DNA from: an uncultured Alphaproteobacteria bacterium
Lineage (GTDB): Bacteria; Pseudomonadota; Alphaproteobacteria; UBA3830; JAIRWN01
NCBI GenBank assembly: GCA_964369315.1
Contig: CAYJEJ010000001.1
Location: 4,091 to 68,090 of the forward strand
Direction of reading: 5' to 3'
Length of the DNA: 64,000 bases
Part shown: piece after piece, positions 1-64,000 of the stretch
How positions within the stretch are numbered: position 1 is the stretch's first letter
How the letters are laid out: each line of letters opens with the position of its first letter
Notes under the pieces: generated by a model
Seen by the model: the letters and a program-made list of their open reading frames with translations, nothing else
What the model was told of the DNA's origin: nothing
Database searches by the model: none
Program-made: the position numbers and the translations under genes

Positions 1-386
1 GAGACAATTAAATCTGGTCGTCCAGAAATGCTTTTCATGATTTCTGTGATAATTTCTTCATCGTTAAAGTCGCCTAAAATAAATTTTACACCATTTAAAA
101 CAGGCATTTCTAACAGATCTACAGCAACCACTTTTGCCCCGCCGCTTAAATTAGCTCGCGTCGAGATGACCTGACTCCACCCCCCTGGGGCTGCCCCTAG
201 GTCTATAATTTTGGAAGATTTTTTTATTAATCGGAATTTATCGTCAATTTCAGCCAACTTAAAAGCTGCCCTAGAACGAAAACCTTGTTTTTTTGCCTCT
301 AAAACGAATGGGTCGTTCAATTGCCGTTCAACCCATCTTCTGGATGAATTGCTTTTAAAGTTTTCTTTATGAACTTTTATTTTCAT
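1..386 (-). CDS. rlmE: 23S rRNA 2'-O-ribose methyltransferase RlmE/FtsJ, N-terminal part (runs off the window edge)
   Basis: Not in the ORF track because it is edge-truncated. Reverse translation from the ATG at 386 gives MKIKVHKENFKSNSSRRWVERQLNDPFVLEAKKQGFRSRAAFKL...IIDLGAAPGGWSQV. This is the RlmE N-terminus with the DLGAAPGGW SAM-binding motif. Confidence 0.85.
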   Translation of the reverse strand, partial: MKIKVHKENFKSNSSRRWVERQLNDPFVLEAKKQGFRSRAAFKLAEIDDKFRLIKKSSKIIDLGAAPGGWSQVISTRANLSGGAKVVAVDLLEMPVLNGVKFILGDFNDEEIITEIMKSISGRPDLIV

Positions 387-849
387 GTGTTTGTGTTCTT
401 TTTTTCAAAGCCTCAGGTGATTCTATCTCAATTTCCAGATAATTTTGTCCTTTTTTTATTGCCTCCAGCACCAAAGAGATATATGGCACAGTTTCTTGAG
501 GCAAAGCGTCATAAGGGAAAAAGCGTAAGTCATCGCACTTATCTGGCTCATTGTTGTTCACCTGACCTGAATATTTAGTTGCGACAAAATAGAGCCCAAT
601 ATAACTATCCCCGCCGGAGCTACAAGTCATCTTTAGCTCAAGGTCATCACCCAGAATATCAACATTTGCCTCTTCTTTTGCCTCACGAATAATGGTTTGT
701 TTGCAAAACTCACCTTTTTCCCAATGACCTGCTGGCAAGCTATAAAAACCGTCATAAAAACCAGAGCCTTTTCTTTTGTGTAGGAGCACTTGCCCATCTT
801 GTTCCAAAACCAAGTATACAGCACACTTGAGCGTTGACCGTTCTTTCAT
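367..849 (-). CDS. NUDIX hydrolase
   Basis: 160-aa ORF with an intact Nudix box, GHWEKGEFCKQTIIREAKEEANV (GX5EX7REUXEEXGU). Confidence 0.8.
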   Translation of the reverse strand: MKERSTLKCAVYLVLEQDGQVLLHKRKGSGFYDGFYSLPAGHWEKGEFCKQTIIREAKEEANVDILGDDLELKMTCSSGGDSYIGLYFVATKYSGQVNNNEPDKCDDLRFFPYDALPQETVPYISLVLEAIKKGQNYLEIEIESPEALKKRTQTHENKSS

Positions 850-935
850 ATTTTTAACTCCAATATTAATGTTTTAGCTATTTTTAAATAAAACATGTTG
901 ACCATTTTCTTATATCAGCTAATATTCCAGTGTTT

Positions 936-1022
936 GCCCCTGTGGTGGAATTGGTAGACGCGATAGACTCAAAATCTATTATCCGCACGGATGTGGGAGT
1001 TCGAGTCTCCCCGGGGGCACCA
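936..1022 (+). tRNA. tRNA-Leu (anticodon CAA)
   Basis: Acceptor stem GCCCCTG/CGGGGGC. Anticodon stem ATAGA/TCTAT with loop CTCAAAA. Long variable arm, T-loop GTTCGAGTC, and encoded CCA. Confidence 0.93.
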
Positions 1023-1115
1023 TATCTTTCAAATTTTTTCATATATTCCGCGTTCTCAAGTGTGTAAAATATATCGCCTTGAACACTCCTATCACCACAA
1101 CGCACTCTCGTTTGT

Positions 1116-2369
1116 TTAAATCGTATCGAATATCTGTTGTGCTTTGTCTTGGTCAACTCTTCCGACCAGAGCCAATGTTTTTTTAGAGTTTAAGATTCTA
1201 TTCGCCACATCCTGTACAGAAGCAATATTGACATTATTAATTCTTTCAATCAGCTCTTGATTGGTGATTAGTCGGTCAAAAATCATAATTTGATTGGCAT
1301 TTCGCTCGCACATAGACGCGGTGCCTTCAAGCGACATTAACAGCCCCATTTTAAACTGTGCCAACGCACGTTCAAATTCTTTTTGTTCAATATTTTTGGA
1401 TATATCCGACAATTGCTCGATAGAAATATCAATCACATCTTTAATATGATTTGGTGATGTCCCCGCATAAATACACATAGTCCCGCTGTCGTCATAACAG
1501 CTATTAAAAGAATAAACAGAATAGACTAGACCACGTTTCTCCCTGACTTCCTGAAACAATCTTGATGACATCCCCCCACCAAGAATAGCACAACAAACCG
1601 CAGCGTTATAATAATCCTCAGACCTCAAATTAACGCCCTCAAACCCCAAAGTTACTTGGGCTTGTTCCAACTGGTCTCGCCTATCGACAAATAGTCCTCC
1701 CTGATATTTCGCAGGTTCTGGCTGGATATTATGTCCTTCGGATTTGTGTTTTCCAAAATATTGCCTCGCCAAGTCAACAATTTGCTGATGGTCGACATTA
1801 CCTGCGGCAGAAAAAACCATGTTTTCTGGCACGTAAAACATGTCCATATATGCTCGCAGCTCTGAGGACTTGATTGTATTAATAATATCACTCGTGCCAA
1901 GAATTGACCGTCCCATGGGCTGACCATGAAAAGCGGTCGACTGAAAGTGTTCAAAGACAACCTCATCAGGTGCGTCAACAGTTTGACCAATTTCTTGCAA
2001 GATTACGCCCCGCTCCCGCTCCAACTCATGCTCTGGAAATGCAGGGTTTAGCAATATATCTGATAAAATATCAACCGCTAGCTCCACATCACTGCCCAAA
2101 ACACGTGCGTGATACGCTGTTGCCTCGCGAGACGTATAGGCATTTAAGTCACCCCCGACAGATTCAATCGCCTCGGCTATATCTAGTGCCGTTCTACGTC
2201 TGCTACCTTTAAAAGCCATGTGCTCTAAAAAATGTGAGATGCCGTTGTTTTCTTGGTTTTCATACCTAGCACCCACTTCGTGCCAAACGCCCAGTGTAAC
2301 CGTCTCTAGCTGAGGCATGTGGTGGGTGACAACTCTAATACCGTTTTCTAAGGTCGTTAATTCGCTCAC
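1116..2369 (-). CDS. M16 (pitrilysin-family) zinc peptidase
   Basis: 417 aa. Inverted zinc-binding motif HFLEHMAFKG (HxxEH) near the N-terminus, with typical M16 length and layout. Confidence 0.88.
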   Translation of the reverse strand: MSELTTLENGIRVVTHHMPQLETVTLGVWHEVGARYENQENNGISHFLEHMAFKGSRRRTALDIAEAIESVGGDLNAYTSREATAYHARVLGSDVELAVDILSDILLNPAFPEHELERERGVILQEIGQTVDAPDEVVFEHFQSTAFHGQPMGRSILGTSDIINTIKSSELRAYMDMFYVPENMVFSAAGNVDHQQIVDLARQYFGKHKSEGHNIQPEPAKYQGGLFVDRRDQLEQAQVTLGFEGVNLRSEDYYNAAVCCAILGGGMSSRLFQEVREKRGLVYSVYSFNSCYDDSGTMCIYAGTSPNHIKDVIDISIEQLSDISKNIEQKEFERALAQFKMGLLMSLEGTASMCERNANQIMIFDRLITNQELIERINNVNIASVQDVANRILNSKKTLALVGRVDQDKAQQIFDTI

Positions 2370-2377
2370 ATTTTCAC

Positions 2378-3403
2378 CTAATTCTCATTATTAGCAGAAA
2401 AGACACTGTGCTTTTTTGTTTTATTTATCACATCATCGACACAAACCTTGATTGCAAACTTTATAGCGTTAGCAAAGCCAATATAATCTGTCCCCCCATG
2501 GCTCTTGACAGCAGGGAAGTTCAGCCCCATTAAAAGTGCCCCATTAAATGCTCGTGGGTCAAAGCAAGATAAGGCTTTTTTCAGTCTTTTTTTGAGCAAA
2601 AAGCCCGCAACCTTCATCAAAAATCCGCCCTCTAAGAACGCCGATTTAAAATGTTTGATTAACAATTTCGCCGCTCCCTCAGCTGACTTTAGGGCTATAT
2701 TCCCTGAAAAACCATCTGTGACGATTACGTCAGCTTCCCCCATCCAGATTCCATCGCCTTCAATAAACCCGACATAGTTTTTGACAATCCCGTCGCTTAA
2801 TAGTTTTGATGTTTCTTGAATGACTTTATTGCCCTTGGTTGCTTCCGAACCGATGTTTAATAAGGCAACCTTTGGAGCATTTGATGATGTGTAAGAACTC
2901 GCCAAGCTCTCACCCATAATAGCGAATTGGACAAGCCGCTCACTCGAGCAATCTGTATTAGCCCCAAGGTCCAAGGCTATGCAGGAGCCATTCACCGTTG
3001 GTAGCTGGGTGGCAATCGCCGGTCTTTTAATCCCATTGAGGGTGTCAAGGATTAATGTCGCCAACGCAACATAAACTCCTGTATTCCCCGCTGATACGAC
3101 AACATCAGCCTGACCGTCTCGCACTGCTTCAATCGCCTTACCCAGACTGCTGTCACGCCCTTTCCTCAACATAACAGATGGCTTATCATCGGCAGATATG
3201 CTCGTTTTGACATCCCTGACCTCAGGCAAAGGAAGACCAGCAAAATATTTCTCAACCAAAGGGTCTAGAACGTCCCTGTCGCCAAACAACAAAAATTTCG
3301 CACGAACAGAAGCTGTGAGCGATGCAACAGCTCGCACAACCATTTCAGAGCCGCCATCTCCACCCATTGCATCAATCGAGACGACTACATCATCACTTAT
3401 CAA
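2378..3403 (-). CDS. plsX: phosphate acyltransferase PlsX
   Basis: 341 aa. PlsX-like N-terminus IDAMGGD and KSHGG motif. Sits next to rpmF, the conserved rpmF-plsX arrangement. Confidence 0.9.
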   Translation of the reverse strand: MISDDVVVSIDAMGGDGGSEMVVRAVASLTASVRAKFLLFGDRDVLDPLVEKYFAGLPLPEVRDVKTSISADDKPSVMLRKGRDSSLGKAIEAVRDGQADVVVSAGNTGVYVALATLILDTLNGIKRPAIATQLPTVNGSCIALDLGANTDCSSERLVQFAIMGESLASSYTSSNAPKVALLNIGSEATKGNKVIQETSKLLSDGIVKNYVGFIEGDGIWMGEADVIVTDGFSGNIALKSAEGAAKLLIKHFKSAFLEGGFLMKVAGFLLKKRLKKALSCFDPRAFNGALLMGLNFPAVKSHGGTDYIGFANAIKFAIKVCVDDVINKTKKHSVFSANNEN

Positions 3404-3428
3404 AGTAATACTTCTCTAAAATAATTGT

Positions 3429-3632
3429 TTATGCATTATCCACAACGGACTCGGCAACAGGCTTTGTAAACACTTGTCGATTATTATAAAAACCGCAACT
3501 TTTACAAATATGGTGTGGTAGACGATTGTTACCACAATTAGCACACTTTACATAGTTCACTGCTTTTAAAGCGTGATGAGAACGCCTCATATCACGACGA
3601 GACTTCGATACTTTTTTCTTTGGAACAGCCAT
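3429..3632 (-). CDS. rpmF: 50S ribosomal protein L32
   Basis: 67 aa starting [23 protein letters not shown], with a CxxC...CxxC zinc ribbon. Confidence 0.93.
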
Positions 3633-3741
3633 TTTACAATCCTAGGGTCACTATTATAATCTTGATAGTTTTAAACTAATTTATTCAAAAGCACAAGCAC
3701 TAACAACAAAAGCTCTGTTAAAGTATCAACTCACGCTACCT

Positions 3742-4515
3742 TCAGCTTATTTCTAAAATTAAGCCGTCATATGCGGGCACAATATTTTTTGGTAATCTCT
3801 TAATCAGGCTATCGTAATCCATTTTAACGCCCATATGCGTTAATATCACCTGCTTTGGTTGAATGATTTCAGTCCATTTTAACACCTGCTCAAGCCCTGC
3901 GTGAGTAAAATGTTGGTCTGGTCTTAAACTTTCAACGACCCAAACTTCAACTCCTTTTAAAGATTGTATGTTTTCTTCTGACAAGTCCTGAAAATCAACC
4001 GTATAAGCAAAATTGCCAATCTTAATCGCAGATGTTTTACAGAGCCCATGGTCTAGCTCAAAGGTTTGAAGGGCTATATCGCCAATGGATAAGCTCCCTT
4101 GAACAATCTCATTTGCCACTAAACATGGAGGGTACATAGAATAATCAGCACTGTTATTGTCAAATAAATAATCAAAATTTTTTGTAATATCAGCCATTGT
4201 TTCGCAACTGCCATATACTGGAATAGTTGCACCGCTGAGACCAAAAATACAACGCAATTCGTTGATGCCGTGTGTGTGGTCTGCGTGCATGTGGGTATAG
4301 AACACGGCGTCTATTTTATTTACGCCTGCATTGATTAATTGCGTCCTTAAGTCTGGCGAAGTGTCCACCAATAAATTAGTTTGCTCTGTTTGAATCAATA
4401 TTGATGAGCGAGTGCGATAATTTTTTGGGTTGGTCTTGTCGCAATCACCCCAACCTATCGTCAAGTCTGGCACACCTGTAGAAGACCCACATCCAAGGAT
4501 TGTTACTTTAAGCAT
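3742..4515 (-). CDS. MBL-fold metallo-hydrolase (PhnP/GPMB-like)
   Basis: 257 aa with the HxHxDH motif (HMHADHTHG) and ILGCGSSTGVP N-terminus. Confidence 0.8.
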   Translation of the reverse strand: MLKVTILGCGSSTGVPDLTIGWGDCDKTNPKNYRTRSSILIQTEQTNLLVDTSPDLRTQLINAGVNKIDAVFYTHMHADHTHGINELRCIFGLSGATIPVYGSCETMADITKNFDYLFDNNSADYSMYPPCLVANEIVQGSLSIGDIALQTFELDHGLCKTSAIKIGNFAYTVDFQDLSEENIQSLKGVEVWVVESLRPDQHFTHAGLEQVLKWTEIIQPKQVILTHMGVKMDYDSLIKRLPKNIVPAYDGLILEIS

Positions 4516-5299
4516 ATTCTACTCTTGCTTTTTCAAATAATCTGAAAAAATTATCTGCACAGACCGTTAATAATTTTTCGTATTCTATTCCTTTTATATC
4601 AGCAATAGATTGTGCAACATACTTCACAAACATTGGCTCGTTCACCCTCCCTCGGACGGGCTCAGGTGCGAGGAAAGGGGAATCTGTTTCTATTAACAGT
4701 CGCTCTAACGGAACGATTTTTAATAATTCGCGTAATTGCGTGGCTTTCTTAAATGTAACAATCCCTGAAAAAGACACATACATCCCCAATTCTAAGACCT
4801 TATTAAGTAGCCATTCATCGCCAGAAAAACAGTGAACAACCCCTTTTAAGGGAGCGTTGTTCTTTAACAAATCAAACGTATCTTGAGCCGCATCACGTGT
4901 GTGTATCACAACTGGCAAGCTGGTATGAAGAGCGGCTTGTAATTGGGTTTCAAATATTTGTTGCTGGATTTTGCTGTCTTGTTTTCCATAAAAATAATCC
5001 AGCCCTATCTCACCGACAGCAACAGTTTTTTTATCCTGTGCACAGTTTATAATCCAGTCATATAATTTTGATAAACATCCATCAGACAAATATTTGTTCG
5101 CCTCACTGGGGTGCACACCTGCTGTGTGAAAGATTTGAGGGTATAAATCACTGATTTTTAAAATCTTTTCATACTCATCTTCACCTGTACAGACTGAAAG
5201 CATCATCTCAACCCCGCAATTTTTCGCCCTCTCGAGCAAAGCAGGGAGTTCGGTGTCGCAATTTAATTCACTTAAATGACAATGGCTATCAATTAACAT
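4508..5299 (-). CDS. tatD: TatD-family metal-dependent DNase/hydrolase
   Basis: 263 aa. N-terminal IDSHCHL, plus the VHCFSG and ETDSPFL motifs typical of TatD. Confidence 0.88.
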   Translation of the reverse strand: MLIDSHCHLSELNCDTELPALLERAKNCGVEMMLSVCTGEDEYEKILKISDLYPQIFHTAGVHPSEANKYLSDGCLSKLYDWIINCAQDKKTVAVGEIGLDYFYGKQDSKIQQQIFETQLQAALHTSLPVVIHTRDAAQDTFDLLKNNAPLKGVVHCFSGDEWLLNKVLELGMYVSFSGIVTFKKATQLRELLKIVPLERLLIETDSPFLAPEPVRGRVNEPMFVKYVAQSIADIKGIEYEKLLTVCADNFFRLFEKARVEYA

Positions 5300-5367
5300 C
5301 TCTGGACTAGAAGCAATATTTCGTTTTAATATATCCCAATATTGATTTTAAACAACATTAAACAAGA

Positions 5368-6117
5368 GTGAACATTATGATAGAAGGGTGTGTGCCCTTA
5401 TTCTTCAGCACTGACATAATCTCTATGCTCGAGCTGTCTATGTGCGGCGTTGCGATGATATTGATGCTAAGATATTTTGGGCTATCGGGGCTATATGTTT
5501 ATTTGGTCATCACTTCCGTTACCGCCAATATCCAGTCGCTAAAAATTATAAATTATTCTTTTATTCAAACGCCCATGGTACTTGGCACCATAGTATTTTC
5601 AACAAATTATATCGTGGGCAACTTAATGGCGGAGTACTACAGCGAGCAAGAGGCCAAACGGGGCATTTTAATCAGTTTCGCGGGTTATATATTTTTTGCA
5701 TTAATTATGTTTTTAACAATCAAATATCCGACCTGTTACACCGCCCCTGCTGGAACGGTCAACCTACATGAGCCTTTGAGACAAGTCTTCACCCCCACGC
5801 CATATTTATTGATTGCGAGCATATTGGCTTTTATCATTGGTCAATACACAAATGTTACAATATATAGTGCCATAAAACGTATCACGCCCCAGAGCATGAT
5901 ATGGCTGAGGTCACTCCTGTCTTTGGCAACTTCAACGTTTGTAGATGTGATAGTATATTCAGTATTGGCTTGGAAGGTTTTTTATGCCCTCCCAATTGGC
6001 TGGAAGACTTTGCTTTCAACATATGTTATAGGTAACTATGTCTTTGTTTTGATAATCTCTTTGTGTAGTTCACCGATTGTATACTTAGCCAAGAGGTTTG
6101 TCCCGAAGGATAGATAA
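5368..6117 (+). CDS. yhhQ: queuosine-precursor transporter (YhhQ/VUT family)
   Basis: 249-aa polytopic membrane protein of YhhQ-like length and hydrophobicity pattern. Lies immediately upstream of tgt and overlaps it. The true start may be an internal Met. Confidence 0.65.
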   Translation: MNIMIEGCVPLFFSTDIISMLELSMCGVAMILMLRYFGLSGLYVYLVITSVTANIQSLKIINYSFIQTPMVLGTIVFSTNYIVGNLMAEYYSEQEAKRGILISFAGYIFFALIMFLTIKYPTCYTAPAGTVNLHEPLRQVFTPTPYLLIASILAFIIGQYTNVTIYSAIKRITPQSMIWLRSLLSLATSTFVDVIVYSVLAWKVFYALPIGWKTLLSTYVIGNYVFVLIISLCSSPIVYLAKRFVPKDR

Positions 6118-6136
6118 AAGGACAGATAAATATATT

Positions 6137-7336
6137 ATGGAAAATTTATATCCAAAATTTTCGTTTTCTATCACCCATCAAGACGGTGGTAGTCGCGTTG
6201 GCATAATAAAATGCCCTCACGGAGAAATCGAAACCCCAGCTTTTATTTTTTGCGGGACAAAAGCTTCCGTAAAAGGTGTGTTTCCTCAGCAACTGCACGA
6301 ATGCGGCACACAAATCATCCTGTCTAATACTTACCACCTCATGTTGCAACCCACAGCAGACATCATTCAAGCAAATGGCGGTTTACACAAGTTTATGGGG
6401 TGGAACAAACCAATTTTAACGGACTCAGGTGGTTTCCAAATTTTCAGCCTTGGACACGGCTCAGTTGCCGATGAAATCAAAGGGCGACGCTCTAATGCCC
6501 GTCCATCCTCCTTGGTTTCGATAACAGAACATGGGGCAACTTTTAAATCCTATATTGATGGAAGCGTTCAACACCTAACGCCTGAAAAATCAATTGAAGT
6601 TCAAAGAAAACTTGGGGTTGACTTTATGGTCTCACTGGATGAATGCACCCCATACCATAGCGATTATGAATACACAAAACAGTCCATGCTCCGCAGTCAT
6701 CGATGGGAACAACGCTCCCTGAATGACTTTATTAAACATAGCAACGAAACACAGTCAATATACGGCATTGTTCAAGGCGGCGTTTACAAAGAATTAAGGA
6801 ATCAGAGTGTAGAGTTTGTCAATAGCCAACCATTTTTCGCAAATGCTGTCGGCGGAACATTGGGCGGGACAAAAGAACAAATGTATGAAATTGTTGGGTT
6901 AACGATGGAAAACCTAAATAAAAACAGACCTACCCACCTCTTGGGGATTGGGGGATTAGGTGATATTTTGGAAAATGTCTCTCATGGCATTGATACCTTC
7001 GATTGCGTCCACCCAACAAGAATAGCCCGTCATGGAGCTGCTTTAACCGTGCCGTCACAAGTCAGGAACGGTCAAAGAGAGCATATTAACTTAAAAAATT
7101 CGATTTATAAAATAGACGACACCCCAATACAAATAGGTTGCCGTTGTCATGCATGTTTAAACTTTTCTAAAGGATACCTGCATCATTTATTAAAAGCGAA
7201 CGAGCTCCTAGCTTTTCAAGCAATTAGTGTTCACAACATCGCTTTTATGAATAATTTCATGACTATGGTTCGCTCTGCGATAAAAACAAATACGCTCGAA
7301 AAATTTAAAAACGATTGGAAAAATGGCAATATATAA
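6137..7336 (+). CDS. tgt: tRNA-guanine transglycosylase (queuine tRNA-ribosyltransferase)
   Basis: The ORF is open from 6098. The likely start is MENLYPKFSF at 6137. Motifs: TPAFIF, LTDSGGFQ, LDEC, GIDTFDCVHPTR, and zinc site CRCHAC...H. Confidence 0.92.
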   Translation: MENLYPKFSFSITHQDGGSRVGIIKCPHGEIETPAFIFCGTKASVKGVFPQQLHECGTQIILSNTYHLMLQPTADIIQANGGLHKFMGWNKPILTDSGGFQIFSLGHGSVADEIKGRRSNARPSSLVSITEHGATFKSYIDGSVQHLTPEKSIEVQRKLGVDFMVSLDECTPYHSDYEYTKQSMLRSHRWEQRSLNDFIKHSNETQSIYGIVQGGVYKELRNQSVEFVNSQPFFANAVGGTLGGTKEQMYEIVGLTMENLNKNRPTHLLGIGGLGDILENVSHGIDTFDCVHPTRIARHGAALTVPSQVRNGQREHINLKNSIYKIDDTPIQIGCRCHACLNFSKGYLHHLLKANELLAFQAISVHNIAFMNNFMTMVRSAIKTNTLEKFKNDWKNGNI

Positions 7337-9263
7337 AAAATTTCAGTCCACTTTAATTATCATAAGCATATTTTTTGCTGTATTCGTTTTTAATACTTAT
7401 GCGGAGCAAAAGAAATCATCGAAAATATCTTATTCCGTGCATATAAAAAAAACCAAGGACTATAAGCGTTTGCCTACCGAATTTTGGGAGGCTTTTGAAC
7501 GCGATGCAAGGCTTTTTAAATATGCCAAAAGTCAGGTCAGAAGCAAAAAACACCTAAAAGATAGGATAAAACAAGACATCTATATGCTCAAATTAAGGGT
7601 TCAGGCATATGGTTTTTTTGAACCAAATATTGACTATGTAATTTTTGAAAATGCCAAAGGTATCGAGGTTTTAATAGTGCCAAATTTTGGCGAAAAATTT
7701 ATAATAAAAAATATAAAAATATCCAGCAGAACGCAACCACTGAAAACTGTGTTAGATAGTTTAAAACCGATAATCGGTAAATCTGCGTCTTACACAACAG
7801 TGCAGGCAGCGGCATATCTTCTTGAAAGAAATTATCAAAAAAACGGCTACCCTAATGCTCGCGTGACAAAAAAAGTAGAATCAATCAACCGAGAAACCAA
7901 AACTGTAACGTTATATTTTGAATTAGAAACTGGTCATTTTAAGGTCTTTGGGCAAAATGCTCTGGGTATGAAAAATTCGCTCAAACAGAAATTTATTGAT
8001 AACAGAATAACTTGGAAAGAAGGACAGCCCTATGATGTCAGCAAGGTTGAACAAACTAGTCATAATTTTTTAAATACTAAAATTTTCTCATATGTAGATA
8101 TCCAGTGCGACACCGAATCAAGTCCAAATTCTGTTCCTGTGAATATAAATTTGGTCAACGATAAACAAAGGATGGTCGAGTTTGGAGCGGGTCTTTCTTC
8201 ATCGTCCATTCAGAGAAGAAACAAACAGGGCTTTAGGTTTAATAACCTAGATAACAGTTTAAAAGCAGCCGTAGTGAAAGGGTCATGGACACATTTTAAT
8301 ATGTTTGAGGGAGGCGAAAAACTGGCAGTTGACGCAAAAATCACTCCAACTGCGTTGCTAGAAAACGAAAAAGAAAAGCACTTGGAATCTGTCTTAACTG
8401 TCGAAATGACCCAGCCAGATGTTTTAAAAACAGATAACTCTGCTGTCTATCGATTAAAAGTGGCTAAAGAGCCGACCTATGTCTACACAAAAAATAGCGT
8501 TGGCGTTGAAACCTTGTATGATGTGGCTATTGAAAGCTCTGCGAATATTCAAACCGGCTTAGCATTAGAATTGGCGAATGTAAAAGATATTAATACAATT
8601 ACAGACAATCAAATGGTACAATCAGTCGGCTATATTACTACTGGAATTCCTGTGTATTTTTTGTATAACTCATATGACAACCCGCTCAATCCAACATCTG
8701 GCTTCAACATTAAGGTTTTGGAATTGCCCCAATATGCTAGCTTAAAATATAAGTTCAATAACTCAAAAAAATCTAGTTTCATCAACTACTTAGAATGTCG
8801 ATGTGCCATCACTCAAAAAATTGATGATGACGCACGATTAGTCCCTGCAGGATGGGCGAGCTTCAGGCAGGTTTCAGGTCTTGATTTTGCAATGTTACCA
8901 TTGGACAAGCGTTTATATGCCGGTGGCGTCAATTCTGTGCGTGCCTATGCAGAACAGCTTGCAGGTCCGATGATAGGGTCAACCGACGAACCCACAGGGG
9001 GACGCTGTGCCCTAGAATTTGGCGGGGAGCTCAGAATCAATATCACAAAAAAGCTTGGGGTGGCTCCTTTTTGGGAAGCGGCAAAAGTGTCTAGTAAACT
9101 TTGTCCGTCAACATCAGACACCTTATACAGTGGTTGGGGGGTTGGTTTTAGGTATAATACACCAATCGGACCAATACGTGCAGATTTCGCATTTCCATGT
9201 AGAAAAAGAAAAAACATAGACCCTTCTATGCAATTTATATTAAGTTTGGGGCAAGCATTTTAA
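7323..9263 (+). CDS. tamA: BamA/TamA-family outer-membrane protein (POTRA + surface-antigen beta-barrel)
   Basis: 646 aa. Signal peptide, POTRA-like N-terminal half, and a C-terminal barrel ending ...FILSLGQAF (terminal aromatic). Followed directly by a TamB-like gene. Confidence 0.8.
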   Translation: MAIYKKFQSTLIIISIFFAVFVFNTYAEQKKSSKISYSVHIKKTKDYKRLPTEFWEAFERDARLFKYAKSQVRSKKHLKDRIKQDIYMLKLRVQAYGFFEPNIDYVIFENAKGIEVLIVPNFGEKFIIKNIKISSRTQPLKTVLDSLKPIIGKSASYTTVQAAAYLLERNYQKNGYPNARVTKKVESINRETKTVTLYFELETGHFKVFGQNALGMKNSLKQKFIDNRITWKEGQPYDVSKVEQTSHNFLNTKIFSYVDIQCDTESSPNSVPVNINLVNDKQRMVEFGAGLSSSSIQRRNKQGFRFNNLDNSLKAAVVKGSWTHFNMFEGGEKLAVDAKITPTALLENEKEKHLESVLTVEMTQPDVLKTDNSAVYRLKVAKEPTYVYTKNSVGVETLYDVAIESSANIQTGLALELANVKDINTITDNQMVQSVGYITTGIPVYFLYNSYDNPLNPTSGFNIKVLELPQYASLKYKFNNSKKSSFINYLECRCAITQKIDDDARLVPAGWASFRQVSGLDFAMLPLDKRLYAGGVNSVRAYAEQLAGPMIGSTDEPTGGRCALEFGGELRINITKKLGVAPFWEAAKVSSKLCPSTSDTLYSGWGVGFRYNTPIGPIRADFAFPCRKRKNIDPSMQFILSLGQAF

Positions 9264-10453
9264 TGAAAAAGATAACAAAATATTTCATCATCATTTTCTC
9301 AGCAGTATTAATGTCTGTGTGCGGGCTAGAGCTTGCACTACATTCTCAAAAAGGCTTAAAGACTGTCTTAAATGCTGGTTTAAAACTGTTTAATTACGAT
9401 GCTCTCTTAAAATTTTCGTCTGGTCGAGGGTCATTATTCAAAGGAATTTTTTTAGAGAATGCTGAACTAGAACACGAAAATTTTGTTGCTAGTGCTAATG
9501 ATATTTCAATTAATGTTAATGTCTTGTCTGGGCTTTTTATAAAAATCAATTCTATTAATGGAAATTACACAAAAAACTCACAAAACATAAAAATCTCGTC
9601 CAAACACATCGAGATAAACCTATTCAATGGCATACATTCAGCTAGAGTTATTGACGGTGACATTAAAATCTTTAAGCAGAGCAAACAGATTTCTCATTGT
9701 GCAGATTTGTCGATAAATTTAACAAAAAAAGACCGCAAAACATTGGCATATGTCATCTCATCTAGTGATGTTTTCTATAACAATTTCATCGGAAAAAACG
9801 TAACAATCGCTGGAAATATCACTGATAATAAAGTTCTAAACGCTCAGATTTCAGCCCTAGATTCTTTTTTCAAAGACATCAAAATTGGCACAGTTAAATC
9901 GGACGCACTATTAAGTTTTTCTGACGATAAGGTCTCGTTTGACCTGACTAACTTGTCGCTTATGGGTTGTTTAATGGAAATAACTGGCATTAAAAAAGAC
10001 GATAATTTGTCAGGGAAAATTTTTATTCAATCAATTGAAGGGCAAACTTTCAAACACCTATTACGCAAAGTTCACATTCATTGGCTATATCCAATAGTAA
10101 ATTTTCTTCAGGGCTCGAGAATAGATTTTTCATATGATGGTGATAATATTAATTGGAAATTTCACCCAGCAAATCGTGTTAGTTTTTGCCCAATTCTTGA
10201 ATTAAAAAAGATAAAATCTGGTCTTTTCGAGCTAACATCAGAAAGCATTCACGATAACAATCTCGTATTGAGCGGACAAATTAAATATGATGACAACATC
10301 GAATTTGATATGGACATAGAAAACCCGAATTCAGAAAAAATCCTTTGTGAAGAGTGCTCATATCTAAAAAACATCAAATTTCTTAGTGGCGGACAATTAA
10401 TGGTCTCAGCTAGGTTTCTAGAGGGCTCAAAAAAAAACTCTTTTTTTCTATAA
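9263..10453 (+). CDS. tamB: TamB-like translocation/assembly module protein, N-terminal segment (frame-interrupted)
   Basis: 396 aa with an N-terminal signal anchor (FIIIFSAVLMSVCGLELAL) and repetitive beta-rich Asn/Ile/Lys sequence. The ORF ends just after an A9 tract. The downstream ORF continues the same kind of sequence in another frame. Confidence 0.65.
   Translation: MKKITKYFIIIFSAVLMSVCGLELALHSQKGLKTVLNAGLKLFNYDALLKFSSGRGSLFKGIFLENAELEHENFVASANDISINVNVLSGLFIKINSINGNYTKNSQNIKISSKHIEINLFNGIHSARVIDGDIKIFKQSKQISHCADLSINLTKKDRKTLAYVISSSDVFYNNFIGKNVTIAGNITDNKVLNAQISALDSFFKDIKIGTVKSDALLSFSDDKVSFDLTNLSLMGCLMEITGIKKDDNLSGKIFIQSIEGQTFKHLLRKVHIHWLYPIVNFLQGSRIDFSYDGDNINWKFHPANRVSFCPILELKKIKSGLFELTSESIHDNNLVLSGQIKYDDNIEFDMDIENPNSEKILCEECSYLKNIKFLSGGQLMVSARFLEGSKKNSFFL
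10429..10447 (+). repeat. A9-CTC-T7 homopolymer tract at the tamB frame break
   Basis: Sequence is ggctc AAAAAAAAA ctc TTTTTTT ctaTAA. The upstream frame stops at 10451-10453. The downstream tamB frame is already open from 10414. Confidence 0.9.
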
Positions 10454-10530
10454 AAGCGAGCGAAAATACTTTTAACATCCCTGTTCATGAATTAGCTTTT
10501 TCAAGCACTTTTGAGAATAAATTATTTTCT

Positions 10531-12834
10531 TTGTTAATCGACTTGAAGCTGCTTGACGAGACATTGGAGGCAAAAGTTAATGGTGGAATTGACCAAAACA
10601 TTAACATCTCTAAGCTAGAAATTAAAAATAAATCTATTCACCTGATAAATAAATCTGAAATATCCGTAAAAAATCTTGACCATATTGTAGGTAAAATCAG
10701 CGGAACGTTCAAAAATTTAAATTTCATCAACTATTTTCTTGAGAAAAAAATTGAATGTGACGGAAGTTTTGACCTGTCCAGCACAGGGAATAAATTAATT
10801 GCAAAACTAAACACCAATAAATTAAAAATAGATAAAATATCTTTCAACAACATTAACGCTCAAATTGAAACCAATCCAATTTCTCTTAATGTTACTGTAA
10901 AATCATCAACCCTATATGGTAACAAAATTAACAATTTGACCCTCATCTCGGAGCAAGAAAAAACAGGTCAATTAAACTATAAATTATCAGCACTAATAGA
11001 AAACTTTAAAAATGCTTTATTACTTTCATCAGGTAGCGTTTTTTACTCCCCCAAAAACATAAACTTAAAAATCAATGATTTTTCAGTCAATAATCTCACA
11101 ACCAAGCTTCGATTAGTCACTCCCGCATCAATACATTATGAAAATGACAATATCAACTGTTCAATCCCAAGCTTGACCTTTAATGATAGAGAGTTTTTAA
11201 GATTAGGGTTCAAAAAAAATAACAAACAAATTGATTGCTCACTTTATTTAAAAGATTTACCAGTATCTTTATTTAACCTAGTTGGATATAAAGCCTATAA
11301 ATTTGGCACAATCTCAACTGATTTCACAATAAATGGTTCACCAAACTCCCCCAATATAATCTTTAAGGGAGAATGTAAAAATATCGGCAAAAAATTACAT
11401 AATATCAAATCACATTGCATTTTTTCAGGTATATATAAAAACAACAGATTCACTGCTGATATAGACTTTCCCAATTTTGTTGGTATTTTTGGTCGCATTA
11501 ACTTAGACATTGGTTGCCAAGTTACTCTGTTTCCTTTTCATGTTGATGTTTATAAAAATGAATATTTAAAGATGTTATGCACCCTAAAATCAGACCTATC
11601 GGTTCCCATGAACATTTTATTACCAGATGGGATGGAATGCTGGGGCGTCTTAAACTCTAATCTAAACATCACAGGAACGCCAAGTTCACCCAAAATCGAT
11701 GGTCAGCTTAATTTAAAAGATGGCGGTTTTGAACAAATTTCATCTGGCACATATGTAAAAAACATCAATATTCTCGCCAAGACCAATAACAATGGTCAAA
11801 TGCTTATAAAGGCAAGTGCGACCGACGACTCAGATGGTAAAGCATTTGTCACTGGTAATATTATTCGCCAAGACTCACAATCTATTCCAGTTTTAGACTG
11901 CCTAGTAAATTTTGATAATTTTAAAATAATAGACGAAGATGATTTAATCGTCAGTGTAAAAGGCGATTCTTATTTAAAAGGTGGATTAGACTGTCTTCAT
12001 TTTACTGGTAAACTCGACATGCCATATGTATTAGTCGATATCGACACAACATATAGCGATTCAAAAGGGGACTTACAAGTCCTAGAAAACGGAAAACATA
12101 TAGATGTGTTTGAAACCCCAGAAATCAAGGTTTCCTTGCCCTTTAAATGTAATGTGGCACTGAATTGTCAAAAGCTGCATCTAAAAGGAAAGCTTTTGGA
12201 CTCTGTGTGGTATGGAGATGTCAAGTTATTGGGAGGGTATGATAAAAACGCTGCATTAAGTGGGGTTTTAAAGCTCAGAGAAGGGCATTTCTGTTTCTTA
12301 GAAAGGAACATCCCCATAAAAGTTGGAACCATCTCCTACAGTGAGCATGCTCCGTTTGTTCCCGTTGTTAATATGCACGCCAGTAAAGACATTAATATTG
12401 CAAAAGTCACAGCAAACATAAAACAAACTTCAAGTAGTGTTGTTTTTAATTTAAACTCTAATCCCCAGCTACCTTTAGAGACTATTTTTTCTTATTTATT
12501 ATTTAATAAAGCACAATATAATCTAACTATTTTAGAGGCTTTACAGGTCAATGGCGTTGTTTCTGCCGTGAAAGAACAATCAAATAAAACTTTCAAATTA
12601 CTAGAATCTGTTGAGCAACAAGACTTAAGTTCGGACTTATCGTCTTATAACAACCCTTCAAGTAGTAATATCAGTCTTGGAAAGTATGTCGGCGAAAATA
12701 TTTATTTAAGTATTGAAAACGATACTACTAAAAAGGTTGCCTTCATGAAGGTTCATATTGTTTTCACGAAAAACGTCTCTGGTCAAATAAACTCTCTAGG
12801 AGAGTTTGGTCTTGGATGGCAAAGACGATATTAA
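10531..12834 (+). CDS. tamB: TamB-like protein, C-terminal segment with DUF490-type end
   Basis: 767 aa, and the frame is open back to 10414. The C-terminus ...LGKYVGENIYLSIEND...GEFGLGWQRRY resembles the TamB/DUF490 terminal domain. Confidence 0.7.
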   Translation: MLIDLKLLDETLEAKVNGGIDQNINISKLEIKNKSIHLINKSEISVKNLDHIVGKISGTFKNLNFINYFLEKKIECDGSFDLSSTGNKLIAKLNTNKLKIDKISFNNINAQIETNPISLNVTVKSSTLYGNKINNLTLISEQEKTGQLNYKLSALIENFKNALLLSSGSVFYSPKNINLKINDFSVNNLTTKLRLVTPASIHYENDNINCSIPSLTFNDREFLRLGFKKNNKQIDCSLYLKDLPVSLFNLVGYKAYKFGTISTDFTINGSPNSPNIIFKGECKNIGKKLHNIKSHCIFSGIYKNNRFTADIDFPNFVGIFGRINLDIGCQVTLFPFHVDVYKNEYLKMLCTLKSDLSVPMNILLPDGMECWGVLNSNLNITGTPSSPKIDGQLNLKDGGFEQISSGTYVKNINILAKTNNNGQMLIKASATDDSDGKAFVTGNIIRQDSQSIPVLDCLVNFDNFKIIDEDDLIVSVKGDSYLKGGLDCLHFTGKLDMPYVLVDIDTTYSDSKGDLQVLENGKHIDVFETPEIKVSLPFKCNVALNCQKLHLKGKLLDSVWYGDVKLLGGYDKNAALSGVLKLREGHFCFLERNIPIKVGTISYSEHAPFVPVVNMHASKDINIAKVTANIKQTSSSVVFNLNSNPQLPLETIFSYLLFNKAQYNLTILEALQVNGVVSAVKEQSNKTFKLLESVEQQDLSSDLSSYNNPSSSNISLGKYVGENIYLSIENDTTKKVAFMKVHIVFTKNVSGQINSLGEFGLGWQRRY

Positions 12835-13128
12835 TACATAATACTAATATATTAATATAATAAATATTGTATTTGATGTAGTGATGTGAACTGTGTGAAT
12901 TAACATTTTGTTAAACAATTATCCACACAAAAGATGCTGTCTTTAATCTAAGAAAACCGAGCATAACCAAAGATTTATACACATCTGTTGAAATAATATT
13001 GATGATGTTGATAAGTTCGAGGTGTTTATCTGAATAAAAATGACAAAACACCACCACTTAAAAAAAGGCTAAAGCTATCAACACAATCTTAACAGACTAT
13101 TAACAGCTTTAGTCTCAGCAAAAATCAC

Positions 13129-13551
13129 CTAGACATCTAATTCAAAGTAATTGAACAGCTCCGTATACGCCTTTTTTAAAAAAGGCGTTGATATACTTAA
13201 CAAAATCTTGGGATTAATAAAACTAAACTGATTTCCCAGAAGTCTGACTTTGTTTTTATCGGCTTTGACAAGATACCAGTGAACGCTCAGGCTTCTTTCC
13301 TCTTCTTCTCTTGTAGTATAGTTATATCGACAGATTGAAGGAAACTCTCCTTCGATGGAGTAATGTTCTTTCGTGAGATAAAACTTTTCTTCTAGTGTTT
13401 GGTGTAAAAAATATTCTGGCGAATCTCCAACCACCTCAAACTTTGGCAATGACCAATATACAAACAAATCTCGCTTAGTCGCCAAAACGTCATTATTACA
13501 CATCATGATGATACCAATCTGTGTTTCGTGTAATTTTTCTTCTTCTTCCAT
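13129..13551 (-). CDS. hypothetical protein, degenerate MutT/Nudix-like
   Basis: Likely start is MEEEEKLHETQ at 13551. The segment WSLPKFEVVGDSPEYFLHQTLEEKFYL lines up with WxFPGGkvexGEtxxxAxxRELxEExG, but the key Nudix-box residues are replaced. Confidence 0.35.
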   Translation of the reverse strand: MEEEEKLHETQIGIIMMCNNDVLATKRDLFVYWSLPKFEVVGDSPEYFLHQTLEEKFYLTKEHYSIEGEFPSICRYNYTTREEEERSLSVHWYLVKADKNKVRLLGNQFSFINPKILLSISTPFLKKAYTELFNYFELDV

Positions 13552-13688
13552 AACAATCCAAAAAATATATTTTAACAATTATAACAAATTCAATTAAATC
13601 AATCAAATATTGGTTTACAAAATGACTATTTTAATGAGACTATCAATTACATTTATTCAACCTTGTAAATATATATGGGGGATTAAAC

Positions 13689-14969
13689 TTGAGAAGCGTT
13701 TCTGTCATTGGTCTTGGTTATGTTGGTTTGCCTGTTGCTGTGGCGTTTGGCTTAAGCAGAAAAGTGATTGGTTTTGACGTTAATGAGGCGAGGATAAAAT
13801 CTCTAATCAATGGGATTGATGCCACTGGCGAGGTAGAGCAAGCAGATTTAATCAAATCTAATGTATCCTATACCAGCGATATATCAGACCTAAAACATGC
13901 TGATTTTCATATTATTTGCGTCCCTACCCCTGTAGATTCTTCAAATGAGCCGGATTTAACCCCATTATTTTTAGCCTCAGAAACAGTGGGAAAAGCGTTG
14001 AAAAAAGGCGATATCGTGGTATACGAATCCACTGTTTACCCAGGTGCGACAGAAGAAGAGTGCGTTCCAATCCTAGAGAAAACATCTGGTCTAAAGTTCG
14101 GTGAAGATTTTTCAGTTGGTTATAGCCCTGAACGCATAAACCCAGGGGATAAGAAGCATAAATTTTCTACTATTAAAAAAGTCGTCTCTGGTTCAGACTT
14201 AGAAACAGCCAACATAGTTGAAAGAGAATATGCATCAGTCGTGACAGCAGGAGTGTTTCGTGCGTCTTGCATCAAAGTCGCTGAGGCGGCAAAGGTCATC
14301 GAAAACACACAAAGAGACATTAATATAGCTTTGATGAACGAGCTTTCGTTAATTTTTGACCGTTTGGGCATTGATACCAATGATGTTTTGGAAGCGGCAG
14401 GCACGAAGTGGAATTTTTTAAAATTCACACCTGGTCTTGTCGGTGGACATTGTATAGGGGTTGACCCATATTACCTCACTCATAAAGCCAAGAGATTGGG
14501 GTATAACCCCGAAGTGATTTTAAGCGGAAGACGTATTAATGACGGGATGGGGCTTTATATTGCTCAAAATATGCTGAAGATTTTGGTGAAAAATAAACTC
14601 TTAAAAAACGACTTAAAAATAGCCGTGTTGGGTATGACCTTTAAAGAAGATGTGCCTGACCTAAGAAACAGTAAAGTGTATGATATAGTCCAGAATTTAC
14701 TAAACTTTGGTCTGAATGTTGTTGTGTCTGACCCATATGCCGATAATGATGAGATGAAACAATATTATGGTATAGAAAACACGCCAATTGCATCGATTAG
14801 TGATGTGGACGCTGTGATTTTAGCCGTCTCACACGCAGAGTTTGTGAAACAAGGTTGGGATTTGGTTGAAAAATTAATCAATAAAAACCAAAAATGTTTG
14901 GTGATGGATATAAAATCTGTTCTCGAGCGAAGTAATTGCCCAGATAACGTAATTTTATGGAGGCTTTAG
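13689..14969 (+). CDS. nucleotide-sugar (UDP-glucose/GDP-mannose family) dehydrogenase, TviB/WbpO-like
   Basis: 426 aa with a TTG start preceded by GGGGGA. Rossmann motif VIGLGYVGLPVA and catalytic-Cys region GGHCIGVDPYY. Confidence 0.85.
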   Translation: MRSVSVIGLGYVGLPVAVAFGLSRKVIGFDVNEARIKSLINGIDATGEVEQADLIKSNVSYTSDISDLKHADFHIICVPTPVDSSNEPDLTPLFLASETVGKALKKGDIVVYESTVYPGATEEECVPILEKTSGLKFGEDFSVGYSPERINPGDKKHKFSTIKKVVSGSDLETANIVEREYASVVTAGVFRASCIKVAEAAKVIENTQRDINIALMNELSLIFDRLGIDTNDVLEAAGTKWNFLKFTPGLVGGHCIGVDPYYLTHKAKRLGYNPEVILSGRRINDGMGLYIAQNMLKILVKNKLLKNDLKIAVLGMTFKEDVPDLRNSKVYDIVQNLLNFGLNVVVSDPYADNDEMKQYYGIENTPIASISDVDAVILAVSHAEFVKQGWDLVEKLINKNQKCLVMDIKSVLERSNCPDNVILWRL

Positions 14970-14974
14970 GTAAA

Positions 14975-15979
14975 ATGAAGGTTCTGGTAACTGGGACGGC
15001 AGGTTTTATAGGGTTTTTTGTTGCAAAAAAGCTTCTAGAACAAGGATGTGACGTTCTTGGGATTGATAATTTTAATGATTATTATGATGTTTCTTTAAAA
15101 GAAGCCAGAGCAAACATTTTAAAGCAAAATCCTCGATTTACTGAATTTAAAATCAATTTAGAAGACAAAGACGCCGTCATGGGCGTGTTTAAGAAACATT
15201 GTCCAGAGCTCGTCATTCACCTCGCGGCACAGGCTGGGGTGCGTTATGGGTTTGAAAACCCGCACACTTACGTTGATTCGAATGTGATGGGTTTTTTGAA
15301 TGTATTAGAAGGGTGTCGACACCATAGGGTGAGGCATTTAGTCTATGCATCGACAAGTTCGGTTTATGGGAGTAACGTGAAAAGACCATTTTCTGAACAT
15401 GACAATGCAGACCACCCTTTAAGCATATATTCTGCGACTAAGCGCGCGAATGAGCTGATGGCACATTCATATTCTTATTTGTTTAACATTCCAGTTACAG
15501 GACTGAGGTTTTTTAATGTCTATGGCCCTTGGGGCAGACCAGATTTAGCGTTGTTTTCTTTTACTAAAAACATACTGGCAGGTCAGCCAATAGAAGTTTT
15601 TAACCACGGGAATATGGAGCGAGACTTTACCTATATAGATGACATAGTAATGGGGGTTTTGAAAATTGCATTCGAAACAGAGCCAAAGAAAAATCTTGAC
15701 GATATCAGTGATGCGTCGAACAGCCCTGTTGCCCCGTATAAGATTTATAATATCGGCAACAACAAGCCTGAAAATTTGATGACTTATATCGCTTGCATAG
15801 AAAAAGAACTAGGCATGCCGGCAGAGAAGGTGATGCTCCCCATCCAACCAGGTGAGGTTGAAAAAACTTGGGCGGATGTTAGCGACTTGAAAGACGCCGT
15901 TGGCTATCGCCCTGATACGTCAATAGACTATGGCATTAAACAATTTGTGAAGTGGTACAGAGAATTTTATAGGGTATAA
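14975..15979 (+). CDS. NAD-dependent nucleotide-sugar epimerase (UDP-glucuronate / UDP-GlcNAcA 4-epimerase-like)
   Basis: VLVTGTAGFIGF Rossmann motif and the YSATK (YxxxK) catalytic motif. GGAGG lies 11 nt upstream of the ATG at 14975. Confidence 0.85.
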   Translation: MKVLVTGTAGFIGFFVAKKLLEQGCDVLGIDNFNDYYDVSLKEARANILKQNPRFTEFKINLEDKDAVMGVFKKHCPELVIHLAAQAGVRYGFENPHTYVDSNVMGFLNVLEGCRHHRVRHLVYASTSSVYGSNVKRPFSEHDNADHPLSIYSATKRANELMAHSYSYLFNIPVTGLRFFNVYGPWGRPDLALFSFTKNILAGQPIEVFNHGNMERDFTYIDDIVMGVLKIAFETEPKKNLDDISDASNSPVAPYKIYNIGNNKPENLMTYIACIEKELGMPAEKVMLPIQPGEVEKTWADVSDLKDAVGYRPDTSIDYGIKQFVKWYREFYRV

Positions 15980-15982
15980 ACA

Positions 15983-16822
15983 ATGTCTGATGAGTTAAAA
16001 AATTTAGATACACATTTCGCTTTTGGCGAAAATTGGGAAAAATATTCAAGATTAATCAATGAAGACCGTATTGAAGAGGCGAAACGTTCTTTAACCGAGC
16101 TCTTAGATATTGATGGAAAGGAAATGTCTCTCGAAGGGAAAAGCTTTTTAGACATCGGGTGTGGTTCTGGCTTGTTTTCTTTAGCAGCATCAAAGTTGGG
16201 TGCGACCGATATCACACTAACTGACATAGACCCGATATCTGTTAAAACCGCACAAGCTGTTTTAAAACGCTTTGATTCAAAGGCTAAAGTAACGTCTGAT
16301 GTCATTAGTGTTTTTGACCTGAACCCTGATGCACATGGTCGGTTTGATGTTGTCTATTCTTGGGGAGTGTTGCACCACACGGGCGATATGTATGGCGCCA
16401 TTAAAAAAGCGTCCGACATGGTTAAACAAGATGGAGTTTTTATCATAGCTTTATATCAAAAAACCAAGTGTTGCCAAGTTTGGAAACATATTAAACGAGT
16501 TTATAAGTCTTTGCCATCCATACTGCAAAAGTGTGTGCAGGTTCTACAGGTTTTGGGTGTATCCGTTAAGTTATTGTTCAAAGCTACCAACCCATTCAAA
16601 TATATCAAAGATTATAAAAAATCTCGCGGGATGAGTTATTTGCATGATGTCCATGATTGGTTGGGCGGCTATCCTTATGAGTCGATTGCTCTAGAGGAGA
16701 TGAAAAAATTTGCAAACGAGATTGGCTTTAAGATACTCAAAACCAGAAACATAGAAAACAGACAGCCAATCGGATTTTTCGGCTCTGGTTGTGGTGAATT
16801 TGTTATGGTGAGAAGCACGTAG
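15983..16822 (+). CDS. class I SAM-dependent methyltransferase
   Basis: 279 aa. SAM motif I is LDIGCGSGLFS. Acidic post-I residue and DVVYSWGVLHH are present. Co-oriented with the sugar-nucleotide genes. Confidence 0.75.
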   Translation: MSDELKNLDTHFAFGENWEKYSRLINEDRIEEAKRSLTELLDIDGKEMSLEGKSFLDIGCGSGLFSLAASKLGATDITLTDIDPISVKTAQAVLKRFDSKAKVTSDVISVFDLNPDAHGRFDVVYSWGVLHHTGDMYGAIKKASDMVKQDGVFIIALYQKTKCCQVWKHIKRVYKSLPSILQKCVQVLQVLGVSVKLLFKATNPFKYIKDYKKSRGMSYLHDVHDWLGGYPYESIALEEMKKFANEIGFKILKTRNIENRQPIGFFGSGCGEFVMVRST

Positions 16823-16925
16823 ATATAAAAATGGTTCAGAATATCCATTTTTAGTCATGAATAATGAAAATAAATAAAAAAATTGCTTGCAGATTTTAGA
16901 TTGTTATGTAGCATACAAGTGTGAT

Positions 16926-17000
16926 GCGGGTGTAGCTCAGGGGTAGAGCACAACCTTGCCAAGGTTGGGGTCGAGGGTTCAAATCCCTTCGCCCGCTCCA
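16926..17000 (+). tRNA. tRNA-Gly (anticodon GCC)
   Basis: GCGGGTG...CGCCCGC acceptor stem, anticodon stem CAACC/GGTTG with loop TTGCCAA, T-loop GGTTCAAATCC, and encoded CCA. Confidence 0.93.
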
Positions 17001-17107
17001 AGATAGTTTTTTTTGTGTTTATCGCTATCGCCGATTTTTTCTTCAGCCATCTTTAATATCGGTTACTTCAGGATTTATTTGTTTCAAATATCAAGTTCTT
17101 GCTTTGA

Positions 17108-18277
17108 TTACAAACAGTCGGTTATCTCATTGATTATCGCATCAGTCTTGAGGTAATGCCTGTGGGGGATGATTAAGTGCTCACGCTGTTTTGCAAGGAA
17201 TTTTTGAGATAAGAGCCTGTTCAAGTTATTTGATGTAATAAACTTCCTGAATAGTTCTTCTCCGATGTTTGCCTCGAGAGTGTTTAAGTTCAAACCAAAC
17301 GAAGTTCTCAGCCCCATAATTACCATCTCTAATAATATATCTTGTTTTGCTAAGGGTGATTGGTGAAACGCTATCGGACAACTTTTCTGCCATTTATGAA
17401 TGTTATTAAAACGCTTGACCTCAAAAATTTGATTATCCAGCTTGAGCCGACTATGTGCACCAGCTCCAACGCCCAAATATTCATGATAAAACCAATATGC
17501 AATATTATGACGAGATTGGCAGTTTGTTTTTGCGAAATTTGAAATTTCATAATGGTTGAACCCAGCATTGGAGAGGCTGTCATCGATTATTTTAAATTGT
17601 TTAATTGTATGGGCTTCGTTTGGCATTTTGAGTTGACCAAGGTTGTGTGCCCGTCCAAAAGGAGTGCCCTTTTCTATTGACAGTTGATACGCAGACACAT
17701 GGTCGGGATTTAGATTAATCAATTGATGCAGGTCATTTTTTAAGTCCGCAATGGTTTGATGTGGGGTTGCAAAAATAATGTCAGTATTGATGTTTTGAAA
17801 GCCAACTTGTCGAGCTAGAAAAAACGTCTCTATTGCCTGTTTCATTGTGTGTTGCCGCCCTAAAAATGTCAGCATTTTGTCATTAAAAGACTGTATACCT
17901 ATCGATAGGCGATTTATTCCAGCTTGCAGATAATTCAAGAGGAGCCCTTTTGTTATGGTTGCGGGGTTGACCTCTAGCGTAATTTCTATTTTAGGATTGG
18001 AAAACGTCCAATGGTTTTTTATAAAACTGATGATGTCGAAAATAATTTCTGGTTTAATCAGCGATGGCGTCCCGCCCCCAAAATAGATGCTGCTCACCTT
18101 TCTATCATGTAAACGAGCATGTTCAAATATCAGCTCTTGTATTATGCTTTGATGCCAATTTTCTTGATTGGGGGTTGAACAGGCTATTGAATTGAACGCA
18201 CAATAATTGCACTTACTTAAGCAATATGGCCAATGTAAATAGATAGCTAAGTCGCGTTGGTTGATATTGGTCAACAA
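17108..18277 (-). CDS. hemW: radical SAM heme chaperone HemW (HemN-like, oxygen-independent coproporphyrinogen oxidase family)
   Basis: 389 aa. N-terminal YLHWPYCLSKCNYCAFNS (CxxxCxxC) followed by GGGTPS. Confidence 0.88.
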   Translation of the reverse strand: MLTNINQRDLAIYLHWPYCLSKCNYCAFNSIACSTPNQENWHQSIIQELIFEHARLHDRKVSSIYFGGGTPSLIKPEIIFDIISFIKNHWTFSNPKIEITLEVNPATITKGLLLNYLQAGINRLSIGIQSFNDKMLTFLGRQHTMKQAIETFFLARQVGFQNINTDIIFATPHQTIADLKNDLHQLINLNPDHVSAYQLSIEKGTPFGRAHNLGQLKMPNEAHTIKQFKIIDDSLSNAGFNHYEISNFAKTNCQSRHNIAYWFYHEYLGVGAGAHSRLKLDNQIFEVKRFNNIHKWQKSCPIAFHQSPLAKQDILLEMVIMGLRTSFGLNLNTLEANIGEELFRKFITSNNLNRLLSQKFLAKQREHLIIPHRHYLKTDAIINEITDCL

Positions 18278-18291
18278 TCTTTCGTTAAAAA

Positions 18292-19020
18292 TTAATCTTC
18301 AAATAATTCAGCAAGAGCCAGCACTTGTTTTTGTGCAATTTGTTCAGAAGCCTTGCTTGCAAGGGCTAACAAATTAAACATTTCCTCTTGTGTAAATGAC
18401 CCGCCTTCTCCAGTGGCTTGAACCTCGACCAATTTGCCAGAACCAGTGATGACAAAGTTGCCGTCTACATAAGCGTTGCTGTCTTCATTATAGTCTAAAT
18501 CGACCATTGCCGAGCCATTGACAATCCCGCATGACACACCGCTGACACTATCAAATATCGGATATTGTTTTAGCATTCGGTTGTTCACAAGCCTGCGACA
18601 AGCAATAGCCATCGCAACATATCCGCCACAAATGGACGCCGTGCGAGTGCCCCCATCTGCTTGAATAACATCGCAATCAATACGAATTTGACGCTCTCCA
18701 AGTTTTTTGCAGTCAATCACTGCCCGTAAAGACCGTCCAATAAGCCGTTGAATTTCATGTGTTCGACCAGTTAGCTTGCCTTTGGACGCCTCTCTATCAG
18801 TGCGGGTATTAGTAGCACGTGGGAGCATAGAGTATTCTGCAGTAATCCATCCAATGCCTTGATTTCGCAAAAATGGGGGCACCTTTTCCTCAACAGAGGC
18901 TGAACATATCACCTGAGTATCGCCAAATTTTACTAAACAACTACCCTCTGGGTGTTTAATATAATTTGTAGTAAAAGAAAATTCCCTAAGCTCAGATAAA
19001 CCTCGACCTTGGCGTAGCAT
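18292..19020 (-). CDS. rph: ribonuclease PH
   Basis: The ORF extends to 19086, but MLRQGRGLSELREFSF at 19020 matches the normal RNase PH N-terminus. Motifs: GWITAEYSMLPRAT, GRTHEIQRLIGR, DCDVIQADGGTRTA. Confidence 0.92.
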   Translation of the reverse strand: MLRQGRGLSELREFSFTTNYIKHPEGSCLVKFGDTQVICSASVEEKVPPFLRNQGIGWITAEYSMLPRATNTRTDREASKGKLTGRTHEIQRLIGRSLRAVIDCKKLGERQIRIDCDVIQADGGTRTASICGGYVAMAIACRRLVNNRMLKQYPIFDSVSGVSCGIVNGSAMVDLDYNEDSNAYVDGNFVITGSGKLVEVQATGEGGSFTQEEMFNLLALASKASEQIAQKQVLALAELFED

Positions 19021-19093
19021 ATACTCAACCTTTGAATTTTTATATAATCTGCTATATATTATAGGCATACTTTGTTTTGAAGTCACGGATTAA

Positions 19094-20140
19094 ATGTCCA
19101 ATTTTTTTGATATTAACGTAAGAGCACAAGAAATTTTGAAACATCTCGTGGATGTTTACATCGACACGGGTGAACCTGTTGGTTCGCGAACGCTCGCTCG
19201 TTCGATGGGCATCTCTCTTTCCCCTGCCACTATTCGGGGGGTGATGTCTGATTTGGAGGATGCTGGTCTACTTTACTCGCCTCACACGTCCGCAGGAAGG
19301 GTTCCGACCGATAAAGGGTTTCAGATGTTCGTGCAAGCATTACTAGAGGTTGGCGACCTGTCTTTGCAAGAAAAAGATATGATTGAACGCCAAGGAACAA
19401 TATCTGGCGGGTCAGTTGGTCAAGCTCTTGAAAAGATTGTGCAAAATCTGGCTGGTCTGACCAAATGTGCTGGTTTGGTGATTGCACCCAAGGGCGAGGC
19501 GAAGCTGAAACATATCGAATTTGTATATCTTGCTCCTCAGCGAGTGCTCATTGTCATTGTGACTGCAGATGGACTAGTGGAAAACAGGATAATCGAAACC
19601 CCAGAGAAAATAGACGCATCTATTTTGCAAGAGGCGAGCAATTTTTTAAATCACCTAATCGCTAATAGAACCCTCGATGATATAAGAGAAATTATACAAA
19701 GCGAAATTCAACTTCAGAAGGCTGAGTTAAACGAGTTGACTTTGCGTGTATTGAAAGAGGGGTTGGCGATAAAATCTCATTTTACAGGTTATGGCGATAA
19801 TGAGTGTTATATCGTGCGAGGAAGGTCGCATTTGCTAGAAAATGTTCAAAAGGCGAGCGAACTTGACCAAATTCGGCGTTTATTCGAAGCCTTAGATACA
19901 AAAGAAATGGTGCAGCATTTGCTAGATTTGGTCATTCGTGCCGATGGCGTGCAAATATTTATTGGCTCAGAGAACTCTTTATTTAATTTAACGGGGTGTT
20001 CGGTTATAATGGCACCTTGCGTTGTGCCTGGATCGACGACAATTGGGGCGATTGGCGTTGTGGGACCTTCTAGAATAAATTATGGAAGGATAGTGTCTTT
20101 GGTCGATTTTACTACTAGAATTATCGAAAAAATGTCTTAA
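19094..20140 (+). CDS. hrcA: heat-inducible transcription repressor HrcA
   Basis: 348 aa. N-terminal winged-helix region ...YIDTGEPVGSRTLA... Position between rph and grpE is typical of Alphaproteobacteria. Confidence 0.9.
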   Translation: MSNFFDINVRAQEILKHLVDVYIDTGEPVGSRTLARSMGISLSPATIRGVMSDLEDAGLLYSPHTSAGRVPTDKGFQMFVQALLEVGDLSLQEKDMIERQGTISGGSVGQALEKIVQNLAGLTKCAGLVIAPKGEAKLKHIEFVYLAPQRVLIVIVTADGLVENRIIETPEKIDASILQEASNFLNHLIANRTLDDIREIIQSEIQLQKAELNELTLRVLKEGLAIKSHFTGYGDNECYIVRGRSHLLENVQKASELDQIRRLFEALDTKEMVQHLLDLVIRADGVQIFIGSENSLFNLTGCSVIMAPCVVPGSTTIGAIGVVGPSRINYGRIVSLVDFTTRIIEKMS

Positions 20141-20169
20141 ACACATGAACTTTTGAAAGGATATAAAAT

Positions 20170-20754
20170 ATGAACGACTCAAATATAATTGAAGAAAAAA
20201 ACGATGATATGATAAATGATAATATAGTGGAACAAGATGTCAAATCTGAGCCTGAGCAAGTAAAGGTTGAGGTGGAAGAGCTAATCGCTATCAAGGACGA
20301 AGAAATTAAACAATTAAAAGATAGCTTGCTCAGAACAATCGCAGAAAATGAAAACTTCCAAAAACGCATGCAGCGAGAAAAAGAGGATTTAACTAAATAT
20401 ACCTTGACGAAATTCGCAAGGGATTTGTTGCCTGTGTTAGACAATTTTGCTAGGGCAATTGAGGCGACGAATAATTTAATAGAATCTGTTGATGTGGGTA
20501 TCATTGACGGCATAAAAATTACTGAAAAAGAGTTGTTATCTGTTTTAGCTAAAAATAGCATCATTCCTATTGAAGCCAAGCAAGGGGACTTGTTTGACCC
20601 GATACAACACCAAGCAATGCTTGAAGTTGAGTCGGCTGACGTTGAATCTGGCAAGATTGTGAGTATTTTACAGGTTGGGTATATGATTGGGGAGCGGCTC
20701 TTAAGACCAACTATGGTGAGCGTTGCGAAAAACAATGACGCGTTGGAAAATTAG
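20170..20754 (+). CDS. grpE: nucleotide exchange factor GrpE
   Basis: 194 aa. Acidic N-terminus, ...LRTIAENENFQKRMQREKED..., and C-terminal ...VGYMIGERLLRPTMV. Confidence 0.92.
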   Translation: MNDSNIIEEKNDDMINDNIVEQDVKSEPEQVKVEVEELIAIKDEEIKQLKDSLLRTIAENENFQKRMQREKEDLTKYTLTKFARDLLPVLDNFARAIEATNNLIESVDVGIIDGIKITEKELLSVLAKNSIIPIEAKQGDLFDPIQHQAMLEVESADVESGKIVSILQVGYMIGERLLRPTMVSVAKNNDALEN

Positions 20755-20757
20755 TTT

Positions 20758-21864
20758 ATGGGCTTAAATTGTGGCATAGTGGGGCTTCCAAACGTTGGTA
20801 AATCGACGTTGTTTAATGCATTAACCCAGACAGCAGCAGCCCAAGCGGCTAATTATCCTTTTTGTACTATTGAGCCGAATGTGGGGCTTGTGTGCGTTCC
20901 GGACAAGCGTTTAGACCTGCTGTCTGATATGGCTAAAACTAGGAAAAAAATTCCCGCCCAGTTGGAAATAGTAGACATCGCAGGGCTTGTTAAGAAGGCG
21001 AGTGACGGCGAGGGGCTTGGAAATCAGTTTTTAGGTCATATTCGCGAGGTGGACGCGATTTTGCATGTCTTGCGGTGTTTTGAGAATGATGACATCACCC
21101 ACGTTGAAGGGAGCGTTGACCCGATAAGAGATGCTGGGATAGTGGAAACAGAGCTAATTCTTGCTGATATTGAGAGCCTGCAAAAACGCAAATTAAACCT
21201 AGAGAAAAAATGTAGGGTAAGCAAAGACGCGGAGCTTTCTCGCACGATTGATTTAATCGACAGGGCTTTGGAAGTCTTACAAAAAGACCTTCCAGCACGT
21301 AAGATGGCGTTAAATGACGCTGATGAAGAAAGCTTATTTAAGGGGCTGCAGCTATTAACCTCAAAACCTGTGATTTTTATATGTAACGTTGGCGAGGATG
21401 AGGTTGTCGGCGGGAACGAATACTCTAAAACCGTTGCGGAGTTCTCCCAACAAAATGACGCCTTGTCAGTGATAATTTCTGCCGCAATTGAGGCAGAGGT
21501 TGCCATCCTTAACACTGAAGAGGAAAAAAGCGAATATATCAAATCTATGGGGCTTGAAGAAGCTGGGCTTTCAAGGATTATTCGTGAGGGGTACCGGTTG
21601 CTTGATTTAATCACTTTTTTCACGGTGGGTGAGAAAGAGACAAGGGCTTGGACAATAAAAAATGGAGCCAAGGCACCAGAATCAGCTGGCACAATCCACA
21701 CTGATTTCCAGCGTGGGTTCATCTGCACCGAAACCATATCATATATGGATTATCTAGAATATGGTGGTGAGCAAGGTGTAAAAGCTGCGGGCAAGATGCG
21801 TCTTGAGGGCAAAGAATATGTTGTGCAAGATGGTGATGTCATGCATTTTCGGTTTAACGTGTGA
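20758..21864 (+). CDS. ychF: redox-regulated ATPase YchF (Obg-family GTPase-like)
   Basis: 368 aa. G1 motif GIVGLPNVGKSTLFNALT and C-terminal ...YVVQDGDVMHFRFNV. Confidence 0.93.
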   Translation: MGLNCGIVGLPNVGKSTLFNALTQTAAAQAANYPFCTIEPNVGLVCVPDKRLDLLSDMAKTRKKIPAQLEIVDIAGLVKKASDGEGLGNQFLGHIREVDAILHVLRCFENDDITHVEGSVDPIRDAGIVETELILADIESLQKRKLNLEKKCRVSKDAELSRTIDLIDRALEVLQKDLPARKMALNDADEESLFKGLQLLTSKPVIFICNVGEDEVVGGNEYSKTVAEFSQQNDALSVIISAAIEAEVAILNTEEEKSEYIKSMGLEEAGLSRIIREGYRLLDLITFFTVGEKETRAWTIKNGAKAPESAGTIHTDFQRGFICTETISYMDYLEYGGEQGVKAAGKMRLEGKEYVVQDGDVMHFRFNV

Positions 21865-21943
21865 ACTTGTTGGTTGAAAAACATTGAAGGATGTTTTGTG
21901 CTGTGTTAAGCTCCTGTCTTAAGATTTGTTTTTGGTGTTTTTT

Positions 21944-22282
21944 ATGAAATTTTTGCTAGCATTTCATTTTTTGGTAACCTTGGCTTTGGTTGGCGTTATC
22001 TTAATTCAAAAAAGTGGTGATAGTGCACTGGGTATTGGCGGGAATACAGGCGGGCTTTTAACCCCGAGGGGGCAGGCAAACTTGTTGACCAAAATTACAG
22101 GTGGATTGGCGATTCTATTTTTTGTTAACTGCATTGTTATGGCGACGATTTCAAAACCATCTGGTAAAAGCACCTCAATTATCGATAAAGCTGCCCAAGA
22201 GCAGGTCATCGATGTCCCGTCTAAAGGCGGGGATGCCAGCCCTTCAACAAAACAAGTGAATAATCCCCAAGTCCCTCAATAG
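21944..22282 (+). CDS. secG: preprotein translocase subunit SecG
   Basis: ATG at 21944 (the ORF is open from 21926). Two TM helices and the ILIQKSGDSALG motif. Confidence 0.85.
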   Translation: MKFLLAFHFLVTLALVGVILIQKSGDSALGIGGNTGGLLTPRGQANLLTKITGGLAILFFVNCIVMATISKPSGKSTSIIDKAAQEQVIDVPSKGGDASPSTKQVNNPQVPQ

Positions 22283-22343
22283 GGCGGGGATAAACATTAG
22301 AATGCTTTCTGATTTTTGAAATAAGGACTGGTGACATTTATCC

Positions 22344-23093
22344 TTATATAGACCTAGATTGTGACTTATATAGGTCTGTTAGAAATAGTAATTTATTTTT
22401 ATGCTCAGGTTTAATGTTGCCCTCATTGAAAAAAATAACCATTACTCGTCTTTTATCTACCAATAATTCAAAATCTTTAGTTTTATGAAAATTAAATCTA
22501 GTTTTTCCTGGATTTTTACCTGCCTTAAGAGGTCTTTTTTTATAAATGTTTGATAACTGTCCATTCGGCATGCATATGATATTAATATTTAAAATTTCAA
22601 GATTGTTATCCTCATATAAAATGGTAATAAAATATGTTAAACAAGGCTTGGATAAACCGTCATATTGATAATAATGTGGGAGATGTGGGGAATATTCTCT
22701 TTCCTTTTTGTTGACATCCATAAAATAATTGTAACTATTTTGATTTTCACCAACAAATATGGAATTATTGTAGTCACCGATATTCCTAGTTTGAACAGTT
22801 TTTAGGTCTATATGGATAAAAGCATCTTCAACTTCAAAAAATAAATCAGAGCCCACTGGACACGAATTAGGTCTTCCAATGGCTTTTCCATTAAGCAAAG
22901 CGTAAACTATCCTTTCTGCTCCGACACTAAAATCTCCAGAGCCATTAGTGTTCCAAAACTTATACCATTGACCTTTTATTTTTTCTTTAGTTTGAAAGCC
23001 CGAGAGCATCTCATCTTCTGCAAATTTTAAGAAATAATAAAATTTTTTCAAATATTTATATTCTAAGATTTCTAATTCTTTATCTGTTATCAT
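22344..23093 (-). CDS. putative type II restriction endonuclease (PD-(D/E)xK candidate)
   Basis: Likely start is MITDKELEIL at 23093, overlapping the methyltransferase stop (23080-23082) by 14 nt. Candidate catalytic segment GSDLFFEVEDAFIHIDLKT. The call rests mainly on gene context. Confidence 0.55.
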   Translation of the reverse strand: MITDKELEILEYKYLKKFYYFLKFAEDEMLSGFQTKEKIKGQWYKFWNTNGSGDFSVGAERIVYALLNGKAIGRPNSCPVGSDLFFEVEDAFIHIDLKTVQTRNIGDYNNSIFVGENQNSYNYFMDVNKKEREYSPHLPHYYQYDGLSKPCLTYFITILYEDNNLEILNINIICMPNGQLSNIYKKRPLKAGKNPGKTRFNFHKTKDFELLVDKRRVMVIFFNEGNIKPEHKNKLLFLTDLYKSQSRSI

Positions 23094-24282
23094 AATATAT
23101 CTGTAACATATGTAACACTTCTTGTGCAATACGATTAGCAAATTTAACAGGGACAGCATTTCCTATTTGTCGATACATGCTATTTAAACTGCCGTAAAAT
23201 ATAAAATCATCGGGAAATGTTTGAATTCTAGCACATTCTCTAGCAGATAGTCGTCGGTGTTTATTTATGTGGATTTCTGGGCTGGTAGCAGTGATAGTGT
23301 CACTTGGGGTTTTCCAGTTTGTTATTCTGAGCGACTGCTCAAATACAATCTGTTTTTCCTCAAGCTCAGTGACTTGTTTGTCGTATTTATCATCAAAATT
23401 TAAAATTGTTTTTAATTTCCACCAATCGTTTGGCTTCGGGATACTGCCAGAATTATTGTCTTTCCTGAACCAGTGTCCTGCTGTGTGTTTGTAACCAAAA
23501 ATTTGGTCTATACTTTTTGTTGAAATATTAGCTTTTTTTCTCCATAATTTCAGATAATCGCATATTTCGAATTGAGTGACCTTGTGTTTTCTTGCCCAAA
23601 ATTTATCATGTACATTAGTAGAGCTATAGTGGTTATAGATGGTTTTATTATTGATTTTTATAGGCTCAAATTGAATATCTATATGTTGTAAATCACCGAT
23701 TGCTTGTTCTGTTGTAATAAAATTATTAGCTTGATGGGATGCTTTGGGGAAAAAATTCTCGCAACCAATTTTATTTCCAATAATTATTACTCTTTCTCTT
23801 TGTTGTGGCACACCATAAAAGGCGGTATTTATCAGTTTATAGGCTACCTTGTATCCAAGGTCTTCCAAGTCTTGCTTTATATTTGCAAAAACTAGCCCTT
23901 TACCTAGGGACAATATACCTTTGACATTTTCAGCGACAATAATTTTTGGATTAGAAATTGTAATAAACCTAATCATCTCTTTGTATAAGGCATTTCTGTC
24001 ATCATTAACATGCCTGTTTTTGTTAGCGATTGAAAAGCCTTGACAAGGAAACCCGCCGATTAGAACATCGACATCTCTAGGGATTAAATCATCTTTGATT
24101 TCAGATATATTAAGATTTAATATGTTTGGGTCTATGTTTTTCGCATAAGTGGTACAGGCATCTTTGTCAAAATCATTCGCAAAAATAATATTAAATCCAG
24201 ACTGTTTAAAGCCTAAATCCATGCCCCCAGCTCCAGAGAACAAACTAATTAGTTTAAAATTATTAGACAAAAGCCATCCCAC
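23080..24282 (-). CDS. DNA (cytosine-5)-methyltransferase
   Basis: 400 aa with a GTG start. Motif I is FSGAGGMDLGF, motif IV GGFPCQGFS, motif VI ENVKG, motif VIII QQRERV, motif X QIGNAVP. A long variable (TRD) region lies between VIII and IX. Confidence 0.93.
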   Translation of the reverse strand: MGWLLSNNFKLISLFSGAGGMDLGFKQSGFNIIFANDFDKDACTTYAKNIDPNILNLNISEIKDDLIPRDVDVLIGGFPCQGFSIANKNRHVNDDRNALYKEMIRFITISNPKIIVAENVKGILSLGKGLVFANIKQDLEDLGYKVAYKLINTAFYGVPQQRERVIIIGNKIGCENFFPKASHQANNFITTEQAIGDLQHIDIQFEPIKINNKTIYNHYSSTNVHDKFWARKHKVTQFEICDYLKLWRKKANISTKSIDQIFGYKHTAGHWFRKDNNSGSIPKPNDWWKLKTILNFDDKYDKQVTELEEKQIVFEQSLRITNWKTPSDTITATSPEIHINKHRRLSARECARIQTFPDDFIFYGSLNSMYRQIGNAVPVKFANRIAQEVLHMLQIYYDNR

Positions 24283-24475
24283 GATATCATAAAAATCAAC
24301 CTAGCACATACTGAAGTGCGATAACAGTTCCGCGAATTTTCTTGCTATTGTACTCTAATAGTATTGTATTTTGAAGTCGAAATTATCTTTTGAGTTACTC
24401 TCACCATTTGATTTAGGTTAAACAATGGATAAGATAACCTTATTATAGATTTATATTGCTTCTTGAATTTGAGTT

Positions 24476-24494
24476 GGGGCGGTGTATCCGCCCC
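24476..24494 (-). terminator. GC-rich hairpin 10 nt downstream of kinase-like gene A
   Basis: ggggcgg-tgtat-ccgcccc is a perfect 7-bp GC stem in an AT-rich context. There is no clean U-tract, so terminator function is uncertain. Confidence 0.4.
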
Positions 24495-24504
24495 ATGCAA
24501 TTTG

Positions 24505-26013
24505 TTAAAGGTTTTCGAAGTCTTTTATTTTAAAATCAAAGTACTTAATAGCGGTTATTTGTAGAGCTAATTCGTTAAAACCACAAGAGAGATTGTTATC
24601 TTTCAATTGCTCTAGGGTGCTGTTTGGGTTAAGCAACACGTCAGAGAATTTTATGACAGATTTTAAGTAATCTAATTCATTAGGGTAGGTTTCAGCGAAT
24701 GCTTTTGGGAACTTTGTTTTTATTTCCCCTTGAGCATTGGTGAAATTATATTCATTCGCCGTGTCGCAAAATGGGTTGCAAGAAAACAATGCTCCTAATT
24801 GAAAGGTTGTGTCCCAGTATGAGTTAAATGCAAAACCTTTGAAATACCCAAGAAGCATTCGATGGGGCTCCTCTTCTTGAACAATTATGTCTTTGTGAAA
24901 GAAAGGTAGGTGTTTTCTATTGATTATGTGTCTGGCGATATAACTGTCCATAAAATCTACGAATGTTGCTAAATCTTTAAAAGATTGTGCCCCACGGTTG
25001 TTCCAACTTCTATTACCACCACCATATATTTCATCAAATATTTTTAAACCATAATAATATTCCCCCAATGCATATTGTAAAGCAATAGAATTATCAAATA
25101 ATTGATAATATTGCTTAAGAAACACACATTTTTGTTCAGACGTATTTGTGGTTGTGTCGAGCAGTATATCTGAGACGTCAGCACATATATTTGTTAATTC
25201 TTTCTCTTTTTTTATTGCATTTAAGCTAAGATTGTCTGTTGTTAAATAGCGAAAAGTTTCGGAGTATAATCTTGCAGAACTCCAATCTATTATAAAAATT
25301 GTTGGATTCTGAGGTGTCATGTCACTGTAATTTATAAAAAAATTTTTTCCATGCATATCTCCTTGATGATAACCCCTTTCAGGCAGAACACATAATAAAT
25401 TACCCCAAAATTCTTCAGTTTTCTCGGCTTCATCGAGTTGTTTTGCTCTTGTGTGATGAGATAAGATACCAAATATTTGTGTTCCTTGAGCGAATGGTTG
25501 TATTTGTACAAGTTTTTCATTTGGATTTAACTTCCCTATTTGACTTAGGTCATCGGATAAGAAGTTAATTTTTCTAACATTGTGACTTGATGTATCTACT
25601 ATCAACATATCTGTGGGGTGCACGGCGATGACCTTATAAGTTTCTCCATCAAAATCGAAATCAAATATAGGTGTTAAACCATTGTCAGATGGTGTTATGT
25701 TCTTTGCCATCATTTGGGACTTAAGGATTTGTAGGCTTTTGAATTCTTCATTGTCTCTTTGGGATTCGGCAATTTTGATAATATGGTTTTCATGTTTGTA
25801 AATGTGGGCGATTTTCTCTATTGGATAGTGTATTTTTTCCACGAGAGCTTTAGTGTCGTCATTAGGTGATATTTGTACTAATTTTGTTTTATCAATATTA
25901 AAATGTTGAGAAGCAACATTGAGCATGTCGTCAATATTTAAGGCAGCGTTTAAATGGCAAGCACTAACTATTGATGTGATGGCAAGACATAAATAAGTAT
26001 ATAATTTTTTCAT
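24505..26013 (-). CDS. exported protein-kinase-like / aminoglycoside-phosphotransferase-fold protein, paralog A
   Basis: Start is MKKLYTY at 26013, with AGGAG 8 nt upstream (the ORF is open to 26046). Signal peptide is LCLAITSIVSACHLNA. Kinase-like motifs: HIIKIAES, YHQGDMHGKNFFI (HxDxxxxN-like) and IFIIDWSSA. Confidence 0.6.
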   Translation of the reverse strand: MKKLYTYLCLAITSIVSACHLNAALNIDDMLNVASQHFNIDKTKLVQISPNDDTKALVEKIHYPIEKIAHIYKHENHIIKIAESQRDNEEFKSLQILKSQMMAKNITPSDNGLTPIFDFDFDGETYKVIAVHPTDMLIVDTSSHNVRKINFLSDDLSQIGKLNPNEKLVQIQPFAQGTQIFGILSHHTRAKQLDEAEKTEEFWGNLLCVLPERGYHQGDMHGKNFFINYSDMTPQNPTIFIIDWSSARLYSETFRYLTTDNLSLNAIKKEKELTNICADVSDILLDTTTNTSEQKCVFLKQYYQLFDNSIALQYALGEYYYGLKIFDEIYGGGNRSWNNRGAQSFKDLATFVDFMDSYIARHIINRKHLPFFHKDIIVQEEEPHRMLLGYFKGFAFNSYWDTTFQLGALFSCNPFCDTANEYNFTNAQGEIKTKFPKAFAETYPNELDYLKSVIKFSDVLLNPNSTLEQLKDNNLSCGFNELALQITAIKYFDFKIKDFENL

Positions 26014-26143
26014 TCTTTTACTCCTTATTTTTAGAACGATATACACTATATATCACAAATATACCGTAATAGTCAAAGAAACCTTATTTTGAATTTTGTT
26101 AAAAATTGCTGTTTTTTTGTATAAAGGAGATGGTGTTTTTTAT

Positions 26144-26223
26144 TTATTTTTTAATAGAGAAGTCGCTTGTTCTAACTAGCTCAAGCATTTTATTGAATGC
26201 TTTTTGAATTTGAGTTGGGGCGG
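26144..26223 (-). pseudogene. relic copy of the alaS 3' end inside the tandem array
   Basis: Exactly 1,741 bp from the real alaS tail (27885-27964). It shares ttatttattttttaatagaga and cattttattgaatgctttttgaatttgagttggggcgg, with a short cluster of mismatches between them. Confidence 0.8.
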
Positions 26224-26235
26224 AGTATCCGCCCC
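26217..26235 (-). terminator. GC-rich hairpin 10 nt downstream of kinase-like gene B
   Basis: ggggcgg-agtat-ccgcccc. The left arm derives from alaS coding sequence. Confidence 0.4.
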
Positions 26236-26245
26236 ATGCAATTTG

Positions 26246-27754
26246 TTAAAGGTTTTCGAAGTCTTTTATTTTAAAATCAAAGTACTTAATAGCGGTTATT
26301 TGTAGAGCTAATTCGTTAAAACCACAAGAGAGATTGTTATCTTTCAATTGCTCTAGGGTGCTGTTTGGGTTAAGCAACACGTCAGAGAATTTTATGACAG
26401 ATTTTAAGTAATCTAATTCATTAGGGTAGGTTTCAGCGAATGCTTTTGGGAACTTTGTTTTTATTTCCCCTTGAGCATTGGTGAAATTATATTCATTCGC
26501 CGTGTCGCAAAATGGGTTGCAAGAAAACAATGAACCTAATTGAAAGGTTGTGTCCCAGTGTGAGTTAAATACAGACTCTTTGAGATATTCAAGAGAAAAG
26601 ATTGCATTGTCTTGAACAATTATGTCTTTGTGAAAGCAAGGTAGGTGTTGTCTATTGATTATGTGTCTAGCGATATAACTGTTCATAGAATCTACTAATG
26701 TTGCTAAATCTTTAAAAGATTGTGCCCCACGGTTTTGCCACTCTAACGTATTTTCACGCATCTCTAATAATTGACAATCTTCACATCCAAAGAGATATTC
26801 ATAAACGGGTGACGAATCGAAAAAAGCAAAAAATTTTCTATTGAAGTGTTTTCTAAGTTTTTCAAGGATATGTGCAGCATTGTTCCCCCTTTGTACCATA
26901 CCCCAGTCTAAGGGTGGGGCATCATTTTGAGCTAATTGACCAAGGCGGGATAATTGTTTCTCTGCGTTAAAGCTAAGAGCATATGGAAGGAGAATAAGCG
27001 GTATTAGCTCCATCTCTTCTTGCTCTCTTGCGGAGCTCCAGTCTATAAAATAACAAATTCTTTTATTAGGTAAGAACAATATATTACCAGAATTACCATC
27101 TCCATGGGAAATTTTGTTTTCATAGAGAGTGCATAATAAATTACCCCAAAATTCTTCAGTTTTCTCGGCTTCATCGAATTGTTTTGCTTTTATGTGAGAA
27201 GATAAGATGTCAAATATTTTTGTTCCTTGAGCGAATGGTTGTATTTGTACAAGTTTTTCATTTGGATTTAACTTCCCTATTTGACTTAGGTCATCGGATA
27301 AGAAGTTAATTTTTCTAACATTGTGACTTGATGTATCTACTATCAACATATCTGTGGGGTGCACGGCGATGACCTTATAAGTTTCTCCATCAAAATCGAA
27401 ATCAAATATAGGTGTTAAACCATTGTCAGATGGTGTTATGTTCTTTGCCATCATTTGGGACTTAAGGATTTGTAGGCTTTTGAATTCTTCATTGTCTCTT
27501 TGGGATTCGGCAATTTTGATAATATGGTTTTCATGTTTGTAAATGTGGGCGATTTTCTCTATTGGATAGTGTATTTTTTCCACGAGAGCTTTAGTGTCGT
27601 CATTAGGTGATATTTGTACTAATTTTGTTTTATCAATATTAAAATGTTGAGAAGCAACATTGAGCATGTCGTCAATATTTAAGGCAGCGTTTAAATGGCA
27701 AGCACTAACTATTGATGTGATGGCAAGACATAAATAAGTATATAATTTTTTCAT
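26246..27754 (-). CDS. exported protein-kinase-like / aminoglycoside-phosphotransferase-fold protein, paralog B
   Basis: Same signal peptide and N-terminal ~178 aa as paralog A. Central motifs are ISHGDGNSGNILFL and CYFIDWSSA. The last 94 aa are identical to A. Confidence 0.6.
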   Translation of the reverse strand: MKKLYTYLCLAITSIVSACHLNAALNIDDMLNVASQHFNIDKTKLVQISPNDDTKALVEKIHYPIEKIAHIYKHENHIIKIAESQRDNEEFKSLQILKSQMMAKNITPSDNGLTPIFDFDFDGETYKVIAVHPTDMLIVDTSSHNVRKINFLSDDLSQIGKLNPNEKLVQIQPFAQGTKIFDILSSHIKAKQFDEAEKTEEFWGNLLCTLYENKISHGDGNSGNILFLPNKRICYFIDWSSAREQEEMELIPLILLPYALSFNAEKQLSRLGQLAQNDAPPLDWGMVQRGNNAAHILEKLRKHFNRKFFAFFDSSPVYEYLFGCEDCQLLEMRENTLEWQNRGAQSFKDLATLVDSMNSYIARHIINRQHLPCFHKDIIVQDNAIFSLEYLKESVFNSHWDTTFQLGSLFSCNPFCDTANEYNFTNAQGEIKTKFPKAFAETYPNELDYLKSVIKFSDVLLNPNSTLEQLKDNNLSCGFNELALQITAIKYFDFKIKDFENL

Positions 27755-27884
27755 TCTTTTACTCCTTATTTTTAGAACGATATACACTATATATCACAAA
27801 TATACCGTAATAGTCAAAGAAACCTTATTTTGAATTTTGTTAAAAATTGCTGTTTTTTTGTATAAAGGAGATGGTGTTTTTTAT

Positions 27885-30557
27885 TTATTTTTTAATAGAG
27901 AAATCGCTTGCACTAATCACCTCAAGCATTTTATTGAATGCTTTTTGAATTTGAGTTGGGGCGGTGCCTCCCCCTTGAGCGAAGGTTGGCTTGCCTCCAC
28001 CACCTGTGCCGCCAATTATACTAATCACATCTTGTAATAAATTATCAGCACGAATAGTGTTGGATATGTTCTCGCTCACGCCGATTAATAACGACACTTT
28101 ACCTTCTTCAGATGTGTTGGCTATTGCAAATACGCTATTTTGTGGGTTTTTGAGCTTGAGATAGTCCATCAGTGGGCGTAGGTCATTTTTATTAATTTGA
28201 TTGACTGATTTGGCAATAAAATGCACACCATTTTCTAGTGTTAAGTTTGTGTCATTATTAGAAGCAACAAATAATAACTTTTGCTGAAGGTGACTGATTT
28301 TTTCTTCAAGCGATTTGTTAAGTTCGATCAAGCTAGAGCACTTATTAACAAGTTCATGTGGAGAGCACTTAATCACCGCACAGACGTCCCTGACCTTATG
28401 TTCAAAATCGGCAAAATAATTAAAGACTTCTATCCCAGAGATTGCTTCTATCCTGCGGGTATTCGAGCCAATCCCACTTTGCTCAACTATTTTAAATACA
28501 CCGATAGCTTTTGAATCCTCGACATGCAAGCCCCCACAGAGCTCGCATGATATTGTATCGCCAGATATTTTATCCTTCATCGTGATTATGCGAACCTTGT
28601 CGCCATACTTATCGCCAAATAATGCCATGGCACCAGAGCTTATGGCGTCATCTTTATCAGTGATTTTTGTTGTGACTTGCAACGAACTTTGTATCCAGCA
28701 ATTTACAATCTGCTCAACTTGTTGGATTTGTTCTGTGCTGAGTGCTTTTGCAAAACTAAAATCAAAACGGATTCTCTCTTGGGTGACTTGAGAGCCCTTT
28801 TGGAGCACTGAGCTGCCCAAGACCTTGCGTAATGCCGCGTGTAATAAGTGGGTCGCACTGTGATTAGCACGTAATTTTGTGCGTATGATAAGGTTTGGCT
28901 TCATGAAGACGTCGTCTTGTTCTTTTAAGGTGCCGGTGAGCATCTTGCCATAGTGCAGGATGAGACCTCCAACTTTTTTTGTATCCTCTACAGAAAAGAC
29001 AAAATCTCCTTTCGAAATCAGCCCTTGGTCACCGGCCTGTCCACCTGATTCAGCATAAAAACAGGTTTCATAAGTGACGAGAGCTCCCTGCTGCCCTTCA
29101 GATATTCTTTCAGACACTTGGTTTTCAGTGATAATGGAGGCCACAATCGAGCAATTGTCAGATTTCTCATACACAGAGGATATTGTATCTTTCCCAATCA
29201 TCTTTTGCTTCAGCTCCAAAAGTGACTGGTTCAAAGCATTATCGCCCGACCCACTCCAATTTTTTTTCGAATTTTCTTTTTGCTCAGTTAAACAAGCATT
29301 AAAACAATCAATGTCGACTGACATCCCCTTTTCTTTCAAAATATCTTGCGTTAAATCGAGGGGGAAACCAAATGTGTCATAAAGCTTAAAGGCAACTTCA
29401 CCAGACATTAATTTAGCACCTGTCAACTTTGCTGTTTCAAAGTTTAAGAGCTCAAGCCCTTTATCCAGCACTTGTTGAAATCGTTCTTCTTCTTGCAATA
29501 TTGCGGTCTTAATAGTGCTATTAAAAATTTCCAGTTCTTGATAGTGCCCAGCCATCCGAGGGATGAATCTTTCAGCAACCTTGGGTAGGAATGCTTTTTT
29601 TGATGAAACTCCCAACCGATGAGCATGGCGTATTGCACGGCGAATAATCCTTCTTAAAACGTATCCTCGTCCCTCGTTACTGGGTAAGACTCCGTCTGCA
29701 ATCAAAAAGCAAATAGTTCTGATATGGTCGGCAATCACTTTATGCGATACGCCCATATCACTAATAGGATTACCAATGATTTCGTTGATATCGGATATAG
29801 ACGATTTTAAAATATCAGTTTCATAATTATTCTCCACGCCCTGTAGGGTTGCGGCGAGACGCTCTAGCCCAATTCCAGTATCTATCGATGGTTTTGGTAA
29901 CATGATTTGGCGACCGTCTTGTAAGCGTTCAAATTGCATGAATACCAAATTCCAGATTTCAACAAATCTGTCGCCATCTTGCTCTGCTGAACCAGGTATT
30001 CCACCCCATATATGCTCCCCATGGTCGTAAAATATTTCAGAGCACGGTCCACAAGGACCCGTCTCGCCCATAGACCAAAAGTTATCATTTGTCGAAATGC
30101 GTATTATCTTTGAATCATCAAAGCCAGTTAACTTTTTCCAAATGCTAGCTGCCTCTTCATCAGTGTGATAGACGGTGACCAACAGTTTATTAGGGTTTAA
30201 TCCAACGGTTTTTGTTAAAAATTCCCACGCAAAAACAATCGCTTCTTCTTTAAAATAATCTCCAAATGAAAAATTGCCCAACATCTCGAAAAATGTGTGA
30301 TGCCGTGCAGTATGACCGACCTGTTCAAGGTCATTATGCTTCCCGCCGGCACGAACACACTTTTGAGTAGTGGTCGCTCTTGAGATGTTACTTTTTATTG
30401 CACCAGTGAAAATGTCCTTAAATTGCACCATACCGGCGTTGACAAAAAGTAAGCTCGGGTCATTACTAGGGATTAGTGAGCTCGACGGAAGAATTTCATG
30501 GTCTTTGCTAGAGAAAAAGCTCAAAAATTCATTACGTAAATCACTTGATGATGTCAT
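27885..30557 (-). CDS. alaS: alanine--tRNA ligase
   Basis: 890 aa. Class II motifs ...HHTFFEMLGNFSFGDYFK... and editing-domain HSATHLLH. C-terminal DHHA1-like GGGGKPTFAQGGG. Confidence 0.95.
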   Translation of the reverse strand: MTSSSDLRNEFLSFFSSKDHEILPSSSLIPSNDPSLLFVNAGMVQFKDIFTGAIKSNISRATTTQKCVRAGGKHNDLEQVGHTARHHTFFEMLGNFSFGDYFKEEAIVFAWEFLTKTVGLNPNKLLVTVYHTDEEAASIWKKLTGFDDSKIIRISTNDNFWSMGETGPCGPCSEIFYDHGEHIWGGIPGSAEQDGDRFVEIWNLVFMQFERLQDGRQIMLPKPSIDTGIGLERLAATLQGVENNYETDILKSSISDINEIIGNPISDMGVSHKVIADHIRTICFLIADGVLPSNEGRGYVLRRIIRRAIRHAHRLGVSSKKAFLPKVAERFIPRMAGHYQELEIFNSTIKTAILQEEERFQQVLDKGLELLNFETAKLTGAKLMSGEVAFKLYDTFGFPLDLTQDILKEKGMSVDIDCFNACLTEQKENSKKNWSGSGDNALNQSLLELKQKMIGKDTISSVYEKSDNCSIVASIITENQVSERISEGQQGALVTYETCFYAESGGQAGDQGLISKGDFVFSVEDTKKVGGLILHYGKMLTGTLKEQDDVFMKPNLIIRTKLRANHSATHLLHAALRKVLGSSVLQKGSQVTQERIRFDFSFAKALSTEQIQQVEQIVNCWIQSSLQVTTKITDKDDAISSGAMALFGDKYGDKVRIITMKDKISGDTISCELCGGLHVEDSKAIGVFKIVEQSGIGSNTRRIEAISGIEVFNYFADFEHKVRDVCAVIKCSPHELVNKCSSLIELNKSLEEKISHLQQKLLFVASNNDTNLTLENGVHFIAKSVNQINKNDLRPLMDYLKLKNPQNSVFAIANTSEEGKVSLLIGVSENISNTIRADNLLQDVISIIGGTGGGGKPTFAQGGGTAPTQIQKAFNKMLEVISASDFSIKK

Positions 30558-31574
30558 TTATTCAGCCTGTTCTTTTAGCGGTTTTTGAGGTTTTAGACCT
30601 GCTTTTTCCCTAATAAACCCTTCAATTTCGTCGGATATGAGGGGATTATCTCTTAAATACTGCTTGGACGCCTCACGACCTTGTCCCAATTTTTGGTCTT
30701 TGTAAGAATACCAAGAGCCAGATTTTTCGACAATTTCGGCATTGACCCCTAGGTCAAGAATCTCGCCTGCTTTTGACACACCCTCACCATACATAATATC
30801 AAAGCTTGCGACCTTAAACGGAGGTGCCATTTTGTTTTTCACAACCTTAACAGAGGTTTGGTTACCAACGATTTCATCTTTGTCTTTTATGCTTCCGGTA
30901 CGGCGAATATCCAACCTTACAGAGGCATAAAACTTGAGTGCATTCCCGCCAGTTGTTGTTTCGGGGCTGCCAAACATTACGCCAATTTTCATACGTATTT
31001 GATTGATAAAGATTAATATGCAACGAGAACGTGCAATGGTTGATGTCAGCTTTCTTAACGCTTGGCTCATCAATCTTGCTTGCAATCCAACGTGTGTGTC
31101 GCCCATTTCACCCTCAAGTTCCGCCCGAGGAACCAGTGCTGCGACGCTGTCGATGACCAACACGTCCATCGCCCCAGAACGCACTAAGGTGTCGGCGATT
31201 TCAAGTGCTTGTTCACCTGCGTCAGGCTGAGAGATTAAAAGGTCATCAAGGTTGACCCCCAGCTTTTTTGCATAAACTGGGTCGAGGGCATGTTCAGCGT
31301 CAATGAAACCGCATGTCCCCCCTCTTTTCTGAGCTTGCGAGATAACTTGCAGTGCCAAGGTTGTCTTACCAGAGCTTTCAGGACCAAATATTTCAACGAT
31401 TCTACCAAACGGCAACCCCCCTATTCCAAGGGCGATGTCAAGACCCAAAGAGCCAGTTGAAACAGCATCAGTATCGACTGCAATTTCATGTTGACCAAGT
31501 TTCATAATCGAGCCTTTGCCGAAGGCTCTTTCAATTTGTGATAGTGCAGATTCTAATGCTTTTTGTTTATCCAT
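30558..31574 (-). CDS. recA: recombinase RecA
   Basis: 338 aa. [22 protein letters not shown] and Walker [13 protein letters not shown]. Confidence 0.96.
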
Positions 31575-31604
31575 AAAATATCCTTTTTAGACAGATTATT
31601 ATTT

Positions 31605-32129
31605 TTAACTTATATTTAACGAAAAGTCATAAAAAACTTGTTTATAAACTTCCTTTTTTATCTCAGCGATTAGGTCAATCACCTCGGTAGAGAGTGCCCA
31701 CCTCCACTGTCTGAATTCAGGGTGGTTTTGGTGCAAGTTAATGGAACTGTCGTGCCCGAGAAACTTGAATAAGAACCAGACCTGTGCTTGCCCAACATAA
31801 CGGTTAGAAAACTTAGATTTGGCGATGTTGTCTGTAAAATCATATGAATAAACATCACTGCTCTGCTGAAGATAGACCAATGATTTTTTGCATATGCCAG
31901 TTTCTTCAAAAAGCTCTCTATACGCAGCCTCTAAAGGCGTTTCATTCTCGTCAATCCCCCCTTGTGGCAGTTGCCAAGCGTTTTGAATATCTTGGCGTTC
32001 AGCAATAAAAATCTTGCCTTGATTATTCGTCACAACCATTCCAACCCCTGCCCTATAGCCCAGTGCTTCATAGTGTTTTAAACGGCTTATAATAAAACTC
32101 ATGGTTGATGATTGCGAAACGGTGTTCAT
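31605..32129 (-). CDS. rppH: RNA pyrophosphohydrolase RppH (Nudix; IalA/InvA-like)
   Basis: Nudix box GGIDENETPLEAAYRELFEETGI and YRAGVGMVV N-terminal strand. The true start may be an internal Met. Confidence 0.85.
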   Translation of the reverse strand: MNTVSQSSTMSFIISRLKHYEALGYRAGVGMVVTNNQGKIFIAERQDIQNAWQLPQGGIDENETPLEAAYRELFEETGICKKSLVYLQQSSDVYSYDFTDNIAKSKFSNRYVGQAQVWFLFKFLGHDSSINLHQNHPEFRQWRWALSTEVIDLIAEIKKEVYKQVFYDFSLNIS

Positions 32130-33637
32130 AGGGTGTTTTTATTTGTCCTAATCCTATAAGACAGTGCCTCTGACACATGAGAAGGAGCGATTGCTTGACT
32201 ATTTTCTAAATCTGCAATGGTGCGAGAAACACGAATAACCCTGTGATAGCCTCTGGCGGATAAGCCAAATTTTTCAGCTGCGTTCAATAAGATGGTTTTT
32301 GCCTCAGTGCAAAGGTTCCCTTTTTCTTCTAAGATTGCGTTTGGAACATTAGCGTTTGTGAAAAATTCCCCATACCTTGATGATTGAATGACCCGTGCCT
32401 TGGAGACTCTTTCTAAGATTGTTTTACTGGTTTCGGTTTCAGATTTTGGTTTTTCGAGTTCATTAATTGCCACTGCAGGGACATCTAGCTGGATATCTAT
32501 CCTATCGAGCAGGGGACCAGATATTTTCATCGTGTATTCTTGACCACAAGTGTTTGCACGGGCACATTGTTTGTTTTTATCGCCGAGGTGTCCGCACTTA
32601 CAAGGGTTCATCGCGGCGATTAACTGAAACTTTGCAGGATATGTGACGTGACCATTTGCACGTGATACGGTAACTTTGCCTGTCTCCAGTGGCTGACGCA
32701 AAGCCTCAAGACAGCTCCGTGAGAATTCTGGAAGTTCGTCGAGAAATAATACGCCATTATGTGCGAGCGAGATTTCCCCTGGTTTTGCCTTCAATCCCCC
32801 ACCGACTATTGCTGGTAGTGAGGATGAGTGGTGAGGTTCGCGAAAGGGTCTTGATGTGACTAATCCCCCATCCCCCAGCATACCCGCGACACTATAAATC
32901 ATAGAAATTTCCAACGCTTCCTTTGGCGTCAAACTAGGCAATATTCCAGAAAGCCTTGAAGACAACATCGACTTGCCAGCACCTGGGGGACCTTTCATAA
33001 GGAGATTATGTCCGCCAGCTGCGGTGATTTCCAGAGCCCTTTTTGCGACCGATTGCCCTCGCACATCGCTGAAGCAAGGTGTTTGTTCATTTTGAAACAT
33101 CAAGTCAGCAGAAGGACGATTAATCAGCTGGGTTCCATTTAAATGATTAATTAAAGCCAGCACGTTATCTGCGGCGACAATTGGCAGGTCGCCCGCCCAC
33201 GTTGCTTCAGAACCGCAGTTTTTTGGGCATATGATACCCAAGTCCTGAGCATTTGCAAAAATGGCACTGGGTAGGACGCCATTGACCCGATTAATTTTCC
33301 CGTCTAATGACAACTCCCCAAGGATTATATAATCCCCTAAGGCATCTGTGGGCAACACGTTCATCGCTCCAAGCAGCCCCATTATCATAGGCAGGTCGTA
33401 ATGGGTGCCCTCTTTTTGCATGTCGGCAGGGGCAAGATTGATGATTATTCTTTTCGCAGGTATTGCAAGCCCCATGGAATATAGTGCCGAGCGAATCCTC
33501 TCTCTCGCTTCGCCGACAGCCTTGTCTGCCAAACCAACCACATTAAATGACGGCAAGCCACTTTGGAGCTGAACCTGAACCTCGACGCTTTGCACGTCAA
33601 TGCCTTGAAACGAAACGGTCTTTACTCTTACAACCAA
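32126..33637 (-). CDS. comM: YifB/ComM-family Mg-chelatase-like AAA+ ATPase
   Basis: 503 aa. Lon-like N-terminal domain, Walker A GPPGAGKSM and FLDELPEF Walker B. Confidence 0.9.
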   Translation of the reverse strand: MVVRVKTVSFQGIDVQSVEVQVQLQSGLPSFNVVGLADKAVGEARERIRSALYSMGLAIPAKRIIINLAPADMQKEGTHYDLPMIMGLLGAMNVLPTDALGDYIILGELSLDGKINRVNGVLPSAIFANAQDLGIICPKNCGSEATWAGDLPIVAADNVLALINHLNGTQLINRPSADLMFQNEQTPCFSDVRGQSVAKRALEITAAGGHNLLMKGPPGAGKSMLSSRLSGILPSLTPKEALEISMIYSVAGMLGDGGLVTSRPFREPHHSSSLPAIVGGGLKAKPGEISLAHNGVLFLDELPEFSRSCLEALRQPLETGKVTVSRANGHVTYPAKFQLIAAMNPCKCGHLGDKNKQCARANTCGQEYTMKISGPLLDRIDIQLDVPAVAINELEKPKSETETSKTILERVSKARVIQSSRYGEFFTNANVPNAILEEKGNLCTEAKTILLNAAEKFGLSARGYHRVIRVSRTIADLENSQAIAPSHVSEALSYRIRTNKNTL

Positions 33638-33641
33638 GATA

Positions 33642-34112
33642 TTACCTATTTTTATTATAATTAGACATTATTCGTGCCTTATCTCGTTGCCAGTCACGAT
33701 TTTTAATGGTTTCTCGCTTATCGACGTTTGTTTTTCCGCGAGCGAGGGCAATTTCTAGCTTCGCCCAGTTTCTTTCATTAAAATATAATGACAGGGGCAC
33801 CAATGTATACCCACTGCGTTTTATTTTTCCCAAGAGGCGTTTCAGCTCGCGACTTTTTAATAATAGTTTTCTAGGACGTTTGGGCTCATGGTTAAAACGT
33901 GATGCATGCGGATATTCTGGTATGTCAGAATTGATTAAAAAAATCTCGCCGGACTGTTCCTCGCATGCGTAAGATTCTTGAATGCTGGCTCTTCCATTAC
34001 GCAAAGACTTGACCTCTGTGCCAAGAAGCACCAGCCCAGCTTCAAACGTTTCTTCTATGGCATAGTTGAAACGAGCTTTGCGATTTTGAGCAATTATTTT
34101 TCTTGCGGACAT
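33642..34112 (-). CDS. smpB: SsrA-binding protein SmpB
   Basis: 156 aa. [32 protein letters not shown] is the canonical SmpB N-terminus. Confidence 0.94.
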
Positions 34113-34987
34113 AAAATTCCTGCTTCCGTCAGGGCTAATTTTACAAGTTTTTTAGACTCGTCAGATAGCTGAGTCAAACAAGGTCGCACATCAGGGAGCA
34201 TCTCCCCCATCAGGTGCAGGGCATACTTGACCGGAACGGGATTAGCCTCTATGAACATGGCGTCATGAATCGGTTGTAAGACGTCCCTTATTTTTGCAAA
34301 TTCTTTGTGGTTACCTGCAAAAAATTCTTTATACATATTCACACATTCCATTGGCGTAATATTTGCGGTCACAGACACTGCTCCACAAGCCCCCATTGCA
34401 AAAGCTGCAGGCATTATTTCATCATTTCCGCACAACACCTGAAAACGGTCTGCAGGAAATGATTTTGTCAATTCAGTAATTCTGACTAGGTTATTCGTTG
34501 CTTCTTTTAGCCCGCATACACGCGGTAAGTACTTGACCATGCGTTTCACTGTGTCAGTGGCGATGTCCACCCCCGTTCTTGAAGGTACGTTATATAAGAG
34601 TAAGGGCAATTTAGTTGAATCGTGAATCGCTTTATAGTGCTGAAAGATGCCCTCTTGTGAGGGTTTCACATAATAGGGGCAAGTCACCATTAGGGCGTCA
34701 ACATTTGATTGCTGGGTTGCTTTGACTTGGGCGATACAACTGTTGGTGTCAACGCCGCCTACACCAGCGATGACGCTAATCCTATCATTGGCGATAGAAA
34801 CGGCTGCACTAATCAATTTTTTTCTTTCACTTTCATTGAGCAAAGGGGCTTCACCAGTTGTTCCGCACACTACAATCCCAGAAATGCCATTGACTATTAA
34901 TCTTTCTATGTAGGGTTCAAATGATTCTAAATCAAGTTCGCCATTTCGCCAAGGCGTGACAACCGCTGCAAAGTATCCTCTAAACAT
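34094..34987 (-). CDS. dapA: 4-hydroxy-tetrahydrodipicolinate synthase
   Basis: 297 aa. GTTGE motif ([12 protein letters not shown]), YNVPSRTG, and an active-site Lys region. Confidence 0.92.
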
Positions 34988-35098
34988 CTGGTACCCTCAA
35001 AAATGTTTTTTTCCAATTATTTAACGTATAGCATTCTGGACTTTTTAAAACAATAAGGTTATTCCATATAATTAAGTCTAAAATTTTAGAGCAGAATC

Positions 35099-36061
35099 TT
35101 GGCGATTATTGATTATAACGAAAGTGCTATATCAGAAGCTGTTAATGTTTTAAACAGGGGTAATGTCGTCGTCTTTCCGACAGAAACTGTTTATGGATTG
35201 GGAGCTGACGCAACAAATGATGTTGCCGTTGCGAAGATATATGAGGTCAAGAACAGACCGACATTTAATCCATTGATTGCACATTTTTATGATATTAACC
35301 ATGTTTTGCATTATGTCGACTTACCGCAAGCCCTGATTCCGCTTGCATCAAAATTTTGGGCGGGTGCACTGACGCTGATAGGAAGAAGAAAAAATTCTCA
35401 GGGCATCTCGCTTCTCGCATCCGCGGGTCTTGATACAATAGGGGTGAGGGTTCCAAGCCACCCGATAGCACGAGATTTAATAAAAAATTTTGGCAAACCC
35501 ATTGTCGCACCAAGTGCCAACCTTTCTTGTGGCATCAGCCCCACAACCGCACAAGACGCGTTATTAGCCCTTGAACGTCAAGATATCTTAACAATTGATG
35601 GGGGAAGATGTGATTCTGGCGTTGAGTCAACGATTTTAGAATATATAAATGGTGGTGTGAGAATTTTGAGAGCAGGTCCGATAACAAAAGAAGAAATATC
35701 TCAGATTATGCCCATAAAACACTTTTCTAGCAGTGATTTGACACACATAACTGCATCAGGTCAAATGAATCGGCATTATGCCCCAAACTCGAGGATTAAG
35801 CTGAACGTTACAAGCCTAGAGGAAGGCGAAGTGTTGATAGCATTTGGAAACGATGAACACATTTTAAGTCACGGTCAATGTCGTGCAATATCTTATAATT
35901 TGAGTCCAACAGGCGACCTACGTGAGGCTGCTGGTAACTTGTTTATTATGCTAAGGCAGGTCGACAAACTCAAACCAAGGGCAATTGCTATAATGCCAAT
36001 TCCAGAAGTTGGGGTTGGGGTTGCAATAAACGACAGGTTGAGACGAGCCGCTCACAGATAG
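35099..36061 (+). CDS. tsaC: L-threonylcarbamoyladenylate synthase (Sua5/YwlC type, TsaC + C-terminal domain)
   Basis: 320 aa. VVFPTETVYGLGADA and SANLSG motifs. Confidence 0.88.
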   Translation: MAIIDYNESAISEAVNVLNRGNVVVFPTETVYGLGADATNDVAVAKIYEVKNRPTFNPLIAHFYDINHVLHYVDLPQALIPLASKFWAGALTLIGRRKNSQGISLLASAGLDTIGVRVPSHPIARDLIKNFGKPIVAPSANLSCGISPTTAQDALLALERQDILTIDGGRCDSGVESTILEYINGGVRILRAGPITKEEISQIMPIKHFSSSDLTHITASGQMNRHYAPNSRIKLNVTSLEEGEVLIAFGNDEHILSHGQCRAISYNLSPTGDLREAAGNLFIMLRQVDKLKPRAIAIMPIPEVGVGVAINDRLRRAAHR

Positions 36062-36069
36062 CTTCCCCC

Positions 36070-36831
36070 CTATTCTTGTAAATATATATCAAAATTATTG
36101 CCGAGATAAACCTGTTTGGCGATGTCATTATTAATGATTTCGGAGGCGGTTCCCTCAACGAGGATTTTGCCCTCATACATTATATAAGAGTAGTCAGCAA
36201 TTTTTAATGTGTCTAAAACATTGTGGTCTGTGATTAAAATTCCGATACCAAGGGACTTGAGCTGTTGAATTAATCCCCTCATTTCTTGCACTGCAATTGG
36301 GTCAATGCCAGCTAAGGGTTCATCTAGGAGAATAAAAGTTGGCTTTGCCGCTAGGGCACGTGCAATCTCAAGCCTGCGTCTTTCACCGCCTGAGAGCGTC
36401 ATGGGTGAGTTATATCGAAGGTGGGTGATGGACACGCTTTCAAGGAGTCTATCTAACTCCTGCTCTCGAACGCCTTTATTAGGCTCAATCGTTTCTAAGA
36501 CAGCCATGATATTATTTTCAACGTTCAGCCCTTTGAATATAGACGTCTCTTGCGGAAGATAGCCAATTCCCATCCTCGCTCTTTTATACATCGGATACAT
36601 TGTAATATCCTTTCCGTCCAAGTATATGTTGCCAGATGTTGGTTTGATAAGTCCAGAAATAGCAGAAAAACAGGTGGTCTTACCCGCACCATTTGGTCCA
36701 AGGAGGGCGACTATTTGACCACGCTCAACCTGTAAGCTTGCTTCACGTATAATGACTTTTTTCCGTCGTCCAAGCCCGATTGTTTTTGAAATTTTATTAA
36801 CGAACAGACCGTGTTTATACTTATCTTCCAT
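36070..36831 (-). CDS. lptB: LPS export ABC transporter ATP-binding protein LptB
   Basis: 253 aa. Walker A GPNGAGKTT, signature LSGGERRRLEIAR, Walker B ILLDEP. Downstream of kdsD-lptA. Confidence 0.92.
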   Translation of the reverse strand: MEDKYKHGLFVNKISKTIGLGRRKKVIIREASLQVERGQIVALLGPNGAGKTTCFSAISGLIKPTSGNIYLDGKDITMYPMYKRARMGIGYLPQETSIFKGLNVENNIMAVLETIEPNKGVREQELDRLLESVSITHLRYNSPMTLSGGERRRLEIARALAAKPTFILLDEPLAGIDPIAVQEMRGLIQQLKSLGIGILITDHNVLDTLKIADYSYIMYEGKILVEGTASEIINNDIAKQVYLGNNFDIYLQE

Positions 36832-37633
36832 GTGAACTCTGCCTTGAAGATTGAATAACTGCGTTTATGGGCGATTTTTCACCACTAATTTTATAGCTTC
36901 CTGTTGATAAGTTAACCTGTGCAGAATTTGCAAATATCACGTTAGAGCCATTTTTGATTATAACATTATCCGTTAAATATAATATGCCATTTTCGTAATA
37001 ACCCTTGTCTGCATCGATTATATATTTTTCTGAGGAGATGTTCAAACGAGTATTGGCAACGGCTTTTGATAGCAGAGGTTTGTTCGCTGTCTTTTTGAAG
37101 TATGTGGTAATGCTTGCACTCTTGAGTGTGTAAGTTTTATTTTTCACCTCTACTGACCCGTTTGCCTGTGCTGTTAATATAGTATGGTTTTTTACAATCA
37201 CTTCATCAGCTGTTATACTTTCACCCAAAGCAGAGCTGATTTTGACTGGGCTACCTTTACACTTTAAGGTCTTGGTGTCTGCGTAATATACCCCGCTCTC
37301 GGCAGTGATTTCCATACCCGAGATGTTGCCATGGATGTTTTTTTTGAGTGAAATTTTTTCTGGCTTCATATCTTGAGAGAATCGGGCACTGGCTGTTTCT
37401 GCTGTCAACCGACCCTCACCGATTGAGGCGACAACATCACCGCTTAAGCTCATCGTATTGCTGGTTTGATTCAAGCTGACATTCTTGGCGGTTACGTCGA
37501 TATTGTCAGCGATATTTCCAATACAAGGGGCTATAGTGGGCGAGATAAAAAATAAAATCACAAATAAGTGATAAAATTTTTGTTTACTAAACAACGCCTG
37601 CTCCAAGCAATGTGTGGATATGCAACAACCCAA
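36821..37633 (-). CDS. lptA: LptA/OstA-family periplasmic LPS transport protein (N-terminally anchored)
   Basis: OstA-like repetitive beta-jellyroll sequence between kdsD and lptB. A likely TTG start near 37594 gives LFSKQKFYHLFVILFFISPT... The hydrophobic N-terminus could be a signal peptide or an anchor. Confidence 0.7.
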   Translation of the reverse strand: MGCCISTHCLEQALFSKQKFYHLFVILFFISPTIAPCIGNIADNIDVTAKNVSLNQTSNTMSLSGDVVASIGEGRLTAETASARFSQDMKPEKISLKKNIHGNISGMEITAESGVYYADTKTLKCKGSPVKISSALGESITADEVIVKNHTILTAQANGSVEVKNKTYTLKSASITTYFKKTANKPLLSKAVANTRLNISSEKYIIDADKGYYENGILYLTDNVIIKNGSNVIFANSAQVNLSTGSYKISGEKSPINAVIQSSRQSSHGR

Positions 37634-38552
37634 CAGGTTGGTTTGCTTGGTCTGTTACGAATAGAGAGGTGATTTTTTTGCTGTTCATGATGCCGACAGC
37701 CTCAATCACCAAGGTGCTGGGTGAAATTGTAATAGGGTTTTTTGTCATGACATTGTCAACGCAATAGTTAACAATATTATCCGACATATGCCTCCTGAGG
37801 TCGCCGTCGGTAATAATCCCTAATAATTTGTTCTGCTCATCTATTACCCCTAGGCATCCGAAGGATTTTTGAGACATTTTAATGAGTGCATCGCTCATTA
37901 ATACTCCAGTTTTTACCAAGGGCATCATCTCGCCCTTTGCCATTAAATCTGATGTCGTCAATAATTTTTTCCCCAACGCACCACTAGGATGAAACACTTT
38001 AAAGTCTTCTTTTCCAAACTCAATGTGTTTGATTAAAGAGACCGCCAACGCGTCGCCAATTGCGAGCATTATGGTTGTTGATGTGGTTGGTGCGAGCCCA
38101 TTTGGACAGGCTTCGGGTAATTTTGGGATTAAGATTACTGCGTCAGATGATTTGGCTAAAGTGCTATTTTGATTTGCTGTGACGCTGACTAATTTTATAC
38201 CAAAGCGTCTTGTAAAACTTATCATATTAATTAATTCAGCCGTTTCCCCAGACAGTGAAAACATTATTACGCAGTCTTCCTTACAAAGCATGCCTAAATC
38301 CCCGTGGCTTGCTTCAGCGGGGTGCACAAAGATGGCTGGTGTGCCAGTTGAGGACATTGTGGCGGCAATCTTGTTGGCGATGTGCCCTGGTTTACCCATC
38401 CCTGTCAGTATCACTTTGCCGCTGGTCTCACCGATTATTTTGACAGACCTATTAAAGCTCTCATCCAAAAATTTAGCAGCTGCTAAAATTCCGTTGGACT
38501 CTTGCTCTAAGACTTCTTTGGCTATTGCAACAAAATCAACGACACTACTCAT
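37587..38552 (-). CDS. kdsD: arabinose-5-phosphate isomerase (KpsF/GutQ/KdsD; SIS + tandem CBS)
   Basis: 321 aa. SIS motif ILTGMGKPGHIANKIAATMSSTGTP and C-terminal CBS pair. Confidence 0.9.
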   Translation of the reverse strand: MSSVVDFVAIAKEVLEQESNGILAAAKFLDESFNRSVKIIGETSGKVILTGMGKPGHIANKIAATMSSTGTPAIFVHPAEASHGDLGMLCKEDCVIMFSLSGETAELINMISFTRRFGIKLVSVTANQNSTLAKSSDAVILIPKLPEACPNGLAPTTSTTIMLAIGDALAVSLIKHIEFGKEDFKVFHPSGALGKKLLTTSDLMAKGEMMPLVKTGVLMSDALIKMSQKSFGCLGVIDEQNKLLGIITDGDLRRHMSDNIVNYCVDNVMTKNPITISPSTLVIEAVGIMNSKKITSLFVTDQANQPVGLLHIHTLLGAGVV

Positions 38553-38657
38553 GTCTGACCTAAAATTTTTTTACAAAAACAAATAATTAATATCAAAAAA
38601 CAGGGCTAGAAAGGGAGCACCACATAATGTGAGTCGCTCCCCAAATGCCTTTATAGA

Positions 38658-39152
38658 TTAAACCCCAGAAGTGTCTGGAACGACCCTTGACCTGCCATTG
38701 TTACTGCTGTGGACAAACACTCTTGTGCCAACGCTCAAATAAGGGCTGAGACCTTGAACGAGTGTCACGGTGTTACCATTGTCTAGCTGTATGATGTATT
38801 CGAGTGCTTCTTGCTGTTTGAGTTTTTTCTCGGCCATTGCACCACCAACACCGCCAACTGCGGCTCCTGCAGCTGTTGCAAGTAATCGACCTTTTCCTTG
38901 ACCAATCATACTACCCAAAACGCCACCGCCAACGGCTCCAAGACCAGCACCGACAATGTTACTACCCAGTGAGTCGCCATTTTCAACCATAATTTTGCGG
39001 ACGCTCAACACCTTCCCGCGATAAGTCGCTGCAATTTCTCCTGCTTGCGAGGACGAGTAACTGTCGGACGAGAGGTCTTTTGCACAACCAGATATTAGGA
39101 CGCACAGCGTACTTAACATAATGATGTTAATGTTTTTCATTTTAAAATTCAT
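38658..39152 (-). CDS. glycine-zipper outer-membrane lipoprotein (SlyB / rickettsial 17-kDa-antigen family)
   Basis: Lipobox LISGC. Gly-zipper segments GAGLGAVGGGVLGSMIG and AAGAAVGGVGGA. Confidence 0.8.
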   Translation of the reverse strand: MNFKMKNINIIMLSTLCVLISGCAKDLSSDSYSSSQAGEIAATYRGKVLSVRKIMVENGDSLGSNIVGAGLGAVGGGVLGSMIGQGKGRLLATAAGAAVGGVGGAMAEKKLKQQEALEYIIQLDNGNTVTLVQGLSPYLSVGTRVFVHSSNNGRSRVVPDTSGV

Positions 39153-39564
39153 ATATCCACTCCCTTAAAGTGATAAAAACAAACCTAAAAGTAATATATA
39201 CCAAATGTTTTCTAACAGGAACCTTAATTTTTATGTTAAGCATTTGAATAAAATTATAACAAAAATTGAAAAAAATTATTTTTTTCTACTTTTTGGTGTA
39301 GACATTAACACTTTTTTAACTATATTATGGATTTGTAACCACGAAATTCTGGGAAAGTGCGTTAAGGTTTTTGTGGTCAGTGCTATGTAGCGAAAGACTA
39401 GAAAAACAACCAATTGCTACATAGCATGCCAACCAAGAATAGGTTAAAAAAAACCCCTCAAGAGTATAAGTATAACTTGTTTTTGTTTTTAAACAAAGAA
39501 AATTCTTAATTTTATCGCTGATTTTTGGTAAAACCTTATATTAGGTCAAATGATATGAGGATAT

Positions 39565-40203
39565 ATGTTAATTTTCGCAGATTCCGCAGATTTAAAAGAT
39601 ATACAAAATTTGGTTGATTATGGGTTGATTGATGGTGTGACAACTAATCCATCATTAATTGCAAAAAGTGGGAAAAATTTTTATAGCTTAATCAAAGATA
39701 TAGCAAATATTTGTTCAGGGGCGATTAGTGCTGAGGTTACGACGATGAATTGTAACGAAATGGTTGAAGAAGGTCGGGCTCTTGTCGGTCTTGCGAAAAA
39801 TATAGTGGTGAAAATCCCGATTACATTGGATGGAGTAAAGGCTTGTAAAATACTATCTAGTGAGGGGATTAAGGTGAATATGACGCTTTGCTTCTCTACT
39901 TTACAGGCACTTATGGCCGCCAAGGCTGGTGCAACTTATGTGTCCCCATTTGTTGGGCGACTAGATGATACAGGGGTGGACGGCATCTCAATTTTGGACG
40001 AGATTTGTGACGCCTTAGGGGAATATGACACGCAAGTTCTGGCAGCCTCGATTAGAAACTATTCTCATATGCAACAGGCGGTGAACATAGGTGTTGATGC
40101 GATAACAGTTCCTGCAAAGTTAATATATGATTGTTTGAAGCATCCATTAACCGACAGCGGTTTAAAAACCTTTATGGACGATTGGAACAGAGCAGCCAAA
40201 TAG
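39565..40203 (+). CDS. tal: fructose-6-phosphate aldolase / transaldolase (type 3B)
   Basis: 212 aa. DGVTTNPSL, the VKIP Schiff-base Lys segment, and VSPFVGRLDD. Confidence 0.9.
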   Translation: MLIFADSADLKDIQNLVDYGLIDGVTTNPSLIAKSGKNFYSLIKDIANICSGAISAEVTTMNCNEMVEEGRALVGLAKNIVVKIPITLDGVKACKILSSEGIKVNMTLCFSTLQALMAAKAGATYVSPFVGRLDDTGVDGISILDEICDALGEYDTQVLAASIRNYSHMQQAVNIGVDAITVPAKLIYDCLKHPLTDSGLKTFMDDWNRAAK

Positions 40204-40205
40204 TT

Positions 40206-41120
40206 GTGCGGTATGATGAACATATAAAAAATTGGCTTAAATACCTATCAATTGAAAGGGGTTATTCGCCAAATACGGTGGAGTCTTATCGAATAGACGT
40301 TGTCAGTTTTCATCAATTTATGAAAGCCCACAAGGGTGAAGGAGTGACGCCCTGTTTATCTGAATTAAAAATATCAGATTTACGTTCTTGGTTGGCATCA
40401 CGTGTCGCACAGGGGTTTTCAGCCCGCTCAAACTCGAGGGCGATTTCAGGTTTGAAGTCTTTTTGTCGATATATGTCTAGCGTCAAGCAAGACGTTCCTG
40501 AATTTATATTTAAGTTTAAATCACCACGCGTCAAGCCATTGCTACCAAGACCGTTAACGAAGGAACGTGTATTAAAGGTAATAAATTATATAGACGAATC
40601 TCAAGATATTTGGATATCTTTCCGAAATCAGGCACTGTTTTATCTGTTATATGGTGCAGGTTTGCGTATTAATGAAGCGTTGTCGTTGAACATAGAAGAC
40701 ATCGACGAAAATCAATCACAAGTTCGTGTGATGGGTAAAGGGCGTAAAGAACGAGTGGTGCCTTTACTCCCTATAGTGCAGAAGTCTTTGAGTAAATATC
40801 TAGAGCGTGTTCCATACCAACAAAGTGGAAGTGCCCCAATATTTTATGGTAAGCGAGGCAAACGACTTAACGCAGCTGTATTTGAAAGATATATGTTAAA
40901 AATCAGGAAAGAGCTCGGCTTTGAAGACAGTGCCACACCCCACGCATTAAGGCATAGTTTCGCAAGTCATTTGGTGTCAAAGGGGATGGGACTGAGGTCG
41001 CTCCAAGAATTGCTTGGTCATGTCAGCCTTGCAAGTACACAAATTTATACAGATATCTCTGATGAAGAGATGTTTAAGGTCTATCAAGCAACCCATCCGC
41101 TCAATAAAAGGCAGCCATAA
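40206..41120 (+). CDS. site-specific tyrosine recombinase XerC/XerD family
   Basis: GTG at 40206, just after the tal stop (the ORF is open from 40131). SAM-like N-domain YLSIERGYSPNTVESY. Catalytic region HALRHSFASHL...LLGHVSLASTQIYT. Confidence 0.88.
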   Translation: MRYDEHIKNWLKYLSIERGYSPNTVESYRIDVVSFHQFMKAHKGEGVTPCLSELKISDLRSWLASRVAQGFSARSNSRAISGLKSFCRYMSSVKQDVPEFIFKFKSPRVKPLLPRPLTKERVLKVINYIDESQDIWISFRNQALFYLLYGAGLRINEALSLNIEDIDENQSQVRVMGKGRKERVVPLLPIVQKSLSKYLERVPYQQSGSAPIFYGKRGKRLNAAVFERYMLKIRKELGFEDSATPHALRHSFASHLVSKGMGLRSLQELLGHVSLASTQIYTDISDEEMFKVYQATHPLNKRQP

Positions 41121-41143
41121 ACACTAATATATTTGGGGTTTAG

Positions 41144-41596
41144 TTAATCCGAATGCTTTAAGAATACTGGTCTTTTCATAACAATTGCATGTCGATTTTG
41201 ACCGTAGTAATGTTTTCGTTCTGCGATTTTTTGAAATAGCATTTTTTCATAAAACATAATCGCAGGTGCGTTAATATGTTCAACTTCTAGGAACATTTCC
41301 TGAAGGTTATTTTCTTTTGCGACACCTAAAGAGTGTTTAAAGAGTTTGGTAGCGATTTTTAGCCTTTGTTCTTCTGGCTGGACGCAGATTGTATAAATAT
41401 CTACATAATCTAAAAATGAGCTCATAACCACGCCAGCGAGGTTTGAACACTCGCTTTTATAAGCACCAAAACATAGCACGTTCGGATTTTCTAACGACTG
41501 TTTAATAGAGCGATTACTCCAAGGATTAGAGAAACATTTTTTATGAAGCTCTCCAATTTCTTGGCAATGTGTTGGGGTAAGTTGTTTGATTATCAT
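41144..41596 (-). CDS. rimI: ribosomal-protein-alanine N-acetyltransferase (GNAT)
   Basis: 150-aa GNAT fold. 4-nt overlap with the upstream tsaB, matching the conserved tsaB-rimI pair. Confidence 0.8.
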   Translation of the reverse strand: MIIKQLTPTHCQEIGELHKKCFSNPWSNRSIKQSLENPNVLCFGAYKSECSNLAGVVMSSFLDYVDIYTICVQPEEQRLKIATKLFKHSLGVAKENNLQEMFLEVEHINAPAIMFYEKMLFQKIAERKHYYGQNRHAIVMKRPVFLKHSD

Positions 41597-42237
41597 TTTT
41601 TAATTGTAACGGCGGCATTTCTTCCATAAATAGGGCAAATCTCGCCGTTGTTAGGTTTCAAGAAATCTAATGCGTTTATTAGCGAGGTCGAAAGAATGTT
41701 TTGCTCAATAATTTCTATGTTATTAGGCGTATATCCTGAGAACAGGCTTTTATTATTAGTCAGTATTATATTGTTCTCTTCTGTTAACTCGAGCGTCTCA
41801 TCGGGCGGGTATATTTTTATTTCTGATTTTTCATTAAGATTTTTATCAATGACTTGTGTGTAACATTCGTTCGTTTTGGTATCTGCCGCCATGAGGGTCA
41901 AGCCCAATGAACTAGACTGCTCATATGAAAGACGCATGGCTTGTAATGTATTGATGGGGAGAAATATCATATCTGGGATTGCAACCTTTATTCCATACAC
42001 AGTGCTCACTGCCACCCGTACGCCAGTAAAAGAGCCTGGTCCAACCGTGAATATGCATTGATTAATGTCATACATCTTTAAACTGGCATCTGAGAGAAGG
42101 CGCTTTATCATTGGTGTGAGCAAGGCTGGAGCGTCTAGCTGGTGATGGTGGCTCAAACTACCGATGAGCTGTCGGTTTTTATCAAACAATGCGACCGATA
42201 GTGTGTTGAGGCAACAATCAAAAGCCAATATAGTCAT
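41593..42237 (-). CDS. tsaB: tRNA t6A37 biosynthesis protein TsaB
   Basis: 214 aa. ILAFDCCLNTLSVAL N-terminus and GPGSFTGVRV motif. Confidence 0.88.
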   Translation of the reverse strand: MTILAFDCCLNTLSVALFDKNRQLIGSLSHHHQLDAPALLTPMIKRLLSDASLKMYDINQCIFTVGPGSFTGVRVAVSTVYGIKVAIPDMIFLPINTLQAMRLSYEQSSSLGLTLMAADTKTNECYTQVIDKNLNEKSEIKIYPPDETLELTEENNIILTNNKSLFSGYTPNNIEIIEQNILSTSLINALDFLKPNNGEICPIYGRNAAVTIKK

Positions 42238-42332
42238 ATGTCATCACATAATAAAATGTTTGTGTAGATTATTCTGGAATTCGATGAAAAACAAATGTAT
42301 TGTTCATAGTGTTAGGTAATATGGTTGATTTT

Positions 42333-42620
42333 ATGAAAATATCAGATGAAGACGTCTTTAAAGTGGCTGAACTCTCCAGCATTAGTATTTGCCCTGAGGA
42401 GGTTTCAAAAATCCGCTCTGAACTGGAGAAAATTTTTGGATTTATCGACCAATTGAATGAAGTAAATTGCGATAATATTGAGCCCCTATCAAATGTTTCA
42501 ATCAGCAAAATGCCTGAACGTGAAGACGTTGTAACCGATGGTGGGTGCGTTGATGCAATATTATCTAATGCACCAGAAAAAGCAGCTAACATGTTTGTTG
42601 TTCCCAAAGTTATTGATTGA
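42333..42620 (+). CDS. gatC: Asp/Glu-tRNA amidotransferase subunit C
   Basis: Start is MKISDEDVFKVAELSSI at 42333. Followed by gatA and gatB. Confidence 0.9.
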   Translation: MKISDEDVFKVAELSSISICPEEVSKIRSELEKIFGFIDQLNEVNCDNIEPLSNVSISKMPEREDVVTDGGCVDAILSNAPEKAANMFVVPKVID

Positions 42621-42626
42621 GGTCAA

Positions 42627-44102
42627 TTGAAAAGTATGGAAGATATCACTCGTTTAACGATTTCTGAGGCTAGAGAGCTGTTGTCATCTAAAAAAATTTC
42701 TGCAACAGAGTTGGTGCAAGCTTTTCTAGGTGCCATTAAAAAACATTCACACTTAAACGCCTTCATCACCCTAGATGAGGATGGGGCGATTAATCAAGCG
42801 AAACAAAGCGACTTGAACATTCAATCTGGTAAAAAAAGACCATTAGAAGGCATCCCCTTGGCGATGAAAGATTTGTTTTGTTCAAAGGGTGTTCGCACAA
42901 CGGCGGGCTCGAAGATTTTGGAAAATTTCATCCCCCCCTATGAATCTGGTATAAGCGAACGGTTGATTAACGATGGTGCGATAGTCCTTGGTAAGACCAA
43001 TATGGACGAGTTTGCCATGGGGTCGGCGAATATCACGAGTTATTTTGGGAATGTTATCAACCCTTGGGTTGAGGTTGGCAATGAAGAAAAACCTTTGGTA
43101 CCAGGGGGGTCATCAGGCGGCTCTGCTACTGCTGTTGCGGGGCATCTATGCTTGGGTGCGACTGGGTCGGATACAGGCGGGTCTATAAGACAGCCGGCGT
43201 CTTTTTGCGGCATTGTGGGGCTGAAGCCAACATATGGGCGGTGTTCACGCTGGGGGATGATTGCGTTTGCCTCATCTCTTGACCAAGCTGGACCTTTAAC
43301 CAAGTCGGTCAATGATTGTGCGATTATGCTGAACTCGATGTCAGGTTATGATATGAGAGACGCCACATCAGCAAATATCAATGTGCCGGATTTTGAGCTG
43401 GCAGTTGGAAAAACCGTTCGGGGATTGAGGGTTGGCATCTTGAAGGATGCATGGATTGATAATTGCAGTGCTGACATTAAACATGTTTGTCAAAACAGCA
43501 TCAATTGCCTTAAAGACGCGGGGGCTGAAATAGTTGACATAAGCCTGCCATATGCACAGTATTCGTTGGCGGCATATTATGTGATTGCTCCAGCCGAGGC
43601 TTCATCTAACCTATCGAGGTTTGATGGGGTTCGTTTTGGAATGCGAGCTGATGTTGAAAACATGGCAGATGTTTATAAGCAAACCAGACGCGAAGGGTTT
43701 GGCGACGAAGTCCGCAGGCGTATTATGATTGGCACCTACGCCCTTTCGGCTGGGCATATGGACGCTTATTACCAACGAGCAAAAAAAGTGCAGGCGTTGA
43801 TTAAACAAAGTTTTGATAATATTTTCGAATCGGTCGATATCATCTTAACTCCGACCACGCCAACATCTGCGTTCGGTATTGGTGAAAAGCAAGACGACCC
43901 AATCACCATGTATTTGAACGATATGTTTACTGTGCCAGTGAATATGGCGGGGTTGCCGGCGATTTCTGTCCCTGCTGGATTGGACGCTAAGGGTTTGCCG
44001 TTAGGAATTCAATTAATATCAGCACAATTTAGGGAAGAAACGCTTTTAAGTGCAGGGTATGTGATAGAAAAATCATCAAACTTTAAGCCGTGGGGCTGTT
44101 AA
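42627..44102 (+). CDS. gatA: Asp/Glu-tRNA amidotransferase subunit A
   Basis: 491 aa. Amidase signature [12 protein letters not shown] and the Ser-cisSer-Lys context. Confidence 0.94.
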
Positions 44103-44109
44103 AATTTAT

Positions 44110-45636
44110 ATGGGTGTAAATATGCTTGAAAGAAATTATACTCCAACCCTTTATAAAGGGCAAACGGGTGAGTGGGAGGTTGTCATCGGGATGGAGGTGC
44201 ACGCTCAGGTCGTTTCAAAATCGAAACTATTTTCAGGCTCTAGTGCAGTGTTTGGTGCTGCACCAAATGAAAATGTCTCATGTGTTGACGCTGCTTTCCC
44301 AGGGATGTTACCTGTGATTAATGGCTACTGCGTTGACCAAGCTATAAAAACTGGGATTGGCTTGAATTGTGATATCAATCTTGAATCCTCGTTTGATAGA
44401 AAGAGCTATTTTTATCCTGATTTGCCATCTGGGTATCAAATTTCTCAATTTTATCATCCAATTGTTGGAGCAGGACAAATTAATATTAACCTAGATGAGG
44501 ACAAGGCTTTTTCTGTTCGGATTAACCACATTCACCTAGAGCAAGATGCTGGTAAAAGCCTGCACGACCAACATCCTGAAAAATCTTATATCGATTTAAA
44601 TCGAGCGGGTGTTGCGTTGATGGAAATTGTCACAGAACCAGACATGCGGAGCAATCAAGAGGCGTCGGCATTTTTGCGTAAGCTACGAATGATTTTGAGG
44701 TATTTGGGCACATGTGACGGCAACATGGAGGAAGGGAGCATGCGGGCGGATGTCAATGTTTCTGTCCGTCGTCCTGATGAACCTTTTGGCACAAGGGTTG
44801 AAGTGAAAAACATTAATTCATCAAGGTTTGTTGAACAGGCAATAGAGTTTGAGGTCTCTCGGCAAATTAATAAGCTAGAAAATGGAGAAAAGATTATCCA
44901 AGAAACGCGTTTATTTGACTCTGGCTCTGGGCAAACACGCTCAATGCGTTCGAAAGAAGATGCCCAAGACTATCGCTATATGCCAGACCCAGATTTGCCT
45001 CCTCTGATAGTTGATAAAGAGCGGGTTGAACAGATTAGGCAAAATCTGCCTGAACTTCCAGACTTAAAGCAACGAAGACTGATGGATGATTTGGGGCTTT
45101 CTTTTTATGATGCGAATTTAATCATATCTGAGCCAGATATTGCAGATTTTTATGAGTCCTGCCTTGCATTTGAAAAAGACAGGGCTGGACAAGTTTCCAC
45201 CAGCGTCGCCAAGATGATAGCGAACTGGTTTTTGGGCGACTTGTTTTCTTATCTTAATAAGACAGGTAAAAAACTTGCAGAGAGTTTGGTCACGCCAAAA
45301 TTTTTAACAGAGCTGGTCGACTTAATTCAAGATGGAACGATATCTGGCAAAATAGCAAAGGATGTGTTCGAAATATGTTGGCAGACGGGTGACCACCCTG
45401 CTGAGATTGTGAAAAACCGAGGAATGCAACAGGTGACAGACACCTCGTTAATAGAGGCTGCGGTCGAATCGGTGATTGCTGGGAACCAAGATAAAGTGAG
45501 CGAGCTTTTGGCAGGCAAGGAAAAGCTTTTTGGCTTTTTTGTCGGTCAGGTGATGAAAGAAACATCTGGTAAAGCAAACCCGCAGGTGGTCAATGAGCTG
45601 TTAAAAAAACGTCTCTATTCAGATGGTGGTAAATGA
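44110..45636 (+). CDS. gatB: Asp/Glu-tRNA amidotransferase subunit B
   Basis: 508 aa. [29 protein letters not shown], and a C-terminal YqeY-like tail. Confidence 0.94.
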
Positions 45637-45764
45637 ACAGTTTATTCAGGAAGGCGGTCGTTCTCATTTGCATCATGGCACTGGCGGGGTGTGGCAAACG
45701 CGGAAAACTCTCACCCCCAGAGCAAGAAGACCGACCATATCCACGACAATATCCACAAAACTGA
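45633..45764 (+). CDS. small lipoprotein (LptM/YifL-like)
   Basis: 43-aa ORF below the track cutoff: [43 protein letters not shown]. Lipobox LAGC followed by GxxGxLxxP. Its ATG overlaps the gatB TGA (ATGA). Confidence 0.5.
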
Positions 45765-45906
45765 TATATCACCATCACGCATGGCATAGGAACAGTCTAA
45801 ACGGGGTAGCAATTGCCCGCATCCGAACGCACTAGAAAGCTTTTAAGATTTTTGGCTTATGTGATGCGATATATGTTTATAAGTATGTTTTCAATAGTTG
45901 CCTCTT

Positions 45907-46629
45907 CTAACAGAGGTACTGCCCGCCATTTATACTCATTGTCGCACCGTTTATATATCCTGATGAATCACTGACCAAGAACTTAACAGCATCGGCGATT
46001 TCTTGGGGTTGCCCTAGTCTGCCAGCAGGAATCTGAGCTTTTATGGTGTCAATAACGTTTTGCGGGATGTGTTTGGTCATATCAGTATCTATGTAACCAG
46101 GGGCAATGCAATTTACAGTAATATTGTTGCGAGCTGACTCTAGTGCCAGTGCCTTAGAAAATCCTATGATACCAGCTTTTGCAGCTGAATAATTCGTCTG
46201 ACCTACCTGACCCTTAAGACCGTTAATGGAGCTGATGTTGACTATTCTGCCGAACCTCCTGTCCCTCATTCCAGTAATGACCAATCTGCACATGTTAAAT
46301 ACGGAGCCTAGGTTCGTCAAGATAACCTCAGACCACTGGGATTCATTCATTTTATGGAGCATGCTGTCTCGGGTGATGCCAGCATTATTCACCAAAACCT
46401 CAACCGCACCAAATTGGTTTTCTATTTTCTTGAGCCCTTCTTCACAGGCTGAAAAGTTCGACACATCCCACTTAAAAACAGGGACGTCAAATTTTTGATG
46501 AAATTCCTGTGCGACCGCGTCATTCCCGCTATAAGTGGCGATGACGTTATAACCTGCTTGCTTCAAAGTTTGGGAGATTTGACCGCCAATTCCACGTGTT
46601 CCACCTGTTACTAAAGCTATTCTAGACAT
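45907..46629 (-). CDS. phaB: acetoacetyl-CoA reductase / 3-oxoacyl-ACP reductase (SDR)
   Basis: 240 aa. VTGGTRGIG, NNAGI and YSAAK motifs. Overlaps the upstream PhaC-like gene by 8 nt. Confidence 0.8.
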   Translation of the reverse strand: MSRIALVTGGTRGIGGQISQTLKQAGYNVIATYSGNDAVAQEFHQKFDVPVFKWDVSNFSACEEGLKKIENQFGAVEVLVNNAGITRDSMLHKMNESQWSEVILTNLGSVFNMCRLVITGMRDRRFGRIVNISSINGLKGQVGQTNYSAAKAGIIGFSKALALESARNNITVNCIAPGYIDTDMTKHIPQNVIDTIKAQIPAGRLGQPQEIADAVKFLVSDSSGYINGATMSINGGQYLC

Positions 46630-47824
46630 TTTTCCTACTCTTAATACTGTTACTCAGCCAACTCATGCAAGGAAAAACAAACTCTTCCTCACTTCTACTA
46701 CCAACCATAAAACCGACATGTCCTACATTAGGGCGAACAGCTGTAACATCAGCGTCAATGCCGACTAAACCATCTGACGCATTGAACGGGACAATCTTAT
46801 CTTTGGTTGGCGTTATTATAAAAACGGAATGGTTAACAAAATCTGAATCGATTAGTTGGTTGTTAATATATAATTTTTTATTAAATAATCGATTTTCCTT
46901 AAAAAAATTCATCAAGCATTCGGAGAAAAATTTTTCTGACAAAGGTCTGAGGTCATTTATCCAATCTTCAACTTGGACGAAGAGTTCAATTTTTTTCTCA
47001 TTTTCTTCATCGGCGAACTTGGAAAATTTATTAATGACAGTACCCGCCTGAAGGCTGCTTAGGAGCTTTTTTAATAAGCCATTTAACTCTTGTATACTAA
47101 GGCTGACGTTTTTTGCATATTTTGTGATAAACCTATCAATCAGTTGTTGCTCAGAAGGTTGATAGCAACGAAAGTTCCAAGGAGTTGCCATTAGAACAGA
47201 ACCCGCTGGGCGTATTTGAGAGTCTTTTAATAAAACGCTCAATATATTGGTCAACACGCCGCCAAGACAATAGCCGAAAGTATAAATGGGCAGTTTAAAT
47301 TGCTCATACACGGTTTTATAGGCGGGCATTAAGATGTGTTCTATATAGCCTGTCATATCATAATTTTCTTTATGTGTGTGTTTTCCCCAATCTAAGAAAA
47401 TCGGCAAAATGGACAGTTTTAACAGGTGTTTTGCAAAATTGTTCGCAGGAAGGTGAAAAATGGACGGGTTGTTCATGGGTGCACTAATAAAAAATGCGAT
47501 TGCCTTTGGGGTAAAGGGCCACAGCGTTTTATACCCATAAACACTCGCAGAACCAGAGCTCCAAAAAGGAACCCTGTCTTGTTCTTTATCAAAATTTTTA
47601 TAGTCTCTGTTGAACTTTTGGTACTTAACCACGCCATGAATAAATTTTTCAAATCTTTCCTGAACGCACCCTTCAACCAAGGTATTAAATTCACTTGTTG
47701 GGGATTTTTTTGAAAATTTGCAACCTGTTTTTTTTAGTAAACGCGGGTCATAAAGCGTCTTTAACCCAAGAAGCCAAGGCGTCAGTGCAGAGCCCATAGA
47801 AAAATTTAGGTCGCGTTCGTCCAT
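46622..47824 (-). CDS. PHA-synthase-like alpha/beta hydrolase (class III PhaC-like)
   Basis: 400 aa. Lipase-box with Cys nucleophile FGYCLGG (GxCxG) and C-terminal His region VGHVGFMVG. Confidence 0.6.
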   Translation of the reverse strand: MDERDLNFSMGSALTPWLLGLKTLYDPRLLKKTGCKFSKKSPTSEFNTLVEGCVQERFEKFIHGVVKYQKFNRDYKNFDKEQDRVPFWSSGSASVYGYKTLWPFTPKAIAFFISAPMNNPSIFHLPANNFAKHLLKLSILPIFLDWGKHTHKENYDMTGYIEHILMPAYKTVYEQFKLPIYTFGYCLGGVLTNILSVLLKDSQIRPAGSVLMATPWNFRCYQPSEQQLIDRFITKYAKNVSLSIQELNGLLKKLLSSLQAGTVINKFSKFADEENEKKIELFVQVEDWINDLRPLSEKFFSECLMNFFKENRLFNKKLYINNQLIDSDFVNHSVFIITPTKDKIVPFNASDGLVGIDADVTAVRPNVGHVGFMVGSRSEEEFVFPCMSWLSNSIKSRKNV

Positions 47825-47827
47825 TAA

Positions 47828-48061
47828 TTATTTTTTATGTTTAACATAATGTTTCCAAGCTTCGGATGTTTCCGAAATGCTAAAATTTCTGTGAGTAATA
47901 AGGTTCAAAAATCCTAATAATCCGGTCTGATTCTTTGCGTTATTAGGCATATCAAACAAGGCATCGAGCGAGATATTACACAAAATCTCGCTCATATTAT
48001 CTTGCCAATAGTCGACATATTCTTCGGGCTTTAAAAATTTTTTATTTGAAAAAAACATCAA
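47828..48061 (-). CDS. hypothetical small protein translationally adjacent to the phaC-like gene
   Basis: 77 aa. Its stop is 3 nt before the phaC-like start. No motif recognised. Confidence 0.35.
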   Translation of the reverse strand: MMFFSNKKFLKPEEYVDYWQDNMSEILCNISLDALFDMPNNAKNQTGLLGFLNLITHRNFSISETSEAWKHYVKHKK

Positions 48062-48080
48062 GCCATCAACAGTAAGTGTA

Positions 48081-48791
48081 TTATTTTCTATCTCCGAGCA
48101 ACTGTAATAAACTAATGAATATATTTATAAAATCTAAATAAAGCATCAAAGCACCATATATGGCACCTTTACTGATGTTTTCGGCGTCACCGTCATGATT
48201 ATAAAACATCATTTTGATTTTTTGTGTGTCATATGCTGTTAATCCAGTAAAGACAATCACGGTGATTATAGATGATACAAAGTGTATCATACTACTGCGT
48301 AAGAACAGATTGACAACAGAAGCAACGACCACCCCAATCAATCCCATGAATAGAAAAGAGCCAAATTCAGTCAAGTCTCTTTTGGTTGTATGACCAACAA
48401 TGCTCATGCTTAAAAACATAATCGATGTTATGAAAAACACTCTTGTAATACTCTCGCCAGAGTAAAGTGCGAAAATATATGAAAGGCTGACCCCCATTAA
48501 ACCGGCATAACACCAAAAACACATCTGTGCCACTGATGCGGAAATTTTATTAATCCGAAAACTAAGGAACATGACCATTGCCAGCGGTGCGATTAAAAAC
48601 AAAAACCTGAGCGGGGAGGTATGCACAGCATACATTAACCCAGGAATGGCTGCGACTAAATAGGCAATAACACCTGTGATGCCCAGTCCAATTGCCATAT
48701 AATTATAAACGCGGGACATATACCCATGAAGTTGTGCACTATTTTCAATAGAAATTGTCTGTGCTGACCTCGAAGATTTATTAACCATCAT
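48081..48791 (-). CDS. Bax inhibitor-1/YccA-family membrane protein
   Basis: 236 aa with about 7 TM helices. N-terminal ...YMSRVYNYMAIGLGITG and C-terminal ...YLDFINIF typical of BI-1/YccA. Confidence 0.85.
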   Translation of the reverse strand: MMVNKSSRSAQTISIENSAQLHGYMSRVYNYMAIGLGITGVIAYLVAAIPGLMYAVHTSPLRFLFLIAPLAMVMFLSFRINKISASVAQMCFWCYAGLMGVSLSYIFALYSGESITRVFFITSIMFLSMSIVGHTTKRDLTEFGSFLFMGLIGVVVASVVNLFLRSSMIHFVSSIITVIVFTGLTAYDTQKIKMMFYNHDGDAENISKGAIYGALMLYLDFINIFISLLQLLGDRK

Positions 48792-48867
48792 TACTCTCCT
48801 AATAAAGTTAACAACATTATATAGTTTATATTAATCAAAAACACTAACTTTTCGTAAAGATTTTGCT

Positions 48868-49725
48868 TTAAGTGTTTTTTTGTTGACGTATGGCGAGCTG
48901 TAAAGCATTGTGCATCAAATAAGCAACGGTCATGGGACCAACGCCACCTGGAACAGGTGATATCGCCTTTGCAACATAGCTCACAGGAAGGAAATCTATA
49001 TCCCCATAGATTTTTTCGTCATGTTCTTTTTTAGATATGCCAACATCGATTACTATCGCACCCTCTTTGACCCAATCTGCTTTAACAAAACATGGTCTTC
49101 CAACAGCACTGATAACGATGTCACCTAAGCGACATATGTCGGGCAAATTTTGTGAATATGAGTGAACGAGACTAACACTGCAGTTGGTTTGTAAGAGCAT
49201 CTGTGCAAGAGGTTTTCCAACAATTTGAGACCGCCCTAACACAATGGCGTGCATACCAGCCAAGTCGCTACAGACTGAGCGTAACATGTGCAGCACTCCC
49301 ATAGGGGTGCAAGGAAAAACAGTCTCTGGTGCCCCAACGAATAACCTTCCTTGGTTTATGGAGGTGAGACCATCAACATCTTTATCTGGGCAGATGGTGT
49401 CAATCAACAATCTTGATGGAAGGTGTGCAGGTAAGGGAAGTTGTAATAAAATCCCATTAATTTTTGGGTTTTCGTTCAGTTGGTTGATTAGGGATGTGAC
49501 CTTTTCTAGAGAAGTTGTTTTGTCTAGTTCAAATTTTTCAACATTTATTCCAATAGATTCAGCTGTTTTTGTTTTGTTTCGTATATATACTTCACTAGCG
49601 GGGTCGTCCCCTATCTTAATGATTGCGAGGGTGACGTCAATTGACGATACAAGTAACTTTTCTTTTACTAATGCGGTAACATCTTTTGCTAGGGCTCTTC
49701 CATCGATAATTTCGCTCATAATCAC
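48868..49725 (-). CDS. folD: bifunctional methylenetetrahydrofolate dehydrogenase/cyclohydrolase
   Basis: 285 aa. IIDGRALA N-terminus, GILLQLPLP, VLGRSQIVGKPLA and PVPGGVGPMT. Confidence 0.94.
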   Translation of the reverse strand: MIMSEIIDGRALAKDVTALVKEKLLVSSIDVTLAIIKIGDDPASEVYIRNKTKTAESIGINVEKFELDKTTSLEKVTSLINQLNENPKINGILLQLPLPAHLPSRLLIDTICPDKDVDGLTSINQGRLFVGAPETVFPCTPMGVLHMLRSVCSDLAGMHAIVLGRSQIVGKPLAQMLLQTNCSVSLVHSYSQNLPDICRLGDIVISAVGRPCFVKADWVKEGAIVIDVGISKKEHDEKIYGDIDFLPVSYVAKAISPVPGGVGPMTVAYLMHNALQLAIRQQKNT

Positions 49726-50024
49726 CCCAAAAGTTTAACGGCTAACATGCTTAACATATTTCGAACGAACGATATTGTGAGGATAATAATCATGGGCGAT
49801 ATATCAAATCCGCCAATATTGGGGACAAAACGTCCAACATAATCAAAAAATGGGTCGGTTAACTTGCGTAATAATTCATATGAGCGGCACAAAAACTGAT
49901 GTTTCATGGTCAATAAACCAAAGTTAAAAAGCAGCTCTAGTACCACACGCGACATGACTATAAAAGACGCTATGCTAAGAATAGAGTCTAATAATTTAAA
50001 TAATGGAACCAATAAAATGTCCAT
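49722..50024 (-). CDS. yggT: YggT-family membrane protein
   Basis: 100 aa with two hydrophobic segments and ...DPFFDYVGRFVPNIGGFDISPMI..., typical of YggT. Confidence 0.75.
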   Translation of the reverse strand: MDILLVPLFKLLDSILSIASFIVMSRVVLELLFNFGLLTMKHQFLCRSYELLRKLTDPFFDYVGRFVPNIGGFDISPMIIILTISFVRNMLSMLAVKLLG

Positions 50025-50025
50025 T

Positions 50026-50271
50026 CTATGCCTCTATTTTATGTTCTACTAAACTTATTTTCTCGCCATCTTGAATGACTTTGTCTATCCGCAATTTTGC
50101 CTCATCGAGGACTTGTTGGCAGTGTTTACGAAGTTTGTTGCCCTTTTCGTAAAGCTCAATTGCTTGGTCTAGGGGGGTGTTGCCTTCCTCTAGTTTACGA
50201 ACTATTGCCTCGAGCTCTTGAAGGGCTTGTTCAAATTTTAAATTTTTTATCTCTTCCACGACAGGTCTCAC
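50026..50271 (-). CDS. xseB: exodeoxyribonuclease VII small subunit
   Basis: 81 aa. FEQALQELEAIVRKLEEGNTPLDQAIELYEKG. Confidence 0.9.
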   Translation of the reverse strand: MRPVVEEIKNLKFEQALQELEAIVRKLEEGNTPLDQAIELYEKGNKLRKHCQQVLDEAKLRIDKVIQDGEKISLVEHKIEA

Positions 50272-50355
50272 CTATAACACACGCCAAAATTTTAACACAA
50301 CAATCATGGTTAAACAAGAAATCACCTGAGCTAATTTCCAGCTTTTATATCAAAA

Positions 50356-51285
50356 TTAATTCGGTTTGTACTTATATCCATTATCTATTGTTGTGTTTGA
50401 GTTTAAGTGACGGATTACGTATTGCCCGCAGTTGCTACCGATGATGTTTTCTTCCAGATCGCCAATGCTGACTATCAAGTCATATCCATGTTTTTTTAAG
50501 TCATCAAACAGTCTGGAGCTTTGATTATCTTCAGATATCAATGATGAAATATTATTTTTAATGACGCTATGTGTGGGGTTGATGGGCGTGATTTTTATTA
50601 AAAATTTTTCTGGGTCAAAGAAGTTAATTAAGACGTTTGAATCAATCTCTGCATCTTTAGAAAGAGCAAAATTAAGCGTGATTTTTCTATCCCCCGCTCT
50701 ATAAAGCTTTTCACCGAAGTGTGCTATTTTAGTGAAGTCCCATTTTTTTATAGGCATAAGCCAATTTCTATAATTTTCATCAGTTGAGTGTATCGAAAAT
50801 TGCATTTGAAACGAACCTTGTTTCATTTCATGAAAAATCGTTAAAAGCTGGTCGAAAAAAACATCACATCCTGCGGGTGCAATGCTCGAAATTGACGGCA
50901 TATAAGAGCTTAGAGCATATTTTTTAGGGATATCTTTTATTACGTCTAATACGCTGTTATTGAGTGCAGGCTCTCCCATGCGGGAAAATTGTATTTTAAA
51001 TTTTTCTACAGGGACGCTTAACGTCGGATATCTAGACTTAATTAAATAATCGATTTGAAACATCATCTCATCGTAAGAGACCAAACCTTGATAAGTCCCT
51101 CCTGCGTCACAAAACCGACATTGTGCTGGGCACCCGTAAAGTGTCGAAATCATCAACACCCACTTTTGTTCCCTAGTATTAGGGGGTTGTATAGATTCCA
51201 CAAATTCGCACTGCTTACCCTCATTATTTTCGCCAATATAAACAGTGGCGATTTTATCGTTTCCTATTTTTGAAATTATTTTCAT
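50356..51285 (-). CDS. radical SAM enzyme, RlmN/Cfr-like core without the N-terminal domain
   Basis: 309 aa. Cluster motif GCPAQCRFCDAG (CxxxCxxC). MGEPALN resembles RlmN GMGEPL. FSIHSTDENYRNWLMPIKKW resembles RlmN SLHAPxxxxRxxxxPINKKY. IKITPINPT resembles NLIPFNP. C-terminal SNCGQY resembles AACGQL. Confidence 0.7.
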   Translation of the reverse strand: MKIISKIGNDKIATVYIGENNEGKQCEFVESIQPPNTREQKWVLMISTLYGCPAQCRFCDAGGTYQGLVSYDEMMFQIDYLIKSRYPTLSVPVEKFKIQFSRMGEPALNNSVLDVIKDIPKKYALSSYMPSISSIAPAGCDVFFDQLLTIFHEMKQGSFQMQFSIHSTDENYRNWLMPIKKWDFTKIAHFGEKLYRAGDRKITLNFALSKDAEIDSNVLINFFDPEKFLIKITPINPTHSVIKNNISSLISEDNQSSRLFDDLKKHGYDLIVSIGDLEENIIGSNCGQYVIRHLNSNTTIDNGYKYKPN

Positions 51286-52148
51286 AAATTACACTCTTTT
51301 TTCAGAAATTCGTTGATTTTCATTGCCGCCCTCACCCCATCGCCCACAGCGATTGAGCATTGCCTAAACAATCCATTTTTTACATCCCCAGCTTGTTGAT
51401 AGGCATCAAGATTTGGGTAAAGCTTTTTTAAGTTGTTCGAGAGAAATCCATCGTTTGGCTCACGTCCGATAGCAGCGATAATCATATCGAACTGGCGGGT
51501 TTCATCAGCGTTTCTGTGTATCATGATTTTATCCTCACAACTTGTAATTTGCGTTATGCGAAAATTGGCTAAATACTCTATGGAATCAAGGCTTATCGCC
51601 CTTTCATAAATAACCCCTAGGCTTTTGATTATATCTGTTCTATTTAAAATTGTAATATTGTTTTTTCGGGAAAGGTTTAATGCATAATCAAAGGCGGCGT
51701 CTCCAGCACCGATAATAGCAATATTTTTCCCTTGAATATTTTTTAGCGTCGCAATTTCATAATAAATCCTTGTCAATGCGTTATTATCAATCGGAAAGCC
51801 CAAGTTTTTCTTCGCTTTCGTGCCTGAAGCGACAATGAGAGATTTTGAAACATATGTGTGGTGCAAGGTGTTGATGTGAAAAAATGAATGAGAATAGTCT
51901 GCCAAAATTACAGTGTCTTTTATCACTGAAACGTCAGAGTTGATTGCAAAACTTTCGAGCTCATGAGCGAATTGTTCACCAGAAATTCCGTTATAATAGT
52001 TGGGATAATTCTCTATTAAATTTGCATTTCTTACCAAACCGCCAACGCAAGATTTCTCGATGATGGCAGACTTGAAACCATATCGTTTTATTTGACATGC
52101 TGCGGCTATACCAGCAGGTCCGCCACCGATTATTAGACAATCAAACAT
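51282..52148 (-). CDS. thioredoxin-reductase-like FAD/NAD(P) flavoprotein lacking the redox CxxC
   Basis: Start is MFDCLIIGGGPAGIAAA at 52148. Second dinucleotide motif IAIIGAGDAAFDYA and C-terminal AGDV...GDG. No CATC/CxxC is present where TrxR has it. ATGA overlap with the radical SAM gene. Confidence 0.75.
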   Translation of the reverse strand: MFDCLIIGGGPAGIAAACQIKRYGFKSAIIEKSCVGGLVRNANLIENYPNYYNGISGEQFAHELESFAINSDVSVIKDTVILADYSHSFFHINTLHHTYVSKSLIVASGTKAKKNLGFPIDNNALTRIYYEIATLKNIQGKNIAIIGAGDAAFDYALNLSRKNNITILNRTDIIKSLGVIYERAISLDSIEYLANFRITQITSCEDKIMIHRNADETRQFDMIIAAIGREPNDGFLSNNLKKLYPNLDAYQQAGDVKNGLFRQCSIAVGDGVRAAMKINEFLKKECNL

Positions 52149-52798
52149 TGTTCTTCCCGAGCATATATATCTTTCGCGACACAAACATATGCAAAACCAT
52201 GTGATAAATTTAAAACAGACGCCTCATGTAGCCTGAGGGTATATGTCGCGGTGGAATCGACTGGAAAAAAAACCTTATATCCACGCACGAATGCCGAGCG
52301 AACAGTCGTTTCGCAACATAAGTGTGTGGTGACACCTGTGACGACAACAGAAGAGGTGTTGTGTGTTTCTAGTGATTTTTCTAAATCCGTATTAAAAAAA
52401 GCGTCATATTGGGTTTTTGTTATGATAAATCCATCTGAGAGAGGTAATTTTGTGGAAATATTGCTGTATTGCACATTTAATATATCGTTCCACCAAACGC
52501 CCATCATTTTCGCATTATTATGGTTATTCATATGTTGAGTGAAAAAAATAGGACGCCTGTGTGACTTAAAAAAATCTATCAAATGCTTGATATTTTTTAC
52601 AATTGCTTCAGAAGATGGAACATGTGCATGAGAGCCCTCTTCGAGGAAATAATCCTGCATATCAACCACTAATAAAGCAGAAGAAAATATATCGAAATCA
52701 ACTGGGCGTATGTAAGGGGTATTTGAGATAATATTCCTTGCAACGGTTTCGATAGAATTACAACAAAAATATTTTTCTTTTATCGCCATGACTATCAA
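52133..52798 (-). CDS. isochorismatase-family (cysteine) hydrolase
   Basis: 221 aa. ALLVVDMQ (Asp), KTQYDAF (Lys) and VTGVTTHLCCETT (Cys) form the family catalytic triad. 16-nt overlap with the flavoprotein gene. Confidence 0.8.
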   Translation of the reverse strand: MIVMAIKEKYFCCNSIETVARNIISNTPYIRPVDFDIFSSALLVVDMQDYFLEEGSHAHVPSSEAIVKNIKHLIDFFKSHRRPIFFTQHMNNHNNAKMMGVWWNDILNVQYSNISTKLPLSDGFIITKTQYDAFFNTDLEKSLETHNTSSVVVTGVTTHLCCETTVRSAFVRGYKVFFPVDSTATYTLRLHEASVLNLSHGFAYVCVAKDIYAREEQCLIV

Positions 52799-52890
52799 AT
52801 GATAAGCCTTTAAAGAATTCTCATCAACTGAAATTTACTTCACCACATAATCAAAGTTACAGTCATTTTTTAAGCACTTAAATATTTGGT

Positions 52891-54585
52891 TTAATCGCCA
52901 GAAAAATGTATTGGTCTTGGGTCGTTGCTATAGGATTTAAATATTCTTTTATCAGCAGCGTCGATTGTGATGTTTTCATTCGGGACGATATGCACTCTTA
53001 AAAAAATCACCAGTTCGGTCACATCATTTGTCCTGCTGCGTCCCCTTGTAATTTCACTCAGGACAGGCATCTTGTCTGTTGCGGGGATGCCATAGTTTTT
53101 TCTGTCAGTATTTTCTTGCATTAATCCGCCCATAATAATCCCTTGTCCAGATTGGACTTTTAGTATGGAATCTATTTCACGCACCTCAACGACAGGCACT
53201 TCCGAGCAGATGCTGTTTAATATTGATGATAGCTTGGCGGTATCTGTTGTATTGTTTTGTGTCAGTTGGCTAGCCAATACGGATATTGCTGGGTCTTTTT
53301 TGACGCTTACAACCCTTGAAATGGTCGGTCTGATGGTTAAAATGACCTCGCCAGTTTCTAGGTTGATTGCAGGTTGTACTGCCATGATTAACCCTATTGG
53401 CACCGCTTGCATTTTGCTCTCTGCTGTGACGTAGTCTCTGGAGGTAGTTGCTGTCTCATTTTTAGTATTGTGCGTGAATTTTATTTGAAAAAATATTTCA
53501 TTTTTTGCAACCTTGAGCACGGCAGTTTGGTTGTTCATAACCGTTATTCTTGGGTTTGAAAGCGTTCTGACACTGCCGAAACCCTCGATAAATTTTAATA
53601 TACTAGAGATGTTTTTACTAGTATATCCGAGGGTATACAAGTTCGCATCACCAGAGAGGATGTTCACTGATGCGTCTTGGATGCTGGCTCCTGTTGGGAC
53701 GCCAATGATTTGGCTAGACATTCCCGATTGCCAGTCTATGCCGCTTTTAAATTTATCATTTAGCGTTACTTCAAAAATTTTTGCCTCTATTAACACCTGG
53801 GAGGTGGCGGTCATTTTCAGGGCGTTAATATATGTGCTAATTAGCCTATGCTGGCGTTCAGTTGCTGTTATCGACATCAACCCGCCTTGTTTATGAATTG
53901 ATACGGGTTTTTGTAGTCCATGTGGGTCATTGGCATTAATAATTGCATTAAGTGTGAACTCTAACTCCTGCCAAAAGTCGACATTCGTTTCACCTTTTAT
54001 GGTGTTATTGGAGCCGTTTATAGTCATATTATCATCTTCTTTTTTATTCTTGCTTTTAAACATATCTGGTGTGGTCGACAGCTCGCTGCTCCCATGCCTC
54101 GCCATTGATAAAAATTGCAAATTATAAAGCTTTAAATACGGTTTATCGGGCTCTATATGAACCGTAGAGCCCTTGATTTTATAGCGTAATTTACTCATCT
54201 CACATAAGTCCGCGATGACTTCAATAAATTGTCTATCTTTTGCATTAAACTCGACAGGAGATTTTATTTTGGATGACACCACAATACTGATGCCGAGCTG
54301 TTTTGCAATTTCTATCAACACTTTGTTGATTGGTGCGGATTCAGAAAAAGAAATGCTCACTTTTGACAAAAATTTTGGGCTTATTGGTTGTTCGTTGGGT
54401 AAGATGTTTTTTATTGGTTTATATTTTTCAGGAGGCAGATAATTTTTTGGCGGTTCGGTTATGGTTGCTAATACTTTTCTTTCAATGGCTTTTTTATCGA
54501 GCTCGGTTTTGCTCATATACTGAGAACAGCTTGCGAGGGATAAGATGATTAAACAAAAGGCGAACAAACTCAGGTATGTTTTCAT
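52891..54585 (-). CDS. secretin-family outer-membrane channel, lipoprotein type (MshL/PilQ/GspD-like)
   Basis: 564 aa. Lipobox LSLASC. Secretin core ...VLIEAKIFEVTLND...GIDW... and C-terminal ...GGLMQEN...GIPATDKMPVLSEI...ELVIFLRVHIV. Confidence 0.8.
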   Translation of the reverse strand: MKTYLSLFAFCLIILSLASCSQYMSKTELDKKAIERKVLATITEPPKNYLPPEKYKPIKNILPNEQPISPKFLSKVSISFSESAPINKVLIEIAKQLGISIVVSSKIKSPVEFNAKDRQFIEVIADLCEMSKLRYKIKGSTVHIEPDKPYLKLYNLQFLSMARHGSSELSTTPDMFKSKNKKEDDNMTINGSNNTIKGETNVDFWQELEFTLNAIINANDPHGLQKPVSIHKQGGLMSITATERQHRLISTYINALKMTATSQVLIEAKIFEVTLNDKFKSGIDWQSGMSSQIIGVPTGASIQDASVNILSGDANLYTLGYTSKNISSILKFIEGFGSVRTLSNPRITVMNNQTAVLKVAKNEIFFQIKFTHNTKNETATTSRDYVTAESKMQAVPIGLIMAVQPAINLETGEVILTIRPTISRVVSVKKDPAISVLASQLTQNNTTDTAKLSSILNSICSEVPVVEVREIDSILKVQSGQGIIMGGLMQENTDRKNYGIPATDKMPVLSEITRGRSRTNDVTELVIFLRVHIVPNENITIDAADKRIFKSYSNDPRPIHFSGD

Positions 54586-54666
54586 ACCGAAGTTTTATCA
54601 GAAAAATTTAGTTAAATAAATATTAATTTTTATCGAATTCGTCAAAATATTAATTTGAGGTTAATA

Positions 54667-55455
54667 TTACCTATACAAACCCTTAATTCCTGTCAAAGTC
54701 AGAACACCTATAAAAAACAAAACTGCAATGAACAAACCTGATATAATAAAAGCAAGAGTTAACAGTTTAGAAGCCTTGTATTTATTGAACAACTCATACA
54801 GTTTATAAATAATATTATGAACAACAGAGTTTAGGCGTGAAAAAATTGATAATGATATAGTTATTAAAGGAATAAGAAGAAAGCCATACTTAAATTTAAC
54901 ATCGCCATAACTATAACTCTTAAACGTCATATAAAAAATGTTAAGGGCTAAAAGAAAAGCTGTAATAAACTTGGGAATATATTTTTTGTAGCAGAAATTA
55001 GGGTTGAAGTTTTTTCTAATCCAAGTTTTTAAAATATTTATGCTTAATATGATAGGCAATAAATGACCTATCATTACTCCAGCTACAACATTTATAGATA
55101 GTTTGTCGTTTGATATTGCCAAAATAAACCATCCCAACAATGATGCTGATACGAAAATAGGTATGGTTATAAGAAAAATATTAAGGTACTTATCACGTAA
55201 TTCAGGAGCCGATTTTAATAATATTTTTTTAATAAAACATGCAATTAAAAAAACTATAAAAATAACAAATAAAATAGAACAGAGCCCACATTCTTGTCGA
55301 CCAAAATCCCCCACAATCTGATTATTAGTCTGCCCACCTTCAGTTTGTATAGGGTCAACTTGTACTGGTTCATTTTTGTTTTCCTCGTTGATATTAGCGT
55401 TGTCTTCGGATTGAGACTCATTGCCAAAGATATAGTCATGGATATCAGAGTCCAC
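54667..55455 (-). CDS. hypothetical polytopic membrane protein (about 6 TM) with an acidic/Asn-rich N-terminus
   Basis: 262 aa. The GTG start overlaps the stop of the upstream 606-aa ORF by 11 nt. Its first ~37 codons lie inside direct repeat DR-L. Confidence 0.5.
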   Translation of the reverse strand: MDSDIHDYIFGNESQSEDNANINEENKNEPVQVDPIQTEGGQTNNQIVGDFGRQECGLCSILFVIFIVFLIACFIKKILLKSAPELRDKYLNIFLITIPIFVSASLLGWFILAISNDKLSINVVAGVMIGHLLPIILSINILKTWIRKNFNPNFCYKKYIPKFITAFLLALNIFYMTFKSYSYGDVKFKYGFLLIPLITISLSIFSRLNSVVHNIIYKLYELFNKYKASKLLTLAFIISGLFIAVLFFIGVLTLTGIKGLYR

Positions 55456-55513
55456 CGTATTCCACCACTTTGTTTGTTAAGAACTGTTTGTTTGGGTCTT
55501 TTAGGTAGACTTT
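55344..55513. repeat. direct repeat DR-L (170 bp)
   Basis: Aligns with 57236-57393. Near-identical blocks are tttgtatagggtcaacttg(t/c)actggttcattttt... and cgtattccaccac(t/a)(t/a)tgtttgttaagaactgtttgtttgggtctt. The middle is diverged with a 12-bp length difference. Confidence 0.9.
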
Positions 55514-57265
55514 TTGTTTAGTCGTTGGATGTATGTAGTAGAGATTATACCTCGATCCATTGAGGTGTTCGCCTACGACTGTGGCTTTTAGTGTTTCTTT
55601 CGATGACCCAATGTGTCCGCTCACGTCTACGTTTGCTTGTGATACTCCTTTGGTTTTGAAATACACGACGTTGTAGTCTGGTGTTGTGCAATCTTTGATG
55701 TTGATGTTTTGTTTTGTCCAGTCTTTAATTCTATCTGGTTTGAAGACTAGGTCTGGTTGATTTTTCGTGCACGTGTTTATAGCCAAAGCCGTTATGTTCT
55801 TCACGTACTCAGGTGAGAGGTTGCCTGTTACCTCAGGAGCCATGAACATTAGGTGTCCATCATTTAGAGCGGAAGTGGAGCTCATGCGTTGGACTTCAGC
55901 CTTTGCGAATGTTTCAGCATCTGATGAGCTTAGCCCTAGCCTCATACCTTCTGCTAACTTATTCCTCAAGAACACGGACGCTTTATGTATGTCATTGCCT
56001 CCGACCTCTACTGATTGCCAAAACCAAAAGTTTTGGTCGAACATTGCCTTAGCCTTGCTTTCAGCGTCAAACTTCTTGATGGTTTCTCGTTGGTCGTCAG
56101 TCAAGCCTGTTCTGTTTTTCTCGAAGATGATTTGTCTGTATCGTTTAATGTTTTCGTATGTATGGGATTTTGGGTCGTTGGGGTTGAACGATGCCTCGAC
56201 CATTGTTGCGAATGCGTTATAGCTTTCGGTGTTGATGGACGAGATGTTCTCAGCTCTTAATCCTTGAGACACTCTGAACGCCCCGACAGCCTCGACCACT
56301 TCAGTTGCCCCGCCATACTTGAAAGCGTTCTCAATCTTCTTGCAGTATTTGTTGAGGTTGGTGTGATACTTAGCACCTTGGATTGCGTACACATTGGCAG
56401 TTGGCTCGCCGTTCTGACCTGACAAGATAGACAACTCATACTCGAATGCTTTGTTTAGTTGTTCATTAGTTAGTCCTGTTTCTGTGTCGGTCTCAGCATG
56501 TTTGCACACTAGTGCGTAATTGTCTTGAGCTTTGAGCGTAGCCTTATCCTTTTGAACCAGTCTAGCCATGAGCTTATTTCTCTGGACTTCCGAGAGGTAC
56601 TGGCTTCCTACGATGTCTTGTTCAGTCAGAGTTCCTTTGACGAGTTGTATCTTAAGTTCAGTCTCTTCGATGTTGGCTCTATTCTTGAGGTCAGCCTCTG
56701 CAACTTTCTCGGCTTGTCTCTCTCTTTTCTCGAGGGACTTGATGCTAGAAGCAACGAACCTCTGAAGGCTTTGACGTTTCTCGGCGGACAGATTGCTAGT
56801 ATGTTCTTTGCTATTAAGCAGAGCCATTGCGTTGTAAGGGTCTTTGGAGACATGTCCGAGAATAACGTTCGCGTCGAAGTCTTCAGTAAGCTTCTTCTCG
56901 AACTTGTTGTAGTCACTAGCAGGCAAGATGCCTTTGCAGTTCTCGATGGTTTGTTTGTAGTTGACCCATATTGCGTCTTTGTTTTCAGGTGTATCTCGCA
57001 AGATGTTTAGCATTTGACCGGCTTGTTGCAGTGCGGACTGTCTGGTGTTTGCTACCCGCATAGCGTTTTCCTCCGAGAAGGATTTGTTAGCCCAGTCTTG
57101 ATGGAGTTTCATGGAGAACGTATCTAGTGCCTTAGACACATTGTCGGTGGAAGCGTTTTTCTTTAAGTCGTCTTTATGTTTACCGACTTGACCGGTCATG
57201 AACTGCATGTACCCTTCACCGGACGGGTTAGACTGTTTGTATAGGGTCAACTTGCACTGGTTCAT
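55445..57265 (-). CDS. hypothetical ~590-606-aa protein with distinct codon usage (possibly phage- or HGT-derived)
   Basis: Long uninterrupted ORF. Alternative start MQFMTGQ at 57208 is preceded by GAAGGG. No signal peptide. Helical Lys/Glu-rich N-terminal half and beta-rich C-terminus. No motif recognised. Confidence 0.55.
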   Translation of the reverse strand: MNQCKLTLYKQSNPSGEGYMQFMTGQVGKHKDDLKKNASTDNVSKALDTFSMKLHQDWANKSFSEENAMRVANTRQSALQQAGQMLNILRDTPENKDAIWVNYKQTIENCKGILPASDYNKFEKKLTEDFDANVILGHVSKDPYNAMALLNSKEHTSNLSAEKRQSLQRFVASSIKSLEKRERQAEKVAEADLKNRANIEETELKIQLVKGTLTEQDIVGSQYLSEVQRNKLMARLVQKDKATLKAQDNYALVCKHAETDTETGLTNEQLNKAFEYELSILSGQNGEPTANVYAIQGAKYHTNLNKYCKKIENAFKYGGATEVVEAVGAFRVSQGLRAENISSINTESYNAFATMVEASFNPNDPKSHTYENIKRYRQIIFEKNRTGLTDDQRETIKKFDAESKAKAMFDQNFWFWQSVEVGGNDIHKASVFLRNKLAEGMRLGLSSSDAETFAKAEVQRMSSTSALNDGHLMFMAPEVTGNLSPEYVKNITALAINTCTKNQPDLVFKPDRIKDWTKQNINIKDCTTPDYNVVYFKTKGVSQANVDVSGHIGSSKETLKATVVGEHLNGSRYNLYYIHPTTKQKVYLKDPNKQFLTNKVVEYGGL

Positions 57266-57335
57266 TTTTCTTTTCCTCGTTGATGTTAGCGTTGTCCTCG
57301 GATTGAAGCAAAATGTCAGAGATATTATATCCCAT
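57228..57335 (-). pseudogene. truncated second copy of the 5' end of the membrane-protein gene
   Basis: Encodes MGYNISDILLQSEDNANINEEKKNEPVQVDPIQTV*, compared with MDSDIHDYIFGNESQSEDNANINEENKNEPVQVDPIQTEGGQ... at 55455. Homology ends exactly where DR-R ends. Confidence 0.6.
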
Positions 57336-57393
57336 CGTATTCCACCACTATGTTTGTTAAGAACTGTTTGTTTGGGTCTTTGAGGTAGACTTT
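57236..57393. repeat. direct repeat DR-R (158 bp)
   Basis: Partner of DR-L, 1,892 bp away. Together they bracket the body of the 606-aa ORF. Confidence 0.9.
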
Positions 57394-57501
57394 ATGAAAA
57401 GCTCCCGCAATAAGAGGCAAGTTAAATAAATTTATAGTGATTAAAGCAGAAAGATATTTTAGAAATAATGAGAGGTGTTTTTTGCAAAATTTATAATTCA
57501 T
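57325..57501 (-). CDS. 58-aa ORF whose last 22 codons duplicate the C-terminus of the 606-aa ORF
   Basis: Encodes MNYKFCKKHLSLFLKYLSALITINLFNLPLIAGAFH-KVYLKDPNKQFLTNIVVEYDGI*. The 606-aa ORF ends ...KVYLKDPNKQFLTNKVVEYGGL*. Below the ORF-track cutoff, and coding status is uncertain. Confidence 0.35.
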   Translation of the reverse strand: MNYKFCKKHLSLFLKYLSALITINLFNLPLIAGAFHKVYLKDPNKQFLTNIVVEYDGI

Positions 57502-57830
57502 ATTTATAATTAAACGTTCTATGTAATATAAAGCTAATATATAATATTATGGTGATGATAACAACACCCAAACGGTTGATTATTCTATGGTGGGGGTCAG
57601 GTGTATAATGGTGAGCGAGAGCTTGTTCGTATGAAGTTTCCTTCCCTTAAAGCCCCTAGAAGATGCAGTATGGGATGTAGACCCAACGTCATTATGCCGG
57701 TTTTCAAAGCAAGTGAATTTTTGTTGAGGAGGCTATTTTTTAGAGCTGTTTTTTCGGTTCTTCTTTCATAATGCTATTTCACTGCTATTAATTCTAAGTC
57801 ACCTCTGGAAAGAGCCCAGTATTTTTATGC

Positions 57831-60251
<2,421 letters not shown>

Positions 60252-60290
60252 TTAACAGATGATGAGGTTAAAAGGAAGAGAAACCTGAAC

Positions 60291-60376
60291 TGGTGCCCGT
60301 GGAGGGACTTGAACCCCCACGACCTATTGGTCAACAGATTTTAAGTCTGCAGCGTCTACCATTCCGCCACACGGGC
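60291..60376 (-). tRNA. tRNA-Leu (anticodon UAA)
   Basis: The reverse complement is GCCCGTGTGGCGGAATGGTAGACGC...GCAGA-CTTAAAA-TCTGT...long variable arm...GGTTCAAGTCC...CACGGGCACCA. Confidence 0.93.
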
Positions 60377-60530
60377 AACTTAAACACGAGTGAACACACT
60401 CAAGCAAAACATACTACCATGTGCGTCCTTAAGCAAGTAATTTTAGAATATTTTTTATTCATGTTTTTTATTGAGGACTGTCTGCCCATGGGGGGGTTAA
60501 CAAATTAATTATTATCACAAACATAAATCA

Positions 60531-61262
60531 TCAATCATCGCAGTAGAGGTTTGAGAGGGCGATTAGGGTGATGGCGGCGGTTTCAGCACGGAGGATGTTT
60601 TTCCCGAGGGAGCAGGGTTTGATGAAGTCATGCTTTTTAAGTAACATCTGCTCGTTTTGTGAAAACCCTCCCTCTGCCCCCACGATAAAGGCGAGTTTGC
60701 TGTGATTTTTTAGCGATTTCAGTATTGAGAGGGGGGTATGCCCCTCTGGGATTCTTTCAAGTGCTAGGATTATGGGGATTGTCCTGTCCCAATCATCGAG
60801 GAGCTTCGGGAGGGTTTGCGGTTCATGTAGGTTGGGTAGGTCAAGCCTCTCCGATTGTTGGACGGCGGATATGATATGGTGTTTTTGTTTTTCGATATTA
60901 ATTTTTGAACTAGTAAACTCGGTTATCACAGGCATCAGGTGATGAACGCCGAGCTCGACGGTCTTTTCTATTAATATATCGCTCCTGTGCGGTTTGAGTG
61001 GCGAGAATATGAGGGTGATTTCTCGTTCTGCTTTAGCGGGGGCTGGTCTGGTCTGGTGCAGGCATTCTGTAATGATGCATCTTTTATCAAGGGAGGTTAT
61101 CACGCAACGCCACTCGCCGTCCTGTTGGTTGAAGAGGTTGATGTGACAGCCAATCTGAAATCTCAGCACTTTGGCTAAATAATGATGCAGGTCACCGGTG
61201 ATATCAAGCGATTTTCCTTGAGATAGCTGGGATTTGATATAAAATCTTTTAATTTGAGACAT
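60531..61262 (-). CDS. rsmE: 16S rRNA (uracil1498-N3)-methyltransferase RsmE
   Basis: 243 aa. RFYIKSQL... N-terminus, PUA-like domain, and C-terminal ...FIVGAEGGFSQNE...SLGKNILRAETAAI. Confidence 0.88.
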   Translation of the reverse strand: MSQIKRFYIKSQLSQGKSLDITGDLHHYLAKVLRFQIGCHINLFNQQDGEWRCVITSLDKRCIITECLHQTRPAPAKAEREITLIFSPLKPHRSDILIEKTVELGVHHLMPVITEFTSSKINIEKQKHHIISAVQQSERLDLPNLHEPQTLPKLLDDWDRTIPIILALERIPEGHTPLSILKSLKNHSKLAFIVGAEGGFSQNEQMLLKKHDFIKPCSLGKNILRAETAAITLIALSNLYCDD

Positions 61263-61362
61263 ATGTTATAAAATGATATTAAATAAATTTTATAATAATC
61301 AGTTGATTTCTGATAGAGGTATAAATATTTTATTATAAGTAAGTTTGGAGATAGAAAAAATT

Positions 61363-61683
61363 ATGAAAGAAATTATCAGCACTGACTTCGCACAAGAAGT
61401 CGAACAATCAACGGGTTATGTCTTGGTTGACTTTGCTGCTCAGTGGTGTCCACCATGCAGAGCAATGATTCCAATTTTGGAAGAGGTGGAAAAAGAGTTT
61501 GAAGGGAAGTTAAAATTTTTTAAATTAGACATAGATAAATCCGGCGATATCGCTGAGAATTTGAGTGTGACCAGCATTCCCACCTTGATTTTGTTCAAAG
61601 GTGGTGAGCAATGTGCTGTGTTAGTAGGGGCACAGTCGAAGACCCAAATCGTCCAGTGGTTAAACAGTTCAATTGGCGGATAG
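61363..61683 (+). CDS. trxA: thioredoxin (active site WCPPC)
   Basis: ATG at 61363 with GGAG upstream (the ORF is open from 61345). VLVDFAAQWCPPCRAMIP...IPTLILFKGG. Confidence 0.88.
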   Translation: MKEIISTDFAQEVEQSTGYVLVDFAAQWCPPCRAMIPILEEVEKEFEGKLKFFKLDIDKSGDIAENLSVTSIPTLILFKGGEQCAVLVGAQSKTQIVQWLNSSIGG

Positions 61684-61737
61684 ATTTTTTTGATAAAGCC
61701 TATAGCGAAAAATTTTATCTAAATATTCAAACCAGAT

Positions 61738-62493
61738 TTATTCAGCCGTCTTGAGTGAAGGGTCTTCTTCATTTGTGCGAGCTTTAGTTAACTCGTGCCA
61801 TTGTGATAGCGTGATTATTTTATAGCCCTTGGTTTGAATCATTTCTATTATTTTTGGCAGGGCTTTTATCGTGTTTTGCCGATATCCATGTTCGTGTAGA
61901 AGTATGATAGCTCCGTTGTGGAGATTTTTTTCTATATGTTTGACCAACTCATCTGGCGAAAGCCCTTTAAAGTCATCTGAACACAAAGACCAAGATATGG
62001 GCTTCAAACCAAGTTGATTCGCACATTCAATCACATAATCATTGAGCGAGAGATATGGGGGACGAAACCATTCAGACCGAACACCAAATTTTGCGAGGAT
62101 ATTTTGAGCCGAGGTGATTTCTTCTTTAATTTTTTCATTGGGGAGTTTTTTTAAGCTAGCATGAGAATAGGAATGATTGGCGAGCTCATGCCCAGAATCA
62201 ATTAACAATTTAGTTAACTCAGGGTTTTTTTCTATTAAAGAGCCGACCAAGAAGAATGTCGCTTTAACGTCATATTTGTTTAATATTTTTATTATTTTTG
62301 CTGTAGAGTTTTCAAACGGTCCATCGTCAAACGTCAAGACAACAACCTTTTGCTCTTTAGGGATGTTTTTGTTCAACATTTGAATGTTAGCCATGTGAAA
62401 AAAGTTGATTTTTTCTGCTTTGGTGGGCACAAATGCGTTAAACAAGCACAAAATAAAAATATAAGAAAGTTTTTTCATAAAATTATCAACCAT
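61738..62493 (-). CDS. polysaccharide deacetylase (NodB-homology, CE4) with signal peptide
   Basis: TFDDGP motif and HSYSH motif. Probable start is MKKLSYIFILCLF at 62478. Confidence 0.85.
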   Translation of the reverse strand: MVDNFMKKLSYIFILCLFNAFVPTKAEKINFFHMANIQMLNKNIPKEQKVVVLTFDDGPFENSTAKIIKILNKYDVKATFFLVGSLIEKNPELTKLLIDSGHELANHSYSHASLKKLPNEKIKEEITSAQNILAKFGVRSEWFRPPYLSLNDYVIECANQLGLKPISWSLCSDDFKGLSPDELVKHIEKNLHNGAIILLHEHGYRQNTIKALPKIIEMIQTKGYKIITLSQWHELTKARTNEEDPSLKTAE

Positions 62494-62571
62494 CTATTAA
62501 TCACACATAATCCAAGCTCTGGCGTGATGATATATTGTAAAATCAGTTTAGTCATTATTTATTATCAACAA

Positions 62572-63570
62572 TTATAACTTCCAATTAGGGTTGGGCTTAA
62601 AGCTGAGCTGCTCGTCAAAGCCGTTTGTGAGGTGTTCAACCCCTGCCCAAGCTATCATCGCGGCGTTGTCCGTGCATAATTTGATTGGTGGGGCAATAAA
62701 GTTTTTGCCGTGTTTTTTGCAGATGCTCCTCAGCGTTTTGCAAATCTCAACATTTGCCCCCACTCCGCCGCCAATGACAAAGGTTTGGATATGATTAAAT
62801 TGGGCGTCTTTTAATATTTGTTCGCATTTATCCGCCACAATATCGCAAACTGTTTTTTGAAAAGAGGCACACACGTCTCGTTTGTCTTGCTCACTTAAAG
62901 GTTCAAGCTTTTCTATTGCCAGTCTAACAGCTGTTTTTAGCCCAGAGAAAGAGAAATCTTTTTTCGACTTCAATGGTTTCGGGAATTTTAGGCGATTTGG
63001 GTCGCCATTTTTCGCAAACTGTTCGATAATTACGCCGCCAACAGGCGAAAGGTCGAGCATCTTAGCCACCTTATCAAAAGATTCGCCTATCGCATCGTCA
63101 ATAGTCCTGCCTATGGTCGAATATCTGCCCAATGCTTCGACTAGCATTGTTTGGCAGTGCCCCCCAGAGGTTAAAAATAAGATATATGGGTATTGCACGT
63201 TATCGGTAAGCCGAGCTGTTAGTGCGTGCCCCTCTAAGTGGTTTATTGGGATATATGGGATAGAAAGTGATAAAGAGAGCATTTTTGCAAAACTTGTTGC
63301 GACAATAAGCCCCCCAATGAGCCCAGGTCCAGCCGTTGCGGCAATGGCGTCGATATCATTGATTTTTATGCCAGAGGTTTTAAGAGCTGCTTGTATTACA
63401 GGATAAATTTTCTCGCTGTGTGCTCTGGCTGCGATTTCGGGCACCACCCCGCCATAAAGCATGTGGGTTTCAATCTGAGAGTATATAACGTTTGCTAATA
63501 TCTCTTTCTTGTCATTGACTATGGCAACGGCAGTGTCGTCGCAACTAGATTCTATTCCTAGGATATTCAT
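62572..63570 (-). CDS. tsaD: tRNA N6-adenosine threonylcarbamoyltransferase TsaD
   Basis: 332 aa. ILGIESSCDDTAVAIV, HLEGHAL, GGVGAN and CTDNAAMIAWAG. Confidence 0.95.
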   Translation of the reverse strand: MNILGIESSCDDTAVAIVNDKKEILANVIYSQIETHMLYGGVVPEIAARAHSEKIYPVIQAALKTSGIKINDIDAIAATAGPGLIGGLIVATSFAKMLSLSLSIPYIPINHLEGHALTARLTDNVQYPYILFLTSGGHCQTMLVEALGRYSTIGRTIDDAIGESFDKVAKMLDLSPVGGVIIEQFAKNGDPNRLKFPKPLKSKKDFSFSGLKTAVRLAIEKLEPLSEQDKRDVCASFQKTVCDIVADKCEQILKDAQFNHIQTFVIGGGVGANVEICKTLRSICKKHGKNFIAPPIKLCTDNAAMIAWAGVEHLTNGFDEQLSFKPNPNWKL

Positions 63571-63662
63571 AATATTACTTTACTTTATCTGGTATTATGC
63601 AAAAATAGGTGGCTTAGTTAAAGTGTTTTTTGAGTAAATTTTATATCTTCACGTAGTTTATA

Positions 63663-64000
63663 ATGTCGGTCATCCACATATTTTTCATAATATTCTTGTT
63701 ATTTTTGGTTGTGTTTTCGGGGTTTTTTTCTGGTTCAGAGACTGCTCTTACAGGTGCGTCAAAAACACATTTGCATCAACTAGGTAAAGGTGGTCACAAA
63801 AAAGCGAAGCTTGTTCAGGCTCTGCAGTCGAAGTTGTCGAATTCTATTAGCACGATATTAATCACCAACCAAATGACCAATCATGTGATAACCACGATTT
63901 CTACGTGGCTTGCGATTGATATGTTTGGCGAGAGCAAAATCCCAGCGGTTGCTTTGTTTGTGGGCATGCTGGTGATTGTTTATGCCGAGATTCTGCCAAA
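63663..64000 (+). CDS. CNNM/DUF21-domain hemolysin-like protein (TlyC/CorC family), N-terminal part (runs off the window)
   Basis: Not in the ORF track because it is edge-truncated. ATG at 63663 gives MSVIHIFFIIFLLFLVVFSGFFSGSETALTGASK..., the DUF21 transmembrane N-terminus (FSGSETA motif). Confidence 0.75.
   Translation, partial: MSVIHIFFIIFLLFLVVFSGFFSGSETALTGASKTHLHQLGKGGHKKAKLVQALQSKLSNSISTILITNQMTNHVITTISTWLAIDMFGESKIPAVALFVGMLVIVYAEILP

Follow-up and report, generated by a model that had tools for sequence, protein, structure and literature searches.

The two adjacent 502-codon genes described here, A and B, are probably a genuine head-to-tail recombinational mosaic of exported, probably kinase-like paralogues whose ends have been homogenised. 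They lie between secG and alaS on the chromosome of a poorly sampled alphaproteobacterium, in a window of 64,000 nucleotides (the whole stretch of DNA that was analysed), where a small low-GC accessory patch (GC 31–37%, versus 40–48% in the flanks) contains the pair and a restriction-modification system adjoins it. A single relative, P0003, was found among 1.8 billion cluster representatives standing for ~15 billion proteins (E = 6.9e-8 against the A/B profile, residues 90–249, in a search of 1.8 billion proteins), and the initial annotation, which had recognised no described family, was right in that no Pfam or NCBIfam entry matched at its cut-off. A and B would thus belong to a tiny orphan family of three known members with a protein-kinase-like catalytic-loop signature (Asp219, Asn224 and the IDW Asp).

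The initial annotation had reported a tandem duplication with an exact period of 1,741 bp, marked by a 20-mer at three positions, and both observations held. Exact copies of the 20-mer TTGAATTTGAGTTGGGGCGG lie at 24463, 26204 and 27945 (not one match arose in 100 shuffled sequences), both minus-strand ORFs lie where they had been placed (Table 1), and alignment resolves two head-to-tail 1,741-bp units, 24457–26197 and 26198–27938, followed by 26 further bases of the repeat inside the alaS 3′ end. The repeat family truly starts at 24457, with a boundary repeat of 26–36 nt. In each unit, a 502-codon gene is accompanied by an alaS tail fragment, a promoter-like region, a strong ribosome-binding site and a GC hairpin. 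What had been missed is that the third 20-mer copy and the last 60–80 bp of each unit are alaS 3′ end (alaS itself occupies 27885–30557 on the minus strand, and boundary repeat copy 3, 27939–27964, lies within its end); therefore, the intergenic spacer 26144–26223 is an alaS-tail pseudo-fragment. It differs from the real alaS tail by six clustered mismatches (26162–26179), which may represent one template-switch event and therefore do not date the duplication. To the left of boundary repeat copy 1 no more alaS homology was found, and this copy is a third unit in truncated form or else a repeat that predates the duplication.

Table 1. Coordinates of the features of the duplicated locus, in positions of the window.
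Feature	Position	Strand	Description
Boundary repeat copy 1 (TGCTTCTTGAATTTGAGTTGGGGCGG)	24457..24482	.	Origin: alaS codons T-A-P-T-Q-I-Q-K-A; repeat family D6
Hairpin after gene A	24476..24494	-	GC-rich GGGGCGG-N5-CCGCCCC, 11 nt past gene A stop codon
Gene A	24505..26013	-	502-aa exported, putatively kinase-like protein; motifs YHQGDMHGKN, IFIIDWSSA; public-collection entry P0002
Second, minor variable patch of gene A (aa 379-395)	24829..24879	-	Includes 2-codon indel; repeat spacing there 1735
Gene A hypervariable core (aa 208-336)	25006..25392	-	Putative catalytic loop, IDW motif and ~90 aa beyond; GC3 0.19
Gene A upstream region	26014..26143	-	Identical (100%) to gene B counterpart; AAGGAG ribosome-binding site 26021-26026
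alaS 3′-end pseudo-fragment	26144..26223	-	Final 20 codons and boundary repeat copy 2
Hairpin after gene B	26217..26235	-	GC-rich; -23.8 kcal/mol, z -5.4; loop one base off that of copy A
Gene B	26246..27754	-	502-aa exported, putatively kinase-like protein; motifs ISHGDGNSGN, CYFIDWSSA; public-collection entry P0001
Gene B hypervariable core (aa 208-338)	26741..27133	-	GC3 0.31, like shared ends
Gene B upstream region	27755..27884	-	Same ribosome-binding site and promoter-like sequence; directly downstream of alaS stop codon
Real alaS 3′ end	27885..27964	-	Last 26 codons plus stop; right edge of repeat

An assembly artefact, in which alleles of a mixed population or a mis-resolved collapsed repeat were joined head to tail, might mimic this arrangement: the sequence comes from a 154-kb draft contig, short reads struggle to resolve exact repeats of 308 and 682 bp, and the two units are, oddly, of the same length. 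However, the inter-copy junction copies neither flank (six alaS-fragment differences; hairpin loops one base apart, 24483/26224), and an allelic bubble would not account for the doubling of promoter, alaS fragment and hairpin. Because the junction carries private variants, unique reads must support it. We consider an artefact most improbable.

Translation of each ORF gives 502 aa if it begins at the ATG that follows AAGGAG and 513 aa if it begins at a GTG farther upstream. A promoter-like sequence upstream of gene A was read by eye (TTGACT at 26071–26076, ~17–18 nt, then TGaTATATA), and a consensus scan of the region made no promoter call. Because promoter region, ribosome-binding site and export signal are present in identical form in each unit, expression of both genes and export of their products are likely. 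The hairpin after gene A folds at -18.6 kcal/mol (z -4.45) and is terminator-like but lacks a U tract. The hairpin pattern has 2 matches, versus 0.01 expected, both at the gene ends and none elsewhere in the 64-kb window.

The 26-nt direct repeat, present three times with one copy restoring the alaS reading frame, together with a hairpin at each boundary and the low-GC accessory surroundings, raises the question of whether repeat and hairpin would form a recombination site, either for mobile cassettes inserted serially at an att-like alaS 3′ site or for a programmed-variation expression locus with silent donors elsewhere. Such a history is improbable, given that no integrase or recombinase is adjacent (the nearest candidate is an XerC/D-like gene 12 kb away), that the hairpin does not recur, and that neither donor cassettes for either centre (in the window or the protein collections) nor further paralogues from the same genome (in the protein collections) were found. 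Moreover, both copies have full putative promoters, so neither should be silent, and cassette insertion leaves the identical coding ends unexplained.

A sliding-window alignment of the two units placed all 284 differing columns (substitutions and indels) in three sites only, namely a single hairpin-loop base (24483), the block 24792–25479 and the six clustered positions at 26162–26179, with 100% identity over 24484–24791 and 25480–26161. Approximately 1,050 bp are thereby kept identical, comprising the flanks, the N-terminal half and the C-terminal 93 codons; codons 1–178 and 410–502 and the upstream regions have no differences, synonymous ones included (S ~160 synonymous sites). The earlier picture of identical ends around a diverged centre, rather than evenly spread divergence, was thus confirmed, as was the cancelling of the central indels, which sum to zero and leave both ORFs the same length. 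Its details required some correction: the left block is identical over 24484–24791 but has one mismatch at 24483; the 189 identical codons apply only to the GTG-started ORF and are 178 from the real ATG; and strong divergence describes ~25013–25390, at the random level of ~40–48%, whereas 24813–25012 is at 68–90%.

Within the core (codons 208–336), A and B share 27% identity, being about as distant from each other as each is from P0003, with dN 0.93 and a saturated dS of 1.6, and over the ~90 aa past IDW their similarity is below detection (z 1.6). Synonymous divergence along the genes falls into strata (dS 0, 0.04–0.065, 0.31 and 1.6), being ~0.04 at aa 337–378, ~0.3 at aa 379–409 and saturated at aa 208–336, and the shoulders carry 2 synonymous versus 14 nonsynonymous changes (P = 8e-4 under omega 0.2). 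Such layering suggests that segmental recombination or gene conversion occurred repeatedly, and speaks against a single swap or even decay; the alignment and the comparisons of dS and identity leave recombination or gene conversion, as initially proposed, the best explanation of the mosaic.

The same data bear on a simpler history, a recent duplication after which one copy's centre was replaced by a single homologous import of a divergent strain or species allele. A very recent duplication would explain ends that are 100% identical with zero synonymous change, and the locus lies in a low-GC accessory patch; the A core deviates in GC3 (0.19, versus 0.30–0.38 for the B core and shared ends), which an imported foreign segment would explain no less well than in-situ divergence, and is slightly nearer to the foreign homologue P0003 (32%, versus 25% for the B core). 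However, one tract should give roughly uniform dS instead of the three levels seen, the nearly exclusively nonsynonymous shoulder differences do not resemble what purifying selection leaves in a diverged orthologue, private differences mark the unit edges, and no donor or third allele for either central cassette was found in any collection searched. We therefore regard a single import as a doubtful but not negligible alternative.

Under repeated recombination, two old paralogous or allelic lineages would underlie the pair, which would fit both the layered dS and the nonsynonymous excess in the shoulders. The ends of both genes would have been repeatedly homogenised by homologous recombination or gene conversion, and the centre would stay distinct through selection or simply through missing homology. 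The N-terminal half kept identical would comprise the leader, the putative ATP-binding lobe and the hinge, and the putative catalytic loop, metal-binding motif and ~90 residues beyond would differ as much as between unrelated organisms. A and B might then be two isoenzymes with common export, nucleotide-binding and C-terminal modules and alternative putative catalytic and substrate-recognition modules; if so, the putative kinase pair may have a wider substrate range.

A kinase-like fold is weakly suggested by the protein sequences, in which the catalytic motifs and the leader MKKLYTYLCLAITSIVSACHLNA quoted in the initial annotation are present. A, B and P0003 all retain D219, N224 and the IDW Asp, and the HxDxxxxN...IDW motif arises by chance in ~1 in 10,000 shuffles. 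All sub-threshold matches in four libraries are kinases, and those to Pfam (APH, OspG, ABC1, Pkinase and RIO1), NCBIfam (Bud32, Kdo kinase, NleH and LanKC) and PADLOC kinase models share the same register. Among PDB chains, P0003 matched 9x4g_B, a Ser/Thr kinase chain (E = 8.4e-4, the alignment starting ahead of the hinge and reaching the catalytic loop), CDC7 (2.6e-3) and also OspG, and hhalign placed HGD..N..IDW on the catalytic loop and DFG of APH(3')-IIIa and PKA at probabilities <4%. A conserved hinge-like NEKLVxIQPFA aligns with the Bud32-type hinge, and the K127-to-hinge and hinge-to-D219 spacings (45 and 47 residues), as in protein kinases, fit kinases of the Bud32/RIO/OspG type. The proposed beta3 Lys in HIIKIAES did not survive this comparison: it is gapped in the homologue, and, with the proposed alphaC Glu, it lies too far upstream for the hinge-to-catalytic-loop spacing, so that the invariant K127 (YKV) fits better as the candidate Lys. 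Likewise, evidence for the proposed aminoglycoside-phosphotransferase/choline-kinase label is no stronger than that for Bud32, RIO or OspG-type protein kinases.

The invariant motif and the same-register matches thus agree with the initial kinase assignment, but no Pfam or NCBIfam kinase family was reached at its curated threshold, copy A alone matches none, and the matches mostly cover 35–90 residues around one motif. AlphaFold gave no confident fold in two runs (pLDDT 33 and 35), in copy A the position two residues ahead of the catalytic Asp, usually His, is Q, and the periplasm, where export would place the protein, is not known to contain ATP, so an exported kinase needs a special setting. 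The motif could accordingly be a coincidence or relic, and the exported proteins could have another fold or be catalytically inactive pseudo-enzymes, with, for instance, a binding or structural role in the envelope. This seems rather unlikely in view of the strict conservation of three catalytic or metal-binding residues between proteins of 25% identity, the aligned hinge, the kinase-like spacings, the exclusively kinase matches and the rarity of the motif in shuffles. The hydrophobic N-terminal export signal stands: a leader with n-, h- and c-regions is common to A, B and their only remote homologue. In A and B it matches a lipobox (VSAC), so they may be lipoproteins, and the Sec-type leader may be a lipoprotein signal rather than that of a soluble Sec substrate. 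The host-interaction effector function suggested in the initial annotation found neither support nor contradiction in the analysis.

Among known kinases, Bud32/RIO, Shigella OspG, E. coli NleH, KdkA and APH/choline kinases share with A and B the HxDxxxxN loop followed by a hydrophobic-Asp-aromatic motif, and the hinge-to-Asp distance of ~47 residues is that of Bud32 and eukaryote-type kinases. A and B differ in that they reach no family threshold, are extended by ~100 residues at the N-terminus, end in a C-terminal domain of 160 residues that lacks homologues, and carry what looks like a cleavable Sec or lipoprotein signal. None of the other families is known to have such a signal as a rule: type III secretion delivers OspG and NleH, and the remainder are cytoplasmic.

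The hypervariable centre between conserved ends recalls Anaplasma msp2/p44, Neisseria pilE/pilS and Borrelia vlsE, in which the conserved ends provide recombination homology and one expression site is served by many promoterless donor cassettes. In contrast, both A and B are complete with a promoter-like region, no donors were found in the window or the protein collections, and the protein is no obvious surface antigen.

As far as their available text goes, surveys of the Legionella pan-kinome (PMC9758233) and of oral-microbiome PKL families (bioRxiv 10.64898/2026.09.18.752743) describe many divergent unannotated kinase-like families in host-associated bacteria, recognisable only via remote homology or structure; within that text, no match was made to the A/B family, and a signal peptide and mosaic tandem arrangement are not among the features reported. 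Close parallels are the Helicobacter pylori paralogues homA/homB, babA/babB/babC and sabA/sabB, same-genome copies with near-identical 5′ and 3′ ends that differ only in the middle, where discrete allele types occur, the ends being homogenised by RecA-dependent intragenomic gene conversion (concerted evolution) (PMC3960876). Those genes encode outer-membrane adhesins at separate loci, with a variable ligand-binding or antigenic surface, whereas A and B, known from one genome, are adjacent and enzyme-like, their variable part includes the putative catalytic loop, and their middles share 27% amino-acid identity, compared with ~90% overall for homA/homB. A and B are thus a real mosaic paralogue pair of an already known kind, within an orphan exported kinase-like family, in which a known recombination pattern would act on the catalytic core of a putative enzyme instead of a surface antigen.

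The 20-mer described in the initial annotation occurs at three positions in the window and nowhere else, with zero occurrences expected by chance, and repeat finding confirmed that its 1,741-bp period is exact (coordinates are listed in the table below). Each unit carries one of two ORFs of equal length, A and B, in the order alaS-tail fragment, upstream region of ~130 bp, ribosome-binding site, gene and hairpin. AAGGAG lies 8 nt before an ATG in both genes, so the product is likely the 502-aa protein starting MKKLYTY rather than that of the 513-aa GTG-started ORF. In a unit-versus-unit alignment, all 284 differing columns (substitutions and indels) fell within three places, and the described arrangement of identical ends around a divergent centre was borne out by two blocks of 100% identity. 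Apart from the single base and the cluster of six, the divergence is indeed confined to the central block, but it is uneven there: part of the block is still 68-90% identical, and only the stretch at 40-48% reaches the level expected of unrelated AT-rich DNA.

The right edge of the repeat falls within alaS, the gene to the right of the pair, and in the third copy of the 20-mer the encoded residues are T-A-P-T-Q-I-Q from the AlaS tail. The two genes are separated by 80 bp that duplicate the final 20 codons of alaS together with the boundary repeat, a 26-nt alaS-tail-derived sequence found in three copies at the unit edges. In frame, this pseudo-fragment reads AFNKMLELVRTSDFSIKK up to its stop, compared with AFNKMLEVISASDFSIKK in the real tail; the six mismatches are clustered and, as read by eye, raise the self-complementarity of the fragment. 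They may stem from one template-switch-type event, not from six separate point mutations, which makes them unusable as a clock. No further alaS homology was found to the left of the first repeat copy, which is thus either what is left of a truncated third unit or a 26-nt repeat already in place before the duplication. The idea that the leftmost repeat is the ancestral alaS end was dropped, as today's AlaS C-terminus aligns with the end of its homologues.

A perfect hairpin, GGGGCGG-N5-CCGCCCC, lies 11 nt past each of the two stop codons and has no further occurrence in the window; one arm is alaS-derived sequence, and the stability of both hairpins greatly exceeds that of shuffled sequences (z -4.5 and -5.4). 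A candidate promoter, TTGACT-N17/18-TGaTATATA, was recognized in the upstream region by eye only, and a consensus promoter and terminator scan called neither the upstream regions nor the hairpins of A and B. The junction between the copies is a copy of neither outer flank and has private variants, which argue against an assembly loop; the tandem feature is real. Although their centres are at least six indels apart, both genes have exactly 502 codons. An inverted centre was rejected as the cause of the equal lengths, reverse-strand similarity being absent.

Features of the tandem pair and its surroundings, with positions in the window
Feature	Position	Strand	Observation
Omp85/POTRA protein	7323-9263		
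TamB-like protein	10531-12834		
Low-GC patch between secG and alaS	22300-27880		GC 31-37%, versus 40-48% in flanking core genes
Type II restriction-enzyme-like ORF	22344-23159		PADLOC REase_II 3e-7; no Pfam match
Dcm-type C5 cytosine methyltransferase	23080-24282		Pfam E 4.5e-82
Start of repeat homology	24457		Repeat finding
20-mer, three copies	24463, 26204, 27945		
Difference site 1	24483		Single base in hairpin loop; unit-vs-unit alignment
Identical block	24484-24791		100% identity; unit alignment
Gene A	24505-26013	minus	
Difference site 2	24792-25479		Central block; unit-vs-unit alignment
Less diverged part of central block	24813-25012		68-90% identity
Most diverged part of central block	~25013-25390		40-48% identity
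Identical block	25480-26161		100% identity; unit alignment
Copy of alaS tail and boundary repeat	26144-26223		
Difference site 3	26162-26179		Cluster of six; unit-vs-unit alignment
Gene B	26246-27754	minus	
alaS	27885-30557	minus	
XerC/XerD-type tyrosine recombinase	40131-41120		Phage_integrase and SAM-like N-terminal domain
Secretin	52891-54585		Own lipobox leader (LASC)
Second partial tandem repeat	55343-55516 / 57235-57396		Period ~1,880-1,892 bp, 88% identity
606-aa ORF	55445-57265		No Pfam match
58-aa ORF	57325-57501		

A codon-level comparison of A with B resolved their divergence into layers. Codons 1-178 and 410-502 have a dS of 0 (S ~160 sites) and a dN of 0, whereas the core, codons 208-336, has a saturated dS of 1.6 and a dN of 0.93; intermediate values were obtained for codons 179-207 (dS 0.065, dN 0.106), 337-378 (dS 0.043, dN 0.072) and 379-409 (dS 0.31, dN 0.31). 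In all, ~1,050 bp are free of differences and the core is saturated, dS falling into several strata, and the 40-fold gap in synonymous divergence between adjacent blocks excludes one duplication that then decayed evenly. Import of one tract is an unlikely source of the divergence, too; the mosaic needs several recombination events with different end points. The proposed recombination is therefore supported by the dS strata, in a form refined from one swap to multiple events. GC3 is 0.19 in the A core, 0.31 in the B core and 0.30-0.38 in the shared parts, which hints that the A core is of outside origin and counts against a purely in-place history. In the core, A and B (27% identity) are no closer to each other than either copy is to P0003, their sole remote homologue (32% for A and 25% for B), and over the ~90 residues past IDW the similarity between A and B is undetectable (z 1.6).

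In the shoulders, the moderately diverged blocks beside the core, 14 of the 16 changes are nonsynonymous (P = 8e-4 at omega 0.2). These changes are compatible with neutrality or diversifying selection and not with ordinary constraint, a pattern expected if conversion erases neutral differences and selected ones persist. RecA-type recombination across the identical blocks of 308 and 682 bp could keep the ends of A and B identical, with the centre either too diverged for conversion or shielded by selection. No donor or further copy of either centre was found within the 64-kb window, and no other paralogues of this genome were found in protein collections. A diversity-generating retroelement was rejected, since the differences include indels and all bases; no reverse transcriptase was detected in a Pfam scan of ~40 of the 60 largest ORFs in the window (at least 150 aa).

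The kinase-likeness of A and B was assessed from sequence only. [quoted passage not shown] Equally invariant is (I/F)IDW, the DFG-equivalent metal-binding motif of the superfamily, for which an Asp was sought 10-25 residues past the catalytic loop. The loop His is present in B and P0003, and A reads H-Q-G-D. By correspondence, D219 would be the catalytic base, N224 the Mg-binding Asn and the IDW Asp the DFG-type Asp; hhalign placed these motifs on the catalytic loop and on the DFG of PKA or the IDL of APH(3')-IIIa, at negligible probability. K127 (YKV) and a hinge-like NEKLVxIQPFA are likewise invariant in the three proteins. K127 lies 45 residues before the hinge and 92 before D219, and the hinge lies 47 before D219, a 45/47-residue spacing as in eukaryote-type and Bud32-type kinases and unlike that of APHs. 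The Lys first assigned to beta3, K80 (HIIKIAES), is deleted in P0003, which leaves that assignment unsupported, and no conserved Glu could be placed as the alphaC Glu in the A/B/P0003 alignment.

None of the Pfam and NCBIfam profiles matched at cut-off, the best being APH (18.5 versus 23.2 bits) and OspG (19 versus 27). The great majority of the weak matches were to protein-kinase-like families, and every kinase match was in the same register: APH, OspG, ABC1, Pkinase and RIO1 in Pfam; Bud32, Kdo kinase, NleH and LanKC in NCBIfam; generic kinase models in PADLOC, for P0003 only; and 9x4g_B, CDC7, OspG, VRK1, CHK2 and RIO2 in the PDB. P0003 matched the Ser/Thr kinase chain 9x4g_B with an E value of 8.4e-4 over 93 residues that begin before the hinge and take in the catalytic loop, and CDC7 was returned at 2.6e-3. 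The composite kinase motif arises by chance in ~1 in 10,000 shuffles. The mean pLDDT of the AlphaFold2 models was 33.4 for single-sequence input and 34.9 when three sequences were supplied. The narrower aminoglycoside-phosphotransferase or choline-kinase label (PF01636) is not supported: B scored 18.5 and P0003 18.1 bits against the cut-off of 23.2, A had no match, and the hinge-to-Asp distance of ~47 residues leaves out the long helical insert of APHs, this distance being ~100 residues in APH(3')-IIIa. For the kinase fold itself, the invariant motif residues and the in-register matches speak in favour, and the lack of any match above a curated cut-off speaks against; we consider a kinase-like fold probable and the prospects of actual phosphotransfer activity evenly balanced. 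Residues 323-365 of B, in its own core, also matched the Spt4/RpoE2 zinc finger (E 5.4e-5; 23.7 bits versus a cut-off of 25), a match judged probably spurious because it has just one CxxC pair and is below cut-off.

Export was assessed by the presence of a basic n-region, a hydrophobic h-region of 10-15 residues and a small-x-small or lipobox site, and all three elements of the proposed Sec-type leader were found. The leader of A and B consists of MKK, LYTYLCLAITSIV and SAC / HLNA-A, with a hydrophobic core of 13 residues and a hydropathy peak of 2.2; it contains both a lipobox, VSAC at 16-19 (Cys19; regex, A and B only), and an AxA-like site, LNA-A. P0003 begins with MNK, a hydrophobic stretch and SHA-S, without a lipobox. 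The conservation of a leader across 25%-identical proteins supports export of A and B, putatively as a lipoprotein or in soluble form. The window also codes for envelope and secretion genes, among them a secretin, an Omp85/POTRA protein and a TamB-like protein.

The family is extremely small. A search of 5.8 billion clusters returned A and B alone, both on one 154-kb NCBI contig, and when an A/B profile was run exhaustively with HMMER against 1.8 billion representatives, the only addition was P0003 (462 aa; E 6.9e-8, match over residues 90-249), which has the motif HEDLHNSN...IFIIDW and an SPI-type leader and is an orphan too in a k-mer-seeded search. P0003 comes from three Logan assemblies (L081, 2634-4022, SRR33454264; also L082 and L083), and its single-copy gene is flanked by uvrD helicase and inositol-monophosphatase genes, with no synteny with the window. 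A T6SS ImpA-like gene and an RND efflux pump are also encoded on the P0003 contig, which has 36% GC. No further relatives were obtained from a three-protein profile, from metagenome and viral scans or from tblastn against plasmids and phages. The host AlaS has a best match of just 49-50% identity among 185,579 GTDB species representatives, the best matches all being alphaproteobacterial, and, out of ~15 billion proteins, RecA clusters with no other at 90% identity. To judge from these proteins, the host is an alphaproteobacterial lineage that is essentially unsampled, leaving no syntenic relative for comparison.

The pair lies between housekeeping genes, which include plsX, tgt, rph, hrcA, ychF and secG on the left and alaS, recA, smpB, dapA, gatAB, gyrB and tsaD on the right. 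The methyltransferase and restriction-enzyme-like ORFs overlap by ~80 bp, and this R-M module (22344-24282) adjoins A and B; given its low GC and its content of the R-M module and the pair, the patch between secG and alaS looks like an accessory insertion. An anti-phage defence kinase, prompted by the adjacent R-M module, was rejected: PADLOC was blank for A and B, and the signal peptide also argues against cytoplasmic defence. No integrase was found next to the pair, whose neighbours are the Dcm methyltransferase, the restriction enzyme, alaS and recA. An integron cassette or att-flanked element was likewise rejected, there being neither an adjacent integrase nor a recognizable boundary site; the boundary hairpin has a 7-bp stem, and inspection by eye showed none of the GTTRRRY core sites that mark attC. 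The XerC/XerD-type tyrosine recombinase encoded 12 kb from the pair is probably a housekeeping dimer-resolution enzyme unrelated to the duplication. Elsewhere in the window, a second partial tandem repeat runs from a gene's 3' end across the spacer into the 5' end of the gene that follows, and the last 20 residues of a 606-aa and a 58-aa ORF are nearly alike there (KVYLKDPNKQFLTN.VVEY.G.). This region may be another array with conserved boundaries and a different interior.

A and B have identical expression and export signals, both genes are complete, and their alternative centres, set between identical N-terminal halves and C-terminal tails, both retain the catalytic residues. Both proteins would thus be made and exported, sharing the nucleotide-binding, hinge and C-terminal modules and differing around the catalytic loop and in the segment that follows. 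In kinase-like enzymes, that segment forms the substrate site, so the substrates of A and B probably differ. A host-directed role would be possible only if the bacterium lives in a setting that brings its exported proteins into contact with ATP. We think it improbable that the pair is a module-swapping enzyme system of an exported kinase-like effector family, in which paralogues or strains trade the catalytic/substrate core as a cassette, recombination uses the invariant leader/N-lobe and C-terminal domain as handles, and both forms are selected in tandem; if so, it would do for enzymes what cassette variation does for antigens and would be a rare Sec-exported bacterial kinase. If both proteins are active, they would constitute a rare bacterial family of kinase-fold enzymes, Sec-exported or lipoprotein, and a natural experiment in modular enzyme evolution within one operon-sized locus, with constant nucleotide-binding and export modules and an alternating catalytic/substrate module; the 'identical ends, different middle' pattern of surface antigens would then shape enzymes too. 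As no homologue of the family has an established function, biochemical findings of any kind would extend annotation into a new corner of the PKL superfamily. If the proteins are inactive, or the arrangement is a peculiarity of one strain, the locus is merely a tidy case of partial gene conversion between tandem duplicates.

In H. pylori, the differences between homA and homB are restricted to the middle region, and segments of the bab and sab families are homogenized by RecA-dependent gene conversion (PMC3960876). The architecture of A and B, known from one genome, resembles that of these concerted-evolution paralogues (hom/bab) in its identical ends and divergent middle, and differs from donor-cassette antigenic variation (msp2, pilE, vlsE) in the completeness of both copies and the absence of detected donors. 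Recent bacterial surveys report many unrecognized kinase-like families (PMC9758233; bioRxiv 10.64898/2026.09.18.752743), and an orphan kinase-like family is therefore unsurprising in itself. The unusual features of A and B are the signal peptide and the mosaic that swaps the catalytic core, and the locus joins two known phenomena, partial gene conversion of tandem paralogues and a divergent kinase-like family.

Follow-up and report, generated by a model that had tools for sequence, protein, structure and literature searches.

A translationally coupled gene trio linking an RlmN/Cfr-fold radical SAM protein to a CxxC-less flavoprotein and a cysteine hydrolase

Introduction

What reaction might be carried out by a radical SAM protein that resembles the RNA methylases RlmN and Cfr but has neither their RNA-binding domain nor one of their two essential cysteines, and whose gene is coupled to those of a thioredoxin reductase (TrxR)-like flavoprotein and a hydrolase? 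This question is raised by three genes in the window, that is, the whole 64-kb stretch of DNA analyzed here. To our knowledge, two RNA methylases are the only enzymes for which class A radical SAM chemistry, with its methyl-Cys, radical addition to an sp2 carbon, and resolution by a second Cys, has been described. The reading tentatively put forward below, held with less than even confidence, is that the trio constitutes one self-contained module acting on a free, small substrate, with the radical SAM-flavoprotein pair as its obligatory core.

Gene Organization of the Trio

Sequence and ORF reading reveal three intact open reading frames on the minus strand (50356-51285, 51282-52148, and 52133-52798), all of which contain the invariant residues of their families. 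The two gene overlaps reported in the preliminary description, one of 16 nt and one formed by a shared ATGA, were confirmed from the sequence (Table 1). The open frame of the hydrolase extends to a TTG at 52798, giving a 221-aa ORF. Because its homologs begin with MKExYFT and the ATG at 52789 yields MAIKEKYF, the shorter gene is more likely, with this ATG as the true start. Upstream of the operon, a weak sigma-70-like match covers 9 of 12 consensus positions; since such sites are no more common in the region than in shuffled sequence, it is regarded as a candidate only. A search for riboswitches returned none, and no canonical rlmN gene is present within the 64-kb window.

Table 1. Positions of the genes, overlaps, and key residues of the trio within the window
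Feature	Position	Strand	Basis or remark
Isochorismatase-family cysteine hydrolase gene	52133..52789	-	218 aa, counted from ATG at 52789
CxxC-less thioredoxin-reductase-like FAD/NAD(P)H flavoprotein gene	51282..52148	-	288 aa, ATG at 52148
RlmN/Cfr-fold radical SAM gene, truncated	50356..51285	-	309 aa
Hydrolase/flavoprotein gene overlap, 16 nt	52133..52148	-	Hydrolase TAA (52135-52133) inside flavoprotein gene
Flavoprotein/radical SAM gene overlap, shared stop/start ATGA	51282..51285	-	Read directly
Weak sigma-70-like promoter match, candidate	52799..52827	-	Roughly 100-nt gap upstream of operon
Predicted nucleophilic Cys of hydrolase, C161 (221-aa numbering)	52316..52318	-	Column 100% Cys
Y130-E-I-A133, site of the TrxR redox-active CxxC	51750..51761	-	BLASTP vs genuine TrxB in locus L005
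Met45, position of RlmN Cys118/Cfr Cys105	51151..51153	-	Profile alignment to Cfr C105
CxxxCxxC motif (C52, C56, C59), radical SAM [4Fe-4S] cluster	51109..51132	-	Invariant in 120 homologs
Cys286 in IGSNCGQ, equivalent of RlmN Cys355/Cfr Cys338	50428..50430	-	Invariant; aligns with Cfr AACGQ

Conservation, Neighborhood and Fusions

Members of the radical SAM family were found in at least 579 species genomes spread over many phyla of bacteria and archaea, with archaeal occurrences in Methanogenium, Methanomassiliicoccaceae, and Thermoplasmata, and the same gene order recurs across phyla. The canonical RlmN/Cfr family has been reported as almost absent from Archaea, with Nitrosopumilus as an exception (PMC2836569). 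A flavoprotein gene lies directly upstream of the radical SAM gene in 80 of 82 loci; in the remaining two, the contig ends about 100 nt upstream of the radical SAM gene. By comparison, a hydrolase gene is found in 61 of 75 assessable loci and missing from 14 (about 19%), so that the flavoprotein/radical SAM pair represents the core.

The gene overlaps are conserved as well. Among 80 loci, 58 show an overlap between the flavoprotein gene and the radical SAM gene (median distance -4 nt, the 4-nt overlap being the modal arrangement in related loci), and in 70 the two genes are separated by no more than 30 nt, while the hydrolase and flavoprotein genes overlap in 41 of 59 loci, with an overlap or a gap of at most 30 nt in 51. 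The pairwise distances calculated for the three proteins correlate with one another (r = 0.69-0.80), and natural fusions have been found both between flavoprotein and radical SAM protein (P0250, P0272, and P0291) and between radical SAM protein and hydrolase (P0276, P0279, P0295, and P0311). The trio is surrounded by unrelated housekeeping genes, and no other neighbor is conserved across phyla. None of the three proteins matched PADLOC defense models, and no member of the trio family was found in viral contigs.

Since the three genes stand together in different phyla, are coupled in translation, are inherited jointly, and in some cases have fused, they form one dedicated unit, in agreement with the preliminary description, which had proposed a coupled trio with no described pathway for this gene combination. 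Pfam, NCBIfam, and PADLOC contain no family describing the gene set, and a described pathway was not found in the literature searched. The radical SAM protein and the flavoprotein probably act as a stoichiometric pair and probably form a physical complex.

The Radical SAM Protein

The cluster motif of the radical SAM protein, GCPAQCRFCDAG, is of the CxxxCxxC type, and both its three cysteines and C286 in the C-terminal SNCGQY are invariant in 120 homologs. The Cys pattern remains constant throughout the wider clade (66 representatives), of which 54 keep a C-terminal CG[QNKM] motif. Seven residues before the first cluster Cys, the window protein has Met and its relatives have I, M, V, T, or N; Cys is found at this position in 0 of the 120 close homologs and 0 of the 66 wider representatives. 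Only 51 residues precede the cluster, modeled as four beta strands. When the family profile is aligned to Cfr (9p0p, E = 2.5e-11), positions 2-296 cover Cfr residues 67-348, with the family SNCGQ placed on Cfr AACGQ and a family Ile on Cfr C105. The AF2 model (pLDDT 92.6) retrieves RlmN and Cfr as the top Foldseek matches (TMq 0.60-0.69, E about 1e-12), followed by the far weaker TYW1 and viperin. In contrast, scores against curated NCBIfam models fall well below the cut-offs: 30.2 versus 290 for TIGR00048, 35.2 versus 550 for TIGR04432, and 37.4 versus 530 for NF000424.

On these sequence and model comparisons, the protein is RlmN/Cfr-like by fold and profile, yet it is not an RlmN ortholog, as judged by the low scores, the missing N-terminal domain, the lack of a Cys118 equivalent, and the presence of the family in archaea. 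The RlmN/Cfr likeness first proposed from motifs is thus borne out by fold, profile, CxxxCxxC, and C-terminal Cys, as are the short N-terminus and the Met at the position of the second Cys. The accompanying doubt, whether the protein might simply be an RlmN ortholog, is answered in the negative by scores of 30-37 bits against cut-offs of 290-550. In total, 3464 homologs of about 311 aa were collected, with approximately 55% identity across phyla. In JGI annotations, family members are labeled as 23S rRNA (adenine2503-C2)-methyltransferase.

The Flavoprotein

The flavoprotein contains the motifs GGGPAG and GAGDAA and matches Pyr_redox_2 and Pyr_redox_3 (E about 1e-24), but reaches only 131 bits against TIGR01292, whose cut-off is 343. 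In a BLASTP alignment with the genuine TrxB encoded in one related locus (L005), the CAIC of TrxB falls on YEIA, for which the family consensus is YEIY; no Cys is conserved anywhere in the flavoprotein family, for which 3448 relatives were retrieved at E <= 1e-10. The AF2 model (pLDDT 94.3) adopts the NADPH-facing FR state, with a TM score of 0.87 to an FR-state TrxR (5mh4), and all of the top 50 PDB folds found by Foldseek are TrxR or AhpF.

The claim that this is a TrxR-like flavoprotein in which the CxxC has been replaced therefore holds, with the GxGxxG and GxGxxA motifs kept and YEIA in place of CxxC, whereas the suggested likeness to TrxR-type ferredoxin/flavodoxin-NADP reductases (FNRs) does not: TrxRs score 60-90 bits, compared with 30-42 bits in partial alignments for FNRs. 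The model ends in a single helix (residues 264-286) and has no C-terminal FAD-stacking subdomain of the FNR kind. With neither this subdomain nor any FNR among the top 50 folds, identity as a TrxR-type FNR was rejected. Both the alignments and the model indicate that the flavoprotein is derived from a low-Mr thioredoxin reductase and not from an FNR.

The Hydrolase

PF00857 matches the hydrolase at 129.6 bits against a cut-off of 27, in keeping with the earlier designation as isochorismatase-like. True isochorismatases of the EntB/PhzD type have Gly where cysteine hydrolases carry the nucleophilic Cys. In the present protein, the triad Asp45-Lys127-Cys161 (221-aa ORF numbering) is invariant in 48 homologs, with Cys161 lying in the motif HLCC, whose first Cys lies opposite the Gly in EntB HIGC and corresponds to NVCC of the cysteine hydrolase 3irv. 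Given the retained Asp-Lys-Cys triad, the protein is predicted to be a cysteine hydrolase rather than an EntB-type isochorismatase, and the latter was ruled out by the Cys opposite the EntB Gly. Identity with RutB, biuret hydrolase, or PncA was also rejected, all scores being far below the curated cut-offs. The best NCBIfam matches were RutB (53 bits, cut-off 378) and BiuH (53 bits, cut-off 370), and the PncA equivalog gave 36 bits against 174.

Proposed Function and Alternative Explanations

In the self-contained module tentatively proposed here, the radical SAM enzyme retains the full RlmN/Cfr SAM/[4Fe-4S] site together with the mobile C-terminal C286. Its target would most likely be a free small molecule, probably the sp2 carbon of an N-heteroaromatic or similar metabolite, because the RNA-binding N-terminal domain and the second Cys have both been lost. 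The chemistry would depend on C286, which could carry a methyl/methylene group, as class A methylases do, or serve as the H-atom/electron relay in a radical reaction. We infer that electrons would run from NAD(P)H as hydride to FAD of the flavoprotein and then, as reducing equivalents, to the reaction. The flavoprotein might thereby reduce the cluster and/or re-reduce or resolve the C286 species, in effect standing in for the missing Cys. Two reduced ferredoxins are consumed by RlmN (EC 2.1.1.192), which relies on the pair Cys118/Cys355. Direct electron transfer from FAD to the cluster is thermodynamically uphill. Most radical SAM enzymes draw on the general flavodoxin/ferredoxin pool, so a dedicated reductase would be unusual. 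The Asp-Lys-Cys hydrolase would cut an amide-type bond in this substrate, either ahead of the radical step or following it; in about one lineage in five, it may be dispensable or have its gene elsewhere.

The presence of the family in archaea, where canonical RlmN/Cfr is almost absent, argues against an RNA target of the RlmN kind. A conserved macromolecular substrate would, however, also be compatible with the very high conservation, the mean pairwise identity between phyla being about 57%. Net charge, which is near neutral, does not discriminate between types of substrate. A more specific version, in which the trio represents a new class A system whose external flavoprotein takes over the role of the missing Cys while the RlmN fold methylates or otherwise functionalizes, in place of RNA, a free N-heteroaromatic metabolite such as a purine or a nicotinamide-type pyridine on which the amidohydrolase also acts, is considered rather unlikely.

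With no Cys118 equivalent, the enzyme may be no methyltransferase at all. On this basis, it could be a non-methylating radical lyase, isomerase, or reductase whose substrate is a cofactor-like molecule or a modified nucleobase, with the module serving salvage or repair. The product radical would be quenched by an H atom from Cys286, the flavoprotein would re-reduce the thiyl radical or reduce the product, and the hydrolase would remove an amide or amidine group. This explanation is judged unlikely. The absence of the RlmN/Cfr resolving Cys in every family member, the absence of the RNA-binding domain, and the unrelated housekeeping surroundings of the module, as often seen for salvage or repair genes, are in its favor; against this, the full RlmN/Cfr motif set near the C-terminal Cys is kept, as would be anticipated for a methyl carrier. 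Additional evidence comes from two distant relatives, P0362 and P0378, which carry an MTA/SAH nucleosidase and a QueT-like membrane domain as fusion partners (for P0362, QueT at 39.8 bits with a cut-off of 33.7, and MTAN at 224 bits with a cut-off of 169). Queuine lyase, QueL, belongs to the radical SAM enzymes, and its gene adjoins QueT (PMC11130926), which offers a tentative parallel. However, the QueT-fused clade numbers just 8 relatives, the closest stand-alone member is encoded on a megaphage-like contig, and no QueT or QueK gene adjoins the trio in the 82 loci.

A second explanation, which appears improbable, is that the enzyme is still a tRNA/rRNA adenine methyltransferase like RlmN/Cfr, with its partner proteins providing RNA recognition and resolution of the intermediate. 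RlmN and Cfr are indeed the only characterized relatives by fold and profile, a conserved RNA target would fit the very high cross-phylum conservation, and the JGI annotation of members names the same activity. On the other hand, the scores are roughly 8-15 times under curated cut-offs, the N-terminal domain and Cys118, essential in RlmN/Cfr, are both missing, and a cysteine amidohydrolase has no obvious role in RNA methylation. The neutral net charge also counts on this side, as does the occurrence of the family in archaea without an RlmN/Cfr system (PMC2836569).

Very improbable, finally, is a role in corrinoid methyl transfer, in which the module would process a product or substrate of an MttB-family quaternary-amine methyltransferase or reductively reactivate corrinoid proteins, with the flavoprotein supplying the electron and SAM the methyl group. 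At 9 loci in Krumholzibacteriota/Latescibacterota-like genomes, the hydrolase gene is translationally coupled to an MttB gene (PF06253, up to 311 bits) at distances of -3 to 56 nt, and a B12-binding corrinoid protein and an S-methyl_trans protein precede MttB in the loci scanned; identity among the radical SAM proteins from these loci is only 55-88%, so the linkage has been kept through considerable divergence. Nevertheless, it is confined to 9 of 82 loci, apparently from one broad lineage, and is absent from the window and all other phyla, and we know of no kinship between RamA-type corrinoid activases and the trio proteins.

Significance

The trio defines an unannotated three-gene unit, parts of which are mislabeled by current pipelines as "RlmN" and "thioredoxin reductase". 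Its radical SAM component belongs to a large family (more than 3400 sequence clusters) in which the fold and the first Cys persist while the RNA-binding domain and the second Cys are gone, and which gene overlap, co-inheritance, and natural fusions tie firmly to a TrxR-derived flavoprotein. Two questions thereby become testable, namely whether an RlmN mechanism can operate without a resolving Cys and what role a TrxR scaffold may assume after disulfide loss. The unit hints at a function in metabolism or repair that is common among uncultured anaerobes, and a large phage family comprises the nearest relatives of its radical SAM proteins. Were the more specific version outlined above to hold, the trio would be the first case of the RlmN/Cfr mechanism serving a small-molecule pathway, one widespread among anaerobic bacteria and archaea.

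Comparison with Known Systems

The radical SAM protein shares its fold and CxxxCxxC site with RlmN/Cfr (TIGR00048, TIGR04432; PDB 3rfa, 5hr7, 9p0p, and 6fz6) and has equivalents of the motifs MGEP, S(I/L)H..D, and (T/I)P.NP, and its C-terminal loop Cys aligns with Cfr C338/RlmN C355. However, identity is only 14-17%, the N-terminal RNA-binding domain of about 65 residues is missing (the Cfr alignment begins at 67), and the second essential Cys (RlmN C118/Cfr C105) is absent throughout the family. Unlike RlmN/Cfr, the family is always flavoprotein-paired and occurs in several archaeal lineages.

The best match of the radical SAM protein in any library is phrog_24834 (110 bits, E = 2e-31, residues 38-290). 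This family, together with short COG0820-like phage proteins (e.g., B3FJU2 of Pseudomonas phage 201phi2-1), has an equally truncated architecture and the same Cys pattern, in that Cys is lacking at -7 and a CG motif is present near the C-terminus; phage structures in BFVD also match (TMq 0.73). In contrast to the trio, the phage family (538 viral contigs) stands alone without a flavoprotein or hydrolase neighbor, differs over roughly 55 N-terminal residues, and ends in TCGN instead of SNCGQ.

The flavoprotein has the two-domain FAD/NAD(P)H fold of low-Mr TrxR (TrxB, TIGR01292; PDB 5mh4 and 2q7v) and shares its motifs GxGxxG, ENYPGFP, GxGxxA, and GD..(Y/F)RQ. Unlike TrxB, it carries a family-specific invariant FDY after GAGDAA, and its partner is a radical SAM enzyme, whereas that of TrxB is thioredoxin. 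TrxR-type FNRs (PDB 3ab1, 3lzw, and 2zbw) likewise have a CxxC-less TrxR fold and pass NAD(P)H electrons to an iron-sulfur or flavin partner, which is the role proposed for the flavoprotein.

The hydrolase resembles the PF00857 cysteine hydrolases (RutB, biuret hydrolase, PncA, and CSHase) in its Asp-Lys-Cys triad and also has the VCCETT-like motif of 3irv. In its N-terminal lid and overall layout, it is closest to EntB (73 bits), and the conserved motifs sHA..Ps, WW, and N-terminal MKExYF are specific to this hydrolase family.

Gene organization in the window

Three overlapping minus-strand ORFs, all intact, encode in 5' to 3' order a cysteine hydrolase, a thioredoxin reductase (TrxR)-like flavoprotein and a radical SAM (rSAM) protein. 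Their arrangement is as the preliminary description had it, with 16 nt shared between the hydrolase and flavoprotein genes, as read from the sequence, and an ATGA common to the flavoprotein and rSAM genes. The hydrolase probably starts at ATG 52789 (MAIKEKYF) rather than at TTG 52798, since its homologues open with MKExYFT. Composition gives no sign of recent horizontal transfer, the GC content of the trio (0.35-0.40) being like that of its flanks. A weak promoter-like site, considered a candidate only, lies in the 100-nt gap upstream, and no terminator-like site was found between the trio and the downstream xseB, yggT and folD genes. Neither the window nor 13 of the collected loci yielded a riboswitch that might serve as a substrate clue, and no canonical rlmN lies within the 64-kb window.

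Elsewhere in the window, a direct repeat of ~175 nt (88% identity, spacing ~1.89 kb) spans the 5' ends of two adjacent ORFs near a secretin gene, neither of which gave a convincing Pfam match. A second rSAM ORF, carrying the HemW/HemN-like motif YLHWPYCLSKCNYCAF, is unrelated to the trio.

Positions of the features discussed (window coordinates, or coordinates in a collected locus where an L number is given)
Feature	Location	Strand	Remarks
Hydrolase ORF	52133-52798	minus	intact; TAA at 52135-52133, within the flavoprotein gene
Flavoprotein ORF	51282-52148	minus	intact; 288 aa; ATG at 52148
rSAM ORF	50356-51285	minus	intact; 309 aa
Shared ATGA	51282-51285		flavoprotein/rSAM gene overlap
Secretin gene	52891-54585
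First repeat-associated ORF	54667-55455	minus
Second repeat-associated ORF	55445-57265	minus
Direct repeat	55343-55516 / 57235-57396
Second rSAM ORF	~17000-18260	minus
Hemerythrin genes	L001:8957-9364; L085:2797-3228		directly 3' of the rSAM gene
Locus of the closest relative of the window rSAM protein	L086:4059-6794
MttB-bearing locus (example)	L014:141-3968		upstream of the trio
Phage-like contig with sister-family rSAM gene	L089:19-4658

The radical SAM protein

The rSAM protein has no Pfam match at E<=0.01, retrieved no PDB entry when its single sequence was used as the query, and obtained only weak Cfr/RlmN matches from NCBIfam (30-37 bits vs cut-offs of 290-550). It belongs to a large, very uniform family of 3464 clusters, nearly all ~311 aa in length with ~55% identity, which come from Melainabacteria, Cloacimonadota, Zixibacteria, Acidobacteriota, Thermoplasmata and other sources; the invariant residues include C52, C56 and C59, together with C286 within IGSNCGQ. 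When the family profile was searched against the PDB, it reached Cfr (9p0p, E=2.5e-11) and RlmN (~3e-6), in an alignment that covers Cfr residues 67-348, sets SNCGQ opposite AACGQ and places an Ile/Met of the family opposite Cfr C105, the equivalent of RlmN C118. The AlphaFold model (pLDDT 92.6) also found its best structure matches in RlmN and Cfr (E ~1e-12, TMq 0.60-0.69, identity 14-17%), with TYW1 and viperin-like enzymes following far more weakly. Judged by alignment and model, the protein is an enzyme of the RlmN/Cfr fold in which the 'methyl-carrier' Cys near the C-terminus is retained, whereas the second catalytic Cys and the RNA-binding domain at the N-terminus are both missing. The initial reading of a truncated RlmN/Cfr-like protein missing the Cys118 equivalent is correct because of the Cfr/RlmN profile alignment and the structure matches of the model.

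An orthologous RlmN is ruled out by the low scores, the missing domain, the missing Cys and the archaeal distribution. According to Kaminska et al. (PMC2836569), the canonical RlmN/Cfr family is absent from Archaea, Nitrosopumilus excepted; their sole mention otherwise is of 'a small additional subfamily of unknown function'.

The flavoprotein and the hydrolase

The flavoprotein matches Pyr_redox_2/3 and scores 131 bits against TIGR01292 (cut-off 343). In pairwise alignment, its YEIA stands opposite the CAIC of a genuine TrxB from locus L005, and its subfamily has zero conserved Cys, the invariants including GxGPxG, ENY, GxGD.xFDY, two Asn, GR, GD and RQ. The proposed identity as a TrxR-like protein without CxxC therefore stands, whereas the resemblance suggested to TrxR-type ferredoxin/flavodoxin-NADP reductases (FNRs) does not: the best PDB relatives are genuine low-Mr TrxRs (60-90 bits), and TrxR-type FNRs gave partial alignments at 30-42 bits. 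In the model (pLDDT 94.3; TM 0.87 to FR-state TrxRs), the chain terminates in one helix, the FNR-type C-terminal subdomain is absent, and the top 50 structure matches are all TrxR or AhpF. By sequence comparison and model, it is a TrxR derivative minus its disulfide and stands outside the FNR branch.

The hydrolase scores 129.6 bits against PF00857, and its triad Asp45-Lys127-Cys161 (numbering of the 221-aa ORF) is invariant. Its best solved relative is EntB (73 bits), whose HIGC aligns with HLCC, placing a Cys at the position where true isochorismatases carry Gly; the NVCCETT of the cysteine hydrolase 3irv resembles this motif. The protein falls far under every cut-off for the RutB, BiuH, PncA and YcaC equivalogs.

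Conservation of the gene set

When one genome was scanned for each species, the rSAM gene turned up in at least 579 species, including bacteria of the Thermotogota, WOR-3, KSB1, Krumholzibacteriota, Anaerolineae, Bacteroidales, Saprospiraceae and Chlorobiaceae, and also in Methanogenium, Methanomassiliicoccaceae and Thermoplasmata. Gene arrangement was counted over 82 non-redundant loci. In 80 of them, the rSAM gene is immediately preceded by the flavoprotein gene (the two remaining contigs stop ~100 nt before the rSAM gene), and the flavoprotein gene is preceded in turn by the hydrolase gene in 61 of the 75 assessable loci, so that the genome-neighbourhood comparison proposed in the preliminary description reveals co-location recurring across phyla. 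At the flavoprotein/rSAM junction, stop and start overlap in 58 of 80 loci (median -4 nt) and lie no more than 30 nt apart in 70 of 80; at the hydrolase/flavoprotein junction, the genes overlap in 41 of 59. Pairwise distances calculated for the three proteins correlate with one another (r = 0.69-0.80; 48 loci), mean pairwise identity being 57% (rSAM protein), 48% (hydrolase) and 42% (flavoprotein).

When 1.84 billion representative sequences were searched by profile, 163 matches at E<=1e-30 were returned, and these include natural fusions of the flavoprotein::rSAM type (P0250, P0272, P0291) and the rSAM::hydrolase type (P0276, P0279, P0295, P0311). Such fusions show the three activities to belong together, and the core flavoprotein/rSAM pair is likely to be physically associated. 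Apparent long fusions in the high-GC loci L019, L046, L026 and L068 are ORF-calling artefacts, so that the genuine ones are those from the representative sequences only.

The surroundings of the trio vary by genome (ftsZ, mutS, clpX, dnaA, rpoD and others); across the 82 loci, no further neighbour conserved across phyla was found, nor any conserved transporter or regulator near the trio. A glyoxalase-like neighbour gene is present in only two loci. Likewise, a hemerythrin gene directly follows the rSAM gene in two loci only, one of which ranks among the closest relatives of the window trio; the window itself has no hemerythrin gene. The closest relative of the window rSAM protein (61% identity), in L086, is accompanied by the flavoprotein gene and not by the hydrolase gene; there an Exo_endo_phos gene, downstream of dnaG-rpoD, precedes the pair.

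Proposed function and alternatives

In the trio, an rSAM protein whose SAM/cluster site is of the RlmN/Cfr type and has a single conserved mobile Cys stands beside a disulfide-free NAD(P)H/FAD protein of the TrxR type and an Asp-Lys-Cys hydrolase; the pairing of the first two is obligatory. In RlmN, one SAM methylates C355 and a second abstracts hydrogen from the methyl-Cys; the methylene radical then adds to adenine C2, C118 resolves the adduct, and the reaction uses up two reduced ferredoxins (EC 2.1.1.192). In the favoured but tentative joint reading, the rSAM protein, lacking the C118 equivalent and the RNA domain and welded to the flavoprotein, would perform C286-mediated radical chemistry on a free substrate; electrons from NAD(P)H/FAD would reach the cluster, a thiyl or adduct form of C286, or both; and an amide-type bond of the same molecule would be cut by the hydrolase.

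That the rSAM protein acts instead as a non-methylating lyase or repair enzyme seems rather unlikely, and its being an RNA methylase with partner proteins is more doubtful still; net charge and pI, checked as a hint of RNA binding, do not discriminate. A corrinoid-linked role is highly improbable, and what speaks for it is the translational coupling of an MttB gene to the hydrolase gene in nine loci, with genes for a B12-binding corrinoid protein and S-methyl_trans before MttB in several (Pfam-confirmed in L014 and L049). These nine loci (L008, L014, L023, L024, L034, L040, L048, L049, L068) are Krumholzibacteriota/Latescibacterota-like, with MttB-hydrolase gaps of -3 to 56 nt; where corrinoid/S-methyl_trans genes precede MttB, the trio forms the last part of an operon for corrinoid methyl transfer.

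Related families and known systems

No model in Pfam, NCBIfam or PADLOC treats any trio protein as a specific family, the source annotations being 'RlmN', 'thioredoxin reductase' and 'radical SAM protein', and the combination of radical SAM, TrxR-like and isochorismatase-type genes is not described in the literature searched. The earlier statement that no pathway of this composition had been described is thus borne out: the components are familiar folds, and the system itself is undescribed.

Of the library families, the phage family phrog_24834 comes closest to the window rSAM protein (110 bits, far above the RlmN/Cfr match); it is a sister group distinguished by a C-terminal TCGN motif and an N-terminus unlike that of the trio family, and it too lacks a Cys seven residues before the first cluster Cys. 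These truncated RlmN-like proteins occur in 538 viral contigs (L098-L177 sampled; also P0351 and P0396) and stand alone, no conserved neighbour being found and the most widely shared gene family reaching at most 17 of the 80 loci. Similar short COG0820-like proteins are present in BFVD, one of them from Pseudomonas phage 201phi2-1. In the wider clade, 66 full-length representatives were compared: Cys is absent seven residues before the first cluster Cys in all of them, and 54 have the C-terminal CG motif. An anti-phage defence system is ruled out, given zero PADLOC matches and no copies of the trio rSAM family found in viral contigs.

In one tiny branch, the rSAM protein is joined to a membrane domain resembling QueT and to a bona fide MTA/SAH nucleosidase. 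Three proteins, P0362 (814 aa), P0378 (820 aa) and P0339 (586 aa), suggest that uptake may be coupled to the processing of a queuosine-type precursor, with 5'-deoxyadenosine or SAH being removed. QueL is a radical SAM queuine lyase whose gene adjoins QueT (PMC11130926). By analogy, the QueT-fused branch recalls QueL, a link treated as a lead because only 8 relatives were found, in phage-like contexts. On the phage-like contig L089, the sister-family rSAM gene lies between a NAPRTase-family gene and PTH2, NUDIX, NAD kinase and PRPP-synthetase-like genes, an arrangement similar to that of phage NAD-reconstitution gene sets.

Follow-up and report, generated by a model that had tools for sequence, protein, structure and literature searches.

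Background

Gp15 of phage T7, 'internal virion protein B' and the octameric ejection protein of podophages are long proteins built mainly of alpha helices, with a small C-terminal part that is rich in beta structure, and the gene of T7 gp15 lies between those of gp14 and gp16, close to tail and portal genes. Such proteins are represented in the structures of the T7 core (PDB 9jyy) and of the PhiM1 ejectosome (PDB 8vb2, PMC11440229). In cryptic prophage remnants, a truncated structural gene may be left in isolation between housekeeping flanks, recognisable by its deviating composition. Scars of tandem duplications show a repeat spacing that equals the duplicated unit, and in the products of Campbell-type integration, such as integrated suicide plasmids and prophages with attL and attR, a unique segment lies between two direct repeats.

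Here I describe a locus that shares features with all of these, in a window of 64,000 nucleotides (64 kb) of contig sequence from an uncultured alphaproteobacterium. A 606-aa open reading frame (gene A) is bracketed by two direct repeats, DR-L and DR-R, and judged by sequence comparison and a structural model it belongs to the T7 gp15-like family of podophage ejection proteins. In contrast to the ejection genes of podophages, the copy in the window misses about 91 N-terminal positions, has no phage neighbours and is chromosomal. It resembles a cryptic prophage remnant in its truncation, flanks and composition, but is still open over 606 codons, and no integrase or att site is recognisable near it. 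As in a tandem-duplication scar, codon 34 of the downstream gene B is joined to internal position ~97 of gene A, although just 162 bp of the second copy are left and the repeats have diverged to 84-88% identity. Campbell products share the direct repeats on both sides, whereas here a recombinase is missing, the repeats are native to the flanked gene and the gene is cut at the repeat edge. The main value of the analysis is a correction, as an apparent tail-swapping recombination cassette looks like the outcome of ordinary prophage decay, namely a duplication/deletion scar in a decaying phage remnant.

The repeat pair and its divergence

The features discussed below are the following.
54667..55455, minus strand: gene B, a 262-aa ORFan that starts with GTG, is acidic at its N-terminus, contains ~5 hydrophobic segments and has a GC3 of 0.27
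55343..55516, minus strand: DR-L, the native junction, with the 23 last codons of gene A including the stop, the 11-nt overlap and the 38 first codons of gene B
55445..57265, minus strand: gene A, the 606-aa ORF, truncated at its 5' end and homologous to a podophage family of internal virion/ejection proteins of ~700 aa (T7 gp15-like)
57228..57335, minus strand: 35-codon stub, the likely relic start of a B-like gene, with an ATG start, ending 5 nt beyond the repeat
57233..57236, minus strand: novel junction, joining gene B codon 34 (..PIQT) to family position ~95-97 of gene A (..SNPSGEGY)
57235..57396, minus strand: DR-R, the likely relic of a second A-tail/B-head junction, 162 bp with a breakpoint at each edge
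57243..57281, minus strand: GAGG, 9 nt, ATG (M1 of the 606-aa ORF), inside DR-R, as read from the sequence
57325..57501, minus strand: 58-aa ORF, consisting of 35 AT-rich hydrophobic codons without a homolog, a relic 22-residue A tail and the stop

A repeat search returned two blocks, 55343-55433 with 57235-57325 (91 nt, 88% identity, spacing 1892) and 55435-55516 with 57315-57396 (82 nt, 88%, spacing 1880), which form a single repeat of 174 and 162 nt split by a 12-nt indel. Over 174 alignment columns DR-L (55343-55516) and DR-R (57235-57396) are 84% identical, with a single indel, the one of 12 bp, that keeps the frame; stretches of 31 and 20 bp still agree fully. As each repeat matches just its partner in a blastn search against the whole window (E = 5e-51, no third match), the similarity is far beyond chance and the copy number in the 64 kb is two. 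At either junction stop and start overlap by 11 nt (55445/55455 and 57325/57335). Up to the stop codon the tail peptides read KVYLKDPNKQFLTNKVVEYGGL in the one copy and KVYLKDPNKQFLTNIVVEYDGI in the other, and the heads continue with ...QSEDNANINEENKNEPVQVDPIQT and ...QSEDNANINEEKKNEPVQVDPIQT. A sequence-only reading of this DNA had already described direct repeats 1,892 bp apart, four ORFs of 606, 262, 58 and 35 aa, and the overlap and peptides at both junctions; repeat search, alignment and blastn bear out the first, the ORF list agrees on the second and places all four on the minus strand, and the junctions are as described.

The two copies have not diverged evenly. In the flanks 6 of 126 positions differ (4.8%), against 8 of 33 (24%) plus the 12 gapped bases round the stop and start (Fisher p = 0.002). 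Every difference in the head falls on the third position of a codon (p about 0.004-0.012), a figure that rests on 4-5 substitutions only, and the start (GTG/ATG) and stop (TGA/TAA) are retained at equal positions in both repeats. Read from the letters, third-position differences, an indel that keeps the frame and conserved start and stop codons show divergence of the coding type, and with such a pattern at 84-88% identity both copies may therefore have been functional for some time.

The direct terminal repeats of phages have a similar length, but DR-L and DR-R are internal coding sequence flanking 1.7 kb. Target-site duplications of transposons are near-identical and 2-14 bp long, in contrast to repeats of 162-174 bp with 84-88% identity, and terminal inverted repeats and a transposase are missing here.

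Gene A is truncated at the repeat edge and keeps its own tail

In a phmmer search of 1.84 G representatives, gene A has 48 remote homologs at E <= 1e-3 and 17 at E <= 1e-10 (best 1e-24), nearly all of them 650-750 aa long. The family surfaced only in this exhaustive HMMER search, and a word-indexed homolog search returned nothing but the self match for gene A, gene B and the family alignment. Gene A, gene B and the 58-aa ORF found no match in Pfam, NCBIfam, PHROG or PADLOC; below threshold, Pfam gave noise only (Arc_PepC and Suc_Fer-like for gene A, DUF3894 for the 58-aa ORF). Neither tblastn of gene A, P0005 and P0029 against annotated phages nor the comparison of gene A with plasmids yielded a match, the family profile found nothing significant among PDB sequences, and an exact-sequence look-up of P0001 gave no record. 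Sequence comparison connects gene A with no chain in the PDB and with no model of Pfam, PHROG or NCBIfam.

The homology starts abruptly. Residues ~9-12 of gene A align with residues ~95-100 of the homologs (phmmer), and a family HMM built from 45 homologs, with the window protein left out, matches gene A over hmm positions 92-676 of 702 (E = 1e-82), so that the first ~91 family residues are absent. Full-length members have a conserved stretch of ~95 N-terminal residues (..Y.P.Y.GVNQ.L....G.G.I.F..ALA..S..), and the ORF in the window begins at ~92-97; a six-frame HMM scan of the 64 kb found no second fragment of the family, and nothing of family positions 1-91 anywhere. In alignment A2 the homology sets in with SNPSGEGY at window position 57232, compared with a repeat edge at 57235, and the onset hence lies at most 2 codons from the inner edge of DR-R. 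The junction is placed on this basis, from the repeat end at 57235 and the conserved motif NPSGEGY starting at ORF residue 12-13 (S12 = 57232). Since the inner edge of DR-R is joined directly to gene A at about family position 95, it is a rearrangement junction, and on the sequence the site 57233..57236 reads as a duplication or deletion breakpoint, not as the end of an inserted cassette. Residues 1-11 of gene A are encoded by DR-R in a frame that differs from that of the B head. The NCBI annotation, a 587-aa 'hypothetical protein' starting at M20, is accordingly a 5'-truncated member of the family, with a start that is possibly mis-called. In the alternative frame of DR-R, GAGG-N9-ATG is a possible ribosome-binding site and start codon for truncated gene A.

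At the other end, the family homology runs on unbroken into DR-L, and upstream of DR-R none was found. The HMM alignment reaches the tail of gene A (...KVYLKDPNK), for which the family consensus is kYnlYYl..gdpsskeYltdpkt. Many C-termini in the family show K-x-Y-L-x-D/N-P followed by a short beta-like stretch, as in P0029 (...QKVYLQDPSTGEPVRWSF), P0015 (...SKVYLINPNTASRFVIDF) and P0048 (...YKIYLTDPRGQLLWIDF). As members of the family carry this C-terminal motif natively, the tail is gene A's own, which makes a relic of the upstream copy. The sequence-only reading had named this outcome among those that would refute its recombination model, in that homologs with the tail would turn the upstream copy into a decayed duplicate.

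Gene A keeps the conserved family residues and all of its 606 codons are open. Under neutral decay, the probability that the ORF stays open is about 0.15, 0.02 and 0.003 at 2%, 4% and 6% divergence, respectively. Because the ORF is intact and the family residues are kept, gene A may remain under selection and need not be mere debris. Its GC3 (0.52) is above that of gene B (0.27) and of most neighbours.

Phage context and fold of the family

The homolog P0004 is located on 32-kb IMG/VR viral contigs that also encode a large terminase and a portal of the T7 type. In the loci of the homologs the upstream neighbour belongs to phrog_418 ('internal virion protein', gp14-like) and the downstream neighbour to phrog_342 ('internal virion protein with endolysin domain', gp16-like), and in locus L083 a tail protein (phrog_376) is encoded further upstream.

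A single-sequence AF2 model of gene A was unusable (pLDDT 47), and the model made with the family alignment was used instead (pLDDT 83). It has the long, mainly alpha-helical build and the small beta-rich C-terminal part of the gp15-type proteins. Among the top PDB matches in Foldseek are 8vb2_E from the pre-infection ejectosome of PhiM1 (E = 7e-5, probability 1.00) and 9jyy_G from the T7 core (E = 0.012, probability 0.92). TM-scores are low (0.2-0.4 overall), and as they reach only 0.21-0.24 for 8vb2_E and 9jyy_G, the fold match is supportive, not strong. BFVD gave 51 matches to the model, 'Internal virion protein B' among them. Because the homologs lie between gp14-like and gp16-like genes and the model matches the PhiM1 and T7 proteins, I assign gene A to the T7 gp15-like family. 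Gene order and fold likewise make a ~700-aa family without a Pfam, PHROG or NCBIfam model assignable as the gp15-like ejection or internal virion protein of ~20-40-kb podophage contigs.

Gene B, the small ORFs and the surroundings

In the chromosome the locus is flanked by gyrB on one side and by the gene of an orphan secretin on the other. Gene A does not lie within a virion module, having the relic and gyrB upstream and the ORFan gene B and the secretin gene downstream, and no other phage genes are recognisable round it, by PHROG match or by similarity to phage loci. Gene B occupies the place of the gp16-like gene in the phage relatives, without similarity to it; no homolog and no PHROG was found for gene B, and gene B and the secretin showed no similarity to five phage loci. 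The N-termini of gp16-like proteins are acidic as well, like the B head, and a derivation of the latter from a gp16-like N-terminus was considered. The secretin shows generic secretin homology only, and a match to a defence system or another family was not found.

Within the 58-aa ORF the tail alone matches gene A, and the exact sequence is absent from a collection of 15 G proteins; it is a chimera and probably not an independent gene. The 434 bp between DR-R and gyrB have no detectable similarity to gene A or the phage loci. The ORFs between 48 and 63.6 kb include no recombinase, integrase or other mobility gene, and none in 54.6-57.8 kb is transposase-like. Near gene A no att site is recognisable, and the nearest tRNA gene (tRNA-Leu, 60291-60376) lies beyond gyrB. 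Two inverted-repeat pairs have their arms elsewhere (I1, 54105-54128/57490-57513; I2, 56230-56249/57891-57910), with none at the insert ends. An Rfam scan of 54000-58200 gave nothing, and promoter and terminator scans did not exceed the shuffled expectation, which includes the number of promoter-like hexamers, two sets of which lie upstream of the 58-aa ORF (57607-57579 and 57564-57536, minus strand).

In the protein collection gene A, gene B and the secretin are all singletons. A scan of genome contigs with gyrB reached 58% identity at best, the secretin scan and a search of metagenome contigs with a degenerate DNA pattern for the tail peptide were both empty, and a scan of IMG/VR with gene A found no close relative.

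Origin of the repeats

The probable explanation, in which I have considerable confidence, is that the locus is a decayed phage remnant and that DR-R is what is left of a duplicated A-B junction, the upstream copy having been almost entirely deleted. I infer the ancestral A-B state instead of observing it, because neither the organism nor gene A has a close relative in the collections searched. In that state gene A, with its own C-terminal tail, would have shared its last 11 nt with the start of gene B. The junction would then have been present twice, and its upstream copy reduced to DR-R, with 23 A-tail and 34 B-head codons. The simplest path would take two steps: a unit of 1,892 bp, from codon ~97 of gene A to codon ~34 of gene B, was first duplicated in tandem, and a deletion then left of the upstream A copy just its last 23 codons. 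The spacing of the repeats equals one such unit (1892 bp), whose 3' end is joined to its 5' end; of the second copy 162 bp remain, and the rest would have been deleted. A duplication of the whole module, or two related tandem prophages, followed by two deletions would fit equally well and suit the substitution pattern somewhat better. Under either path of duplication and deletion the 58-aa ORF and the 35-codon stub would be by-products, and as DR-R would be a relic of the duplicated junction, the repeats would be a scar without a dedicated function at present. An incidental effect is possible, with GAGG-N9-ATG of DR-R starting the translation of truncated gene A. A virion is not to be expected from this remnant. 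Should gene A prove to be expressed, the host would have kept a component of a phage ejectosome.

The sequence-only reading had proposed a Campbell-type insertion. In this model circular DNA with the body of gene A and one junction copy would have entered a resident junction of a small ORF and gene B, and the repeats, still active, could excise or re-insert the cassette and switch the tail between proteins. Direct repeats do flank the segment, in the order R'-U-R of a single-crossover product, the identical runs of 31 and 20 bp would in principle suffice for rare RecA recombination, and the GC3 of gene A sets it apart from gene B and most neighbours. However, the tail half of each repeat corresponds to the C-terminus that the family of the flanked gene has natively and is not a property of the target, so the resident site must already descend from an A-B module; the 'cassette' begins in mid-gene, at family position ~95, and hence cannot count as a functional unit; identity between the repeats is limited to 84-88%; and neither an integrase or recombinase nearby, nor extra copies, nor evidence of excision was found. 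I therefore regard the insertion, together with the tail switch, as improbable and unsupported, and what the evidence in essence favours is the other option of the same reading, a partial duplication in tandem with a later deletion. A cassette for gene conversion or phase variation, with DR-R as a silent donor that can overwrite N-terminal B or C-terminal A sequence, would explain conserved flanks (4.8%) round a variable core (24% and the 12-nt in-frame indel). With only two copies in 64 kb, no recombinase and no further cassettes, and a core confined to 3 codons at the end of A and 10-14 at the start of B, it is most improbable, as ordinary coding constraint predicts an equal pattern.

Alternatively, truncated gene A and the membrane protein B, possibly with the secretin, could be a domesticated module that is expressed and selected. 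DR-R would serve as its 5' leader in a chain of translational coupling from the 58-aa ORF through the stub to gene A, which would start from a Shine-Dalgarno sequence and ATG of its own. This accords with a 606-codon ORF that is intact next to a diverged scar, with the retained family motifs, with GAGG-N9-ATG within DR-R and with the start and stop preserved in both copies; promoter-like hexamers precede the 58-aa ORF, yet they are no more numerous than expected from shuffled sequence. The argument from ORF survival is weak, however, at the ~2.4% per-lineage divergence of the repeat flanks, gene B and the 58-aa ORF have no homologs in the searched collections, no defence system or other family was matched, and the homology of the secretin is generic only, for which reasons I consider domestication unlikely. 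Its more elaborate form is very unlikely: gene A, translated from the scar's GAGG-N9-ATG, would form an envelope-spanning device with the 5-TM ORFan and perhaps an MshL-like secretin in a deep-branching proteobacterium, to be switched off by rare recombination between the diverged repeats. Finally, phage and chromosomal reads could have been joined via shared k-mers, as the source is apparently a 154-kb draft contig and the composition of gene A is unlike that of its neighbours. Such an assembly artefact is hardly credible, as an indel and 12-16% of positions distinguish the copies, the flanks are unique to each, and a jump inside shared sequence would not place a mid-gene breakpoint of gene A exactly at the repeat edge.

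A repeated gene junction between gyrB and a secretin gene

The interval between gyrB and a secretin gene contains two copies of a direct repeat, DR-L (55343-55516) and DR-R (57235-57396), among the following features:

52891-54585, minus strand: MshL-like secretin gene (Secretin PF00263, E = 2e-25; TIGR02519, 197 bits, under its cutoff)
54667-55455, minus strand: B, a 262-aa ORF
55445-57265, minus strand: A, a 606-aa ORF
57228-57335, minus strand: 35-codon stub with a B-like start
57325-57501, minus strand: 58-aa ORF
57831-60221, minus strand: gyrB
60291-60376, minus strand: tRNA-Leu(taa), ~70 bp upstream of gyrB

The copies lie 1,892 bp apart; aligned over 174 columns, they share 84% of positions and differ by one indel of 12 nt (blastn E = 5e-51). 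No third copy was found by blastn in the 64-kb window. Each copy contains the end of one ORF (its last 22 sense codons and the stop) and the first ~34-38 codons of a reading frame of B type, the two overlapping by 11 nt; this junction is exactly as the sequence-only reading had described it.

The copies have diverged unevenly: the core differs by 24%, the flanks by 4.8% (Fisher p = 0.002). Every one of the 4-5 substitutions in the head lies at a third codon position (p about 0.004-0.012), the 12-nt indel preserves the frame, and each copy retains a start (GTG or ATG) and a stop (TGA or TAA) at the same positions. This pattern, based on very few substitutions, suggests that each copy served as coding sequence for some of its past. 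Stretches of 31 and 20 bp still match without a difference, so that A could on rare occasions be lost by homologous recombination; there is no sign that such a loss is programmed.

The secretin is an orphan of the MshL/GspD type, neighbouring the ORFan B and an isochorismatase-family gene, with no partner genes for a pilus or for type II secretion nearby and only generic similarity to pIV of filamentous phages. The tRNA-Leu(taa) could conceivably once have served as a phage attachment site, but the phage remnant lies on the opposite side of gyrB. Defence-system models, RNA families and significant promoter or terminator signals were not found at the locus.

Gene A and its phage relatives

Word-indexed searches with A retrieved only A itself, while HMMER, run exhaustively against 1.84 billion representatives, yielded 48 remote homologs (20-29% identity, E down to 1e-24), nearly all of 650-750 aa. 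No Pfam, PHROG or NCBIfam family covers them, except that one homolog, P0006, weakly matches (E = 4.6e-4) a PHROG without known function. A family HMM of 45 homologs, from which the window protein was left out, aligns to A from positions 92 to 676 of 702 (E = 1e-82) and ends within the tail (consensus ...kYnlYYl..gdpsskeYltdpkt, window ...RYNLYYIHPTTKQKVYLKDPNK). In individual homologs this motif recurs at the C-terminus, with a short stretch of alternating hydrophobic residues after it (e.g. SKVYLINPNTASRFVIDF, YKIYLTDPRGQLLWIDF and QKVYLQDPSTGEPVRWSF); the C-terminal tail is native to the family.

At the other end, ~95 conserved N-terminal residues of the homologs are missing. Homology begins at SNPSGEGY (ORF residue 12, window 57232), next to the DR-R edge at 57235; codons 1-11 are DR-R sequence in a frame other than that of the B head, and in a six-frame HMM scan of the whole 64 kb nothing matched family positions 1-91. 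A is truncated at the repeat edge. A candidate start, GAGG-N9-ATG within DR-R, corresponds to M1 (57265, minus strand) and would retain NPSGEGY, the family's best-conserved N-proximal motif. The NCBI start, M20 (57208, minus strand; 587 aa, P0001), lies just past this motif and drops it; its GAAGGG signal is poorly spaced, and the Shine-Dalgarno-like GAGG is better spaced for the ATG at 57265.

The genomic context of the homologs is viral. One homolog, P0004, is encoded on 32-kb IMG/VR contigs that also carry a large terminase and a portal of the T7 type. On four independent contigs a ~180-190-aa gene precedes the A-family gene, in phage contig L081 matching phrog_418 ('internal virion protein'), and the gene that follows (1,000-1,300 aa) matches phrog_342 ('internal virion protein with endolysin domain'). 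Further upstream in L083 there is a phrog_376 tail protein. This order is the gp14 / gp15 / gp16 layout of T7-like podophages. In L083 a separate 210-aa VgrG3-like_C peptidoglycan-hydrolase gene (6236-6868) lies between the gp15-like and gp16-like genes, so there the lytic domain is a stand-alone gene, not fused to the gp16-like protein. Two unrelated phage contigs with the family carry transposases adjoining ERF or AAA_24 genes, which may be insertion sequences or phage-borne integration enzymes:

L082 2938-3918: IS110-type DEDD transposase (PF01548 + PF02371), early region
L085 1739-2677: IS110-type DEDD transposase (PF01548 + PF02371), early region

The AlphaFold model of A, built with the family alignment (pLDDT 83), best matches the PhiM1 pre-infection ejectosome in the PDB (8vb2_E, E = 7e-5, probability 1.0), followed by T7 core proteins (9jyy_G, E = 0.012). 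In the PhiM1 ejectosome, as described in PMC11440229, a tetrameric, an octameric and a third ejection protein form a stack above the portal. In BFVD 51 matches have E < 1e-3, some annotated 'Internal virion protein B'. As TM-scores are low (0.2-0.4) and the family has no link to solved structures at the sequence level, I rest the assignment of A to a gp15-like ejection protein family on gene order and fold probability.

A is unbroken over 606 codons and keeps conserved family positions. In a simple neutral-decay simulation it stays open with a probability of 0.15 at 2%, 0.02 at 4% and 0.003 at 6% divergence, and as the repeat flanks have diverged by ~2.4% per lineage, its survival is not decisive. 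B, a 5-TM ORFan, sits in the position of the gp16-like gene without similarity to it, and its GC3 is 0.27 against 0.52 for A.

History of the locus

The feature is probably a duplication/deletion scar beside a truncated gp15-like phage gene, a new case of an already known kind of genome decay. DR-L would be the original A-B junction, and DR-R the orphaned remainder of a second one, 162 bp long and bounded by breakpoints on both sides. On the outside it adjoins AT-rich sequence without homolog, which supplies codons 1-35 of the 58-aa ORF, an ORF absent from a collection of 15 billion proteins; on the inside it meets A mid-gene. The sequence-only reading had preferred Campbell-type integration of a cassette and switching of the tail between proteins. 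It had named homologs natively carrying the tail as evidence against this, and both the HMM and the individual C-termini reveal such homologs; with A also cut at the DR-R edge, that reading is not supported. Its fallback, partial tandem duplication followed by deletion, is supported.

By the shortest path, a 1,892-bp unit from A position ~97 to B codon 34 would have been duplicated in tandem, and all of the upstream A copy except its last 23 codons then deleted. The remaining phage module is absent on both sides of A. Alternatively, the whole module was duplicated, or two related prophages lay in tandem, each followed by deletions. As several large deletions are needed anyway, parsimony does not separate these histories from the shortest path, and the substitution pattern (third-position differences, in-frame indel, kept start and stop, 4.8% vs 24% divergence) leans slightly towards the two alternatives.

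The source organism, with a low GC content of 39%, probably represents a deep-branching lineage: the closest gyrB matches are 58% identical, from various Alphaproteobacteria, with some Gammaproteobacteria at 53-56%, and this comparison turned up no closely related sequenced organism in the collections searched. A, B and the secretin are singletons in the protein collection, and two scans of metagenome contigs (with the secretin and with a degenerate DNA pattern of the tail peptide) gave no match. Elsewhere in the window, a 400-aa ORF among housekeeping genes (46622-47824, minus strand) has no Pfam family at E <= 1e-5. Two adjacent 513-aa paralogs without Pfam family (24505-26046 and 26246-27787, minus strand) share 64% protein and 74% DNA identity; with this second case of tandem duplication in the window, duplication seems recurrent in this genome.
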